Part shown: piece after piece, positions 1-47,837 of the stretch
How positions within the stretch are numbered: position 1 is the stretch's first letter
How the letters are laid out: each line of letters starts with the position of its first letter
Assembly (NCBI GenBank): GCA_004376205.1
Contig: SOKG01000164.1
Location: forward strand, 1-47,837
Reading direction: 5' to 3'
Origin: Dehalococcoidia bacterium
Lineage (GTDB): Bacteria > Chloroflexota > Dehalococcoidia > SZUA-161
DNA length: 47,837 nucleotides
Position numbers and translations under genes: made by a program
The notes under the pieces: model-generated
The model's input: only the letters and a program-made list of their open reading frames with translations
What the model was told of the DNA's origin: nothing
Database searches by the model: none

Positions 1-66
1 GGTTGGTATTCGACAACCCCTGGCGTACCCATGGCCACCTCCTGGTTGGCTGTGATGGCAAAGCGT

Positions 67-450
67 CTATGTTATCTCAATGGTGGCACCGGCTGCCTCC
101 AGCTTCTCCTTGAGGGTCGCTGCCTCGGCCTTGTTCACGCCTTCCCTCACCGGCTTGGGAGCGCTTTCCACCAGCTCCTTAGCCTCTTTCAGACCGAGGG
201 TGGTTACCTCACGCACGGCTTTTATGACGCTTATCTTGTTGGCACCTATGTCCTTGAGGACCACACTGAACTCTGTCTGCTCTTCTGCTTCGGCAGGAGC
301 GGCGCCGGCAGCAGCGGCTGGAGCGCCGGCGGCGGCCACCATTGGGGCAGCAGCGCTGACCCCGAGCGTCTCTTCCAGGGTCTTAACCAGCTCCGATAGC
401 TCGAGGACAGTCATTTCTTTGATAGCGGCCACCACGTCATCTTTGCTCAT
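67..450 (-). CDS. rplL: 50S ribosomal protein L7/L12 (conservative start)
   Basis: The 127 aa from [23 protein letters not shown] to [13 protein letters not shown] match bacterial L7/L12 end to end. Gene lies directly downstream of rplJ. An in-frame upstream ATG at 579 with a stronger SD is an alternative start (see findings). Confidence 0.93.
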
Positions 451-565
451 CGCCTTGGTTTCCTTTTTGGCAGCAGTAGCGCGCTTCTTAGGGGCCTTTT
501 CTTCCTCTGTGGTCATCTCACTAGCCTCCTCTTTCTGCTTTTCCGGGGCATCCTTGGCGGTTGCT

Positions 566-1105
566 TCATCGCTGGACATCTGTTGTTCCTCCCAATTGTT
601 GAATTCTGGCATTCAGTACCGAGCTGAGGCCACGCATGTTGCCGCTGAGCACGTTCTGCAGCGAAACGATGGGGCTCAGCAGTAGTCCCAGTAGTATTGC
701 TCGCAATACCTCTATGGAGGGCAAGGTGGCGAGTCTTTTTACTTCCTCAGAGCCGATCAGTTGGCTATCAATAAGCCCCCCCTTTATGCTGAGGGTCGTT
801 TTCGAAATGCGGATGTAGTCAGCCAGGGCCTTCGCCAGTTGAAGGATGTCCTCACTGCCAAAGGCGAGCGCTGTCGGTCCTGTAAGCAGTTGGAAAAGCT
901 CTTGTTTGCCTGCATTTTCAGCAGCGAATTTGGCCAACCTGTTTTTGACCACGTGGTATTCGGTGCCTATATTCCGTAGCTGGTGTCGTAGTTCCGACAT
1001 CTCGGCTACCGAGAGCCCACGGTAGTCGGTGGCGATTACAAACTTGCTCTGGGAGAGCAGTTCAGTCAGTTGGTCTACAATCTGGGGCTTTTTCTTGGTG
1101 GTCAT
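566..1105 (-). CDS. rplJ: 50S ribosomal protein L10
   Basis: [40 protein letters not shown] is L10-like. AGGAGG lies 9 nt upstream of the ATG at 1105. Synteny with rplL. Confidence 0.93.
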
Positions 1106-1270
1106 CCCTTTTATCCTCCTACTAAAAAAGAGTCCTTGGTGCCTGCAGCACAAGGACTCCTCTCATTCAAGAAGAATTGCCTCGGCAGGCACAGGTTTAA
1201 GCCACTACGGCACCTGCTGTCTTGGGCCTTATTCAGTTTTTATCGGAAGTAACGCCAGGGGTTCAGGCCC
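1106..1270 (-). promoter_or_regulatory. rplJ 5' leader, candidate L10-leader type attenuator
   Basis: 165-nt untranslated gap before rplJ. It contains a strong hairpin plus U6 just before the SD, and an upstream 8-nt segment complementary to the terminator (1185-1192 vs 1139-1146). Confidence 0.55.
1124..1159 (-). terminator. Intrinsic terminator/attenuator hairpin upstream of rplJ
   Basis: Minus strand reads GAGTCCTTGTGCTGCAGGCACCAAGGACTC followed by TTTTTT, about 12 bp of GC-rich stem. It ends about 18 nt before the rplJ ATG. Confidence 0.7.
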
Positions 1271-2449
1271 TCAGCGGCCGGGCACACCGAAAATGCCCAT
1301 GCTACACATAAAGGTGCCTGGATGTCCTCCCTGGTTATGAGCTATTCCCAGTTCAACGTTCTTAAGCTGGCGGGATGGCTCTTCGGCTTTGCCCTGGACC
1401 TGCTTATATATCTCGTAGACTTCTCTGATGCCACTGGCTCCCACAGGGTGGCCGAACGACTTCAGGCCGCCGCCAGCATTAAAGGCTACCTCGCCGTCTA
1501 AAGCAAACGTGCTGGCTTCGATATCGTATTTGGCTGTTCCACGCTCGCAGAAGCCCATAGCCTCATAGCACATGAGCTCCGCGATGGAGAAGCAGTCGTG
1601 ACACTCCACTAAATCTATCTCTTTACGGGGATCTTTGATTTCGGCCTGCTGATATACCTGCTGGGTTGCCCTGTAGGTTTCCTCCCAGTGCACCCAGTCA
1701 TAGTCGGTCATCATCTTGCCGCAGCCGGGCCCTGCTGAATTGCCCAATGCCTTGACGGTGATATAGTCCTTCCTGAATTTTGGAGCGTCCTCAGCACGGC
1801 AGAGGATGGCAGCGGCGGCGCCATCGGTTACCCCGCAGCAGTCAAAGAGCCCCAGAGGCCAAGCGATTATGGGGGCGCCTAGGGCTTGTTCTACGGTTAT
1901 CTCACGGCGCAGATGAGCCTTGGGATTGCGGGCACCGTTATAGTGGCTCTTCACCGAGATCATAGCGAGGTGCTTTTTCTCCGCTCCGTACATAGCGAAG
2001 TACTTGGTGGCTGCCAGGGCATAGCGCCCCGGCGGGGTCGCCTGGATGCCAAACACCGGATGTACGCCACCCATCGGCTCGCCAGAGCCCAGACCTCCGA
2101 CACCTCGGTCCTTGGTCTTTTCAAAGCCAACGCAAAGGACGAGGTCATAAGCCTTGGCAATCAGTGCATAAGTAGCTGCCCTGATGGTCTCCAGGCCGGT
2201 GCCGCAGAGGTTCTCCACCCTGACAATGGGGATATAGTCCAGCTTGAGGGGATAGGCAAGGCTTTGGCCGCCGGCGAATCCAAGGGTGCCGGACCATGCC
2301 GCCTGGATATCTTTGGGTCCGACCCCGGCATCTTCGAAAGCTTCGTAGGCTGCTTCCACAACCAGGTCCCAGGCGCTGCAATCCCAGCGCTCCCCGAACT
2401 TACTGCAACCCATACCTACGATAGCAACTTTATCTTTAATGCTTTCCAT
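1271..2449 (-). CDS. Thiolase-fold protein, SCP2/archaeal acetoacetyl-CoA thiolase-like
   Basis: 392 aa. Motifs RVENLCGTG (nucleophile Cys), VECHDCFSI (HDCF) and GHPVGASGIRE are present. AGGAGG SD. Start lies 3 nt after the upstream gene stop. Confidence 0.85.
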   Translation of the reverse strand: MESIKDKVAIVGMGCSKFGERWDCSAWDLVVEAAYEAFEDAGVGPKDIQAAWSGTLGFAGGQSLAYPLKLDYIPIVRVENLCGTGLETIRAATYALIAKAYDLVLCVGFEKTKDRGVGGLGSGEPMGGVHPVFGIQATPPGRYALAATKYFAMYGAEKKHLAMISVKSHYNGARNPKAHLRREITVEQALGAPIIAWPLGLFDCCGVTDGAAAAILCRAEDAPKFRKDYITVKALGNSAGPGCGKMMTDYDWVHWEETYRATQQVYQQAEIKDPRKEIDLVECHDCFSIAELMCYEAMGFCERGTAKYDIEASTFALDGEVAFNAGGGLKSFGHPVGASGIREVYEIYKQVQGKAEEPSRQLKNVELGIAHNQGGHPGTFMCSMGIFGVPGR

Positions 2450-2452
2450 CTT

Positions 2453-3877
2453 TCATCCTCCTTGGGCCACCCGCAGAGGACGGCATTTCCAGTAGTAGTT
2501 GCGAATACCGCGTTCGCTGTGCATCCATCTGAAGGTGAGCTCGACCGGCATCCCGTCTTCAACCTTATCAGGGTCGCGGTCTGTCATCTGGGCGTAGAAC
2601 CTTCCTCCTTCATCGAAGTCGAGGATACATAGGATGATCGGGGGGTCGAGGCTAGGTCCGAGGAAATCCTTGCTATAGGTGAAAAGCTTGGCGCTTCTCT
2701 CTGCGAGGCGGATCTCCTCGAACTGGTCCTTGCTCTGGCAGTACATGCAGATCCTTTGCGGCGGGAAGTTGATATTGCCGCAGGCCAGACATTTCTCGCC
2801 ACGGCAGTTGATGTTCCACCTGCGATCCCGCCACGAGATAGTGGCTGCGGACTGATTCTCCCACTGAGTCCATCCCTGGAGGAGGCCACGGTAGCGCAGG
2901 TACTTATCGTAATTGGGCAGAGACAACTTTGATGCCAGATGGTATTTTATCCCTCGCCGATCTCTTGCCTTTTCTATTCCCTCAGTGACGGTGAGGACGA
3001 AGGCATCTGCGCCATCACTGTAGTTGGCGACCAGCATTTTTTCACCAGCCTTTGCTTCCTCCAGCGCAGCGACTAGCATCATTAGTGTATAAGCAGTGCC
3101 GGTATTGCCTACCGTTGAGAACATGCTGTCTTGAAGTTGGGTATCGGCGTCAATATCGAGCCTTCTTGCCAATTGCTGATGTCTCCTGCCATTGAAAGCG
3201 TAGAGGACAAACTTGGAGAAATCGGCTGGCGTCAGCCCGCATTTCTCCATGACGTCCTTAACAGCCTGTTGAGTGTTTTCCAGATAGCCGTGGGTAATGA
3301 TAAAGCGATCCTCCCATGATCTGACGAAAGTGTCGCCATCCAATCGCCACAGGTCCATTATGTCGTCATAGTGAGTATGACTTCCGTCTACGTTTGCGAC
3401 TACGTCGGAGTTACCGAGAAGGATGGCGGCGGCTCCGTCTCCAAATGCCCCTTCGTACTCAGTGGAAGGCTGCCCTAATCGGCAGTCTGAGGCAACTACC
3501 AGAACCTTTTTTGCTGAGCCGGCAGCGATGGCATCCAGGGCAGCTCGCATGGCGATGGTTCCCGCTCTCAGGGAGTTGGCAAAGTCGGCGGTTATGGTGC
3601 TGCGTTTGAGGTCAAGCGCTTCAGCGACCAGGTTGGCACACTGCTTTTCTTTGTAAGGAGTCGTGGTGGATGCCAAGAATAGGCCTTCGACTTCAGCCCG
3701 GTCAATGCCCTGTAGGCAATTGTTCCCGGCTTCCACTGCCATGGTAACGCTGTCTTCATCGAAGTTGGCGACTGCTCTCTCTCCCGCGATAGGTATGCCG
3801 CCCCATGTTTGCCAGATTAGATCACGGCCTAGTCGGTAAATGGGTATATAAGCGCCGCAGGAAACAATCCCTGCCAT
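2453..3877 (-). CDS. HMG-CoA synthase-like domain fused to DUF35 (Zn-ribbon + OB fold); catalytic landmarks substituted
   Basis: 474 aa. The N-terminus GAYIPIYRLG, DEDSVTMAVEA and VGNTGTAY resemble archaeal-type HMGCS. The C-terminus CLAC-x10-CMYC plus OB-like tail resembles DUF35. The expected Glu/Cys/His positions read T71/L103/Y226. Confidence 0.8.
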   Translation of the reverse strand: MAGIVSCGAYIPIYRLGRDLIWQTWGGIPIAGERAVANFDEDSVTMAVEAGNNCLQGIDRAEVEGLFLASTTTPYKEKQCANLVAEALDLKRSTITADFANSLRAGTIAMRAALDAIAAGSAKKVLVVASDCRLGQPSTEYEGAFGDGAAAILLGNSDVVANVDGSHTHYDDIMDLWRLDGDTFVRSWEDRFIITHGYLENTQQAVKDVMEKCGLTPADFSKFVLYAFNGRRHQQLARRLDIDADTQLQDSMFSTVGNTGTAYTLMMLVAALEEAKAGEKMLVANYSDGADAFVLTVTEGIEKARDRRGIKYHLASKLSLPNYDKYLRYRGLLQGWTQWENQSAATISWRDRRWNINCRGEKCLACGNINFPPQRICMYCQSKDQFEEIRLAERSAKLFTYSKDFLGPSLDPPIILCILDFDEGGRFYAQMTDRDPDKVEDGMPVELTFRWMHSERGIRNYYWKCRPLRVAQGG

Positions 3878-3944
3878 TTAGGTCTCCTTTCGCAAAGTCA
3901 TGCCCGACTATCTGCCGTGGCTGAAATGGCAACAAAGCCGACCG

Positions 3945-4658
3945 TTAGGCGGTAGTCAGAGAAAGGGTTGGAGTTAGATCAAGCTTAATTCCCGGTCCCA
4001 TTGAGGTTGTTAGTGAGGCACTTCTAATAAATTGACCCTTGGCGCCACTGGGCTTTGCCTTGACCACGGCATCAACTATTGCGGCCAAGTTTTCCAGTAG
4101 TTTCTCGTCATCGAAGCTGATCTTGCCTAGCGGTGTATGGATGATGGCGGTTTTGTCCAACTTGAATTCCACCCGGCCCTTGCGAACGTCTGCAATAACC
4201 TGGGGTAGATCGCCGGGTTGTGCGACGGTGCCTGATTTAGGATTTGGCATCAGCCCTCGTCGCCCCAAGACCTTGCCCAGTTTGCCGATCCTGGGCATCA
4301 TATCTGGGGTGGCGATAGCGACATCGAATTCGAGCCAGCCATCCTCAATCTTCTTAATCAACTCGTCCCCGCCGACATAGTCGGCTCCGGCGTCTCGGGC
4401 GGTCTTTTCTGACTCGCCTTGAGTAAGGACCAAGACTCGCACTGCCTTGCCCAGGCCGTTGGGCAGTAGAGCTATTCCACGAACTTGCTGGTCAGCATGG
4501 CGGGGGTCAACCCCCATACGCAGGTGGAGCTCAACTGTCTCGTCGAATCCGGCGTAGGACACTTGCTTAGCAAGGCTGATCGCCTCTTGGGGATGATATA
4601 GCTTATTCCCATCCAACTTATTTAGTGCTTCAAGATACTTTTTACCGTGTTTAGCCAT
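3945..4658 (-). CDS. rplA: 50S ribosomal protein L1
   Basis: [21 protein letters not shown] is L1-like. Lies 7 nt after rplK. Confidence 0.96.
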
Positions 4659-4665
4659 GCCACTC

Positions 4666-5091
4666 CTAGCTTGTTATGTCGATACCCATGCTTCGTGCTG
4701 TGCCTTCTACTATCCTCATGGCCCCTTCGATGTCGATGGCATTTAGATCCTTTAGCTTGAGTTCGGCGATCTCGCGGATCTTCTCTCTGGGAAGGCTGCC
4801 GATCTTATTCCGCCTCGGGTCGTCACTCCCCTTTTCCGCGCCCAGCGCTCTTTTCAGCAAATCGGCCGCAGGGGGCGTCTTGGTGACGAAGATGAAGGAG
4901 CGATCTTCATAGATAGTTATCTCCACGGGAACAATCGAGCCTGCTTGTGATGCAGTCTGGTCGTTATATTCCTTGCAGAAGGCCATGATATTAACTCCGT
5001 GTTGCCCCAGAGCAGGGCCAACCGGTGGAGCCGGGGTCGCTTTGCCCGCTTCTATCTGAAGTTTGACTACTGCCTTGAGCTTCTTTGCCAT
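4666..5091 (-). CDS. rplK: 50S ribosomal protein L11
   Basis: [29 protein letters not shown] is the L11 signature. Confidence 0.97.
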
Positions 5092-5240
5092 TTTCCCAAC
5101 CTCAATTAAGCACCAAATCCGGAATACGAAATCCTTTTGAGCAGAGGAATTTTGAATTTGTTCAGTGCTTCGAAATCAGTATTTAGATTTTCCCTATATG
5201 CCATGCGCAGGTATTTATGTCATCGTATGTAGCTTGCAGG

Positions 5241-5789
5241 TCACAGCCTTTCCACCTGTAGAAAGTCTAGTTCCACCGGGGTTTCCCGCCCGAAGAAGGA
5301 AACCAGGACCTTCACTTTGCCCTTCTCCTCGTTGAGATCGTCGACCACCCCAATGAAATCAATGAAAGGCCCGTCGATTATGCGAATGCTCTGTCCCCTG
5401 GCGAAGCCCACCTTGACCCTCGGTATCTCAGACTCCATTTGCTTGAGAATATGTTCGACCTCTTCCTTGTCGAGGGCAACGGGTTCGATTTTGCCTTTGT
5501 CATCTTGGGTGCTTACGATCCCAGTGACCCCTGGCGTGTTGCGCACAACGTGCCAGCTCTCCTCATCCATGACCATCTCGACCATGATATACCCCGGGAA
5601 TATCTTCCTGGCCACGGTACGTCGCTGGCCGTCCTTTATTTCCATCTCATCTTCTGTGGGCACCACTACCTGGAAGATCTTGTCCCCGATATCCATGGAT
5701 TCGATGCGATGCTCCAGGTTTGTCTTCACCCGGTCTTCGTATCCCGAGTAGGTATGGATGACATACCATTCTTTTTCGCTTTGTTCCAT
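5241..5789 (-). CDS. nusG: Transcription termination/antitermination factor NusG
   Basis: WYVIHTYSGYEDRV NGN domain and a C-terminal KOW domain. secE-nusG-rplK synteny. Confidence 0.95.
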   Translation of the reverse strand: MEQSEKEWYVIHTYSGYEDRVKTNLEHRIESMDIGDKIFQVVVPTEDEMEIKDGQRRTVARKIFPGYIMVEMVMDEESWHVVRNTPGVTGIVSTQDDKGKIEPVALDKEEVEHILKQMESEIPRVKVGFARGQSIRIIDGPFIDFIGVVDDLNEEKGKVKVLVSFFGRETPVELDFLQVERL

Positions 5790-5896
5790 AAAGATCCACC
5801 CAATCTCAAAAGCTCAAGGAAAGAAATCCATCGATGCGGAGGCTGCTGTCACGGCAATACTGATCTTCTATTTCCTAGCCATGGTGTCTGATCGAG

Positions 5897-6112
5897 TCAT
5901 CTGAACAGGATTGCATTCATCAATTCGGAGAACCCAACATCGATCACCCAGAGGATAATAGCCACTACCATGGTAACGACAATTACAATGGTAGTTAGAT
6001 AGGTAGCTTCTTGCCTTGTGGGCCAAACCACCTTTCTTAACTCTGATATAGTCCCACCAATGAATCTAAACCTTTGTTTTCCTTGTCCTCTAGCCAAAAT
6101 CTGGCGCCTCAA
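5897..6112 (-). CDS. secE: Preprotein translocase subunit SecE
   Basis: 71 aa. SELRKVVWPTRQE followed by a single TM helix. Lies between rpmG and nusG. Confidence 0.88.
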   Translation of the reverse strand: MRRQILARGQGKQRFRFIGGTISELRKVVWPTRQEATYLTTIVIVVTMVVAIILWVIDVGFSELMNAILFR

Positions 6113-6130
6113 TTTGCTCTCGGTGCCTGT

Positions 6131-6298
6131 CTATTTTGTCTCTCGGTGCAGACTGTGAACCCGGCAACGAGGGCAGAACTTGCTTAACTCCAGCCTTCCT
6201 GGGTCGTTCTTCTTATTCTTATTCGTGGTATACGTCCTCTCCCCACATTGAGTACAGGCGAGATGGATAACGATTCGGGCCTCAGCTTTCTTTGCCAT
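6131..6298 (-). CDS. rpmG: 50S ribosomal protein L33 (Zn-ribbon C+ form)
   Basis: Absent from the ORF track (55 aa). Hand translation gives [55 protein letters not shown]. Carries CxxC...CxxC. Starts 3 nt after the tuf stop. Confidence 0.9.
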
Positions 6299-6301
6299 TT
6301 C

Positions 6302-7507
6302 TTACTCTGTTACGGCTGTGACCAATCCTGCCCCTACTGTTCTGCCGCCTTCTCTGATGGCGAATCTTAGACCTTCCTCCATGGCTATAGGAATAAGTAG
6401 CTTTATTTTCGTTCTAATGTCATCGCCAGGCATTGCCATCTCCACCCCGCTGGGTAGCTCGATCGAGCCGGTGACATCCATGGTCCTGATATAGAACTGC
6501 GGTTTGTATCCGTTGAAGAACGGGGTATGGCGGCCTCCCTCTTCTTTGGTCAATATATATACCTGAGCTTCAAACTGAGTATGAGGCTTGATCGAGCCAA
6601 CGTTCGCCAGCACTTGTCCTCGTTCCACGTCATCGCGTTCTATGCCTCTGAGCAAACAGCCGATGGCATCTCCCGGCTCTCCTTCCTCCAGCGTCTTGTG
6701 GAACATCTCTACGCCGGTGACGACTGTTTTCCTTGTCTCCTTCATCCCCACTATCTCGATCTCTTGCCCTACTTTTACAATACCTCGCTCTATTCTGCCG
6801 GTGGCCACAGTGCCTCGTCCTTTGATGCCGAAGACATCCTCTACAGGCATGAGGAACGGCTTGTCCGCAGCGCGCTCAGGCATGGGTATGTAGTCGTCTA
6901 CAGCGTCCATGAGCTCCAAGATTTGGCCACACCACTCGCACTCCCTCTTGGCGCAGCCACACTCCAGAGCCTTGAGGGCACTCACCCGCACAATGGGAAT
7001 CTCACCTCCGGGAAAGCCGTATTTGGGGAGCAACTCTTCCCTCAACTCGAGCTCTGTAACTTCCAATAGCTCGGGATCGTCCACCATGTCCACTTTGTTC
7101 AGGGCGACAACTATCGCCGGGACCTCTACTTGGCGAGCGAGGAGGAGATGTTCTCTGGTCTGAGGCATTACCCCGTCATCTGCAGCTACCACCAGTATAG
7201 CCCCGTCCATCTGGGCGGCACCTGTTATCATGTTTTTGATATAGTCAGCGTGACCTGGGCAATCCACATGGGCGTAGTGGCGCTTCTCAGTCTCATACTC
7301 GATGTGCGCGATAGCGATTGTCAGCCCTCTTGCCTTCTCCTCTGGGGCATTGTCTATAGATTCGAAGGAGCGGAACTGAGTAGTCCCCACGGTGGCCGCT
7401 AGAACTTTGGTAATTGCTGATGTCAGGGTTGTCTTGCCGTGGTCAACGTGCCCGATTGTGCCCACGTTAACGTGGGGCTTGGTTCGCTCAAAGACCTTCT
7501 TTGCCAT
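6302..7507 (-). CDS. tuf: Elongation factor Tu
   Basis: [18 protein letters not shown] and NKVD G-motifs. Full-length 401 aa. GGAGG SD. Confidence 0.98.
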
Positions 7508-7538
7508 GTATTCTCCTCCCGTTAGGTTTAATCTAGGT

Positions 7539-7613
7539 TGGAGCCCACAACCAGATTTGAACTGGTGACCCCGTTCTTACCAAGAACGTGCTCTACCGCT
7601 GAGCTATGTGGGC
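7539..7613 (-). tRNA. tRNA-Thr (anticodon GGU), CCA encoded
   Basis: Hand-folded cloverleaf GCCCACA/TGTGGGC acceptor stem, anticodon loop TTGGTAA, T-loop TTCAAAT, 3' TCCA. Confidence 0.9.
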
Positions 7614-7620
7614 TGACTAG

Positions 7621-7708
7621 TGGTGGAGGGGGTAGGATTCGAACCTACGTAGCCATCTCAGGCGGCAGATTTACAGTCTGCTGGTATTAGCCGCTCACCC
7701 ACCCCTCC
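7621..7708 (-). tRNA. tRNA-Tyr (anticodon GUA), long variable arm, CCA encoded
   Basis: Acceptor stem GGAGGGG/CCCCTCC, anticodon loop CTGTAAA, T-loop TTCGAAT, 3' ACCA, 88 nt. Confidence 0.9.
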
Positions 7709-7720
7709 GGACTCGTCCTG

Positions 7721-7792
7721 AGCCCGAGAGCGGATTCGAACCGCTACCCTACCGATTACAAGTCGGTTGCGCTACCATTGCGCCACTCGGGC
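7721..7792 (-). tRNA. tRNA-Thr (anticodon UGU), no encoded CCA
   Basis: Acceptor stem GCCCGAG/CTCGGGC, anticodon loop CTTGTAA, T-loop TTCGAAT. Followed by CAG rather than CCA. Confidence 0.88.
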
Positions 7793-7821
7793 CTTTTTCG
7801 ACCTTTTTCTAATTCTAGCTA

Positions 7822-7850
7822 AGTATAAAAACAAAAAAAGCCAAAGTCAA
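7822..7850 (-). promoter_or_regulatory. Sigma-70-like promoter for the tRNA-tuf operon
   Basis: Minus strand TTGACT-N17-TATACT. The -35 overlaps the cysS stop codon. The -10 ends about 30 nt before the first tRNA. Confidence 0.55.
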
Positions 7851-9280
7851 GGCTTCCTGTATCTGAACACTGTCTCTCCGGGTGAGTCCTCTAAAGTGAC
7901 GCCGAGTTCTTTGAGATCGCTTCGGATTCCATCGGCAAGCTGCCATTTCTTCTCCTGTCGCAGACCGGCTCGTTTTTCTGTTAGCAGGCGGATGACGCAC
8001 TCGGCGCTTGTCGTCTCTTTTGCATCCAAGCCGTATTTGGCAGCAAGCTCGATGAGGGTTTGAGGCGGGATTTCGGGCGCTGTCGGCTCAATTTCCAGCG
8101 TCAAACCGAGTACTTCGGCAAGCTCTCGGAGGACATGATATGCTTTGCGTACATCCAGCCCCTCAGTATGCCCGCGATTTATCTCCCGGGCAAGGTCAAA
8201 CAGAACAGCTGTGGCTTGCGGAGTGTTGAAGTCATCGTCCATGGCCTGAATGAACCGCTCTCTGTAAGGCTCAGGTTCTAAGAGAGTAGTTGCCGCCGCA
8301 TCGTGGTCGACGTGAGCGGCGTGAAACAGTCTTTCCCGCCCTCTCTCCATTGAAGCTATGACTTCATCCGAGTAGATGATGGGGCTGCGGTAGTGGGAGC
8401 TGAGCACCCAGAGCCTTATAGCGTCGGCGCTATACTTCGCCAGCGCTTCGCTCACAGTTATCAGCCTGCCCGAGGACTTGCTCATCTTGTCCTCGCCCAG
8501 TTGCATCAGGCCGTTGTGCAGCCAGTAGCGTACGAAGGGCGTAACCGAGGTGAAAGACTCGGACTGTGCGATCTCGTTTTCATGATGAGGGAAGATGAGA
8601 TCCTGGCCGCCGCCGTGAATGTCCACCGTATCGCCGAGGTATTCCAGGGACATGGCGCTGCATTCGATGTGCCACCCCGGCCTTCCCTGACCCCATGGGC
8701 TCTGCCAATATGGCTCGCCGGGCTTGGCTGCCTTCCATAGGGCGAAATCCATGGGGTGCTCCTTCGCTTCGCTGACATCGACGCGGGCACCAGCCATCAT
8801 ATCCTCCAGATCACGACGGCTGAGCTTGCCGTAGTCGGGGTCGCTTGTCACCCGAAAATAGACGTCGCTCCCTGCCTGATAGGCGTGCCCCTTTTGTATC
8901 AGTCCTTCGACCATCGCTATGATCTTGGGGATTTCTTCAGTAGCTCTGGGATAAACATCGGCTCGTTTCACGTTGAGGGCGTCCATGTCGGTGAAGTACT
9001 GGGTGATAAACCCTTCCGCCAGCTCTTGGGGTGGGATGCTTAGCTCATTGGCTCGTGTAATGATCTTATCATCGATGTCGGTGAAGTTTTGTATGTGGTT
9101 GACTCTGTAGCCGCGAAATTCGAGGTAGCGCCTGATGGTGTCGAAGACGATATAGCTCATGGCGTGGCCGAGGTGGCAGGGGGCATAGGGAGTGATCCCG
9201 CAGACGTACATTCTTACCGTATCGCCCTGTGGGACGAAATCCTCTCTTTGACCGGAAAGAGTGTTATATATCTTGATCAA
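7847..9280 (-). CDS. cysS: Cysteinyl-tRNA synthetase
   Basis: Class I HIGH variant (CHLGHAMSY) and KMSKS motif. 477 aa. Confidence 0.96.
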   Translation of the reverse strand: MIKIYNTLSGQREDFVPQGDTVRMYVCGITPYAPCHLGHAMSYIVFDTIRRYLEFRGYRVNHIQNFTDIDDKIITRANELSIPPQELAEGFITQYFTDMDALNVKRADVYPRATEEIPKIIAMVEGLIQKGHAYQAGSDVYFRVTSDPDYGKLSRRDLEDMMAGARVDVSEAKEHPMDFALWKAAKPGEPYWQSPWGQGRPGWHIECSAMSLEYLGDTVDIHGGGQDLIFPHHENEIAQSESFTSVTPFVRYWLHNGLMQLGEDKMSKSSGRLITVSEALAKYSADAIRLWVLSSHYRSPIIYSDEVIASMERGRERLFHAAHVDHDAAATTLLEPEPYRERFIQAMDDDFNTPQATAVLFDLAREINRGHTEGLDVRKAYHVLRELAEVLGLTLEIEPTAPEIPPQTLIELAAKYGLDAKETTSAECVIRLLTEKRAGLRQEKKWQLADGIRSDLKELGVTLEDSPGETVFRYRKP

Positions 9281-9750
9281 GCTTCCTCCAAGAGAGCCAC
9301 AGAGTAGGCAGCCACCCCTTCTTCTCTTCCGGTGAAACCTAAGCCTTCGGTGGTGGTGGCTTTTATTCCCACCTGGCTTTTGCCGATAGACAAGGCTTGA
9401 CTTATGTTCTGCCTCATCTGGTCAACAAAAGGGTGGATAAGAGGGCGCTCGGCGATTATTGTGGCATCTATATTGCTGATGCGCCAACCCTGTTCTCTAA
9501 GCAGGTTGCGGGTGTGGCCGAGGAGAACGATGCTGGAAATGCCCTCGTAGGCAGGGTCGTTAGCGGGGAAGTGGGTTCCGATGTCTCCCAGGGCCGCGGC
9601 CCCCAGTAGAGCATCTATTATGGCGTGCACCACAACATCGGCATCGCTCCAGCCCTCAAGCCCTTGTGCAAACGGTATCTCTACGCCCCCCAGAATGAAG
9701 GGGCGTTCCCCGGTTAGTCGATGGGCATCGTAGCCGATACCGATTCGCAT
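9277..9750 (-). CDS. ispF: 2-C-methyl-D-erythritol 2,4-cyclodiphosphate synthase
   Basis: MRIGIGYDAHRL and the DALLGAAALGDIGTHFP motif. 157 aa. ATGA overlap with cysS. Confidence 0.95.
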   Translation of the reverse strand: MRIGIGYDAHRLTGERPFILGGVEIPFAQGLEGWSDADVVVHAIIDALLGAAALGDIGTHFPANDPAYEGISSIVLLGHTRNLLREQGWRISNIDATIIAERPLIHPFVDQMRQNISQALSIGKSQVGIKATTTEGLGFTGREEGVAAYSVALLEEA

Positions 9751-10460
9751 GGCACTCCAGAGTTGAAGAATGCTTTCTCGTTGTGTGCCAAGAAGACCTT
9801 GGCTATTGCTAGGTCATCGGGGGTGGTCACTTTTATGTTTTGATAAGACCCCATGTAGACCTCGACCTTATGACCTAGTTGTTCCAACAGGGCAGCGTCA
9901 TCTGTGACCTCACAATCCACCTGACGATAGGCTTCCGCTATGAGGTTGTAGCGAAAAACCTGGGGTGTCTGCGCAGCCCACAGGCTCTGGCGCGCCGGTG
10001 TCTGTTGTACAAAGCGGTGGCGCGAAACGATCTTGATGGTATCCTTGACTGGCACTGCGGCGATTGCGGCACCGCTTTCTTGGGCTGCGATCAGCCCTCG
10101 CTCGACGAGATCAGCATTGACACATGGTCTAGCGCCATCGTGGATCACCACCCAATCGCAATCTGCTAGCCTCCGCAACCCTTCTCTAACCGAGTCCTGA
10201 CGTCTTAATCCCCCGGGACATACGGCAACTACTTTGGGCCAGCTATGCTCTTTTGCCAGATTACGTCCCTGCGCCAGACTCTTTCTTGCCAGCACGATGA
10301 CTATCTGATCGACCGAAGGGCAATTCTGGAAAACGTTCACTATCCGCGCCAGCAAGGGCTCTTCCCCCAATTGGGCAAAGACCTTGTCTATTCCTCCCAT
10401 GCGGTTGCTTGTGCCGGCAGCGACGATTATGGCGCCGACTTTATCGCCTACTTTTTTCAT
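9714..10460 (-). CDS. ispD: 2-C-methyl-D-erythritol 4-phosphate cytidylyltransferase
   Basis: AIIVAAGTSNRMGG and IHDGARP motifs. Overlaps ispF by 37 nt. Confidence 0.93.
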   Translation of the reverse strand: MKKVGDKVGAIIVAAGTSNRMGGIDKVFAQLGEEPLLARIVNVFQNCPSVDQIVIVLARKSLAQGRNLAKEHSWPKVVAVCPGGLRRQDSVREGLRRLADCDWVVIHDGARPCVNADLVERGLIAAQESGAAIAAVPVKDTIKIVSRHRFVQQTPARQSLWAAQTPQVFRYNLIAEAYRQVDCEVTDDAALLEQLGHKVEVYMGSYQNIKVTTPDDLAIAKVFLAHNEKAFFNSGVPCESVSATMPID

Positions 10461-11520
10461 CGACAGGCTCCTTGGGTTGAGCGAAGATCATCCGCCCTGC
10501 CGCGGTCTGCAATACCCTGGTAACTGTGATATTAACATCGGTGTCAAGATATCGGCGTCCTCCCTCGATCACAACCATGGTGCCATCGTCCATAAAACCA
10601 ACGCCTTGTCCAGCTTCCTTGCCCTCTTGAACAACGCGCAAAATCATATCCTCCCCTGGTAGAATCACAGGCTTGACGGCATTGGCCAGTTCGTTGATGT
10701 TGAGCACCTTTACTCCCTGGAGCGCAGCCACCTGATTCAGATTGAGGTCGTTGCTGACTATAGAGCAGCGCAAGTTTTTGGCCAGCATTACCAATTTCGA
10801 GTCGACCTCGGGGACATCATCGAAATCTATATCTGAGATCTGAACCGGGATATCCGATCCTCTTTGAAGCTGGGTCAGCATCTCCAAACCTCTTCGCCCT
10901 CGGTTGCGACGCAGTACATCATGGGAATCGGCAATGTGACGCAACTCATCAAGGACGAACCTGGGGATGAGTAGAGTACCCTGTAGAAAGCCCGTTTGGA
11001 TGACGTCAGCGATTCGCCCGTCAATGATGGCGTTGGTGTCCAAGATGATCAGGGCGCCTCTCCTTTCTCTCTTGGCTGAGATAGCTGTGGAACCGCTGAA
11101 GAAGAACTGCAATACGCCAGGACCTTGCAGCACCATGATGGGTACGAAGAGACATGAAAAGAATACGGCGGCAGCAAGGGGAGCATAATTACCCCATGGG
11201 TCAGGGAGAAGAGACAAAGGCAGCGCTATCAGGGCGCTGAACACAAGGGCAAGAGCCAGCCCGATGGCTGCGGCCACGAGGCTGTGTATTGGGGTCAACC
11301 TTCGCACCAACCGGAGGCATTTGACCGCCCAGCGCCAGGGGCGTATGGCAATAAAGGGAGCTAGCAGGAACCCGAATACATAGGCTCCAATGGCAAAAGA
11401 CAAAATCCACGTCAGCTCATTGGTAGCCCCGCTCCTTTCGGCGATTGGGATAGCTAGCCTCCACCCCCCGATGCCTAAGATTGCTGCGACAAGAATACGG
11501 ACAAAAAGTTCTCCCCGCAT
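10441..11520 (-). CDS. yacL: Membrane-anchored PIN + TRAM domain protein (YacL-like)
   Basis: N-terminal TM helices, PIN-like ILDTNAIIDGRI, C-terminal TRAM-like VTRVLQTAAGRMIFAQ. yacL-ispD-ispF order matches Bacillus. Confidence 0.8.
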   Translation of the reverse strand: MRGELFVRILVAAILGIGGWRLAIPIAERSGATNELTWILSFAIGAYVFGFLLAPFIAIRPWRWAVKCLRLVRRLTPIHSLVAAAIGLALALVFSALIALPLSLLPDPWGNYAPLAAAVFFSCLFVPIMVLQGPGVLQFFFSGSTAISAKRERRGALIILDTNAIIDGRIADVIQTGFLQGTLLIPRFVLDELRHIADSHDVLRRNRGRRGLEMLTQLQRGSDIPVQISDIDFDDVPEVDSKLVMLAKNLRCSIVSNDLNLNQVAALQGVKVLNINELANAVKPVILPGEDMILRVVQEGKEAGQGVGFMDDGTMVVIEGGRRYLDTDVNITVTRVLQTAAGRMIFAQPKEPVDEKSRR

Positions 11521-11636
11521 GAAAGCTGCTTCCTCCCCACTTTAGGCAATAGAAAATAATGCTAGCGCACATCGCGATCTCCACAGAGAATGCCCGTCCA
11601 GATATTAGTATAGACGCTCTCTGTAAATCCAGCAGG

Positions 11637-11665
11637 ATGGTAGCACAAAAGCCGTGGTATGTCAA
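11637..11665 (-). promoter_or_regulatory. Candidate promoter for yacL-ispDF-cysS
   Basis: Minus strand TTGACA-N17-TACCAT, beginning right after the upstream gene stop. Leaves a 5' UTR of about 110 nt. Confidence 0.45.
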
Positions 11666-11667
11666 TT

Positions 11668-12150
11668 TCATCGCAGTCTGCTGACTGCGATGATGATGCC
11701 TAGAGCAAGCGCAATCAAGACATATACGTTGAGAAAAGAATGTACAAAGCTCAGGTGCGGTGCCTCGAGCAGGCTTCTAATGGTATAGCTCACCACCATA
11801 CTTGTACCCGCGATCACCTGCAGTCTGAGACCGCGCTTTCGGTTGACGGAGAGGCTCACCACTTCGCCGATGGCATAGCCAATACCGGCTGCAATAATGA
11901 GCGATAAGAAGCCGCCCAAAGGAATAAAAGGCCAAATAGCACCCAGTACTGAAGCGGTAATCAGGCCGGCAGCAATTGCCCTTGCGTAGAAGACGGCTGA
12001 AACATCATAGACAGGCAGCCGCTTCAGGGCGGCGCATTCGGGGCAGCGCGCACCTATTGGTGTCTGAACCAAGCACTTGGGGCAGATGAACTGCCCGCAT
12101 TTACTGCACCTGAGGTTGGTCTCGGTCTCGGGGTGAAGGGCGCATCTCAT
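11668..12150 (-). CDS. Membrane protein with N-terminal double Zn-ribbon (B-box-like)
   Basis: CALHPETETNLRCSKCGQFICPKCLVQTPIGARCPEC (8 Cys/His ligands) followed by about 4 predicted TM helices. 4-nt overlap with fabZ. Confidence 0.7.
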   Translation of the reverse strand: MRCALHPETETNLRCSKCGQFICPKCLVQTPIGARCPECAALKRLPVYDVSAVFYARAIAAGLITASVLGAIWPFIPLGGFLSLIIAAGIGYAIGEVVSLSVNRKRGLRLQVIAGTSMVVSYTIRSLLEAPHLSFVHSFLNVYVLIALALGIIIAVSRLR

Positions 12151-12605
12151 TCCTGCACTCTAGCTGGTGCTTGCTCCGGGTTGGCGATGGCGAAGGTCAA
12201 CTCACCTTCAGCAACAGTCTTTCCTTCCACAGTCGCTTTAGCCGTACCCTTACCTATGGAACTTCGCATCTTGGTGAGCTTCATCTCTAACCTTAGGCTG
12301 TCTCCAGGAAACACTGGCCCACGAAAACGAAGGTTGTCGACCCCAGCGAAGAGGATGCTCTTGCCCTTATGTTGAGGCAAGCTCAATACTGCCACGGCAC
12401 CGACTTGAGCCAGAGCTTCGATAATAAGCACTCCGGGGAAGATAGGGTAGCCTGGAAAATGACCTTGGAAGCAGAATTCTCCGGCAGTAACATTCTTGAT
12501 TCCCACGGCTCCCTCGCCGGGCTGTAGGTCGATGATCTTGTCCACGAGGAGAAAAGGCCAGCGGTGGGGGATTATCTGTTGAATTTCTCTAGCACCTAGC
12601 ATCAT
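12147..12605 (-). CDS. fabZ: 3-hydroxyacyl-ACP dehydratase FabZ
   Basis: HRWPFLLVDKI and GHFPGYPIFPGVLIIEALAQ hotdog-fold motifs. Confidence 0.93.
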   Translation of the reverse strand: MMLGAREIQQIIPHRWPFLLVDKIIDLQPGEGAVGIKNVTAGEFCFQGHFPGYPIFPGVLIIEALAQVGAVAVLSLPQHKGKSILFAGVDNLRFRGPVFPGDSLRLEMKLTKMRSSIGKGTAKATVEGKTVAEGELTFAIANPEQAPARVQE

Positions 12606-13444
12606 GGAATCCCCATCCTTCTTTGCTCCGCCAGGGAGATGAATTGCCTCACCAACTCTGGGGGCAGGTCGGCGCTGCCGATGTTAGCGCCAATGGTGTT
12701 ATCCAACCCATGGTAATCGCTGCCTCCGGAAGAAATGAGGTCATACTTCTTGGCCAGCGCCTGAAGGCGAGCTATTTTGCTTGGTGAGTAGTTGGCGTAG
12801 TATACCTCGAGGCCTGCCATTCCTGCTTTCTTCAGTTGAGGGACAAAGGCCTCGAGGTGTTTGATATCTGCGGGGTGAGCAAGAAACGGCAAGCCACCGG
12901 CATTAAAGATTAACTCGACTGCATCGAGTGGTGCTAACTTCTTACGTTCGACATAGGCAGGCCCATTGCGACCGATGTATTTAGTAAAGGCTTCCTGAAG
13001 GGATGAGCTGTAGCCGCGTTCCACCATCGCCTGGGCAATATGGGGTCTTCCTATGGCTCCTCCTGTGGCCAGTTCAAGCACCCTTTCCCAGTCGATCTCG
13101 ATTCCTATATCTGCCAGCTTGGCCATCATCTTACGCCCCCGCTCATAACGGGCATTGCGAAGTTCCTTTAAAGAATGGTCAAGCTCTGGGTCGTGATAGT
13201 CTAGAAAGTAGCCCAGGATATGTGCCTCGCCCTGTAGCACATCGGTGTTTATTTCCACTCCCGGTATGACCAGAAGCTGCGGGAAGCTCTTGGCTGCTTC
13301 AAGGGCAGGAGGTATCCCTTCAACAGAGTCATGGTCGGTGATTGCGATGACGTCAAGCCCAAGCTCTGATGCCTTACGAACTATCTCCTGCGGCCTCAGC
13401 CTTCCGTCTGAGGCGGTAGTGTGTAGGTGAAGGTCTGCTTTCAT
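12602..13444 (-). CDS. PHP-domain metal-dependent phosphoesterase
   Basis: MKADLHLHTTASDG, ITDHDS and GGSDYHG PHP motifs. 280 aa. Confidence 0.85.
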   Translation of the reverse strand: MKADLHLHTTASDGRLRPQEIVRKASELGLDVIAITDHDSVEGIPPALEAAKSFPQLLVIPGVEINTDVLQGEAHILGYFLDYHDPELDHSLKELRNARYERGRKMMAKLADIGIEIDWERVLELATGGAIGRPHIAQAMVERGYSSSLQEAFTKYIGRNGPAYVERKKLAPLDAVELIFNAGGLPFLAHPADIKHLEAFVPQLKKAGMAGLEVYYANYSPSKIARLQALAKKYDLISSGGSDYHGLDNTIGANIGSADLPPELVRQFISLAEQRRMGIP

Positions 13445-14214
13445 TACTCCCTCAACTCCAGGTCAAGACGGCTGATGTCCAATGCCTTGCCGCTCTCATC
13501 CTCCACCTCCACCAGAACTGAGTTGAACGTTATGTTTCCCTTGCCCACTGATAGGCGATGGGGCATTAGTGTAAGAAACCCCTCGATCGACAAATCGGTA
13601 TCGTCGCCGATAACCGAGTCGGCAGCGCCTACCATGCCCACGTCGCTTACGAATGCGGTACCTCGTGGCAGAACCCTGGTATCGATAGTGCCAACGTGGG
13701 TATGGGTTCCTAGCACTGCACTGACGCGACCATCCAGATACCAACCTAAGGCAACTTTCTCCGCAGTTGCTTCCCCATGGAAGTCGACCAGTATTACTAG
13801 AGGCTTGGGGTCAACCTCTTCAAGTAAGTGGTCCATGGCGCGGAAGGGGCAGTCGAAATGTCCCACAAAGACACGCCCTGATAGGTTTACCACCATTGCT
13901 CGCTCTGTGATGAGGTAGCCATGGCCGGGCACACCTGGCGGCATATTCAGCGGGCGCAGAATACGTGGCTCAACCTCCAGATGGGGGATGAGCTCTTTGT
14001 GGTGCCAGATATGGTTGCCCGAGGTAATGATATCTACTCCGGACTGGAAGAATTCCTCAGCGGTGGATGGGGTAAGCCCTATACCACCTGCGGCGTTTTC
14101 GCCGTTGGCAACAACCAGGTTGATCTCGTGCTTATGACGCAACTCGGGCAACAGCGCTGCCATTCCCTTCCTGCCCGGTCTGCCTACCACGTCGCCTATC
14201 ATTAATATCCTCAA
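13444..14214 (-). CDS. ymdB: YmdB-family metallophosphoesterase (2',3'-cyclic-nucleotide phosphodiesterase-like)
   Basis: MRILMIGDVVGRPGR and NGENAAGG motifs. Lies directly downstream of rny as in Bacillus. Confidence 0.88.
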   Translation of the reverse strand: MRILMIGDVVGRPGRKGMAALLPELRHKHEINLVVANGENAAGGIGLTPSTAEEFFQSGVDIITSGNHIWHHKELIPHLEVEPRILRPLNMPPGVPGHGYLITERAMVVNLSGRVFVGHFDCPFRAMDHLLEEVDPKPLVILVDFHGEATAEKVALGWYLDGRVSAVLGTHTHVGTIDTRVLPRGTAFVSDVGMVGAADSVIGDDTDLSIEGFLTLMPHRLSVGKGNITFNSVLVEVEDESGKALDISRLDLELRE

Positions 14215-14241
14215 TAGGCCTCCACTAGGTAGAATAGGTTT

Positions 14242-15771
14242 CTACTTGGCATAATCCACTGCCCGTGTCTCCCGGATTACGGTAACCTTTATCTGCCCCG
14301 GGTACTCGAGACTCTCTTCTATCTTCTTAACAATATCTCGGGCCAATCTCACTGTGCTCAGGTCATCGATGTCCTGGGGTTTAACTAGGATGCGGACCTC
14401 ACGGCCGGCCTGAATAGCAAACGATTTTTCCACTCCGGGGAAGCTTGATGCCACGTTTTCCAGCGCCTCGAGCCGCTTCAGGTGTTGGTCCAGGGACTCT
14501 CGCCTTGCCCCTGGTCTTGAGCTGGAGATGGCGTCAGCGGCAGCAACAATGAATCCGAAGACGCCCATGGAGTCCGCCTCGCCGTGATGTTCAGCAATAG
14601 CTTTAGACACCTCCGTTGATTTGCCCAGCCTTCTGGTTATGTCGGCACCGATGGCGGCGTGGGGGCCCTCAATCTCTTGATCTGCTGCCTTGCCAATGTC
14701 GTGCAGCAGCCCTGCTGTTTTAGCTACATTGACATCAGCCCCCAACTCGGCGGCGATCATCGCCGCCAGATACGATACCTCGATGCTGTGGGTAAGTACC
14801 TTTTGTCCGTAGCTAAAGCGATATTTAAGGTGTCCCAGTAGCTTGACTACCTCGGGATGAAGTCCAACGACTCCTGTTTTGTAAGCTGCTTGTTCTCCTT
14901 CGGTCTGGATGATAGCATCTACCTCATCCTTGGCCTTACCCACTACCTCCTCGATACGAGCGGGATGGATACGGCCATCCAGGATGAGCCTTTCCAGTGC
15001 TAGCCTGGCTACCTCTCGGCGGATTGGGTCAAAGCAAGAGATAGTCACTGCCTCCGGAGTATCGTCTACTATAAGGTCGACCCCAGTAGCGCTCTCCAGT
15101 GCCCTGATATTGCGTCCCTCACGACCAATGAGCCGCCCCTTCATATCGTCAGAGGGCAGATGGACTACAGACACCGTGGTCTCAGAGGTAACGTCGGTGG
15201 CACACCTCTGAATGGAGAAGGCAACGACCTCCCTGGCCCTTTGGTCAGCTTCCTCTTTCAGTTGAGCCTCGATCTCACGGATGCGTTGCGCCATATCTTG
15301 ACGGCTTTCCTCCTCTACCATCGTCAGCAGGAGTTCTTTGGCCTCGGCTGTAGACATGCCGGAGATGAGTTCAAGCTGATGTACCTGCTTTTTCTTGAAC
15401 TCTTCGAGCTGGGCCATGGATCTATCTAGCTCCTTTTCCTTTGCTCCCAGGTTGCGTTCTCTCCGCTCAAGAGCTTCGCTTTTGCGGTCAATATTCTCCT
15501 CTTTCTGAGAGATGCGTCTTTCCTGGCGGTGAAGCTCGGAGCGGCGCGAACGAACCTCAGACTCAACCTCAGTCTTGATCTTTAGTGAGTCCTCCTTGGC
15601 TTCAAGGAGGATTTCCTTTTGCTTGGTGACGGCCTCGTCCAGAACCTTAGTGGCATCTTTTTCGGCGCGGTGAAACCTCCTAGACATTATGAGATTCCAA
15701 GCGAGGAAGCCGATCCCTACACCAAGGAGAATCGTGAATAGGATAATCGGTACTAATAAAATCGGGTTCAT
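14242..15771 (-). CDS. rny: Ribonuclease Y
   Basis: N-terminal TM helix, coiled-coil, KH ([11 protein letters not shown]) and HD (LLHDIGKA) domains. 509 aa. Confidence 0.95.
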
Positions 15772-15792
15772 TTTTAAGACCTTTCTTTTCCA

Positions 15793-16431
15793 CTAGTTTG
15801 GCTGCGCATTGTCCCGCTCCTGCCATATGCGGTCGGTAGTACGATTGATTAGCTCATAATTGAAGCCACGCCGCCTCAGGAAGGCCCCCAAACGCTTGCG
15901 AAAGCTGGGGTAGTCTAGGCGTTCAAGCGAGCGAGCCTTTTTTTGTGCTGCCCGATAGGCACTTGGCTCGTCATCGATCCCTGTAGTGGTCTCAGCGATG
16001 GTTTCGGCGTCGACACCCTTTTGCTTCAGCTCCAATTCTATGAGTCGGCGGCCAAGCGGTTTGAAGGTCTCCCTATTCTCACGCCAAAACCGGGCAAAGG
16101 CGATATCATCCACTAGTCCCTGTTCCTTTAATTTAGCAAGCACTTGCTGGATGGTGTCAGCGTCGAAGCCGTGACGATTTAGGCGAGCCCTTATTTCCGC
16201 CTCGCTTCTAGGGCGTGGGCTCATAAACTTCAGCGCGCTGTTCATTGAGCGGTGAAGCTGGTCAGCGCTCTTAAGCCTTTCGATCTCGCGAAGGGATAGC
16301 GTCTGTCCTTTGTGAAGCCCAACCTCAGCGGCTACAGGAAGGCTCAAGCTGAAGGCAAGGCCTCTGTCCAGGAATATCTTGACCCTTCCCTTTCGTTTCA
16401 TCTGGGTCTCAATGACGGTGACCGTGTTCAT
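15793..16431 (-). CDS. recX: RecA regulator RecX
   Basis: 212 aa helical-repeat protein immediately downstream of recA. RLNRHGF and LKQKGV repeats are typical of RecX. Confidence 0.85.
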   Translation of the reverse strand: MNTVTVIETQMKRKGRVKIFLDRGLAFSLSLPVAAEVGLHKGQTLSLREIERLKSADQLHRSMNSALKFMSPRPRSEAEIRARLNRHGFDADTIQQVLAKLKEQGLVDDIAFARFWRENRETFKPLGRRLIELELKQKGVDAETIAETTTGIDDEPSAYRAAQKKARSLERLDYPSFRKRLGAFLRRRGFNYELINRTTDRIWQERDNAQPN

Positions 16432-16519
16432 CCTCTTCCTCTAGGCACGTTTGGACTGAGGCAGGATTGAACATTCCTCTCAGGAGTTGCGCTGGAGTGT
16501 TGGAGGGGTCAAATCGGAG

Positions 16520-17593
16520 CTAGTCCGGTGAGTCCGCTATTGTGGGCTCAACCTTGGTGGAGAAGGATAGGGCTTCTTTTGGGGCGTTGGCAGTTGTCCT
16601 AATCTGGCGCTCAATCTCTTGGGCGAGGTCTTGGTGTTGCCTGAGGTATTCCTTGGCATTCTCACGGCCCTGCCCGAGACGCGTCTCATCAAGAGAGAAG
16701 AAGGCCCCGGTTTTCTTGATTATCCCCATCTCGACCCCTAGGTCGAGGAGGTCACCCGCTTTGCTGATACCCTCGTCGAACATGATATCGAACTCGGCTG
16801 ACCTGAAGGGGGGAGCGACCTTGTTCTTGACTACCTTGGCTCTAATTCTGGTGCCCGTTACCTTGTTTCCTACTTTGATGTTCTCTACTCGCCTGAGGTC
16901 GATCCGTACCGAGCTGTAGAACTTGAGGGCCCTGCCTCCAGGAGTTACCTCTGGATTGCCAAAGACAATGCCAACCTTCTCTCTAAGCTGGTTAACGAAT
17001 ACCACAGAGGTACGCGACCTGCTTATGGCTGCTGTCAGCTTACGCAACGCCTGGGACATTAGTCGCGCCTGCAATCCAACATGGGCATCTCCCATGTCTC
17101 CCTCGAGTTCTGCCCTGGGCACCAGCGCTGCTACGCTGTCGATGGCTATCACATCGATAGCACCGCTGCGGACCAGTGTTTCGGTGATCTCTAGGGCTTG
17201 CTCCCCGGTATCGGGCTGCGAGATGAGCAGGTCTTCCACCTTAACCCCGCAAGTGGCAGCGTAAGCGGGATCGAGGGCATGTTCCACATCGATATACGCC
17301 GCCATCCCACCGGACTTCTGGGCTTCGGCAATGATATGCTGGCTAAGTGTTGATTTACCTGCGGCCTCGGGTCCGAAGATTTCAGTAACTCGACCTCGAG
17401 GGATACCACCAATGCCGAGGGCTAAGTCCAATGAGAGTGACCCGGTGGAGATAGACTCAACCACTACCCTTGCGGATGCCTCCCCCAGCTTCATGATTGA
17501 GCCTTTGCCGAATTGCTTTTCGATCTGGCCGATCGCTAAATCGAGCGCCTTCTCCTTCTCTGTTACCATATCCTGCTTCCCCGAGTTGAGCAC
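16520..17593 (-). CDS. recA: Recombinase RecA
   Basis: [10 protein letters not shown] Walker A and [15 protein letters not shown]. The start is either GTG 17593 (AGGAG 9 nt upstream) or ATG 17569. Confidence 0.96.
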
Positions 17594-17636
17594 TCCAACT
17601 TACTCCTGTGCAACTCGTGCTCAGCCAATTCACCAT

Positions 17637-17665
17637 ATGCTAGCACATTTGGGCAACAAATACAA
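17637..17665 (-). promoter_or_regulatory. Candidate recA promoter
   Basis: Minus strand TTGTAT-N17-TAGCAT. The -35 abuts the perfect palindrome AGACTAGTCT. Confidence 0.35.
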
Positions 17666-17803
17666 GACTAGTCTGACCGTGTAATGTAATGCTACGATAA
17701 GAGGTAATTCGACCGGTTTTGAGCAAGGGGAGGATAGCGGTAGATTGCAAATCCCATCGGTTTGGATTATTCTCAAGCCGTCAACTTGGGTTTGAGGTTT
17801 GCT

Positions 17804-18349
17804 TTGAAAGCCAGATATACCATTGTTGCTACCAAGCTTGGTTGGGTGGTGATAGGCGGTTCTGAGATCGGGCTAAGCTTTCTCACCTTGCCCCAGCCGT
17901 CTCTTGATGCAGTGCTCGCTGGGATTGAAGACTTTGTTAAGGGGGCAGTCGAGGAGGACTCTGCTTTTGGTGACCTTCCTTTACGACTCCAGGGCTACTT
18001 CGACGGCGAGATGCTAACATTCTCTGACAAGCTCGACCTTGAGGGAGCTACTGCCTTTCAGCAGGTTGTGTGGAATGCAACTCGTTCGATCCCTTACGGG
18101 GAGGTCAGGAGCTATGCCTGGGTGGCGAAGCGAATCGGAAGACCTGGGGCGTGCCGCGCCGTGGGAGGGGCACTGGCTCGAAATCGCTTCCCGGTCATCG
18201 TGCCCTGTCATCGGGTGGTGGCTAGCGATGGCACCCTGGGGGGATTTGGCGGCGGCCTGGGGCTGAAGAAGCACCTGCTTAGTCTCGAGGCTGGCCGGGT
18301 GAGCAAGTCTAGCTCACAGTCTCTTCTACAATCAAGTCCTGCTCGTTGA
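17804..18349 (+). CDS. ogt: Methylated-DNA--protein-cysteine methyltransferase
   Basis: The IVPCHRVV active-site motif is present. The start is uncertain: TTG 17804 has GAGGT 6 nt upstream, while the ORF is open from 17762. The 3' end overlaps dnaE convergently by 41 nt. Confidence 0.85.
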   Translation: MKARYTIVATKLGWVVIGGSEIGLSFLTLPQPSLDAVLAGIEDFVKGAVEEDSAFGDLPLRLQGYFDGEMLTFSDKLDLEGATAFQQVVWNATRSIPYGEVRSYAWVAKRIGRPGACRAVGGALARNRFPVIVPCHRVVASDGTLGGFGGGLGLKKHLLSLEAGRVSKSSSQSLLQSSPAR

Positions 18350-21300
18350 CTAGGTCAACCAGTCGCTGGTGAAGTTCGGTACAATACTCAGTAGCCAAAT
18401 CGGGCAATTCGAGTTTGGTAACCCCCTCGCTGCTGGCAATAGACAAATATACCGCATCTTCCCCGGGGAACTGCCTGAGTACGTCGAAGAGTTGCCTCAG
18501 CCGGGCGATATCGGCGTTGGTATCATCAGAGGTGGGGAGGTTGATTTTCAGCCGGTGGCGGGATGGTGCTACAGCCAACTGCGCTGTCTGCTCGACAGAC
18601 TCCTCGCTCTTACGTGGCTGGTACAGGGATACACTCTGGCAGGTCAGCTGTATGCGGTCGCTCCTGGTTTTGACTTTGCCCCTGACCAGAAGGGTATTTC
18701 CTTCTTGCCAAAGGTCTCTGGTACGTTCGTAGACCTCAGCCCAGGCTGTGACCTCTAGGCTGCCGCTGGAGTCCTCCAGAACGGCGCTGACGAAGGGTCG
18801 TTTGTCTTTTGTGAACGACTGCCGCACCGAGGTGACTAATCCTGCTGTAATAATTGTCTGCCCCACCCTTTCCTCGCCAATCTGCCCGCAGAAGGCGTCG
18901 ACCTCAGAAGCCAGCTGCTGAGAGGCTTGGGTGAAGGGATGTTCGGAAAGGTATACCCCCAGCAGCTCTTTCTCCCAAGCTAACCTCTCCTTGGCGGGGA
19001 TTTCCGCATCGGGCAGGTCGAGGCCGGGCAGTGGCACCTCTACACTCTGGCCCCATAGATCGAACATGGTGGATTGGCCTACTTCCTTGAGGCGCTGTTC
19101 CGTCTGCGCTAGCGACAGGATACGGTCGATGCCGCCCAAAAGGGCACCGCGACTCCCTAAAGAGTCCAACGCTCCTGCTTTGATCATGCTTTCCAGCGCC
19201 CGCTTGTTGAGGTTCCTAAGGTCAGCTTGGCGGCAGAAGTCGTCGATTGAATCAAATGGGCCACGCTGGTCTCGGGCGGAGGTGATTGGCCTGATTGCGG
19301 AGGCCCCCACGTTCTTGATTGCCGCCAGCCCGAAGCGAATGGCCGCAGCGCCTGCTTCAAGTTGTTCGATGCTAAAGTTCTCTCCACTCCGGTTGATATC
19401 AGGAGGCAGCACACTGATGCCTAGCCGATGACATTCTCCAATGGCTGAGGCCACCTTTTCTGCCTGCCCCACGTTTATGGTGAGGAGGGCGGACATGAAT
19501 TCCACGGGATAATTCGCCTTGAGATAAGCGGTCTGATAAGCGATCAGCGCATAGCTCACGCTGTGTGCCTTGTTGAATGCATAACCTGCGAAGGGCTCGA
19601 TGAGGCTCCACACCTGATCTGCCAACTCCTTGGAGAACTCTTTTTTCTTCGCTCCGGAGAGAAAGCGTTGCCTCTCCTTTTTCATCACTTCAGGGATCTT
19701 CTTTCCCATCGCCTTGCGCACTATGTCAGCCTCGCCCAAGCTATAGCCGGCGAAGGCTTGAACGATGAAAAGAACCTGATCCTGGTAGACTATGACGCCA
19801 TAGGTTTCCTTGAGGATTTCGGTGAGGGTGGGATGGGGGAAACGAATGGGCTCCAGCCCATGTTTTGCCTTGATGAAGGTAGGGATATGCTCCTTCGGCC
19901 CCGGCCGATATAGAGCTACCATGGCAGCGATATCGCTGAAGCAGTTGGGCTTGAGTTCTTTGACGAAGCGGCGCATAGCAGCGCCCTCAAGTTGGAAAAC
20001 CCCCGTTGTCTCTCCAGAGGAGAGAAGGTCGAAGGTCCTGACGTCATCGAGAGGTATGTTGTGCAGGTCGATGTCGATACCGTGATTCTCGGCGATGGTC
20101 TGTTTCGCCTTTTCCAGGATGGTGAGGTTTGCCAGTCCCAGGAAGTCCATCTTCAAGAGCCCGATCTGGGCGATGTCATCCATGGCGAACTGGGTCATGT
20201 TAATGCCATGCTCTTCGGCCCTGCTCGGCCTCTGCAGGGGGACATGGTGGATGAGTGGCTCCCTGGAGATGACCACTCCAGCGGCATGAGTGGAGGCGTG
20301 ACGGGCTATCCCCTCCAGTTTGGTTGCGGTGTCGACGAGATGCCTTATAGTAGCGTTATCCCGGTATCTGTTGCGCAGTTCGAGATTTGTTTCCAGGGCC
20401 TCCTGAATGGTAGCCCAAGGTGCAGGGATTTGCCTTGCCACCTGGTCGACATCTCCGTAGGGTAACCCCAGGGCTCTACCCACATCCCTGAGCACTGCAC
20501 GAGCTCCCATGGTGCCAAAGGTAATGATCTGGGCTACGTGGTCAGGCCCATATTTCTGGGCTACATAGGCTATAACCTCATCGCGGCGGTCATCTTGAAA
20601 GTCGAGATCGATGTCTGGCATTTCCTTGCGCTCTACATTCAGGAAGCGCTCGAACACCAGCTCGTGTGCCAGGGGGTCGATGTCGGTTATCCCCAGGCAG
20701 TAGAGGACAATGCTGGCTGCGGCGCTGCCGCGAACACCGAAGAGGATGTTTTGTTCCCGAGTGAAGGATATGACATCCCAGATGACCAAGAAATAGTTGG
20801 CGAATTCGGTCTGCCTGATGACGTCCAGTTCGTAGTCAAGCCGCTGTGCAGCCTGTGGTGGAGACTCAGGGTAGCGGGCTGCCAGGCCTTGATTGGACAA
20901 TTCCGCAAGCTGTTGGTAGGCAGTTTTGCCTGGTGGTAGGTCGATCTCGGGGAGATGGAGTCGACCGAACTCCAGGTCCAGGTGGCATTGCTCAGCAATG
21001 CGCTCGGTGTTGGTCAGGGCCTCAGGTAGCTCGGCGAAAAGCTCTGCCATCTCCTGGGGGCTCCTAAGGTAAAAGGAATCGTCGGCCATCTTGAGGCGTT
21101 TTTCGTTGTAAATAGTAGTATTGGTCTGAATGCAGAGCAGGATGTCGTGGGCGTAGGCATCATCCTTATTTACATAATGAACGTCGTTAGCGGCCACAAG
21201 GGGGAGGTTCAGCTTGCGACCCAACCCAACCAGTTCCTTGTTGATCTGGGCAAGCTGAGGGACGGCGTGCTCCTGGAGTTCGAGGTAAAAATCGCCGAAA

Positions 21301-21785
21301 ACGTCCTTATACCATTTAGCAGCTTTCTCAGCGTCCTCAAGACGGTCCTCTACGATTAGGCGTCCCAGTTCCCCATTTGGACAGGATGAGAGCGCGATCA
21401 AGCCCTCACTATGTTGTGAAAGCAGTTCTTTGTCCACTCTCGGCTTGTAATAGAAGCCCTCAAGCTGGGCAGCGGTAGCGAGCTTAAGCAAATTGTGATA
21501 CCCTGCCTCGTCTTTGGCCAGTAGAACTAGATGGTATGGGTTCTTGTCGGCTGCAAGCCTGCCTTGTCTCTTCTCGGGTGCGACGTAGACCTCGCAGCCT
21601 AGGATTGGCTTTATGCCTGCTTCGTTCGCTTCGCGATAGAATGAGATTGCGCCATAGAGCACTCCGTGATCGGTGATTGCCAGGCTGTCCATACCTAGCT
21701 CCCTAGCCCTGCCGATGAGATGGGGGGTAGGGCACATTCCGTCAAGGAGACTGTATTCCGTGTGGACGTGAAGGTGGGTGAACAT
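18309..21785 (-). CDS. dnaE: DNA polymerase III alpha subunit
   Basis: 1158 aa with N-terminal PHP (FTHLHVHTEYSLLDG), polymerase core and OB fold. Confidence 0.97.
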   Translation of the reverse strand: MFTHLHVHTEYSLLDGMCPTPHLIGRARELGMDSLAITDHGVLYGAISFYREANEAGIKPILGCEVYVAPEKRQGRLAADKNPYHLVLLAKDEAGYHNLLKLATAAQLEGFYYKPRVDKELLSQHSEGLIALSSCPNGELGRLIVEDRLEDAEKAAKWYKDVFGDFYLELQEHAVPQLAQINKELVGLGRKLNLPLVAANDVHYVNKDDAYAHDILLCIQTNTTIYNEKRLKMADDSFYLRSPQEMAELFAELPEALTNTERIAEQCHLDLEFGRLHLPEIDLPPGKTAYQQLAELSNQGLAARYPESPPQAAQRLDYELDVIRQTEFANYFLVIWDVISFTREQNILFGVRGSAAASIVLYCLGITDIDPLAHELVFERFLNVERKEMPDIDLDFQDDRRDEVIAYVAQKYGPDHVAQIITFGTMGARAVLRDVGRALGLPYGDVDQVARQIPAPWATIQEALETNLELRNRYRDNATIRHLVDTATKLEGIARHASTHAAGVVISREPLIHHVPLQRPSRAEEHGINMTQFAMDDIAQIGLLKMDFLGLANLTILEKAKQTIAENHGIDIDLHNIPLDDVRTFDLLSSGETTGVFQLEGAAMRRFVKELKPNCFSDIAAMVALYRPGPKEHIPTFIKAKHGLEPIRFPHPTLTEILKETYGVIVYQDQVLFIVQAFAGYSLGEADIVRKAMGKKIPEVMKKERQRFLSGAKKKEFSKELADQVWSLIEPFAGYAFNKAHSVSYALIAYQTAYLKANYPVEFMSALLTINVGQAEKVASAIGECHRLGISVLPPDINRSGENFSIEQLEAGAAAIRFGLAAIKNVGASAIRPITSARDQRGPFDSIDDFCRQADLRNLNKRALESMIKAGALDSLGSRGALLGGIDRILSLAQTEQRLKEVGQSTMFDLWGQSVEVPLPGLDLPDAEIPAKERLAWEKELLGVYLSEHPFTQASQQLASEVDAFCGQIGEERVGQTIITAGLVTSVRQSFTKDKRPFVSAVLEDSSGSLEVTAWAEVYERTRDLWQEGNTLLVRGKVKTRSDRIQLTCQSVSLYQPRKSEESVEQTAQLAVAPSRHRLKINLPTSDDTNADIARLRQLFDVLRQFPGEDAVYLSIASSEGVTKLELPDLATEYCTELHQRLVDLVNEQDLIVEETVS

Positions 21786-21796
21786 GATCCTGTGTT

Positions 21797-21805
21797 ATTA
21801 TAGCA
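21797..21805 (-). promoter_or_regulatory. Extended -10 (TGcTATAAT) upstream of dnaE
   Basis: Minus strand TGCTATAAT ends 11 nt before the dnaE ATG. There is no usable SD in between. Confidence 0.4.
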
Positions 21806-21867
21806 CTGGTTTTTCTTCCCTGCGAGTGCTTGTTGTCGCTATTGCGACCGCTGGGCAATTTGTACGC

Positions 21868-21896
21868 TTGACATAGGTCGAAGCTTTTAGTATACT
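21868..21896 (+). promoter_or_regulatory. Near-consensus sigma-70 promoter of the str operon
   Basis: TTGACA (21868-21873), 17-nt spacer, TATACT (21891-21896). Confidence 0.65.
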
Positions 21897-21917
21897 TACC
21901 GAAGTTTGGTGAGAACG

Positions 21918-21937
21918 CCCCGCAGCTTGCTGCGGGG
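21918..21937 (+). repeat. Hairpin copy 1: CCCCGCAG-CTTG-CTGCGGGG
   Basis: Perfect 8-bp stem with a CUUG tetraloop. Confidence 0.8.
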
Positions 21938-22026
21938 GTGAGTCGCGGGTGGGGTGGCTAGCAGCCTCTTTAGGAGCTGCAAAGCGAATTTGAGCGACGA
22001 AGGTGCGAGAATTCGCGCCATGGATA

Positions 22027-22046
22027 CCCCACAGCTTGCTGTGGGG
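22027..22046 (+). repeat. Hairpin copy 2: CCCCACAG-CTTG-CTGTGGGG
   Basis: Same hairpin 109 nt downstream. It differs only by a compensatory G:C to A:T pair. Confidence 0.8.
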
Positions 22047-22088
22047 AATTCGTAGTTTGGCGCCTGGGAGATTCCAAAAGGAGGAACC

Positions 22089-22511
22089 TTGCCCACAATT
22101 AACCAGCTAGTCAGAAAAGGGCGTAAAAGAGTGAAAAGGAAGGGCAAAGCACCTGCGCTTTGCTTTACCTATAACACTCTTAAGGGGACGAGTGTGCAGG
22201 GCAAGGGCTCCCCTCAGAAACGTGGAGTCTGCCTTCAGGTGAAGACAGTGACGCCGAAGAAACCGAACTCTGCACTGCGCAAGATCGCGCGGGTACGGTT
22301 GACAAATGGCATGGAAGTGACGGCCTATATTCCTGGGGAGGGGCATGGCCTACAGGAGCACTCTGTGGTGCTCATTCGAGGGGGGAGGGTTAAAGACCTC
22401 CCAGGTGTGCGATATCACATCATCCGTGGTGCCCTGGATTCTGGTGGCGTTGAGGGGCGCCGACAGAGTCGCAGTCTATATGGCACTAAGAAGCCCAAGG
22501 CTGGGCTTTGA
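22089..22511 (+). CDS. rpsL: 30S ribosomal protein S12
   Basis: [13 protein letters not shown] and [10 protein letters not shown] motifs. TTG start 7 nt after AAGGAGGA. Confidence 0.97.
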
Positions 22512-22546
22512 GTGAGCGGACCCAGGGTTTTTGATAGATGGCGGTA

Positions 22547-22571
22547 AGAGCTTCTAGTTTATAGAAGCTCT
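22547..22571 (+). promoter_or_regulatory. Perfect 10-bp hairpin in the rpsL-rpsG spacer
   Basis: AGAGCTTCTA-GTTTA-TAGAAGCTCT, with no following T-run. Confidence 0.5.
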
Positions 22572-22602
22572 TTGATTGAAAGGATGGTTTGCGGAGGGGA
22601 AG

Positions 22603-23073
22603 ATGCCACGACGAGCTCGAGCGATCAAGAGGACGACAATACCTGACGCTAAGTATCACAGCAGGGATCTTGCCCGGTTCATCAACAAGGTTATGACGCG
22701 CGGCAAGAAGAGCACGGCGGAGCATCTTGTTTACGACGCTCTGGATGTAGTCGAGAGGGAACTGAAGAAGAATCCTTTGGATGTCTTCGAGCAGGCAATG
22801 AAGAACGTGACCCCGGTTGTCGAGGTCAAGCCACGCAGGGTCGGTGGCGCAACCTATCAAGTGCCGGTCGACATCGGATCGGATCGCCGTGTTGCCTTAG
22901 CGATGCGCTGGTTGCTGGCTTCAGCAAGGGCGCGCAAGGGCAAACCAATGTCAGAGAGGCTGGCTGCAGAGCTAATAGATGCTTTTCGGGGACAGGGGAT
23001 CACGATAAAGAAGCGGGAAGATACCCACCGTATGGCTGAGGCAAACAAGGCTTTTGTCCACTACAGATGGTAA
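22603..23073 (+). CDS. rpsG: 30S ribosomal protein S7
   Basis: MPRRARAIKRTTIPDAKYHS is S7-like. GGAGGGGAAG precedes the ATG at 22603. Confidence 0.96.
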   Translation: MPRRARAIKRTTIPDAKYHSRDLARFINKVMTRGKKSTAEHLVYDALDVVERELKKNPLDVFEQAMKNVTPVVEVKPRRVGGATYQVPVDIGSDRRVALAMRWLLASARARKGKPMSERLAAELIDAFRGQGITIKKREDTHRMAEANKAFVHYRW

Positions 23074-23130
23074 CGAGGTTTGGGTATTTTGGTTGATCGT
23101 AAAGTCTGCTTGGCCGAAAGGGAACAGATT

Positions 23131-25206
23131 ATGGTGCGGGCATTACTGCTGGAGCGGGTGAGGAATATCGGGATCATCGCTCACATCGATGCTGGAAAGA
23201 CAACTGTCACTGAGCTAATCCTGTATCACACTGGTCGAATCTATAAGGTGGGGCAGGTGGATGAGGGGACAGCGGTGATGGATTGGATGGAACAGGAGCG
23301 TGAGCGTGGGATCACTATTACCGCGGCTGCCACTAGCTGTGAATGGGCTGGCCATCAGATCAATATTATCGATACTCCGGGGCATGTGGACTTCACTGCT
23401 GAAGTGGAACGCAGCCTGAGGGTTATCGATGGCGGGGTGGTGGTGTTCGACGCCCTGGCTGGTGTTGAGCCACAGTCGGAGACAGTCTGGCGCCAGGCAG
23501 ATAGCTATCGTGTTCCCAGGATATGCTTCGTCAACAAGATGGACCGCGTTGGCGCCGACTATTTTGCAACAGTGCAGATGATCAAAGATCGTCTCAGGGC
23601 CAACCCTGTGCCACTACAGATGCCTCTGGGCGCAGAGGCATCCTTTAAGGGCGTTATTGACCTCGTTGAAGAGAAAGCCTGGGTTTTCCCCGAGGGTCCT
23701 GACGCAGAGCCGGAGGAGGTGCCTATACCCGAGGAATACAAAGACGCCGCTGCTCACTACCGGGAGAAATTGATCGAGCAGGTTGCTGAGAACGATGAGG
23801 CTCTTATGGGTGCATATGTCGAGGGTGAGGCTATCGCTGCCCCGGAGATTAAGGCAGCACTGAGGAGGGCAACTCTGTCGACGAGGGTTGTCCCCGTGCT
23901 CTGTGGCAGCGCCGTGAAGAGCAAGGGGATACAGCCTATGCTGGATGCTGTAGTTGACTACTTACCTTCGCCCTTGGATGTGCCCCCGGTTCAGGGCATT
24001 GACCCCAGGACGGGCAAAGAGAGCTTTCGCGAAGCTAGTGATGAAGCCCCGTTCTCCGCCCTGGCTTTCAAGATAGTCTCCGATCCTTTCGTTGGCCGCC
24101 TGGTCTATCTACGGGTATATTCAGGTGTGGCCCGGACTAGCTCGCAGGTTTTGAATACCGCTAGGGAGCGTAAAGAGCGCCTGGGGCGGTTGCTCCAGAT
24201 GCATGCCAACCGACGAGATGAGGTGGATGAGATAAGCTGTGGCCAGATCGCTGCCGCTGTTGGTCTCAAGAGCACCTTCACCGGAGACACCATATGTGAC
24301 CCTGCCAAGCCTATCATTCTGGAAGCGATCACGTTCCCAGAGCCGGTTATCTCTGTTGCCATCGAGCCCAGGACTAAGGCCGATCAGGATAGGATTGGCG
24401 ATGCCCTGAACAAGCTGGCGGACGAGGATCCCACCTTCAAGAGCCGCTATGAACAAGATACAGGGCAGACCATACTCTCAGGCATGGGGGAGCTTCACAT
24501 TGACATTATCGTCGATAGGTTGGTACGAGAGCACAAAGTGAATGCCAAGATAGGTAAGCCGCAGGTTGCTTACAAGGAGACGATCACCATTCCTGTGCGC
24601 GCCGAAGGGAATTTTGTCAGGCAGACTGGCGGGCATGGCCAGTACGGTCACGTCTGGCTTGAGCTCGGGCCGATGGAACAAGGCGGTGGCTTTGAGTTCG
24701 TCAACAAGATACCAGGTGGGGTGATACCCAAGCAATATATTCCTGCTGTGGAGCAAGGTGTCAGAGAGGCGATGGAGAGCGGTGTACTCGCTGGGTACCC
24801 CATAATCGACGTCCGTGTCACTCTGTGCGACGGCAGGTATCAAAGGTTTGACTCTTCAGAACTAGCCTTTAAGATGGGGGGCTCGATGGCTCTAAGGGAG
24901 GCTGTGCGCAAGGCCAAGCCCATACTCCTTGAGCCGATCATGAAGCTTGAGGTGGCAACTCCTAAAGAGTTCCTTGGGGACATAATCAGTGATCTCAATG
25001 CTAGGAGAGCCAGGGTTGAGGCCGTTGAGTTACGGGTTTGGACTCACATAATTCGCTGCTTCTTGCCACTGGCTGAGAGCTTTGGGTATGCTACTGACCT
25101 TAGGTCGATAAGCCAGGGAAGGGCAACATATTCCATGGAGTTTCATCATTATCAGGAAGTTCCCAAGGAGCAGGCAGGGCAGATAAGCGCCAAGGTGAGG
25201 GGCTAG
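23131..25206 (+). CDS. fusA: Elongation factor G
   Basis: [23 protein letters not shown] and NKMDR motifs. 691 aa from ATG 23131. str-operon position. Confidence 0.96.
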
Positions 25207-25515
25207 ATGCCGAAGCAGAAGATACGTATCAAGCTCAAAGCATACGATCACCGCATCCTGGATCAGTCCGCAGTGCAAATTGTAGAGGCGGCGGAGCGCA
25301 CAGGAGCAGCGGTGGTTGGTCCTGTGCCCCTTCCAACTCATATAAAGAAATTCTGCGTGATACGCTCTCCTCATGTGGATAAGGATTCCCGCGAGCAGTT
25401 TGAGATTAGGACTCATAAGAGGCTAATCGATATCATGGATCCTACAACGAAGACCATCGATGCGCTGACCACGTTGAACCTGCCCGCAGGGGTGGACATC
25501 GAGATAAAGCTCTAG
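25207..25515 (+). CDS. rpsJ: 30S ribosomal protein S10
   Basis: [17 protein letters not shown]. The ATG abuts the fusA TAG. Confidence 0.97.
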
Positions 25516-25529
25516 TTGGGTTGTAGCGG

Positions 25530-26153
25530 ATGCTTAGTGGACTCATCGGCCGGAAAATAGGCATAACACAGGTATTTACCGAAGGCGGCACGGTGGAAGC
25601 GGTAACTGCCATCGAGGCTGGTCCCTGTACTGTGACGCAGATCAAGAGTGTTGGCAAGGAAGGCTACAACGCGATCCAGCTTGGCTTTGGCGAGGCGAAG
25701 CGGCTCAATTCCCCTGAGCAGGGGCATCTGGGAAAACTGGGTCTGTTCAAGCACCTGAGAGAGTTCAGGGTCAAAGATACTTCTGACATTGAATTGGGAC
25801 ATCGGATTGATGTCAGCCTGTTCCAGCCTGGGGACTTGGTGGATGTCGTCGGGGTGTCCAAGGGGAAGGGCTTTGCTGGCACGGTCAAGCGCCATCACTT
25901 CGCTGGCGGGCCCAAGACCCACGGGCAGTCTGATCGCCACCGTGCTCCTGGTTCTATCGGGGCTGGCACCGACCCAGGACGGGTGCTCAAGGGGCAGAGG
26001 ATGGCAGGACATATGGGAAATCGGAGGGTCACGGTGAAGCATATCAAGGTAGTTAAGGCTGACCCAGATCGTAACCTGCTCTTGGTCAAAGGGGCAGTGC
26101 CTGGGGCCAGGAACGGGTTGCTGGAGATAAGAAAATCCGGGGTTCGCGACTAA
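25530..26153 (+). CDS. rplC: 50S ribosomal protein L3
   Basis: [13 protein letters not shown] and [12 protein letters not shown] motifs. Confidence 0.97.
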
Positions 26154-26168
26154 GAGCTGGGAGGCGCT

Positions 26169-26822
26169 TTGCAGGTTTCGGTATATAATATTGAAGGCCA
26201 GGCAATTGACAAGATCGAACTCGATGAGACTGTCTTCGGTGTGCCACCAAATGAGGCAGTGGTTCACCAGGCCCTGGTGAGGCAGCGGGCAAACTCTCGC
26301 GTGGGAACCGCGAGTACCAAGAGCCGTGGTGAGGTCTCGGGAAGCACCCGCAAGCTGTTTCGCCAGAAGCACACGGGATTTGCACGGGCTGGCAGCAGGA
26401 GACCGCCGACACGCCGTGGCGGTGGGGTAGCTTTCGGCCCTCGCCCCCGAAGCTACAGACAGGCGATGCCCAAGAAGATGAGACGCTTAGCCTTGAGGTG
26501 CGTCCTCTCAGCCAAGGTAGCTGACGGTGAGCTTCTGGTGATTGACTCGTTTGGGCTGGAGCAGCCCGGGACTAAGCGAGTAGTGCATGTTTTGAAGACC
26601 TTGGGAATTGAACCTTCAGTTTTGCTGGTCACCGCCGAGCCAGATATGAATGTAGTCAAGTCTGCTCGCAATATCGACAGGGCAAAAACGCTGCCCGCTG
26701 CTATGTTAAACGTCGTCGACCTGCTGTCACACAGAATGCTGCTCATGACTGTTGATGCCGTACGCTGTGTCGAGGCAATATGGGGCAGGAAGCAGGTAGT
26801 TGCCGAGGCTCAGGCCTCTTAG
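26169..26822 (+). CDS. rplD: 50S ribosomal protein L4
   Basis: [36 protein letters not shown] start. S10-operon order. Confidence 0.95.
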
Positions 26823-26831
26823 AGGAAAAGG

Positions 26832-27116
26832 ATGCACAGCTACGAGGTACTGCGCCGACCGCTTATTACTGAGAAGAATACGATGCTTGTTGAGCAGAAC
26901 AAGTATGCCTTTGAGGTAGCCCGAAATGCCAACAAGCCTCAGATCAAGGATGCGGTGGAGAAGGCGTTCAAGGTGAAGGTTGCTTCAGTGAACGTGATGT
27001 GCGTGCCGGGTAAGATGCGCCGCGCTGGCAGGCAGCGGGGGATGACCTCGCCCTGGAAGAAGGCAGTGGTTACCTTGGAGCCGGGACATAAAATCGAGCT
27101 TTTTGAAGGTATATAG
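26832..27116 (+). CDS. rplW: 50S ribosomal protein L23
   Basis: LRRPLITEKNT and KPQIKDAVEKAFKVKV. Confidence 0.95.
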   Translation: MHSYEVLRRPLITEKNTMLVEQNKYAFEVARNANKPQIKDAVEKAFKVKVASVNVMCVPGKMRRAGRQRGMTSPWKKAVVTLEPGHKIELFEGI

Positions 27117-27155
27117 ACATGAATATGGATGGAGTCCTTGTAGAGGAGGCCAACT

Positions 27156-27980
27156 TTGGCACTTAAGGCATATCGCCCCACGTCCCCGGGACAGAGGGGT
27201 ATGGTCGGTGCCGATTTCTCCGAGATCACCAAGAAAAAGCCGGAGAAGTCACTGCTCTTGCCCTTGAAGAAGAAGGCAGGGAGGAGCAATCAGGGGAGAA
27301 TAACGGTGCGCCACCGTGGCGGCGGGGCCAAACGGCGGCTTAGGATTATTGACTTTAAGCGGGACAAGTTTGGAGTTCCAGGCAAAGTAGCCTCCATCGA
27401 GTACGACCCCAATCGCTCGGCCAATATCGCTCTGATCAATTACGTCGATGGCGAGAAGCGCTATATCCTGGCCCCTGCCGGACTCAGGGTGGGTAATACC
27501 ATATGCTCGGGTGAGGGTGCGGAAATAAAGCCTGGTAACGCTCTGCCGTTAAGGTTGATTCCTCTAGGCACTGCGGTCCACAATATCGAGCTTAACCGTG
27601 GCAAGGGAGGGCAGATGGTGCGTAGTGCTGGGGCCTCCGCTCAGGTTATGGCCAAAGAGGCTGGCTATACCTTAGTGAGATTGCCCTCGGGGGAACTTCG
27701 TCGAGTCAATGGGGAGTGTCTGGGTACTGTGGGGCAGGTGGGAAACATTGACCATAGCAATATCGTTCTGGGCAAGGCGGGCCGCAGAAGGCTCAGGGGG
27801 TGGCGGCCTACAGTGCGCGGTTCAGCGATGACGCCTCGAGATCATCCCCATGGTGGTGGCGAGGGACGGTCGCCTATTGGACACCCCGGACCGAAAACCC
27901 CCTGGGGCAAGCCAGCAATGGGCTATAGGACGAGGCGCAATAAGCGCAGCGAGAGGCTGATTTTGCGGAGAAGGAAATAG
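27156..27980 (+). CDS. rplB: 50S ribosomal protein L2
   Basis: [18 protein letters not shown] and HPHGGGEGR motifs. TTG start. Confidence 0.97.
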
Positions 27981-28001
27981 CGCCTTAGGAGGTCTAAAGG
28001 A

Positions 28002-28307
28002 GTGTCGAGGTCGATCAAGAAAGGCCCTTTCATTGACGCCAACTTGCTCAAGAAAGTGGAGATGCTCAATCGAACTGAACTGAAGGCGGTGATCAAGACT
28101 TGGTCACGTGCATCCACCATCATCCCGCAGATGGTGGGGTTCACAATCGGGGTGCATGACGGCAGGAGGCACGTTCCTATCTTTATCACCGAGAACATGG
28201 TGGGCCATAAGCTGGGAGAGTTTGCCCCAACCAGGACCTACAGAGGACATTCTGCCTCGTCCGAGAGGATAACCCGGCTAAGGAAGTCCCCGACAGGGAA
28301 AAGGTAG
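28002..28307 (+). CDS. rpsS: 30S ribosomal protein S19
   Basis: [11 protein letters not shown] and [19 protein letters not shown] start. Confidence 0.96.
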
Positions 28308-28332
28308 GTCTTGCTAGGCGAGGATTGAAGAA

Positions 28333-28665
28333 GTGGAAGTAGTAGCAAGCGCGAGGCAGATAAGGGTATCGCCGCGAAAAGTGCGCCTGGTGTTGGACAC
28401 AGTGCGCGGGAAGAAGGTAGATGAAGCCTTGGCTATACTCAGCTTCTTGCCTACACCGGCGGCTCGAACTGTGGCTAAGGTAGTCAAGTCGGCAGTTGCC
28501 AATGCTGAAAACAATTACCAGATGACGCCGGCACAGCTCAGGATCGTCAAGACCTTTGCCAACGAAGGACAAACCCTGAGGAGATACCGCGCTGGCGCTC
28601 GGGGGAGGGTAAACCCTTTTCGCCGACGCTTCAGCCATATTACAATCATTGTAGAGGAGGAGTGA
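28333..28665 (+). CDS. rplV: 50S ribosomal protein L22
   Basis: ARQIRVSPRKVRLV. GTG start. Confidence 0.95.
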   Translation: MEVVASARQIRVSPRKVRLVLDTVRGKKVDEALAILSFLPTPAARTVAKVVKSAVANAENNYQMTPAQLRIVKTFANEGQTLRRYRAGARGRVNPFRRRFSHITIIVEEE

Positions 28666-29352
28666 GTGGGACATAAGGTTCACCCCTTTGGTTTTAGGAT
28701 CGGCATAGTCAAGGACTGGCGTTCCCGGTGGTATGACGAGAAGCACTACGCGGAACTGGTGCACGAAGACATAGATATTCGCCGCATTATTCAGTCCAGT
28801 TATCAGGAAGCCGGCATTTCCCAGATCGAAATCGAGCGCAAAGCAAATGAAGTCACGGTGACTGTCCATACCGCTAGGCCTGGTGTTGTGATTGGTCGCG
28901 GTGGGCAGAGGGTGGATGAGTTGAGGCTCCTTCTGGAGAAACACACTGAGAAAAAGATTCGCCTAAATATTCAGGAGATCAGGGAACCTGAGCTCGATGC
29001 CATGCTGGTGGCCCAGAACATCGCTGAACAGCTCAGGAGGCGTGTATCTTATCGTAGGGCCGTCAAGCAATCCGTTTCTAGGACTATGCTACGGGGGGCT
29101 AAGGGGGTAAAAATAAAGTGCTCAGGGAGACTTGGTGGGGCGGAGATCGCTCGCCATGAAGTTGGGCACGAGGGGAGCGTTCCTCTGCACACCCTGAGGG
29201 CTGACATAGACTATGGCTTTGCCGAGTCTCTCACTGCTATGGGTCTTATCGGGGTAAAAGTGTGGATCTATAAGGGGGATATCCTTCCCGAAGCTAGCCT
29301 GGTAGAGGAGGAGGAGGGGGAGGAAGTATTAGTGGAGAAGAGTGAGGAATAG
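28666..29352 (+). CDS. rpsC: 30S ribosomal protein S3
   Basis: GHKVHPFGFRIG with KH domain. Acidic C-terminal tail. Confidence 0.97.
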   Translation: MGHKVHPFGFRIGIVKDWRSRWYDEKHYAELVHEDIDIRRIIQSSYQEAGISQIEIERKANEVTVTVHTARPGVVIGRGGQRVDELRLLLEKHTEKKIRLNIQEIREPELDAMLVAQNIAEQLRRRVSYRRAVKQSVSRTMLRGAKGVKIKCSGRLGGAEIARHEVGHEGSVPLHTLRADIDYGFAESLTAMGLIGVKVWIYKGDILPEASLVEEEEGEEVLVEKSEE

Positions 29353-29367
29353 CATAGGAAGGGAGCA

Positions 29368-29796
29368 ATGCTTCAGCCAAAGCGAGTAAGGTATCGTAAA
29401 GTTCATCGCGGGCACCGCAGGGGCAAAGCGCAGGTTAGTAATACCGTGGCCTTTGGCGATTTTGGGCTTCAGGCGCAGGAGTCAGCTTGGCTCACTAGCC
29501 GCCAGATTGAGGCAGCGCGGCGTGCTATAGTGCACAGCGTGAGAAGGGGGGGCAAGGTTTGGATTCGCATTTTCCCCGACAAGCCTGTAACCTCGAAGCC
29601 AGCGGAGACCAGGATGGGTAGCGGCAAAGGCTCCCTCGACCATTGGGTGGCGGTGGTTAGACGAGGCAGGATCTTATTCGAGATATCCGGAGTCAGGGAG
29701 GATGTGGCTCGGGAGGCGATGCGCCTAGCCTCGCATAAACTGCCAATCCAGACCAAGTTCGTTGGTAGAGAGATCCTGGTTGAAGTAGCTTCGTAA
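29368..29796 (+). CDS. rplP: 50S ribosomal protein L16
   Basis: [15 protein letters not shown] and RMGSGKGS. Confidence 0.97.
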
Positions 29797-29808
29797 CTGG
29801 TGATACCA

Positions 29809-30006
29809 ATGAGAGCAGATAGGATCAGGGCGCTGAAACCAAAGGAGCTGTCCAAGCAACTTGAAGATGCTCATCAGGAGCTGTTCAACCTTAGGTTCCG
29901 GCATACCACCCGGCAACTGGCAAATTACAGTGAGATTCGCAAGGCGAGGAGGAAGATCGCCAGGATCAAGACAATAGTGCGGGAACGGGAGCTTGCTGGG
30001 GAATAG
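29809..30006 (+). CDS. rpmC: 50S ribosomal protein L29
   Basis: [17 protein letters not shown] 29809 is preferred; GTG 29800 is possible. Confidence 0.92.
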
Positions 30007-30008
30007 CT

Positions 30009-30290
30009 ATGGAAAAGAAGAAAAAAACTCGTCTGGGTCGGGTTCTGAGCAATAAGATGGATAAGACGGTGGTGGTGGAGGTGGAGACTCGACGCCAGCA
30101 TTCTCGCTATAAGAAAGTCGTCAGACACAAGACGAAGTTTAAAGTCCATGACGGGGGCAACACCTGTGGTATCGGTGACTTGGTGAGGATAGTCGAGACA
30201 CGTCCTCTGTCCAGAGAGAAGAGGTGGCGGGTAGACGAAGTGCTCGTTAAGGCGGAGACGGTTGCGGTCAAACCCGAGGAGATTGAATAG
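30009..30290 (+). CDS. rpsQ: 30S ribosomal protein S17
   Basis: [17 protein letters not shown] and [15 protein letters not shown]. Confidence 0.95.
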
Positions 30291-30293
30291 GCG

Positions 30294-30662
30294 ATGATCC
30301 AGTCATTTACTAGGCTTAGGGTAGCCGATAACTCTGGTGCCAAGAGGATCATGTGTATCAATGTGCTTGGTGGCACCAGGAGGAGATATGCTCGGGTTGG
30401 CGATACTATCGTGGCCTCGGTAAAGGAGGCAACCCCTGGAGCCGCGGTGAAAAAGGGTGATGTCGTCCGCGCTGTCGTTGTCCGTACTGCCAAGACATAC
30501 GGGCGCCCCGATGGCACATATATTAGGTTTGATGAGAATGCTGCAGTGGTTCTGGATGAGAGAGGCAATCCCAAAGGCAGTCGCATATTCGGGCCGGTGG
30601 CCCGTGAACTCAGGGACAAGAATTTCCTGAAGATCATTTCTCTGGCGCCTGAGGTACTATGA
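30294..30662 (+). CDS. rplN: 50S ribosomal protein L14
   Basis: [17 protein letters not shown]. Confidence 0.97.
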
Positions 30663-30973
30663 TGAACATTCGCAAGAACGATGAAGTGCTGGTGATGAGG
30701 GGTGATGATCGAGGGAAAAGGGGGAAGGTGCACCGTTGCATTCCTGGAGAGAATCGGCTTGTTGTGGAAGGGATTAACATGGAAAAGCGCCATATGAAAC
30801 CCCGGGGGAACATCAGGCAAGCAGGGATCATCGAGCGTGAGGCGCCGCTAGATATCTCCAATGTGATGCTTGTTTGCACCAAGTGTCATAATCCCACTCG
30901 CGTTGTATTTCGTATCCTGGGGGACAAGAGCAGGGTACGCGCGTGCAAGAAGTGTGGCGAGGTGATTGACTAG
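30659..30973 (+). CDS. rplX: 50S ribosomal protein L24 (with CxxC...CxxC)
   Basis: KOW motif [22 protein letters not shown]-terminal CTKC-x19-CKKC. Confidence 0.95.
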
Positions 30974-31515
30974 TGGCGAGGCTCAAGGAAAGATATCGGG
31001 ATGAGATCGTGCGCGTCATGATGCAAGAGCAGGGGTACAAGAACCTAATGCAGGTGCCTCGTTTAGATAAGATTGTGCTCAACATCGGTTTGGGAGAGGC
31101 CATTCAAAATCAAAGGGCGTTGGAGGCAGCCACCAATGACCTATCATTGATCTCAGGGCAGCGCCCGGTAATAACCCGTGCCAAGTGGTCTATCGCATCC
31201 TTCAAGTTGCGGGCCGGTATGGCCATCGGCCTGATGGTGACGCTACGCGGCGAGCGTATGTATGAATTCTTCGACCGATTGGTGAACGCTGCCTTGCCCC
31301 GCGTACGTGACTTTCAGGGCCTCCCCGCGAAGGCATTCGACGGACGGGGAAACTACACTCTTGGCATAAGTGAGCAGATTATCTTCCCCGAGATCGACTA
31401 TGACAAGGTGGACAAGATTCGTGGGTTACAGGTGTCTATCATCACTACCGCGCGCACCGATGAGGAGGCCAGGAGGCTTCTGGAGTTGATGGGCGTACCG
31501 TTCAGTAGGCAGTAG
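30973..31515 (+). CDS. rplE: 50S ribosomal protein L5
   Basis: [11 protein letters not shown] and [23 protein letters not shown] start overlaps the L24 stop by 1 nt. Confidence 0.96.
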
Positions 31516-31527
31516 ATTGGGAAAAAG

Positions 31528-31713
31528 ATGGCTAAAGTATCGAAAATCGTGAAATCACAGCGTGCTCCGAAGTATCGGGTACGACACCGCAATCGTTGTG
31601 GATTGTGTGGCCGCCCCCGTGCCTACATCCGTCAGGCTGGACTATGCCGGATTTGCTTCAGGAAGATGGCGCTCGAGGGGCTGCTTCCTGGGGTTAAGAA
31701 ATCGAGCTGGTGA
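31528..31713 (+). CDS. rpsN: 30S ribosomal protein S14 type Z (zinc form)
   Basis: 61 aa with [22 protein letters not shown]. Confidence 0.95.
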
Positions 31714-31733
31714 TCTTTTTTTGAGGGATTGAT

Positions 31734-32135
31734 GTGAGTCTCAGCGACCCTATAGCTGATATGTTGACCCGGATCCGCAATGCCATCAATGCCAGGCATG
31801 ACTTTGTTCTGGCACCTGCCTCCAGGATCAAGATCTCGATTGCCAAGGTGCTGAAGGAGGAGGGTTTCATTAAGGACTACGAGGTGCTAAAGGGTAATAC
31901 CCCGCAGAGGGTGATCAAGATTTACCTTAGCTATGCCGGGAAAAAGGAATCTATGCTAAGTGGGTTGCAGCGGGTTAGCAAGCCCGGCCTGAGAGTCTAT
32001 TGCCGTAAGGGCGAGATTCCCAGGGTCTATGGAGGACTCGGCATAGCCGTTGTGTCTACATCTCAAGGGGTAATGACGGGACAGGGGGCGTGGAAGAAGG
32101 GTTTGGGGGGTGAGTTGCTGTGTTATGTGTGGTAA
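31734..32135 (+). CDS. rpsH: 30S ribosomal protein S8
   Basis: [17 protein letters not shown] start. Confidence 0.96.
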
Positions 32136-32153
32136 GACAGGTGAGAGATAAAC

Positions 32154-32705
32154 ATGTCCAGAGTAGGAAATAGGCCAATTACTGTACCCCGTGGAGTGGA
32201 GGTACTGGTTGAGGGCAACGAGGTCACGGTGAAGGGGCCCAAGGGAGAGCTTCGCCGCTCCCTTCCGCAGGATATGAGCATTTCCGTACAGGATGGCGTC
32301 GTCACCGTGTCAAGGCCGACAGATAGCCGGATCCATCGCTCACTGCATGGTTTTACCAGGAGCATGCTCGCCAATATGGTTGAGGGCGTGAGCGAGGGCT
32401 TTCGGAAGAACCTCGAGCTTCATGGAGTGGGGTACCGCGTCCAGAAGTCTGGAGACAATCTTATGATTCAGGTAGGGTATTCTCACCCTGTGGAGATTGT
32501 CCCTCCGGCGGGGATAACGCTTATTAGCGAGGCTCTGAATCAGGTGAGCGTCTTGGGGATAGAAAAAGAGCTGGTGGGGGAAATTGCAGCACAGATTCGG
32601 GCAGTGCGCCCTCCTGACCGCTATTTGGGGAAGGGAATTAGATACGCCGGCGAGCAAATTCGACGCAAGGCAGGAAAAGCGGGCAAGCTTGGCAGAAGGA
32701 AATAA
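32154..32705 (+). CDS. rplF: 50S ribosomal protein L6
   Basis: [17 protein letters not shown]. Confidence 0.96.
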
Positions 32706-32710
32706 AAGGC

Positions 32711-33073
32711 ATGGCTGTCGGCAAGAGAGAAGCGCTGAGAAGGAGACATGAACGGGTGAGGAAGGAGGTCAGGGGCACCCCCGATCGCCCCCGGCTTTGT
32801 GTCTTTCGCAGCCTTAATCATATCTATGCTCAGGTGATAGACGATAGTTCAGGGAGGACACTTGCTAGCGCGTCGACCCTTGATGCGGAGATAAAAGCCG
32901 ACTTGGGGAACAAAACCAAAACGGAGCAGGCGGGATTGGTGGGGAACTTGGTTGCCAAACGAGCCCAAAGCAAGGGGGTAAACCAGACCGTCTTCGACCG
33001 CGGGGGACGCAAGTATCATGGTAGGGTGAAGGCTTTGGCCGATGGTGCCCGAGAATCGGGATTGAGGTTTTAG
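32711..33073 (+). CDS. rplR: 50S ribosomal protein L18
   Basis: [20 protein letters not shown] and [24 protein letters not shown]. Confidence 0.96.
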
Positions 33074-33078
33074 GCTTT

Positions 33079-33597
33079 ATGGAACGGAAGGATAGGAGAG
33101 ATGATAGGGAGTCAGGCTTCAGCGAGCGGCTGATTCATGTTAATCGTGTGGCAAAGGTTGTAAAGAGAGGGCGGCGGTTCAGCTTCAGTGCGCTGGTGGT
33201 GGTCGGCGATGGTGAGGGGCATGTTGGTGCCGGGTTGGGCAAGGCTAGAGAGGTGCCAGCAGCGATCCGCAAGGGCGGTGCCATCGCCCGGAAGAATCTG
33301 ATTGAGGTCCCAATGGTAGATGGTACCATTCCCTACAAGATAGTAAGCAAGTTTGGAGGGGCCAAGGTGATGTTGAAGCCGGCAGCACCAGGCACAGGGG
33401 TCATTGCCAGCGGCGGGGTACGAGCCACCGTGGAGGCTGCAGGTATTAGGGACATAGTGACCAAATCGATGGGCAGTTCCAACCCAATAAACGTGGTCAG
33501 AGCGACCATGCTCGCCCTCAGTCAATTGAAGGATCCTAAGCAGGAAGTAGCAAGGAGAAAGTTAGTTGCTGCGGGTGGTGAGGAGTCCGGTGTCTAA
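33079..33597 (+). CDS. rpsE: 30S ribosomal protein S5
   Basis: [30 protein letters not shown]. Confidence 0.96.
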
Positions 33598-33778
33598 ACT
33601 ACGTGTTACGTGGAAAAAAAGCGCCATCGGCTACAACAGGAGGCAGCGAATGACCCTTAAGGCCCTGGGCTTTCGCTCTCTGAACCATACTATCATCCAT
33701 AGCGACTCGGCAGCTATCCGCGGTATGATAAACAAGGTGAGGCATCTGGTCCAGGTGGAGGAGGTCGCTGAGGAGTGA
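33590..33778 (+). CDS. rpmD: 50S ribosomal protein L30
   Basis: [28 protein letters not shown] 33590 after GGTGAGGAG. Overlaps the rpsE stop. Confidence 0.88.
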
Positions 33779-33781
33779 GCG

Positions 33782-34225
33782 ATGAGGCAGCATGAACTTG
33801 GTCCGAGAGCGGGATCGAAACGTAGTAGAAAGCGAGTTGGTCGCGGTGTCGGCAGCGGACACGGTACCTACTCCTGCCGTGGGTGCAAGGGGCAAAATGC
33901 ACGCTCGGGGGGAGGGGTAAACCCCCGGTTCGAGGGTGGTCAGACCCCTTTGGTCAAACGCTTGCCCTCCAAACGTGGCTTCACCAATATCTTCAAAACC
34001 GACTATGCTTTAGTGAACCTGCGGCGGCTAGCAATCTTCGAAGAGGGTGTCGAGGTAACGCCGCAGAAACTTCTGGATGTTGGGCTGGTGCCCTCCCTCA
34101 AGAAACCAATCAAGATCCTCGGCGATGGCGAGATTCAGCGTCCTCTGGTGGTAAGAGCTGATAAGTTCACTCAAACCGCAAAGCAGAAAATAGAGGCCTC
34201 TGGTGGAAGAGCGGAGGAGATTTAG
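33782..34225 (+). CDS. rplO: 50S ribosomal protein L15
   Basis: GRGVGSGHGTYSCRGCKGQNARSG. Confidence 0.95.
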   Translation: MRQHELGPRAGSKRSRKRVGRGVGSGHGTYSCRGCKGQNARSGGGVNPRFEGGQTPLVKRLPSKRGFTNIFKTDYALVNLRRLAIFEEGVEVTPQKLLDVGLVPSLKKPIKILGDGEIQRPLVVRADKFTQTAKQKIEASGGRAEEI

Positions 34226-34240
34226 GGGATAGCGGGGAAG

Positions 34241-35584
34241 ATGCGACAACCACAAGCAAGCTCAAGACCACGATTGTTTCAGGCTATGATAGATGCCTTT
34301 AGCCTCCCTGACCTGAGGTGGAAGTTGCTCTTCACCCTCGCCATGTTGGTCGTCTTTCGTTTTGTGGCCCATGTCCCCATTCCCGCGGCGGATCCAGACG
34401 CACTGGGAGTGCTAGCCAGAGGTGAACAGCAGCTGCCTGCCCTCCTGGGCATGCTTGACATCTTCAGCGGTGGGGCGCTGAGGAACGTAAGTATAGCTAT
34501 GCTCGGCGTTTACCCCTACATTACCGCCTCGATTATCATGCAGCTCCTGGTGCCGGTTATCCCCCGCCTGCAAGCGCTCTCTCGGGAGGGGGAGGAGGGC
34601 CGCCGGAAGATAAACCAGTATACCCACTGGCTGATGGTGCCTATGTGCCTGCTCCAGGGCTATGGGCAACTAGTGGTACTACACAGAACTACAGTCAGTG
34701 TCAATGGCGTGGACACTTCACTCGTGGATCGCATAGGCCTCTCTGGTGACCTATTGCTGCCCACCATTGCTATGCTGGTTACGCTGACTGCGGGCACCGT
34801 TTTCCTGGTGTGGCTGGGGGAGCGCATAACCGAGAGGGGCATCGGCAATGGTATATCCATCATAATCTTCGGCGGCATCGTCTCTGCCTTGCCGATGAAT
34901 CTCTGGCGGAGTCACGAGACCGCGGGCCTCAGCGGCTTGCTCACGCTGATCGCCCTATTGCTGGCGATTGCTTTCTTCATAGTGTTTGTCAACGAAGCGG
35001 TGCGCCGGATTCCTGTCCAGTATTCGCGCAGCCTGTTTCGAGGCGGCAAGATGTACCGACAATCGGGTGGGACCCATATCCCGCTCAGGGTAAACTCGGC
35101 GGGGATGATCCCTCTGATCTTCGCCTACGCGATTCTGATGTTCCCGGCAGCGGTGGCTAGCTACTTCGGGGCCACTTTCGTTCAAGACTTGTTGGGCGTG
35201 GACGGGTATATCTATTGGGCCCTTCTGTTCCTCCTTGTTGTTGGGTTCACTTTCTTCTATACTCTGGTGATTTTCCAGCAGCAGAACCTGGCCGAGACTT
35301 TGCAGCGGCAGGGTGGCTTTGTCCCGGGAATCCGCCCCGGGCGCCCCACCGGCGATTACCTGAACCGGATTATCATACGCATTACTTGGGGTGGGTCGTT
35401 CTTCCTCGCCGCGATAGCGGTGTCACCTCTGTTGGCGCGGTGGCTGGTGGGAGGAGCGGTCGGTACCACCCTTATGCTCGTCTCTGCCGCTGGCCTTTTG
35501 ATCGTCGTGGGCGTAGTTCTGGATACCATGAGGCAGATCGAGGCGCAGCTTCTGATGCGCCAGTACGAAGGTTTCATCAAATAA
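34241..35584 (+). CDS. secY: Preprotein translocase subunit SecY
   Basis: 10-TM profile, LRWKLLFTLAMLVVFR. spc-operon position. The start could be ATG 34286. Confidence 0.95.
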   Translation: MRQPQASSRPRLFQAMIDAFSLPDLRWKLLFTLAMLVVFRFVAHVPIPAADPDALGVLARGEQQLPALLGMLDIFSGGALRNVSIAMLGVYPYITASIIMQLLVPVIPRLQALSREGEEGRRKINQYTHWLMVPMCLLQGYGQLVVLHRTTVSVNGVDTSLVDRIGLSGDLLLPTIAMLVTLTAGTVFLVWLGERITERGIGNGISIIIFGGIVSALPMNLWRSHETAGLSGLLTLIALLLAIAFFIVFVNEAVRRIPVQYSRSLFRGGKMYRQSGGTHIPLRVNSAGMIPLIFAYAILMFPAAVASYFGATFVQDLLGVDGYIYWALLFLLVVGFTFFYTLVIFQQQNLAETLQRQGGFVPGIRPGRPTGDYLNRIIIRITWGGSFFLAAIAVSPLLARWLVGGAVGTTLMLVSAAGLLIVVGVVLDTMRQIEAQLLMRQYEGFIK

Positions 35585-35608
35585 GTAGGGAGGAATAGGT
35601 AACAACAA

Positions 35609-36265
35609 TTGCATGTAATTCTTTTGGGAGCCCCCGGGGCGGGCAAGGGAACTCAGGCGGTTCAGATCTCTGGAAGGCTTGGGCTGGCTCATATAGCCTC
35701 TGGTGATCTCTTTCGCCAGGAGCAAGGTAGCGGGAGCGAGTTGGGAAAAATTGCCAAGTCATATATGGAAAAGGGCTTGCTGGTTCCCGATGAGGTAACT
35801 GTTAGGATGATTTTGGGCAGGATTGCTGCTCCCGATTGCGCCAAGGGTTTTCTGTTAGATGGTTTTCCCAGGACATTAGAGCAGGCAAAGGCGCTGGATC
35901 AGGCGCTGGCTGAAGAAGGTAAGAGCATTAGTTTGGTGTTATATATCAAGGTCTCCACCGAGGAGCTTCTAAGGCGCCTGAGCGGGCGCTGGATTTGCCG
36001 CAACTGTCAGGTGCCTTATAACATTGTTGAACTGCCGCCGAAGGTGCCGGGTAAGTGTGATTATTGTGGGGGCGAGCTCTATCAACGCCCCGATGACTCA
36101 GAGGAGACAGCGAGGAAGCGACTCGAGGTCTATTTTGCCCAGACCATGCCTCTTATAGAGTACTACACTGAAGCAGGCAAGTTGGTGGAGATCGAGGGCG
36201 AGAAGGGAATCGAAGGGGTTGCCCAGGATTTGATCGCAGCCATTGAGGCAGGGATTGTGAGATGA
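35609..36265 (+). CDS. adk: Adenylate kinase (Cys4 zinc lid)
   Basis: ILLGAPGAGKGTQA. Lid CRNC...CDYC. TTG start. Confidence 0.95.
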   Translation: MHVILLGAPGAGKGTQAVQISGRLGLAHIASGDLFRQEQGSGSELGKIAKSYMEKGLLVPDEVTVRMILGRIAAPDCAKGFLLDGFPRTLEQAKALDQALAEEGKSISLVLYIKVSTEELLRRLSGRWICRNCQVPYNIVELPPKVPGKCDYCGGELYQRPDDSEETARKRLEVYFAQTMPLIEYYTEAGKLVEIEGEKGIEGVAQDLIAAIEAGIVR

Positions 36266-37056
36266 CCCAGATCGGACACGAGGCGGGTATAATCCTGAAA
36301 TCACCGCGAGAACTCGCACAAATGCGGGAAGCAAGTTGGGTTGCTGCTGTTGTTCTTGAGGAGGTGGCCCAGAAAGTGAGGCCAGGGGTAACCACTGCGG
36401 AACTAGACGATGTTGCTGTCAACGAGGTGAGAAAACGAGGGGCTGTTGCCTCGTTCAAAGGATATCGTGGTTTTCCAGCATCGATCTGTACGTCGGTGAA
36501 TGAAGAGGTGGTCCACGGCATACCTGGAAACCGAGTGCTTAAGGAGGGCGACATAATCTCCCTCGATTTCGGGGCGCAGCTAAATGGCTTTCATGGCGAT
36601 GCCGCGATGACGATGGGGGTGGGGAGGATAGGCTCCGAGGCTCAGAAGATCATCGACGCTGCAAGAGGTGCGCTGGAGGCAGGCATTGCTGCAGCCAGAA
36701 TCGGTGCCAGGTTGGGAGATGTATCGGCAGCGATCCAGTCCCATGCTGAAGCCAGAGGCTTCTCCGTAGTGAGAGAATATGTGGGGCATGGCATTGGCCG
36801 GCAATTGCACGAAGACCCTCAAGTCCCCAATTTTGGTATTGCTGGCGAAGGGCCTGTGCTGCAAAAGGGCATGACCATGGCGTTGGAGCCTATGCTTAAT
36901 GCTGGGGTGTGGCGCACCAGGGTTGCTGAGGATAAGTGGACAGTCATTACCGTTGATGGTAAACTATCTGCTCACTTTGAGCATACTATTGCAATTGATG
37001 ATAATGGGCCAGAGATACTGACCAAACTCCAGGGTTTTCCCGAAGGGGTGATCTGA
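36262..37056 (+). CDS. map: Methionine aminopeptidase type I
   Basis: VVHGIP, DFGA, GHGIG and EP metal-ligand motifs. ATGA overlap with adk. Confidence 0.95.
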   Translation: MTQIGHEAGIILKSPRELAQMREASWVAAVVLEEVAQKVRPGVTTAELDDVAVNEVRKRGAVASFKGYRGFPASICTSVNEEVVHGIPGNRVLKEGDIISLDFGAQLNGFHGDAAMTMGVGRIGSEAQKIIDAARGALEAGIAAARIGARLGDVSAAIQSHAEARGFSVVREYVGHGIGRQLHEDPQVPNFGIAGEGPVLQKGMTMALEPMLNAGVWRTRVAEDKWTVITVDGKLSAHFEHTIAIDDNGPEILTKLQGFPEGVI

Positions 37057-37062
37057 AAGCAA

Positions 37063-37281
37063 ATGCCGAAAAGAGAAGCCATTGAGGTTGAAGGGACGGT
37101 AGTTGAGCCTTTGCCCAACGCTATGTTCAGGGTGGAGCTTCCCAATGGGTACCGGGTTCTGGCGCATGCCTCGGGAAAAATGAGACTTCATTATATAAGG
37201 ATACTGCGTGGTGATAGGGTCTTGGTGGAACTCTCGCCGTATGACCTGTCACGGGGAAGGATTACCTATCGCTTTAAGTGA
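37063..37281 (+). CDS. infA: Translation initiation factor IF-1
   Basis: [35 protein letters not shown]. Confidence 0.97.
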
Positions 37282-37312
37282 TAACCTCATAGACAATCAG
37301 AGGGTGGGTAGG

Positions 37313-37426
37313 ATGAAGGTGAAAGCTTCGGTTAAGGTTCGTTGTGAAAAGTGCAAGATTGTAAAGCGCAAAGGCGTGGTTAGAGTTATTTGCTCAAATC
37401 CGAGACATAGACAAAGGCAGGGTTAG
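37313..37426 (+). CDS. rpmJ: 50S ribosomal protein L36
   Basis: [37 protein letters not shown] (37 aa), inside a longer track ORF. Confidence 0.93.
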
Positions 37427-37444
37427 TCTTTCTGAGGAGGGGTG

Positions 37445-37834
37445 ATGGCGCGTATTGCTGGCGTCGATATACCTAAGGACAAGAGGGTGGAGATAGCGTT
37501 ACGCTATATCTTTGGCATCGGACCTACCTTGAGCCGAAGGATATTGGAGCAGACGGGAATCAGTCCGGATGTTAGGGTCAGGGATCTCACTGATGATGAG
37601 GTAAACCGCATACGCGAGGTCATCGACAAGGGATATAGGGTAGAAGGCATCCTCAGGAAGGAGATCAATTTCAACATCAAGCGGTTTATCGATATAGGGT
37701 CCTACCGTGGCATCAGGCATCGTCGAGGGCTGCCAGTTCATGGGCAGCGGACGAAGACCAATGCCCGCACTAAACGAGGGGCTCGTAGAACGGTAGCTGG
37801 CAGAGGTAGGCGACGCGGCGTGACCAAGAAATAA
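37445..37834 (+). CDS. rpsM: 30S ribosomal protein S13
   Basis: [26 protein letters not shown]. Confidence 0.96.
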
Positions 37835-37847
37835 GCGGAGGTGACTA

Positions 37848-38240
37848 ATGGCCAAGAGAAAGCCAACTCGGGTTAGGAGGCGAGAGAGGAAAGCGGTTCC
37901 ACGTGGACGCGCTTATATCCAGTCTACCTTTAACAATACGATAATCACCCTTACTGATCCCCAGGGCAATGTCATCGCGTGGGGCAGTTCGGGCACTGCT
38001 GGGTTCAAAGGGTCGCGCAAGGGGACTGCCTATGCAGCGCAGCGGGCAGCCGAAGCTACGGCGAGGCGGGGAATGGAACATGGCTTGCGCCAGATCGATG
38101 TCTATGTCAGGGGGCCGGGAAGTGGCCGGGAGGCGGCAATTCGTTCCCTTCAAGCCGCAGGTCTCAGTATCAGTAGCATCAGGGATGTAACACCGGTTCC
38201 TCATAATGGCTGCCGTCCGCCAAAGAGGAGACGGATATAA
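37848..38240 (+). CDS. rpsK: 30S ribosomal protein S11
   Basis: [20 protein letters not shown] and [17 protein letters not shown]. Confidence 0.97.
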
Positions 38241-38252
38241 AGGAGGTTTGAG

Positions 38253-38879
38253 ATGGCCCGTTATACTGGGCCGGCTTGTCGGATTTGTCGGCGCCACGGT
38301 GAGAAGCTGATGCTAAAGGGGGCCAAGTGTGTCACGCCTAAGTGCCCTGTTGTGCGGCGACATAGTCCTCCGGGACAGCATGGCAGTGCCCGTCGCAAGG
38401 TCTCCGAGTATAGCTTGCAACTGAAGGAGAAGCAAAAGACACGTTTCATTTATGGCGTGCTTGAACGTCAATTTCGGAGGCATTATGCGAAAGCTGAGCG
38501 GCTTCCTGGGCAAAGCGGAGAGAACCTTTTGCGAATACTGGAGATGAGGCTGGACAATGTAGTTTATCGCTTGGGCTTTGCTGATTCTCGCCGCCAAGCA
38601 AGACAGCTCGTGCAGCATGGGCATATCACTGTCAATGGGCGTGTGACCAATATCCCGTCGTGTCTCGTCAAGGAGGGTGATGTCATGGCTTGGAAGGAAG
38701 GCAGCTCCAAAACCGCGCTATATCAGATGGTGGCTAAGGATATCGAGAGCAAAGTCATTCCAGGCTGGCTCAGTTTGGATCAAGACAGTCTCTCGGGACG
38801 GGTGCTTTCTGCTCCAGAGCGTAGCGAGATGGAGTCTACCATTGATGAGCGGCTGGTCGTGGCATTCTACTCAAGATAA
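38253..38879 (+). CDS. rpsD: 30S ribosomal protein S4
   Basis: MARYTGPACRICRR and S4 domain HGHITVNGRVTNIPS. Confidence 0.96.
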   Translation: MARYTGPACRICRRHGEKLMLKGAKCVTPKCPVVRRHSPPGQHGSARRKVSEYSLQLKEKQKTRFIYGVLERQFRRHYAKAERLPGQSGENLLRILEMRLDNVVYRLGFADSRRQARQLVQHGHITVNGRVTNIPSCLVKEGDVMAWKEGSSKTALYQMVAKDIESKVIPGWLSLDQDSLSGRVLSAPERSEMESTIDERLVVAFYSR

Positions 38880-38909
38880 ATCTCTAATCGTTTCTCGTGA
38901 GGAGGCAGT

Positions 38910-39935
38910 GTGTTACAGGAGGCTATAACTCCCAGGATAGAATGTGAAGATAGCTCCGAGAATTACGGAAAGTTCGTTGTCGAGCCCTTAGACCCCGGAT
39001 TCGGGGTCACCTTGGGCAATAGCCTACGCCGCGTGCTGCTCAGCTCGCTTCTGGGAGCGGCAGTGACCGCGGTCAAGATCGAGGGGGTACAGCATGAGTT
39101 TGCAACCATACCCCGCGTAAAGGAAGATGTTATAGAATTTCTACTCAATGTCAAGGAGCTGCGACTTAAGGCTCTCTCCGATCGGCCGGGGAGATTATTC
39201 CTCGAGGTTACGGGTGAGGGGACTGTTTGTGCTGGTGACATTAAGCCCTCTGCCGACTTCGAAATAGTGAACCCTGAACTCCATCTAGCCACACTTGATT
39301 CGCCAGATGCTTACCTGGACGTTGTGTTCTACGTGGAGCAGGGTAAGGGGTACGTGCCTGCTGGTCGTGGTGATGGTCTGCCTCTCGGGGTCATACCGGT
39401 GGACGCTATTTACACCCCGGTGCGCAGGGTGAATTACAGTGTGGAGAAAACCCGTGTTGGTCAGGTGAGCAACTACGACCGACTAATCTTGGAGCTGTGG
39501 ACCGATGGCACCACTTCGCCAAGCGAAGCACTCTCAGGGAGCGCTGAGATTTTAGTCAGCCACTTCTCACTGTTCTACGGCTTGGGCAAGGCCCCAGTAG
39601 AGGGCGAAAAGCTGGTTGCTCCCGCTATCCCGCCGGAGCAATACGAGATACCATTGGAACAACTTGGGCTTTCAGCGCGCACTTTTAACTCCTTGCGCCG
39701 AAGCGGCATCACCAAAGTTGGGGAGCTCCTGGAGAAGAGCGATGACGAGTTGCTTGGGCTGAGGAGCTTCGGCCAGAAGTCTCTGGACGAGGTGAAGGAG
39801 CGACTTGAAGCACATGACCTGCGTCCTCCCCCCTCGGAGGAGGAGATAGAATCGCCCGAGGGTGAAATTGAGACCGGTGCTGAGGAAGCCGGGAGTGGCG
39901 AAGACATAGGCCACGTGGAGAATTGGTCTGCTTAA
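38910..39935 (+). CDS. rpoA: DNA-directed RNA polymerase alpha subunit
   Basis: GVTLGNSLRRVLLSSL and CTD LSARTFNSLRRSGI. Acidic C-terminal tail. Confidence 0.96.
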   Translation: MLQEAITPRIECEDSSENYGKFVVEPLDPGFGVTLGNSLRRVLLSSLLGAAVTAVKIEGVQHEFATIPRVKEDVIEFLLNVKELRLKALSDRPGRLFLEVTGEGTVCAGDIKPSADFEIVNPELHLATLDSPDAYLDVVFYVEQGKGYVPAGRGDGLPLGVIPVDAIYTPVRRVNYSVEKTRVGQVSNYDRLILELWTDGTTSPSEALSGSAEILVSHFSLFYGLGKAPVEGEKLVAPAIPPEQYEIPLEQLGLSARTFNSLRRSGITKVGELLEKSDDELLGLRSFGQKSLDEVKERLEAHDLRPPPSEEEIESPEGEIETGAEEAGSGEDIGHVENWSA

Positions 39936-39962
39936 GGATGGTTTTTATCCAGTGAGGAGAAG

Positions 39963-40313
39963 ATGAGACACAGGGTAGCTGGTCGTAAACTCTCCAGGCC
40001 AACGGGCCATAGGAAGGCGCTTTACAGGAACTTGGTAACTGACCTCCTGCGCTATGAGAAGATCGTTACCACCCAGGCCAAGGCTAAGGAGGCAGGGCCT
40101 CTGGCGGAGAAGGTGATCACCTGGGGCAAGCAGGGGTCCTTACATGCTCGCCGCCAGGCCCTCTCGTTTGTGAGGGACAAGGACGTGGTAGACAAGGTAT
40201 TCTCCGAGATCGGCCCGAGGTATGCCGATAGGCCAGGTGGCTACACCAGGGTGATCAAGCTGGGGCCTCGGTTGGGAGACGGAGCTCCCATGGCACAATT
40301 GGAACTGGTTTAG
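39963..40313 (+). CDS. rplQ: 50S ribosomal protein L17
   Basis: [20 protein letters not shown]. Confidence 0.96.
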
Positions 40314-41099
40314 ATGGAGTCGCCGCCACCCAGTAATCTGGCACTGGTTGTTGAATATGAGGGAACGAGGTATCACGGATTTCAATATCAAGTTGGTGTG
40401 CCAACGATTCAAGGGGAAATAGAGCGCGCTCTGGTGAAGGCAACCGGGGAGAGGATTCGAATAGTAGGAGCTGGCCGTACTGATGCGGGGGTTCATGCCA
40501 AGGGACAGGTTGTTAGTTTCGGTACTTTCTCAAACCTGCATCCCCAGACTTTGGTCAGGGCTCTGAACTTCTATCTTTGGCCGGATATCGCCGTTAAGGC
40601 TGTCAGTAGGGTGGAAAGCGATTTTAATGCAAGGAGGAACGCACTCAGTCGGGAATATCGCTATGGGATCTTAAATAGCCCGGCACCGTCTCCTTTGCAC
40701 CAGAGATATGCTTATTATGTGCCGGCGGCACTTGATATCGATGCCATGAACCACGTCTGCCAGTATCTTGTAGGGAGCCATGATTTCGCTTCGTTCACCG
40801 GCCCGACTGGTCGGAGGACGGTGCGCCAGGTCTATAAAGCGGAGGTATTAGTGGAGGAGGAGTTGGTGTTTTTCGATATGGTGGCTAACGCTTTCTTGCC
40901 CAAGCAAGTGCGTTGCACGGTGGGCTCTCTGATTAGAGTTGGGTTGGGCAAGCTAACGGCAGAAGAGTTTGAGGAGATAATGCAGGCGAGAAGGCCTGGA
41001 TTGGCGGCACCTGTAGTGCCCCCTCACGGCCTTTGTTTGATGAAGGTGAACTATGCCGAGAACAAGCTCGGTAAGGGGCGGTTAGATGAGAACCTATAG
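40314..41099 (+). CDS. truA: tRNA pseudouridine(38-40) synthase TruA
   Basis: [15 protein letters not shown] catalytic motif. truA-rplM-rpsI order. Confidence 0.92.
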
Positions 41100-41517
41100 C
41101 ACCAAAGCCTCCGATATCGAGCGGGAGTGGTGGGTTATGGATGCCTCGGGGAAAATCTTGGGCAGGTTGGCATCGGAGGTTGCAAGGCTGCTCAAGGGTA
41201 AACATAAGCCGATCTACTCGCCCCATCTCGATGTCGGCGACTATGTTGTTGTGGTAAATGCGGCTAAAGTGAGGGTAACGGGCAACAAGCTCACCCAGAA
41301 GATTTACTATCGTCATTCCCAATATCCGGGAGGTCTGAAAAGCACCAGCCTGAAAAGGATGATGGAGACTTATCCCACCAGGGTAATCGAGCATGCGGTA
41401 AAGGGCATGTTGCCGCACAATCGGCTGGGTGCTGCCATGTTTAAGAAGCTTAAGGTCTATCCTGGGGCTGAGCATCCCCATCAGGCCCAGGTTAAGGTGA
41501 CCGAGAAGGAGAGTTAG
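41086..41517 (+). CDS. rplM: 50S ribosomal protein L13
   Basis: [19 protein letters not shown]. Confidence 0.96.
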
Positions 41518-41518
41518 C

Positions 41519-41914
41519 TTGAGCGAGCAAGCCTATTTTCGTGGCACAGGGCGAAGAAAGACAGCAGTGGCTCAGGTGAGGCTGATGGCAGGCAACGGCG
41601 CCATCATAGTCAATGGTAAGCCGTTCGAGGATATTTTCGGCATACCGCGGTTGCAGTCTACCATCCTTGAGCCGCTCAGGGTTACCGACACCCTGGATAA
41701 ATTCAATGCTATAGTCAAAGTAGGAGGTGGCGGCATCTCAGCTCAGGCCGGAGCCATTTGCCATGGCATAAGCCGTGCCCTGCTCATAATGGATGAAAGC
41801 CTTAGGCCGCTCCTTCGCAGCCACGGGCTACTCACCAGGGACGCCCGAGCGAAGGAACGGAAGAAGTACGGGCTGAAGAGGGCTCGCAAGGCACGCCAGT
41901 ACCGCAAGAGATAG
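41519..41914 (+). CDS. rpsI: 30S ribosomal protein S9
   Basis: GTGRRKTAVAQVRL and C-terminal ARQYRKR. TTG start. Confidence 0.95.
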   Translation: MSEQAYFRGTGRRKTAVAQVRLMAGNGAIIVNGKPFEDIFGIPRLQSTILEPLRVTDTLDKFNAIVKVGGGGISAQAGAICHGISRALLIMDESLRPLLRSHGLLTRDARAKERKKYGLKRARKARQYRKR

Positions 41915-41971
41915 TATCTGCTGAATAGAGCGTACACAAGCTGACTTTGATGTGCTCTTTGGGCAACTTGC

Positions 41972-42020
41972 CTGGAGGGCACATTTTGTACTGAGCAAGC
42001 TAGGGGCAATTGCCCTCCAG
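41972..42020. repeat. Inverted repeat between convergent genes (possible bidirectional stop signal)
   Basis: CTGGAGGGCA ... 29 nt ... TGCCCTCCAG. Overlaps the 12-nt palindrome GGGCAATTGCCC. There is no flanking T-run on either strand. Confidence 0.35.
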
Positions 42021-42047
42021 TTCCCCCAGTGCGGAACAGCAGGGGCT

Positions 42048-42614
42048 CTATTCTTGGGCTAGCCTTTTGCCCAGTTCAAACGCGTCTGATAGCGCGGTTG
42101 GGTGCTCCTTGATCTCGCCTCTGTCATCAACACCACGGACGAGCAGTTCCTCGGCATAGTCGACGCCGATAGCCTGGAAGAAGTATTTCACCGTCAATAT
42201 AGAGCCATCAAATAGCTGCTTGCCCCTGGTGGCTCCTACAGCGATAAATGCCCCCCTTCTCGCAGAGTCTGGCGGGCTCTGCTTGAGGACGTATCTTCTT
42301 GCCCACAGTGCCTGGCAACGATCGATGAGCGCCTTTACCTGGGCGGTAATGCCGTAGAAAAACATGGGTGAGGCAACTATCACAATATCTGCCTCGAGGA
42401 GCTTGGGATATATGTCATCCATATCGTCTCGAATGACACAATTGCCGTCCCTGAGGCAACCATAGTATTCTCGGCACGGGGCTATCTTGAGCTTATCGAC
42501 CATGATCTTCTCGGTCTCTGCTCCTTGGCTCTGTGCTCCCCTGAAGGCCTCGTCCAGCAATAGGTCCGTATTACCGCTTATCCTCGGGCTTCCCATGATG
42601 CCCAGTGCCTTCAA
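42048..42614 (-). CDS. Flavodoxin-like NAD(P)H-dependent FMN reductase (Isf-like)
   Basis: KALGIMGSPRISGNT and PCREYYGCLRDGNC (3 of the 4 Isf-type Cys). The likely start is TTG 42614 after GGAGGT. The ORF is open to 42626. Confidence 0.8.
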   Translation of the reverse strand: MKALGIMGSPRISGNTDLLLDEAFRGAQSQGAETEKIMVDKLKIAPCREYYGCLRDGNCVIRDDMDDIYPKLLEADIVIVASPMFFYGITAQVKALIDRCQALWARRYVLKQSPPDSARRGAFIAVGATRGKQLFDGSILTVKYFFQAIGVDYAEELLVRGVDDRGEIKEHPTALSDAFELGKRLAQE

Positions 42615-42647
42615 GTGTACCTCCAAGCCTCGTTAACTACAATAGCA

Positions 42648-42676
42648 ATACTAGGCACATGCTATCTGGTTGTCAA
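42648..42676 (-). promoter_or_regulatory. Candidate promoter for the flavoprotein gene
   Basis: Minus strand TTGACA-N17-TAGTAT. Confidence 0.5.
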
Positions 42677-42721
42677 CAAACGTAGGCGTTGAGCCGAGAG
42701 CTGAACACTTGTGATTAGGCT

Positions 42722-42750
42722 TTGCTATTAGCAACCCGAAAGTTTATAAT
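42722..42750 (+). promoter_or_regulatory. Candidate promoter for the HD-domain gene
   Basis: TTGCTA-N17-TATAAT, about 40 nt before ATG 42792. Confidence 0.5.
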
Positions 42751-42791
42751 CTTGCATCGGCTGGTCGTCAGAGCGAAGGGGGTGCACCAAA

Positions 42792-43358
42792 ATGCAGGAA
42801 CACACACCGACATATGATGAAGCGCTGTCCCTTCTCAAGGAGTTTAACGACAGTGAAAGCCTGTTGAAGCATGCCTATTGCGTTGAGGGAGTGATGCGCT
42901 ACATGGCCCGTAAGATGGGAGAGGATGAGGAGAAGTGGGGCATCATTGGACTGGTGCATGACCTGGACTATGGACGTTTTCCGGAGCAGCACTGCAAGAA
43001 ATCGCAGGAGATATTGGAGGAACGTGGTTGGCCGAAGGAGTACGTACGAGCGATTGTATCTCACGGATGGGGCATTTGCAGTGACGTTGAGCCGCAAACT
43101 AGTATGGAGAAGACGCTTTATGCTGTCGATGAACTGACTGGGCTCATTACAGCAGTGGCCATAATCCGACCATCGAAAACCGTGGCGGACCTGGAGGTAA
43201 AGTCGGTGATGAAGAAATGGAAGGACAGGTCATTCGCTGCAGGTGTAAACCGCTCGGTAATTGAGAAGGGGACAGCGATGTTAGGTGTGGAGCTGGGAGA
43301 TCTGGTCGGCGACGTGATTATGGGTATGCGCGAGGTAGCTGACAGGATAGGGCTTTAG
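42792..43358 (+). CDS. HD/HDIG-domain metal-dependent phosphohydrolase
   Basis: LLKHAYCVEG ... GLVHDLDY HD motif. 188 aa. Confidence 0.8.
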   Translation: MQEHTPTYDEALSLLKEFNDSESLLKHAYCVEGVMRYMARKMGEDEEKWGIIGLVHDLDYGRFPEQHCKKSQEILEERGWPKEYVRAIVSHGWGICSDVEPQTSMEKTLYAVDELTGLITAVAIIRPSKTVADLEVKSVMKKWKDRSFAAGVNRSVIEKGTAMLGVELGDLVGDVIMGMREVADRIGL

Positions 43359-43388
43359 GAGAGGAAAATGAGGACGGAGGATTAGCGA

Positions 43389-44963
43389 ATGAAAGTAAGC
43401 CGAGTTGAGGAGATGAGGAATCTGGACCGCAGGGCCACGGAGGAGTTTGGCATCACCGAGCAGATTCTGATGGAAAATGCGGGTGAGGCCTCGTATTTTG
43501 TCATTTTGAAGGAAATTGGCGTGAAGGGGAGGAGGTTTGTCCTTCTCTGCGGCGTTGGTAACAACGGAGGGGATGGATTTGTGGTCGGCAGGAAGATTCA
43601 CTCGATGGGTGGAGAGGCAAGGGTCTTTCTGCTGGGAGACAGGGATAAGCTGAGCGGAGCTGCAAAGAGCAATTTTGACATCATTTCCAGGATGCCAATA
43701 GAGGTCCACGACGTCGAGTCGATCGACCAACTGGAAGGAGCTACATTCCACTGCGATGCCATCGTCGATGCCATATTCGGAACCGGTCTCATGAGGGAGA
43801 CCTCAGGAATATATAAGGATGCCATTGAGTTGATAAATGAGAGCAAGAAAAAGGTTTTCAGCCTCGACATCCCTTCGGGCGTAAACGGTGATACGGGGGA
43901 GGTGATGGGCGCGGCTGTACAGAGCGACTACACTATAAGCTATGGACTTCCCAAAGTAGGCAACATGCTCTATCCGGGCTTCGACTTATGCGGCAAGCTC
44001 TACGTATCTCATATTTCCTTCCCCCCGTCGCTTTGTGAAGCAGATTCCATAAAAGTCCATGTAAATGATCTTGTCAGACTCCCTCAAAGGTATAAGGACA
44101 CTCATAAAGGGAGCTATGGCAGGGCTCTCTTCATCTCCGGCTCTTCAAGCTACTTTGGCGCGCCTTATTTCTCAGCTCTTTCCTTTCTCAAAGCTGGCGG
44201 GGGGCTTTCTTACCTTGCCACACCGCAGTCCCTCTCACCATTCTTGGCAAGCAAAGGAAGCGAGGTAGTCTTTCTTCCTCAGAGAGAGACGGGTTCGGGA
44301 AGTCTAGCCCTGGAAAGCAAGGAGGAACTCCTGGAGTTCTCGAAGAGTGTAAACATGGTCATTCTGGGCCCTGGCCTCTCTCTGGACTCGGAGACTCAGG
44401 AGTTGGTGAGGGAACTGGCGAAGCGGATCGAGGTCCCTTTGCTCATAGACGGCGATGGGATCACCGCAATCGCTGGCGAGATAGAGCTTGTCAGAGCGAG
44501 GGAGGCACCGACGATACTTACGCCACACAGCGGCGAGATGGCCCGGATCACCAAGATGGGAGTAAGTGAAGTAGACAAAGATAGGATAAATGTGCTTCAG
44601 GAAACGGCCAGGGAGTTGAACGCTATCATTGTGCTCAAAGGAGCCCACTCGCTCATAGGCTACCCCGATGAGACGGTGTACATCAACACCAGCGGGAACC
44701 CTGGAATGGCCACGGCTGGAAGTGGGGATGCACTCACCGGTGCAATTGCAGCCATGTATGGGCTGGGATTACCCATTGGGGAGGCTGTGAGAATGGGTGT
44801 CTTTATGCATGGACTCTCCGGGGACTTGGCCGCTGGAGAAAAGGGGGAGGACGGCATAACAGCGCAGGACATCGTGGATTATCTGCCTAACGCCTTGAGA
44901 TATTACCGCGCGAACTTCGAGGAACTCTCAGAAAACTTCTATGAAAGCATCTATGTAGTATAG
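43389..44963 (+). CDS. nnr: Bifunctional NAD(P)H-hydrate repair enzyme Nnr (epimerase + ADP-dependent dehydratase)
   Basis: N-terminal YjeF_N (LCGVGNNGGDG) and C-terminal carbohydrate-kinase-like domain (GSGDALTG). 524 aa. Confidence 0.92.
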   Translation: MKVSRVEEMRNLDRRATEEFGITEQILMENAGEASYFVILKEIGVKGRRFVLLCGVGNNGGDGFVVGRKIHSMGGEARVFLLGDRDKLSGAAKSNFDIISRMPIEVHDVESIDQLEGATFHCDAIVDAIFGTGLMRETSGIYKDAIELINESKKKVFSLDIPSGVNGDTGEVMGAAVQSDYTISYGLPKVGNMLYPGFDLCGKLYVSHISFPPSLCEADSIKVHVNDLVRLPQRYKDTHKGSYGRALFISGSSSYFGAPYFSALSFLKAGGGLSYLATPQSLSPFLASKGSEVVFLPQRETGSGSLALESKEELLEFSKSVNMVILGPGLSLDSETQELVRELAKRIEVPLLIDGDGITAIAGEIELVRAREAPTILTPHSGEMARITKMGVSEVDKDRINVLQETARELNAIIVLKGAHSLIGYPDETVYINTSGNPGMATAGSGDALTGAIAAMYGLGLPIGEAVRMGVFMHGLSGDLAAGEKGEDGITAQDIVDYLPNALRYYRANFEELSENFYESIYVV

Positions 44964-45005
44964 CAGCAAATCTGTACGGCTTTGCACGCTGAACCTGATG
45001 GGGGT

Positions 45006-45584
45006 TCAAGGGCCTCTCACTACCTCCAACCAACGGTTGAGTTCACTATAGAACGCGAGTGACTTCTCGTCATATTGTGCCGGCATAAGAGATGCCTCAG
45101 AGGGATGATAGATCTGTTCTTCACCACAAGGATTTATGGGGAGCACTGTATCACTAGCGCCATCCCATTCCTCGTTCACATGTAGACCCAATTTCTTGAG
45201 CCCGGGATCCACTGTGGCATCCACGAGAACGAGTTTTCCATCTATATCCACCATGCAGGCCAGGTGATGACTTGTGGGCAGCTCTCTGGCCAGACTTATG
45301 AGCTGAGGCGGATAGTCTATTTCAACCTCGTCCCATCTGAAGGGATAGACTGCATATAAAACTTGCATTCCAAGTCTTTGATACATATCGCAGAGGAGAA
45401 AGTGCTTTGGCGTGCATGAGCCTTTCCCGAGGTTGAGTATTTCTACATATCTTTTGGAATCAGCAAGCTCGGGAATAGTGGCGTAAGGTATGTCTCTTAT
45501 CCTCTCGAAGATGCTCACCCTCGCCTCGACGGCGTTTTTCCCCTCGGTCCACTCCCTGAGCTTTTCCTCAATAACCTCAGCCAT
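45006..45584 (-). CDS. Transglutaminase-like cysteine-protease-fold protein
   Basis: Putative Cys-His-Asp triad: GKGSCTPKHF, TSHHLACMV, LVDATVD. The start is set at MAEVIEEK (45584) to avoid overlapping the upstream gene. Confidence 0.65.
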   Translation of the reverse strand: MAEVIEEKLREWTEGKNAVEARVSIFERIRDIPYATIPELADSKRYVEILNLGKGSCTPKHFLLCDMYQRLGMQVLYAVYPFRWDEVEIDYPPQLISLARELPTSHHLACMVDIDGKLVLVDATVDPGLKKLGLHVNEEWDGASDTVLPINPCGEEQIYHPSEASLMPAQYDEKSLAFYSELNRWLEVVRGP

Positions 45585-45597
45585 GATCAAGAAGAAA

Positions 45598-46239
45598 TCA
45601 GCGCGCCCTTCTTTCGACAGTAAAGCCCAGCAGGCGCAACTCCGCAATCAGGTTTGTGGGATCCTCTGAACTCAGATGGACGACGAAGCTATTTGCTTCT
45701 CGCTCAGGTATAGGAAGCATGAACATGGTTATTACATCCAGGCCGAGTTTGTTTATGGCAGCGACCACCCTTTCAACATCTCTAGTCCCTTGACAGTTCC
45801 GGATCACAAGCCGGGAGCCGGGGTCATCTATTCCCAAGATAGGGTTCAGGATCTTGTAGAAGAAATCGTTAGTAGTGGCTATTCCGACAAGCCTGCCGTC
45901 ATCCACCACGAGCAGGGCTCCCACTTTCTTCTGCTGCGCCAGCGTCACCGCCTCCTCCACTGTGGCATCAGGGCTGACCGTTACCAGTTCCTTGACCATG
46001 ACCTCCTTGACTGTAACCTTGTTCAATAGACGGGTGATATCATGAATGTTGAAGCTGTCAAGCCGGGAAGGAGCAGCCCTGTCGAGCGCATCGCGGGTGA
46101 CTATGCCTATCAATAGTCCCTTATCTACTACAGGCAAGCGACGCAGGCGACGGGCATCCATTATCCTTCTGGCCTCAGCGAGTGACGTACTGCTGGGGAT
46201 GGTAGTGACGTTGCAGGTCATTACATCGCTCATAAACAT
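45598..46239 (-). CDS. CBS-pair + ACT-like domain protein (AcuB-like)
   Basis: Two CBS repeats (RRLPVVDKGLLIGIVT, GALLVVDDGRLVGIAT) plus a C-terminal region of about 70 aa. Confidence 0.75.
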   Translation of the reverse strand: MFMSDVMTCNVTTIPSSTSLAEARRIMDARRLRRLPVVDKGLLIGIVTRDALDRAAPSRLDSFNIHDITRLLNKVTVKEVMVKELVTVSPDATVEEAVTLAQQKKVGALLVVDDGRLVGIATTNDFFYKILNPILGIDDPGSRLVIRNCQGTRDVERVVAAINKLGLDVITMFMLPIPEREANSFVVHLSSEDPTNLIAELRLLGFTVERRAR

Positions 46240-46307
46240 TGCCGGCCTCCGTTGTAGTAACTACCTGTCTCTTATGACCCCGGTGGGATACGGTCTTGTG
46301 TAGTCGA

Positions 46308-46337
46308 ATTCTATGCTCTAAAGGAATAGCGTGTCAA
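46308..46337 (-). promoter_or_regulatory. Candidate promoter for the CBS/transglutaminase-like pair
   Basis: Minus strand TTGACA-N18-TAGAAT. Confidence 0.45.
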
Positions 46338-46396
46338 GGGCCTGTACTCGTCCGTCCACTTGTTGACATAACTCTAGGCGGGGATAGACCTGGGGA

Positions 46397-47092
46397 TTAC
46401 CGGGCTTCTAGCGCCTGCTTTTCAACAGACGCAGCAACACTCTCAGGAGGTGTCAACGTCTTGATAGGTGTGAGCCTCAGGTGGAAATCAACCTCATATG
46501 TTTTCACTTCCACGAATGCCAGGTTCTTCACAGCATACTCTAATGCCGAGTCTGTCTTTTTGGTGATTATTATTCCTCTAACGTTCTGACTTTCGGCAGC
46601 GACCTTCTCCCTGACCCAGCTAGCGTATCGCAGGAGTTGTCCCACCGTGGAATCGCTGGTATCTCCTCTCTTCAATTGAATTATGACTAAATCGTTTGTG
46701 TCTCTATCGCGTGCCAGGAAATCTATAGTCCAAGCCCCTGCCGGAAATCGCCTGCCGCCGTGCCTGTCGGTTTGGTAGAGTTCGAGTGCTGAGCCCCAAT
46801 CAATACTCGACCAGTTCCGATAAATGAATTCCTCCAGGCTGTAGAATCCCACACGCCAGGTCCAGTGCGCAACTCGTGCGTTGAAGTCAAACTTATCCTG
46901 TGGAAACTTGGCAGTCAACAGGACAGCGAAATAGGACAGGACATTAGCAACTATAAATACGAGTGCTAGTAGTGTAAGGACGACAAGACGTGGAGTGAGC
47001 AATAACCACTTGAGAAGCGATAGCCAGAATGACGGCCGTTCTTTGAGCCGCCCGCTGTCGAAGACTGAGAGGATCCCTATTTCTTGTGCCAT
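46397..47092 (-). CDS. Membrane protein: DUF4389-like N-terminus fused to NucS/PD-(D/E)xK-like nuclease domain
   Basis: AGGAGG lies 6 nt before ATG 47092. The TM pair plus YFAVLLTAKFPQDKFDF is DUF4389-like. IDFLARDRDTNDLVIIQLKRG...VGQLLRY...VRGIIIT resembles the NucS C-terminal domain. Confidence 0.65.
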   Translation of the reverse strand: MAQEIGILSVFDSGRLKERPSFWLSLLKWLLLTPRLVVLTLLALVFIVANVLSYFAVLLTAKFPQDKFDFNARVAHWTWRVGFYSLEEFIYRNWSSIDWGSALELYQTDRHGGRRFPAGAWTIDFLARDRDTNDLVIIQLKRGDTSDSTVGQLLRYASWVREKVAAESQNVRGIIITKKTDSALEYAVKNLAFVEVKTYEVDFHLRLTPIKTLTPPESVAASVEKQALEAR

Positions 47093-47265
47093 ACCCCACC
47101 TCCTTAGTTGCATGCCATAAGCGGGATCTCCAATAACTGCTGTGGCAATGCTAGTCTACTGCTCTCCGTCTGTCAAGCTCTCTCGGTTACATGAAATAGT
47201 GGATTGTTCGAACTATAAGCCTTTTGAGATCAGCATACGTCCTGTATAATATAAACGGCAGGGAT

Positions 47266-47837
47266 ATGAAAGCTACCGAGGAATGCTACTACTGCTTGGA
47301 GAGGCTCCTGCGTCAGGCTGCTGAGCTGGCTACCGAGGAGCCCGAGTTGAGGACGAAGGTTATAGAGGAAGGGCTCGTGCTGCTAGACCGCGAGTTCTCC
47401 ACAGATAAGACCTCCATCGCTACTGCCACGCCCCTGCACCGCCTGGTCAGGGCGCTAACCGGCAATGCCGATCCCTACCACAGGATCAAGGAAGCGGAGT
47501 TGGGGATGGCCGCAGAGCTTCAACGGAGCTTGCAGCACAATCCCGAAGGAGACCTCAGGAACTGCCTTGTCTTCGCTGTTCGGGGAAACACCATAGATTT
47601 CTTCAGAGACGTCAGCGGGATCCTGGAGGAAATGGGGGAACCGGTAGAGTTTGTCATCGATGACATAGTGAAGCTGGAGGGAGAGCTGGAAGGGGCAAAG
47701 AGCATCCTTTATCTGGCGGACAACGCCGGGGAGGTACCCTTCGACCTGCCTCTGGTGAATAGGCTGGGAGGTTACGTCACCGTCACCTATGTGGTGAAAG
47801 AGTCACCCGTCCAAGACGACATCACTCTCGCCGATGT
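47266..47837 (+). CDS. DUF89 (ARMT1-like damage-control phosphatase) family protein, 3'-truncated by window end
   Basis: Open frame from ATG 47266 to the window edge. N-terminal CYYC and ADNAGEVPFDL are typical of DUF89. Missing from the track because it has no stop. Confidence 0.75.
   Translation, partial: MKATEECYYCLERLLRQAAELATEEPELRTKVIEEGLVLLDREFSTDKTSIATATPLHRLVRALTGNADPYHRIKEAELGMAAELQRSLQHNPEGDLRNCLVFAVRGNTIDFFRDVSGILEEMGEPVEFVIDDIVKLEGELEGAKSILYLADNAGEVPFDLPLVNRLGGYVTVTYVVKESPVQDDITLAD

What the first reader, a model, noticed from the sequence alone, without database searches (positions are those of the whole stretch)
1106..3944. Two-gene thiolase module wedged between rplKA and rplJL
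The secE-nusG-rplK-rplA-rplJ-rplL order is among the most conserved gene strings in bacteria. Here 2.6 kb of metabolic-looking genes sit between rplA and rplJ. The two genes are translationally coupled: there is a 3-nt gap and the thiolase SD lies inside the upstream gene end. They start only 67 nt after the rplA stop, and I can see no terminator in that gap. They end 165 nt before rplJ, with just a leader/attenuator in between. The sequence therefore suggests co-transcription with ribosomal protein genes, meaning growth-rate-coupled expression of an uncharacterised thiolase complex.
Basis: partly seen in the sequence, partly recalled or inferred. Interest (0 to 1): 0.72.

Follow-up and report, generated by a model that had tools for sequence, protein, structure and literature searches.

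The report
Thiolase pair embedded in ribosomal operon
A sediment Dehalococcoidia bacterium carries, between ribosomal genes rplA and rplJ, an active thiolase and a catalytically dead "HMG-CoA synthase"-DUF35 partner; the module type is already known, its operon position seems unreported, and co-expression is untested.

Summary
On the minus strand the order is rplK, rplA, a 67-nt spacer, a 474-aa gene (FUS), a 3-nt gap, a 392-aa thiolase (THL), 26 nt, the L10 leader, rplJ, rplL.

FUS is an HMG-CoA-synthase-like domain fused to a DUF35 zinc-ribbon/OB domain. It lacks the synthase's catalytic Glu, Cys and His (T71, L103, Y226), as do all 115 full-length homologues checked. THL keeps its Cys82, HDCF and GHP motifs. 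The pair therefore belongs to the bacterial "ACAT/HMGS-DUF35" class (Liao et al. 2026). A Pseudomonas member of that class cleaves acetoacetyl-CoA and makes no HMG-CoA, so the database name "HMG-CoA synthase" is probably wrong.

The placement is fixed in the window's clade: rplA lies upstream in 25 of 25 loci and rplJ downstream in 24 of 24. Within one Dehalococcoidia subclade it recurs as one to three tandem modules, or as unfused thiolase+DUF35. It is absent from roughly 45 other Chloroflexota loci.

The insert always lies between the rplA stop and the L10 leader. I found no promoter or terminator motif in the spacer. Co-transcription with rplKA is therefore plausible but unproven. Elsewhere the family sits among beta-oxidation genes. 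Interest is moderate.

The parts
3945..4658 (-). rplA (ribosomal protein L1), the last gene of the L11 (rplKA) unit, immediately upstream of the insert
   Evidence: Pfam Ribosomal_L1 4.7e-64 and TIGR01169 316 bits
3878..3944 (-). 67-nt rplA-FUS spacer. The SD AAGGAG lies at 3884-3889. No promoter or terminator motif and no conserved RNA fold were found.
   Evidence: Scan. Single-sequence fold z = -2.05. RNAalifold on 30 orthologous spacers gives 0 pairs. Length is 65-70 nt in 24 of 25 clade loci.
2453..3877 (-). FUS: a 474-aa fusion of an HMG-CoA-synthase-like (KAS III fold) domain and a DUF35 domain, predicted to be a non-catalytic scaffold subunit
   Evidence: Pfam ACP_syn_III(_C), zf-ChsH2 and OB_ChsH2_C. 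PDB 6esq_I 1.6e-38 and 6esq_E 1e-15. AF2 pLDDT 81.7, pTM 0.86. Best fold hits are 6esq_I/J at TM 0.86-0.87, PhlA at 0.83 and MucA at 0.82.
2873..3877 (-). HMGS-like domain (aa 1-335) lacking the catalytic Glu, Cys and His: T71, L103 and Y226. N258 is retained.
   Evidence: Alignment to archaeal HMGS E82/C114/H238/N270. In 115 homologues the columns read T 112, L/I/V/M 115, Y 106, N 107. dN/dS is 0.08-0.20.
2456..2842 (-). DUF35 domain (aa 346-474): a zinc ribbon C363xxC366...C377xxC380 (2738-2791) plus an OB fold
   Evidence: Pfam PF12172 and PF01796. 6esq_E 1e-15, ChsH2 DUF35 6ok1_B and BbsA 7pxp_A. Cys positions. dN/dS is 0.05-0.09.
2450..2463 (-). FUS/THL junction. The thiolase SD AAGGAGGA sits inside the FUS 3' end, followed by the TGA stop, a 3-nt gap and the ATG at 2449.
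   Evidence: Read directly from the sequence
1271..2449 (-). THL: a 392-aa SCP2/archaeal-type thiolase with intact catalytic motifs (C82 in ENLCGTG, H284-D-C-F287, G333-H-P), predicted to be the catalytic subunit
   Evidence: NCBIfam PRK06157 476.7 bits, above the 403 cut-off. PDB 6esq_A 8.3e-55. Motifs. dN/dS is 0.03-0.05. Identity across the clade is 88-98% (typically 91-94%), higher than for the adjacent r-proteins.
1245..1270 (-). 26 nt between the THL stop and the start of the L10 leader. This is too short for a canonical promoter and lacks the TTGCAT-N17-TAnAnT element seen in L003, L005 and L083.
   Evidence: Alignment A2 and scan
1117..1244 (-). Ribosomal protein L10 leader (autoregulatory leader of rplJL). 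Its terminator-like hairpin plus U-run lies at 1124-1160.
   Evidence: Rfam RF00557 60.5 bits, gathering 44, full length. Fold z = -4.33. The same element lies directly before rplJ in 8 module-bearing loci (L003, L004, L005, L083, L084, L093, L010, L020) and in L006, and in 11 further uninterrupted loci.
566..1105 (-). rplJ (L10), the first gene of the L10 unit downstream of the insert. rplL follows at 67-450, or to 579 with its N-terminal extension.
   Evidence: Pfam Ribosomal_L10 9.6e-27 and NF000955 155 bits; L12 TIGR00855 144 bits

Best explanation
The two genes encode a heteromeric thiolase complex of the bacterial "ACAT/HMGS-DUF35" type.

THL is the only catalytic subunit. It is an SCP2/archaeal-type thiolase with Cys82, HDCF and GHP intact. 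FUS is a catalytically dead HMG-CoA-synthase-like domain fused to a DUF35 zinc-ribbon/OB domain. It most likely serves as the scaffold, and as part of the shared CoA-binding chamber, as the homologous subunits do in the solved archaeal, PhlACB and MucABC complexes.

The most likely reaction is reversible thiolysis of a short 3-oxoacyl-CoA, giving acetyl-CoA. Acetoacetyl-CoA is the default guess for the substrate. This would be the last step of a beta-oxidation-like or fermentation route, not HMG-CoA synthesis.

The module sits exactly between the rplA stop codon and the L10 leader. It is most likely transcribed as the distal part of the rplK-rplA message, giving constitutive, ribosome-linked expression. 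Transcripts would either stop at, or read through, the L10-leader attenuator into rplJL.

What is shown: gene order, domain architecture, loss or retention of catalytic residues, purifying selection, conservation and recurrence of the placement, and absence of recognisable promoter or terminator motifs.

What is inferred: complex formation, substrate and direction of the reaction, and co-transcription.
For: Identity of the module:
- Pfam and NCBIfam hits.
- The best PDB sequence matches of all three parts are the three subunits of the 6ESQ complex.
- The AF2 model matches the HMGS, PhlA and MucA subunits at TM 0.82-0.87.

Dead synthase site:
- E82 is T71, C114 is L103 and H238 is Y226 in the window protein and in 115 of 115 full-length homologues.
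- The scores are below both archaeal-type NCBIfam HMGS cut-offs: 239.3 against 244, and 181 against 353.
- The MEP-pathway genes ispD and ispF lie 5 kb away.

Active thiolase: motifs are intact and dN/dS is 0.03-0.05.

Precedent: the PfACAT/HMGS-DUF35 complex has the same architecture and residue pattern. It cleaves acetoacetyl-CoA and makes neither acetoacetyl-CoA nor HMG-CoA (PMC12960953).

Catabolic role. Paralogous FUS+THL pairs elsewhere sit next to:
- enoyl-CoA hydratase, 3-hydroxyacyl-CoA dehydrogenase and a TRAP transporter (L134);
- acyl-CoA dehydrogenases, carboxyltransferases, an SDR and an acyl-CoA ligase (L089);
- family III CoA-transferases and ECH (L091);
- ECH (L087 and L133);
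- 2-hydroxyacyl-CoA dehydratase-type proteins and 2-oxoacid:ferredoxin oxidoreductase (L131).

Placement and co-transcription:
- Synteny holds in 25 of 25 and 24 of 24 clade loci, with a 65-70 nt spacer.
- The same junction carries 1-3 modules in L093, L094 and L084.
- The leader always lies distal to the insert.
- The leader starts 10-50 nt after rplA in uninterrupted relatives.
- No promoter or terminator motifs were found.
- Base composition is native.
Against: - No transcript data were available. Consensus scans cannot exclude a non-canonical promoter, or one inside rplA.
- L003, L005 and L083 have a promoter-like element upstream of the L10 leader. The downstream coupling to rplJL is therefore not general.
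- Codon adaptation does not separate r-protein genes from other genes in this organism, so it gives no expression evidence.
- No hydratase or dehydrogenase partner genes occur in the 47.8-kb window, so the pathway is undefined.
- N258, T71 and Y226 are strongly conserved, so a non-HMGS catalytic or ligand-binding role for the FUS domain is not excluded.
Confidence: 0.6

Rival explanations
1. [quoted passage not shown]
For: The best PDB matches are the three 6ESQ subunits. Sources name homologues "hydroxymethylglutaryl-CoA synthase". NF003274 scores 239.3, just under its 244 cut-off. N258, the equivalent of N270, is retained.
Against: The catalytic Glu, Cys and His are replaced by T, L and Y in the window protein and in 115 of 115 homologues. 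The quadruple mutant of the archaeal enzyme at these positions makes no HMG-CoA, and the Pf fused homologue makes none either (PMC12960953). ispD and ispF of the MEP pathway lie in the window.
Confidence: 0.04
2. A PhlACB/MucABC-like Friedel-Crafts C-acyltransferase that tailors a secondary metabolite.
For: PhlA and MucA are the next-best sequence and fold matches of the FUS N-domain. They likewise lack the synthase nucleophile.
Against: THL keeps the HDCF motif, which PhlC and MucB have lost (PMC12960953). THL matches the archaeal thiolase at 189 bits but PhlC at only 73-80 bits. No PKS or NRPS genes occur anywhere in the window, which holds housekeeping genes only.
Confidence: 0.04
3. The pair is an autonomous transcription unit merely parked at the boundary between two classical operons (rplKA and rplJL). 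Its expression is not tied to ribosomal proteins.
For: In E. coli rplKA and rplJL have separate promoters (textbook knowledge), so the boundary tolerates insertions. Other cargo occupies the same junction in relatives: an HpaB/AbfD-like gene in L011, and further inserts in L024, L039, L056 and L068. A promoter-like element precedes the L10 leader in L003, L005 and L083.
Against: No promoter-like or terminator-like motif occurs in the rplA-FUS spacer in the window, L005 or L083. The spacer is short and length-constrained across the clade, and it is also short (33-138 nt) in other lineages. In uninterrupted relatives the leader starts 10-50 nt after rplA.
Confidence: 0.25
4. An ACP-independent condensing enzyme for lipid or fatty-acid synthesis, like the DUF35-scaffolded archaeal fatty-acid synthase. 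It would be co-regulated with ribosome synthesis in the manner of the rpmF-plsX-fab cluster.
For: DUF35 scaffolds a ketothiolase-based fatty-acid synthase in Sulfolobus (bioRxiv 10.1101/2024.07.05.601840). The placement in an r-protein operon fits a growth-coupled anabolic role. The rpmF-plsX-fab precedent is from my own knowledge.
Against: No ketoreductase, dehydratase or enoyl reductase gene lies next to the module. A FabZ-like gene in the window (12147-12605) suggests ordinary type II fatty-acid synthesis. The family's other contexts are catabolic. The Pf complex does not condense acetyl-CoA.
Confidence: 0.07

Closest known systems
PfACAT/HMGS-DUF35 complex of Pseudomonas fluorescens, representing about 1,000 uncharacterised bacterial HMGS/ACAT/DUF35 loci (Liao et al. 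2026, Nat Commun 17:2196, PMC12960953)
   Same: The HMGS-like and DUF35 domains are fused in one polypeptide. The synthase catalytic residues are lost. The adjacent thiolase retains Cys, HDxF and GHx. There are no PKS or NRPS neighbours.
   Different: N270 is retained here (N258), whereas the paper describes the whole E-C-H-N tetrad as lacking. The window module is embedded between rplA and the L10 leader, and it occurs as 1-3 tandem modules in relatives. The paper has no occurrence of "Chloroflex", and its only two "ribosom" hits include a "non-ribosomal" reference title. Direct sequence similarity to the Pf proteins could not be measured.
[quoted passage not shown] 2018, cited via PMC12960953)
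   Same: The same three structural components are present. These are the best sequence matches (1.6e-38, 1e-15, 8.3e-55) and the best fold match (TM 0.86-0.87).
   Different: The synthase active site is dead here (T, L, Y in place of E, C, H). DUF35 is fused rather than a separate subunit. The organism has MEP genes, so the complex cannot pull the condensation towards HMG-CoA.
PhlACB (PDB 5M3K/5MG5) and MucABC (PDB 9VBO) acyltransferase complexes
   Same: They have a non-catalytic HMGS-like subunit plus DUF35 plus one catalytic thiolase-fold subunit.
   Different: Their thiolase subunit has lost HDxF and works without CoA thiolysis, and they sit in biosynthetic gene clusters. Here HDCF is intact and the context is housekeeping.
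DUF35-scaffolded SCP2-type thiolases and aldolases of catabolism (BbsAB, PDB 7PXP; Ltp2-ChsH2, PDB 6OK1)
   Same: A DUF35 zinc-ribbon/OB domain partners an SCP2-type thiolase-fold enzyme acting on CoA esters. Unfused thiolase+DUF35 pairs occupy the same rplA|rplJ junction in L010 and L020.
   Different: Those systems have no HMGS-like domain. Sequence similarity is much weaker (BbsA 1.4e-5; BbsB 1e-41 against 8e-55 for the archaeal thiolase).
rpmF-plsX-fabHDG-acpP cluster of E. coli and other bacteria (own knowledge, not tested here)
   Same: It is a precedent for metabolic genes with a thiolase-superfamily member co-transcribed with a ribosomal protein gene.
   Different: It involves a different r-protein operon, different enzymes, an anabolic role and experimentally mapped transcripts.

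Membership tests
Bacterial fused HMGS-DUF35 / ACAT thiolase complex (PfACAT/HMGS-DUF35 class, PMC12960953) | HMGS-like domain and DUF35 (zinc ribbon + OB) fused in one polypeptide, encoded next to a thiolase | tested here: met
   Pfam domains. 6esq_I aligns to aa 3-333 and 6esq_E to aa 347-468. AF2 pTM is 0.86. The 3-nt gap to the thiolase is read.
Bacterial fused HMGS-DUF35 / ACAT thiolase complex (PfACAT/HMGS-DUF35 class, PMC12960953) | Loss of the HMGS E-C-H-N catalytic tetrad | tested here: met
   E is T71, C is L103 and H is Y226. N is retained as N258, so 3 of the 4 residues are lost. The same pattern holds in 115 homologues.
Bacterial fused HMGS-DUF35 / ACAT thiolase complex (PfACAT/HMGS-DUF35 class, PMC12960953) | Thiolase subunit retains the catalytic Cys and the HDxF and GHx motifs | tested here: met
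   C82, H284-D-C-F287 and G333-H-P
Bacterial fused HMGS-DUF35 / ACAT thiolase complex (PfACAT/HMGS-DUF35 class, PMC12960953) | Thiolytic cleavage of acetoacetyl-CoA, with no HMG-CoA or acetoacetyl-CoA formed from acetyl-CoA | not testable with these tools
   This is a biochemical assay, reported only for the P. fluorescens complex
Bacterial fused HMGS-DUF35 / ACAT thiolase complex (PfACAT/HMGS-DUF35 class, PMC12960953) | Direct sequence or phylogenetic relatedness to the characterised P. fluorescens proteins | not tested
   The Pf sequences are not in the paper's text, and no supplements are held
Archaeal thiolase/HMG-CoA synthase/DUF35 complex (mevalonate pathway entry) | Catalytic Glu, Cys and His of HMG-CoA synthase | tested here: not met
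   T71, L103 and Y226
Archaeal thiolase/HMG-CoA synthase/DUF35 complex (mevalonate pathway entry) | Score above the curated HMGS family cut-offs | tested here: not met
   NF003274 scores 239.3, below 244. TIGR00748 scores 181.1, below 353.35. TIGR01835 scores 84, below 360.
Archaeal thiolase/HMG-CoA synthase/DUF35 complex (mevalonate pathway entry) | The organism uses the mevalonate pathway | tested here: inconclusive
   ispD and ispF (MEP pathway) are in the window. The whole genome could not be inspected.
PhlACB/MucABC Friedel-Crafts acyltransferases | Thiolase-fold catalytic subunit lacking HDxF, in a biosynthetic cluster context | tested here: not met
   HDCF is present. The window contains only housekeeping genes.
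Ribosomal protein L10 leader (Rfam RF00557) | Covariance-model score above gathering, located directly upstream of rplJ | tested here: met
   60.5 bits against 44, model positions 1-138, at 1117-1244. The same holds in relatives.
Membership of the rplKA(-JL) transcription unit | A continuous transcript from rplA through FUS-THL, with no internal promoter or terminator | tested here: inconclusive
   Only motif scans and comparative spacing were possible. Transcript mapping cannot be done here.

The most novel reading that the evidence does not exclude
In one subclade of (often small-genome) Dehalococcoidia, the rplA|L10-leader junction may act as a selected "expression platform". Core acyl-CoA catabolic genes would be wired into the ribosomal-protein operon there. 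The cargo seen is one to three thiolase/pseudo-HMGS-DUF35 modules, unfused thiolase+DUF35 pairs, an AbfD/HpaB-like gene, and nearby an Fe-ADH plus an ALDH. Carbon and energy catabolism would then be expressed in proportion to ribosome synthesis without dedicated regulators. A more radical version is that the DUF35/OB-zinc-ribbon part has a translation-linked role, as reported for the Sulfolobus DUF35 protein Trf.
Probability: 0.3. Interest if true: 0.6.

Novelty: new member of a known kind. Interest (0 to 1): 0.45.

Why it matters
First, it corrects an annotation. Thousands of Chloroflexota proteins labelled "HMG-CoA synthase" lack the catalytic triad. They should not be taken as evidence for a mevalonate pathway in metabolic reconstructions of sediment Dehalococcoidia.

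Second, the large "orphan" class of bacterial HMGS/ACAT/DUF35 loci gains a natural setting. Here the module is under very strong purifying selection and is fixed in a housekeeping operon. This argues that the complex is a core enzyme rather than an evolutionary leftover. The neighbouring genes of its paralogues point to beta-oxidation-type thiolysis.

Third, if co-transcription is confirmed, this would be a clear case of metabolic genes stably embedded in one of the most conserved ribosomal gene strings. That would be useful for understanding operon evolution and regulation in streamlined, uncultured bacteria.

Tried and rejected
- Codon adaptation index against 14 r-protein/EF genes. r-protein genes (mean 0.734) and other genes (0.726) do not separate in this organism, so FUS at 0.730 and THL at 0.773 say little about expression.
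- GC and GC3 as a horizontal-transfer signal. The values are native-like, so recent transfer was rejected.
- A conserved RNA structure in the length-constrained rplA-FUS spacer. RNAalifold on 30 orthologous spacers gave 0 pairs, and the single-sequence z-score was only -2.05. Rejected.
- Promoter and terminator consensus scans of the window, L083 and L005. Nothing was found in the rplA-FUS spacer. The only strong terminator-like hairpin on the coding strand is the L10-leader attenuator.
- Literature. There were no papers combining Dehalococcoidia with hydroxymethylglutaryl-CoA synthase. Papers combining rplA, rplJ and thiolase were irrelevant. Papers on Dehalococcoidia, thiolase and beta-oxidation were not specific.
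- Vogeli 2018 (PMC5879682) is not held. The supplements of PMC12960953 are not held, so the P. fluorescens sequences could not be compared.
- Monophyly of the junction-located FUS copies. The NJ trees interleave them with catabolic-context copies and the deep branches are poorly resolved. One ancient insertion with losses therefore cannot be told apart from repeated recruitment.


Full report
**1. Observation**

The window is a housekeeping region of a Dehalococcoidia metagenome-assembled genome. The same contig occurs as GCA_030588785.1 JAUUWZ010000075 and in JGI sample 3300022538.

On the minus strand the order is three tRNAs, tuf, rpmG, secE, nusG, rplK, rplA, ORF474, ORF392, rplJ, rplL.
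- rplA ends at 3945.
- A 67-nt spacer follows.
- ORF474 is 2453-3877.
- A 3-nt gap follows. The downstream gene's SD (AAGGAGGA, 2463-2456) lies inside the upstream gene's end.
- ORF392 is 1271-2449.
- A 165-nt spacer follows, then the rplJ ATG at 1105.

That 165-nt spacer contains a full-length Rfam L10_leader at 1117-1244 (60.5 bits against a gathering score of 44). The leader has a strong hairpin plus U-run at 1124-1160.

Consensus scans find no promoter-like or terminator-like site on the coding strand in either spacer, apart from that attenuator.

**2. What the genes are**

ORF392 (THL) is an SCP2/archaeal-type thiolase.
- It scores 476.7 bits on NCBIfam PRK06157, above the 403 cut-off.
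- Its best solved relative is the thiolase subunit of the Methanothermococcus thiolase/HMGS/DUF35 complex, 6esq_A, at 8.3e-55.
- It keeps the nucleophile Cys82 (ENLCGTG), H284-D-C-F287 and G333-H-P.

ORF474 (FUS) is a fusion of two parts.
- Residues 1-335 match the HMG-CoA synthase subunit of the same archaeal complex (6esq_I, 1.6e-38). PhlA is nearly as good a match (5m3k_A, 2.6e-34).
- Residues 347-468 match the DUF35 subunit (6esq_E, 1e-15). The zinc ribbon is C363xxC366...C377xxC380.
- An AlphaFold2 model built on 40 homologues has pLDDT 81.7 and pTM 0.86. It is most similar to the HMGS subunit of 6ESQ/6ET9 (TM 0.86-0.87), then PhlA (0.83) and MucA (0.82).

**3. The synthase domain is catalytically dead**

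I aligned FUS to the archaeal enzyme, whose tetrad is E82-C114-H238-N270 (numbering from PMC12960953).
- FUS has T71, L103, Y226 and N258 at these positions.
- Among 115 full-length homologues at 52-94% identity, none has the Glu, Cys or His. The columns read T in 112, L/I/V/M in all 115, and Y in 106. N is kept in 107.
- The protein scores below all three HMGS equivalog cut-offs of NCBIfam.
- The MEP-pathway genes ispD and ispF lie 5-6 kb away in the same window.

The source annotation "hydroxymethylglutaryl-CoA synthase" is therefore very probably wrong.

The domain is not decaying. Its dN/dS is 0.08-0.20. The DUF35 domain has 0.05-0.09 and THL 0.03-0.05. THL's value is as low as or lower than those of the flanking r-protein genes.

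**4. Comparison with what is known**

Liao et al. 2026 (PMC12960953) describe this configuration.
- They mined 1,030 bacterial loci with co-localised HMGS, ACAT and DUF35. Of these, 1,001 have no secondary-metabolism neighbours.
- Their representative, P. fluorescens PfACAT/HMGS-DUF35, has a fused HMGS-DUF35 that lacks the tetrad and a thiolase that retains Cys, HDxF and GHx.
- In vitro it forms neither HMG-CoA nor acetoacetyl-CoA from acetyl-CoA. It does cleave acetoacetyl-CoA, and H294Y in the HDxF motif abolishes this.

The window module meets every sequence-level criterion of that class. One difference is that N258 is retained.

It fails the defining feature of the archaeal mevalonate complex, which is the catalytic triad. 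It also fails that of the PhlACB/MucABC acyltransferases, which is loss of HDxF together with a biosynthetic cluster context.

**5. Synteny survey**

I used the window's L1 protein to fetch 80 species-representative Chloroflexota loci and located the window's proteins in them.
- 58 loci have rplA directly followed by rplJ, with a gap of 124-427 nt.
- The FUS+THL insert is present in the three closest species: L003, L004 and L005.
- In metagenome contigs of the same clade (FUS 72-94% identical), 25 of 25 loci with enough flank have rplA immediately upstream. The spacer is 65-70 nt in 24 of them.
- In the same set, 24 of 24 loci have rplJ downstream.
- A 1.75-Mb contig (L083) shows the same order, from ispD to radC.

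The same junction carries related cargo in more distant lineages whose L1 is only 67-72% identical.
- L093 has one module.
- L094 has two modules.
- L084 and L085 have three modules plus an extra thiolase, about 9.8 kb in all.
- L012 has a FUS at 47% identity directly after rplA.
- L010 has an unfused thiolase+DUF35 pair, and L020 has two such pairs.

On a NusG+L11+L1 neighbour-joining tree, all these lineages fall in one Dehalococcoidia subclade. They are interleaved with uninterrupted lineages. The roughly 45 Anaerolineae and other Chloroflexota loci have none.

FUS and THL trees agree that the window pair is the orthologue of module 2 of L084, so the two genes travel together. Junction copies interleave with copies from other genomic contexts, and the deep nodes are unresolved.

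**6. Clues to function from paralogues**

Outside the ribosomal junction, FUS+THL pairs sit in acyl-CoA catabolic contexts.
- L134: TRAP transporter, enoyl-CoA hydratase and 3-hydroxyacyl-CoA dehydrogenase.
- L089: two acyl-CoA dehydrogenases, two carboxyltransferases, an SDR, an AMP-ligase and ABC transporter genes.
- L091: family III CoA-transferases, ECH, SDR and an acetyl-CoA hydrolase/transferase.
- L087 and L133: ECH.
- L131: 2-hydroxyacyl-CoA-dehydratase-type proteins, 2-oxoacid:ferredoxin oxidoreductase and a 2-hydroxyacid dehydrogenase.

Together with the Pf assay, this supports thiolysis of a short 3-oxoacyl-CoA as the reaction.

Thiolase condensation is thermodynamically unfavourable unless a downstream enzyme pulls it. 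This is established biochemistry, and it is the rationale for the archaeal complex as described in PMC12960953. Here that downstream enzyme is dead.

**7. Transcription architecture (inferred)**

- In every lineage examined except L094, where no match reached the threshold, the L10 leader lies between the last inserted gene and rplJ.
- In uninterrupted relatives the leader begins only 10-50 nt after the rplA stop in most loci. This leaves no room for a canonical intergenic promoter. It suggests that rplK-rplA-leader-rplJ-rplL is one unit with an internal L10-responsive attenuator.
- The insert sits exactly between the rplA stop and the leader. In the window only 26 nt separate the THL stop from the leader.
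- The rplA-FUS spacer has a constrained length but no conserved promoter, terminator or RNA fold. Only its 3' part is conserved (GACTnTGCGAAAGGAGAGCCAAATG), which includes the SD.
- L003, L005 and L083 have longer THL-leader spacers. These carry a conserved TTGCAT-N17-TA(C/A/G)A(C/A)T element just before the leader, a plausible rplJL promoter. The window and L004 lack it.

In the window's lineage, rplJL may therefore depend more on read-through from upstream. All of this is inference from sequence, and no transcript data exist here. The mechanism assumed for the leader is L10(L12)4-dependent attenuation. It is known from Bacillus and is stated from my own knowledge.

**8. Verdict**

Co-transcription with rplKA is the most economical reading but is unproven.

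The complex is not a mystery enzyme. It is a new member of the recently described fused HMGS-DUF35/ACAT class. In the literature I could search, the following appear to be unreported:
- the stable, clade-wide embedding of this module, and of tandem arrays of it, inside the rplKAJL string;
- the very strong constraint on its thiolase;
- the systematic mis-annotation as HMG-CoA synthase.

I rate interest at about 0.45. The physiological pathway and the regulatory consequence remain open.

Noticed in passing
window 451-612 (minus strand), upstream of the canonical rplL start at 450; also L003, L004, L083, L100, L104, L120, L014, L020: rplL (L7/L12) carries a conserved in-frame Glu/Lys/Ala-rich N-terminal extension. 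It is about 43 aa from the likely start ([10 protein letters not shown]... at 579, overlapping the rplJ stop) and 54 codons to the upstream end of the open frame at 612. The amino-acid pattern is conserved across the clade. L014 (139 codons) and L020 (82 codons) have much longer repetitive versions. It is absent in L006, L016, L022, L030 and L094. Gene callers call the long form.
   Followed up: partly
L084 3261-12749 (and L085); L094 3304-8579; L132 1-6716: Tandem arrays of paralogous FUS+THL modules occur. L084 has three modules plus an extra thiolase between rplA and rplJ. L094 has two modules. L132 has three modules, but its upstream flank is not visible.
   Followed up: partly
L010 3614-5205; L020 7746-11049: Unfused thiolase+DUF35 pairs occupy the same rplA|L10-leader junction, one pair in L010 and two in L020. 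Their thiolases are only about 32% identical to the window's.
   Followed up: partly
L011 3844-5866; L009 3559-6711: Sister lineages carry other metabolic cargo in the same r-protein cluster. L011 has an HpaB/4-hydroxybutyryl-CoA-dehydratase-family protein plus a DUF1893 protein between rplA and rplJ. L009 has an Fe-alcohol dehydrogenase, an aldehyde dehydrogenase and a 147-aa ORF between rplK and rplA. Together with a thiolase these resemble pieces of a 4-hydroxybutyrate to acetyl-CoA route, which is speculative.
   Followed up: partly
L003 ~8400-8440, L005 ~4600-4640, L083 ~8870-8905 (alignment A2, columns ~347-385): A conserved sigma-70-like element TTGCAT-N17-TA(C/A/G)A(C/A)T lies directly upstream of the L10 leader, and is probably the rplJL promoter. 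It is missing from the window and from L004. The longer spacers of L003 and L083 also contain G/C-rich repeats (GGGGG.../CCCCC...).
   Followed up: partly
L119 1500-1735: One clade member has a 233-nt rplA-FUS spacer instead of 65-70 nt. The extra DNA includes a GC-rich inverted repeat (GCCCCCGCGTACGCGGGGGGC), which may be a small inserted element or a terminator.
   Followed up: no
window 1-66 and L001 9846-10556; L083 10522-11217: rpoB and rpoC do not follow rplL in this clade. A RadC/UPF0758 gene does. The classical rplKAJL-rpoBC string is therefore already broken at a second point.
   Followed up: no
window 9277-10460, 12147-12605 and 22576-39935: ispF and ispD (MEP pathway) and a FabZ-like dehydratase lie close to the module. 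The str/S10/spc/alpha ribosomal operons (rpsG, fusA, rplD ... secY, adk, map, rpsD, rpoA) run on the plus strand. recA-recX-rny-ymdB and dnaE lie in between.
   Followed up: partly
PMC6996347 (literature): The Sulfolobus solfataricus "translation recovery factor" Trf (Sso2509) is a DUF35 protein. It is structurally closest to the DUF35 subunit of the archaeal thiolase/HMGS complex. This is a possible, untested link between DUF35 proteins and translation.
   Followed up: no
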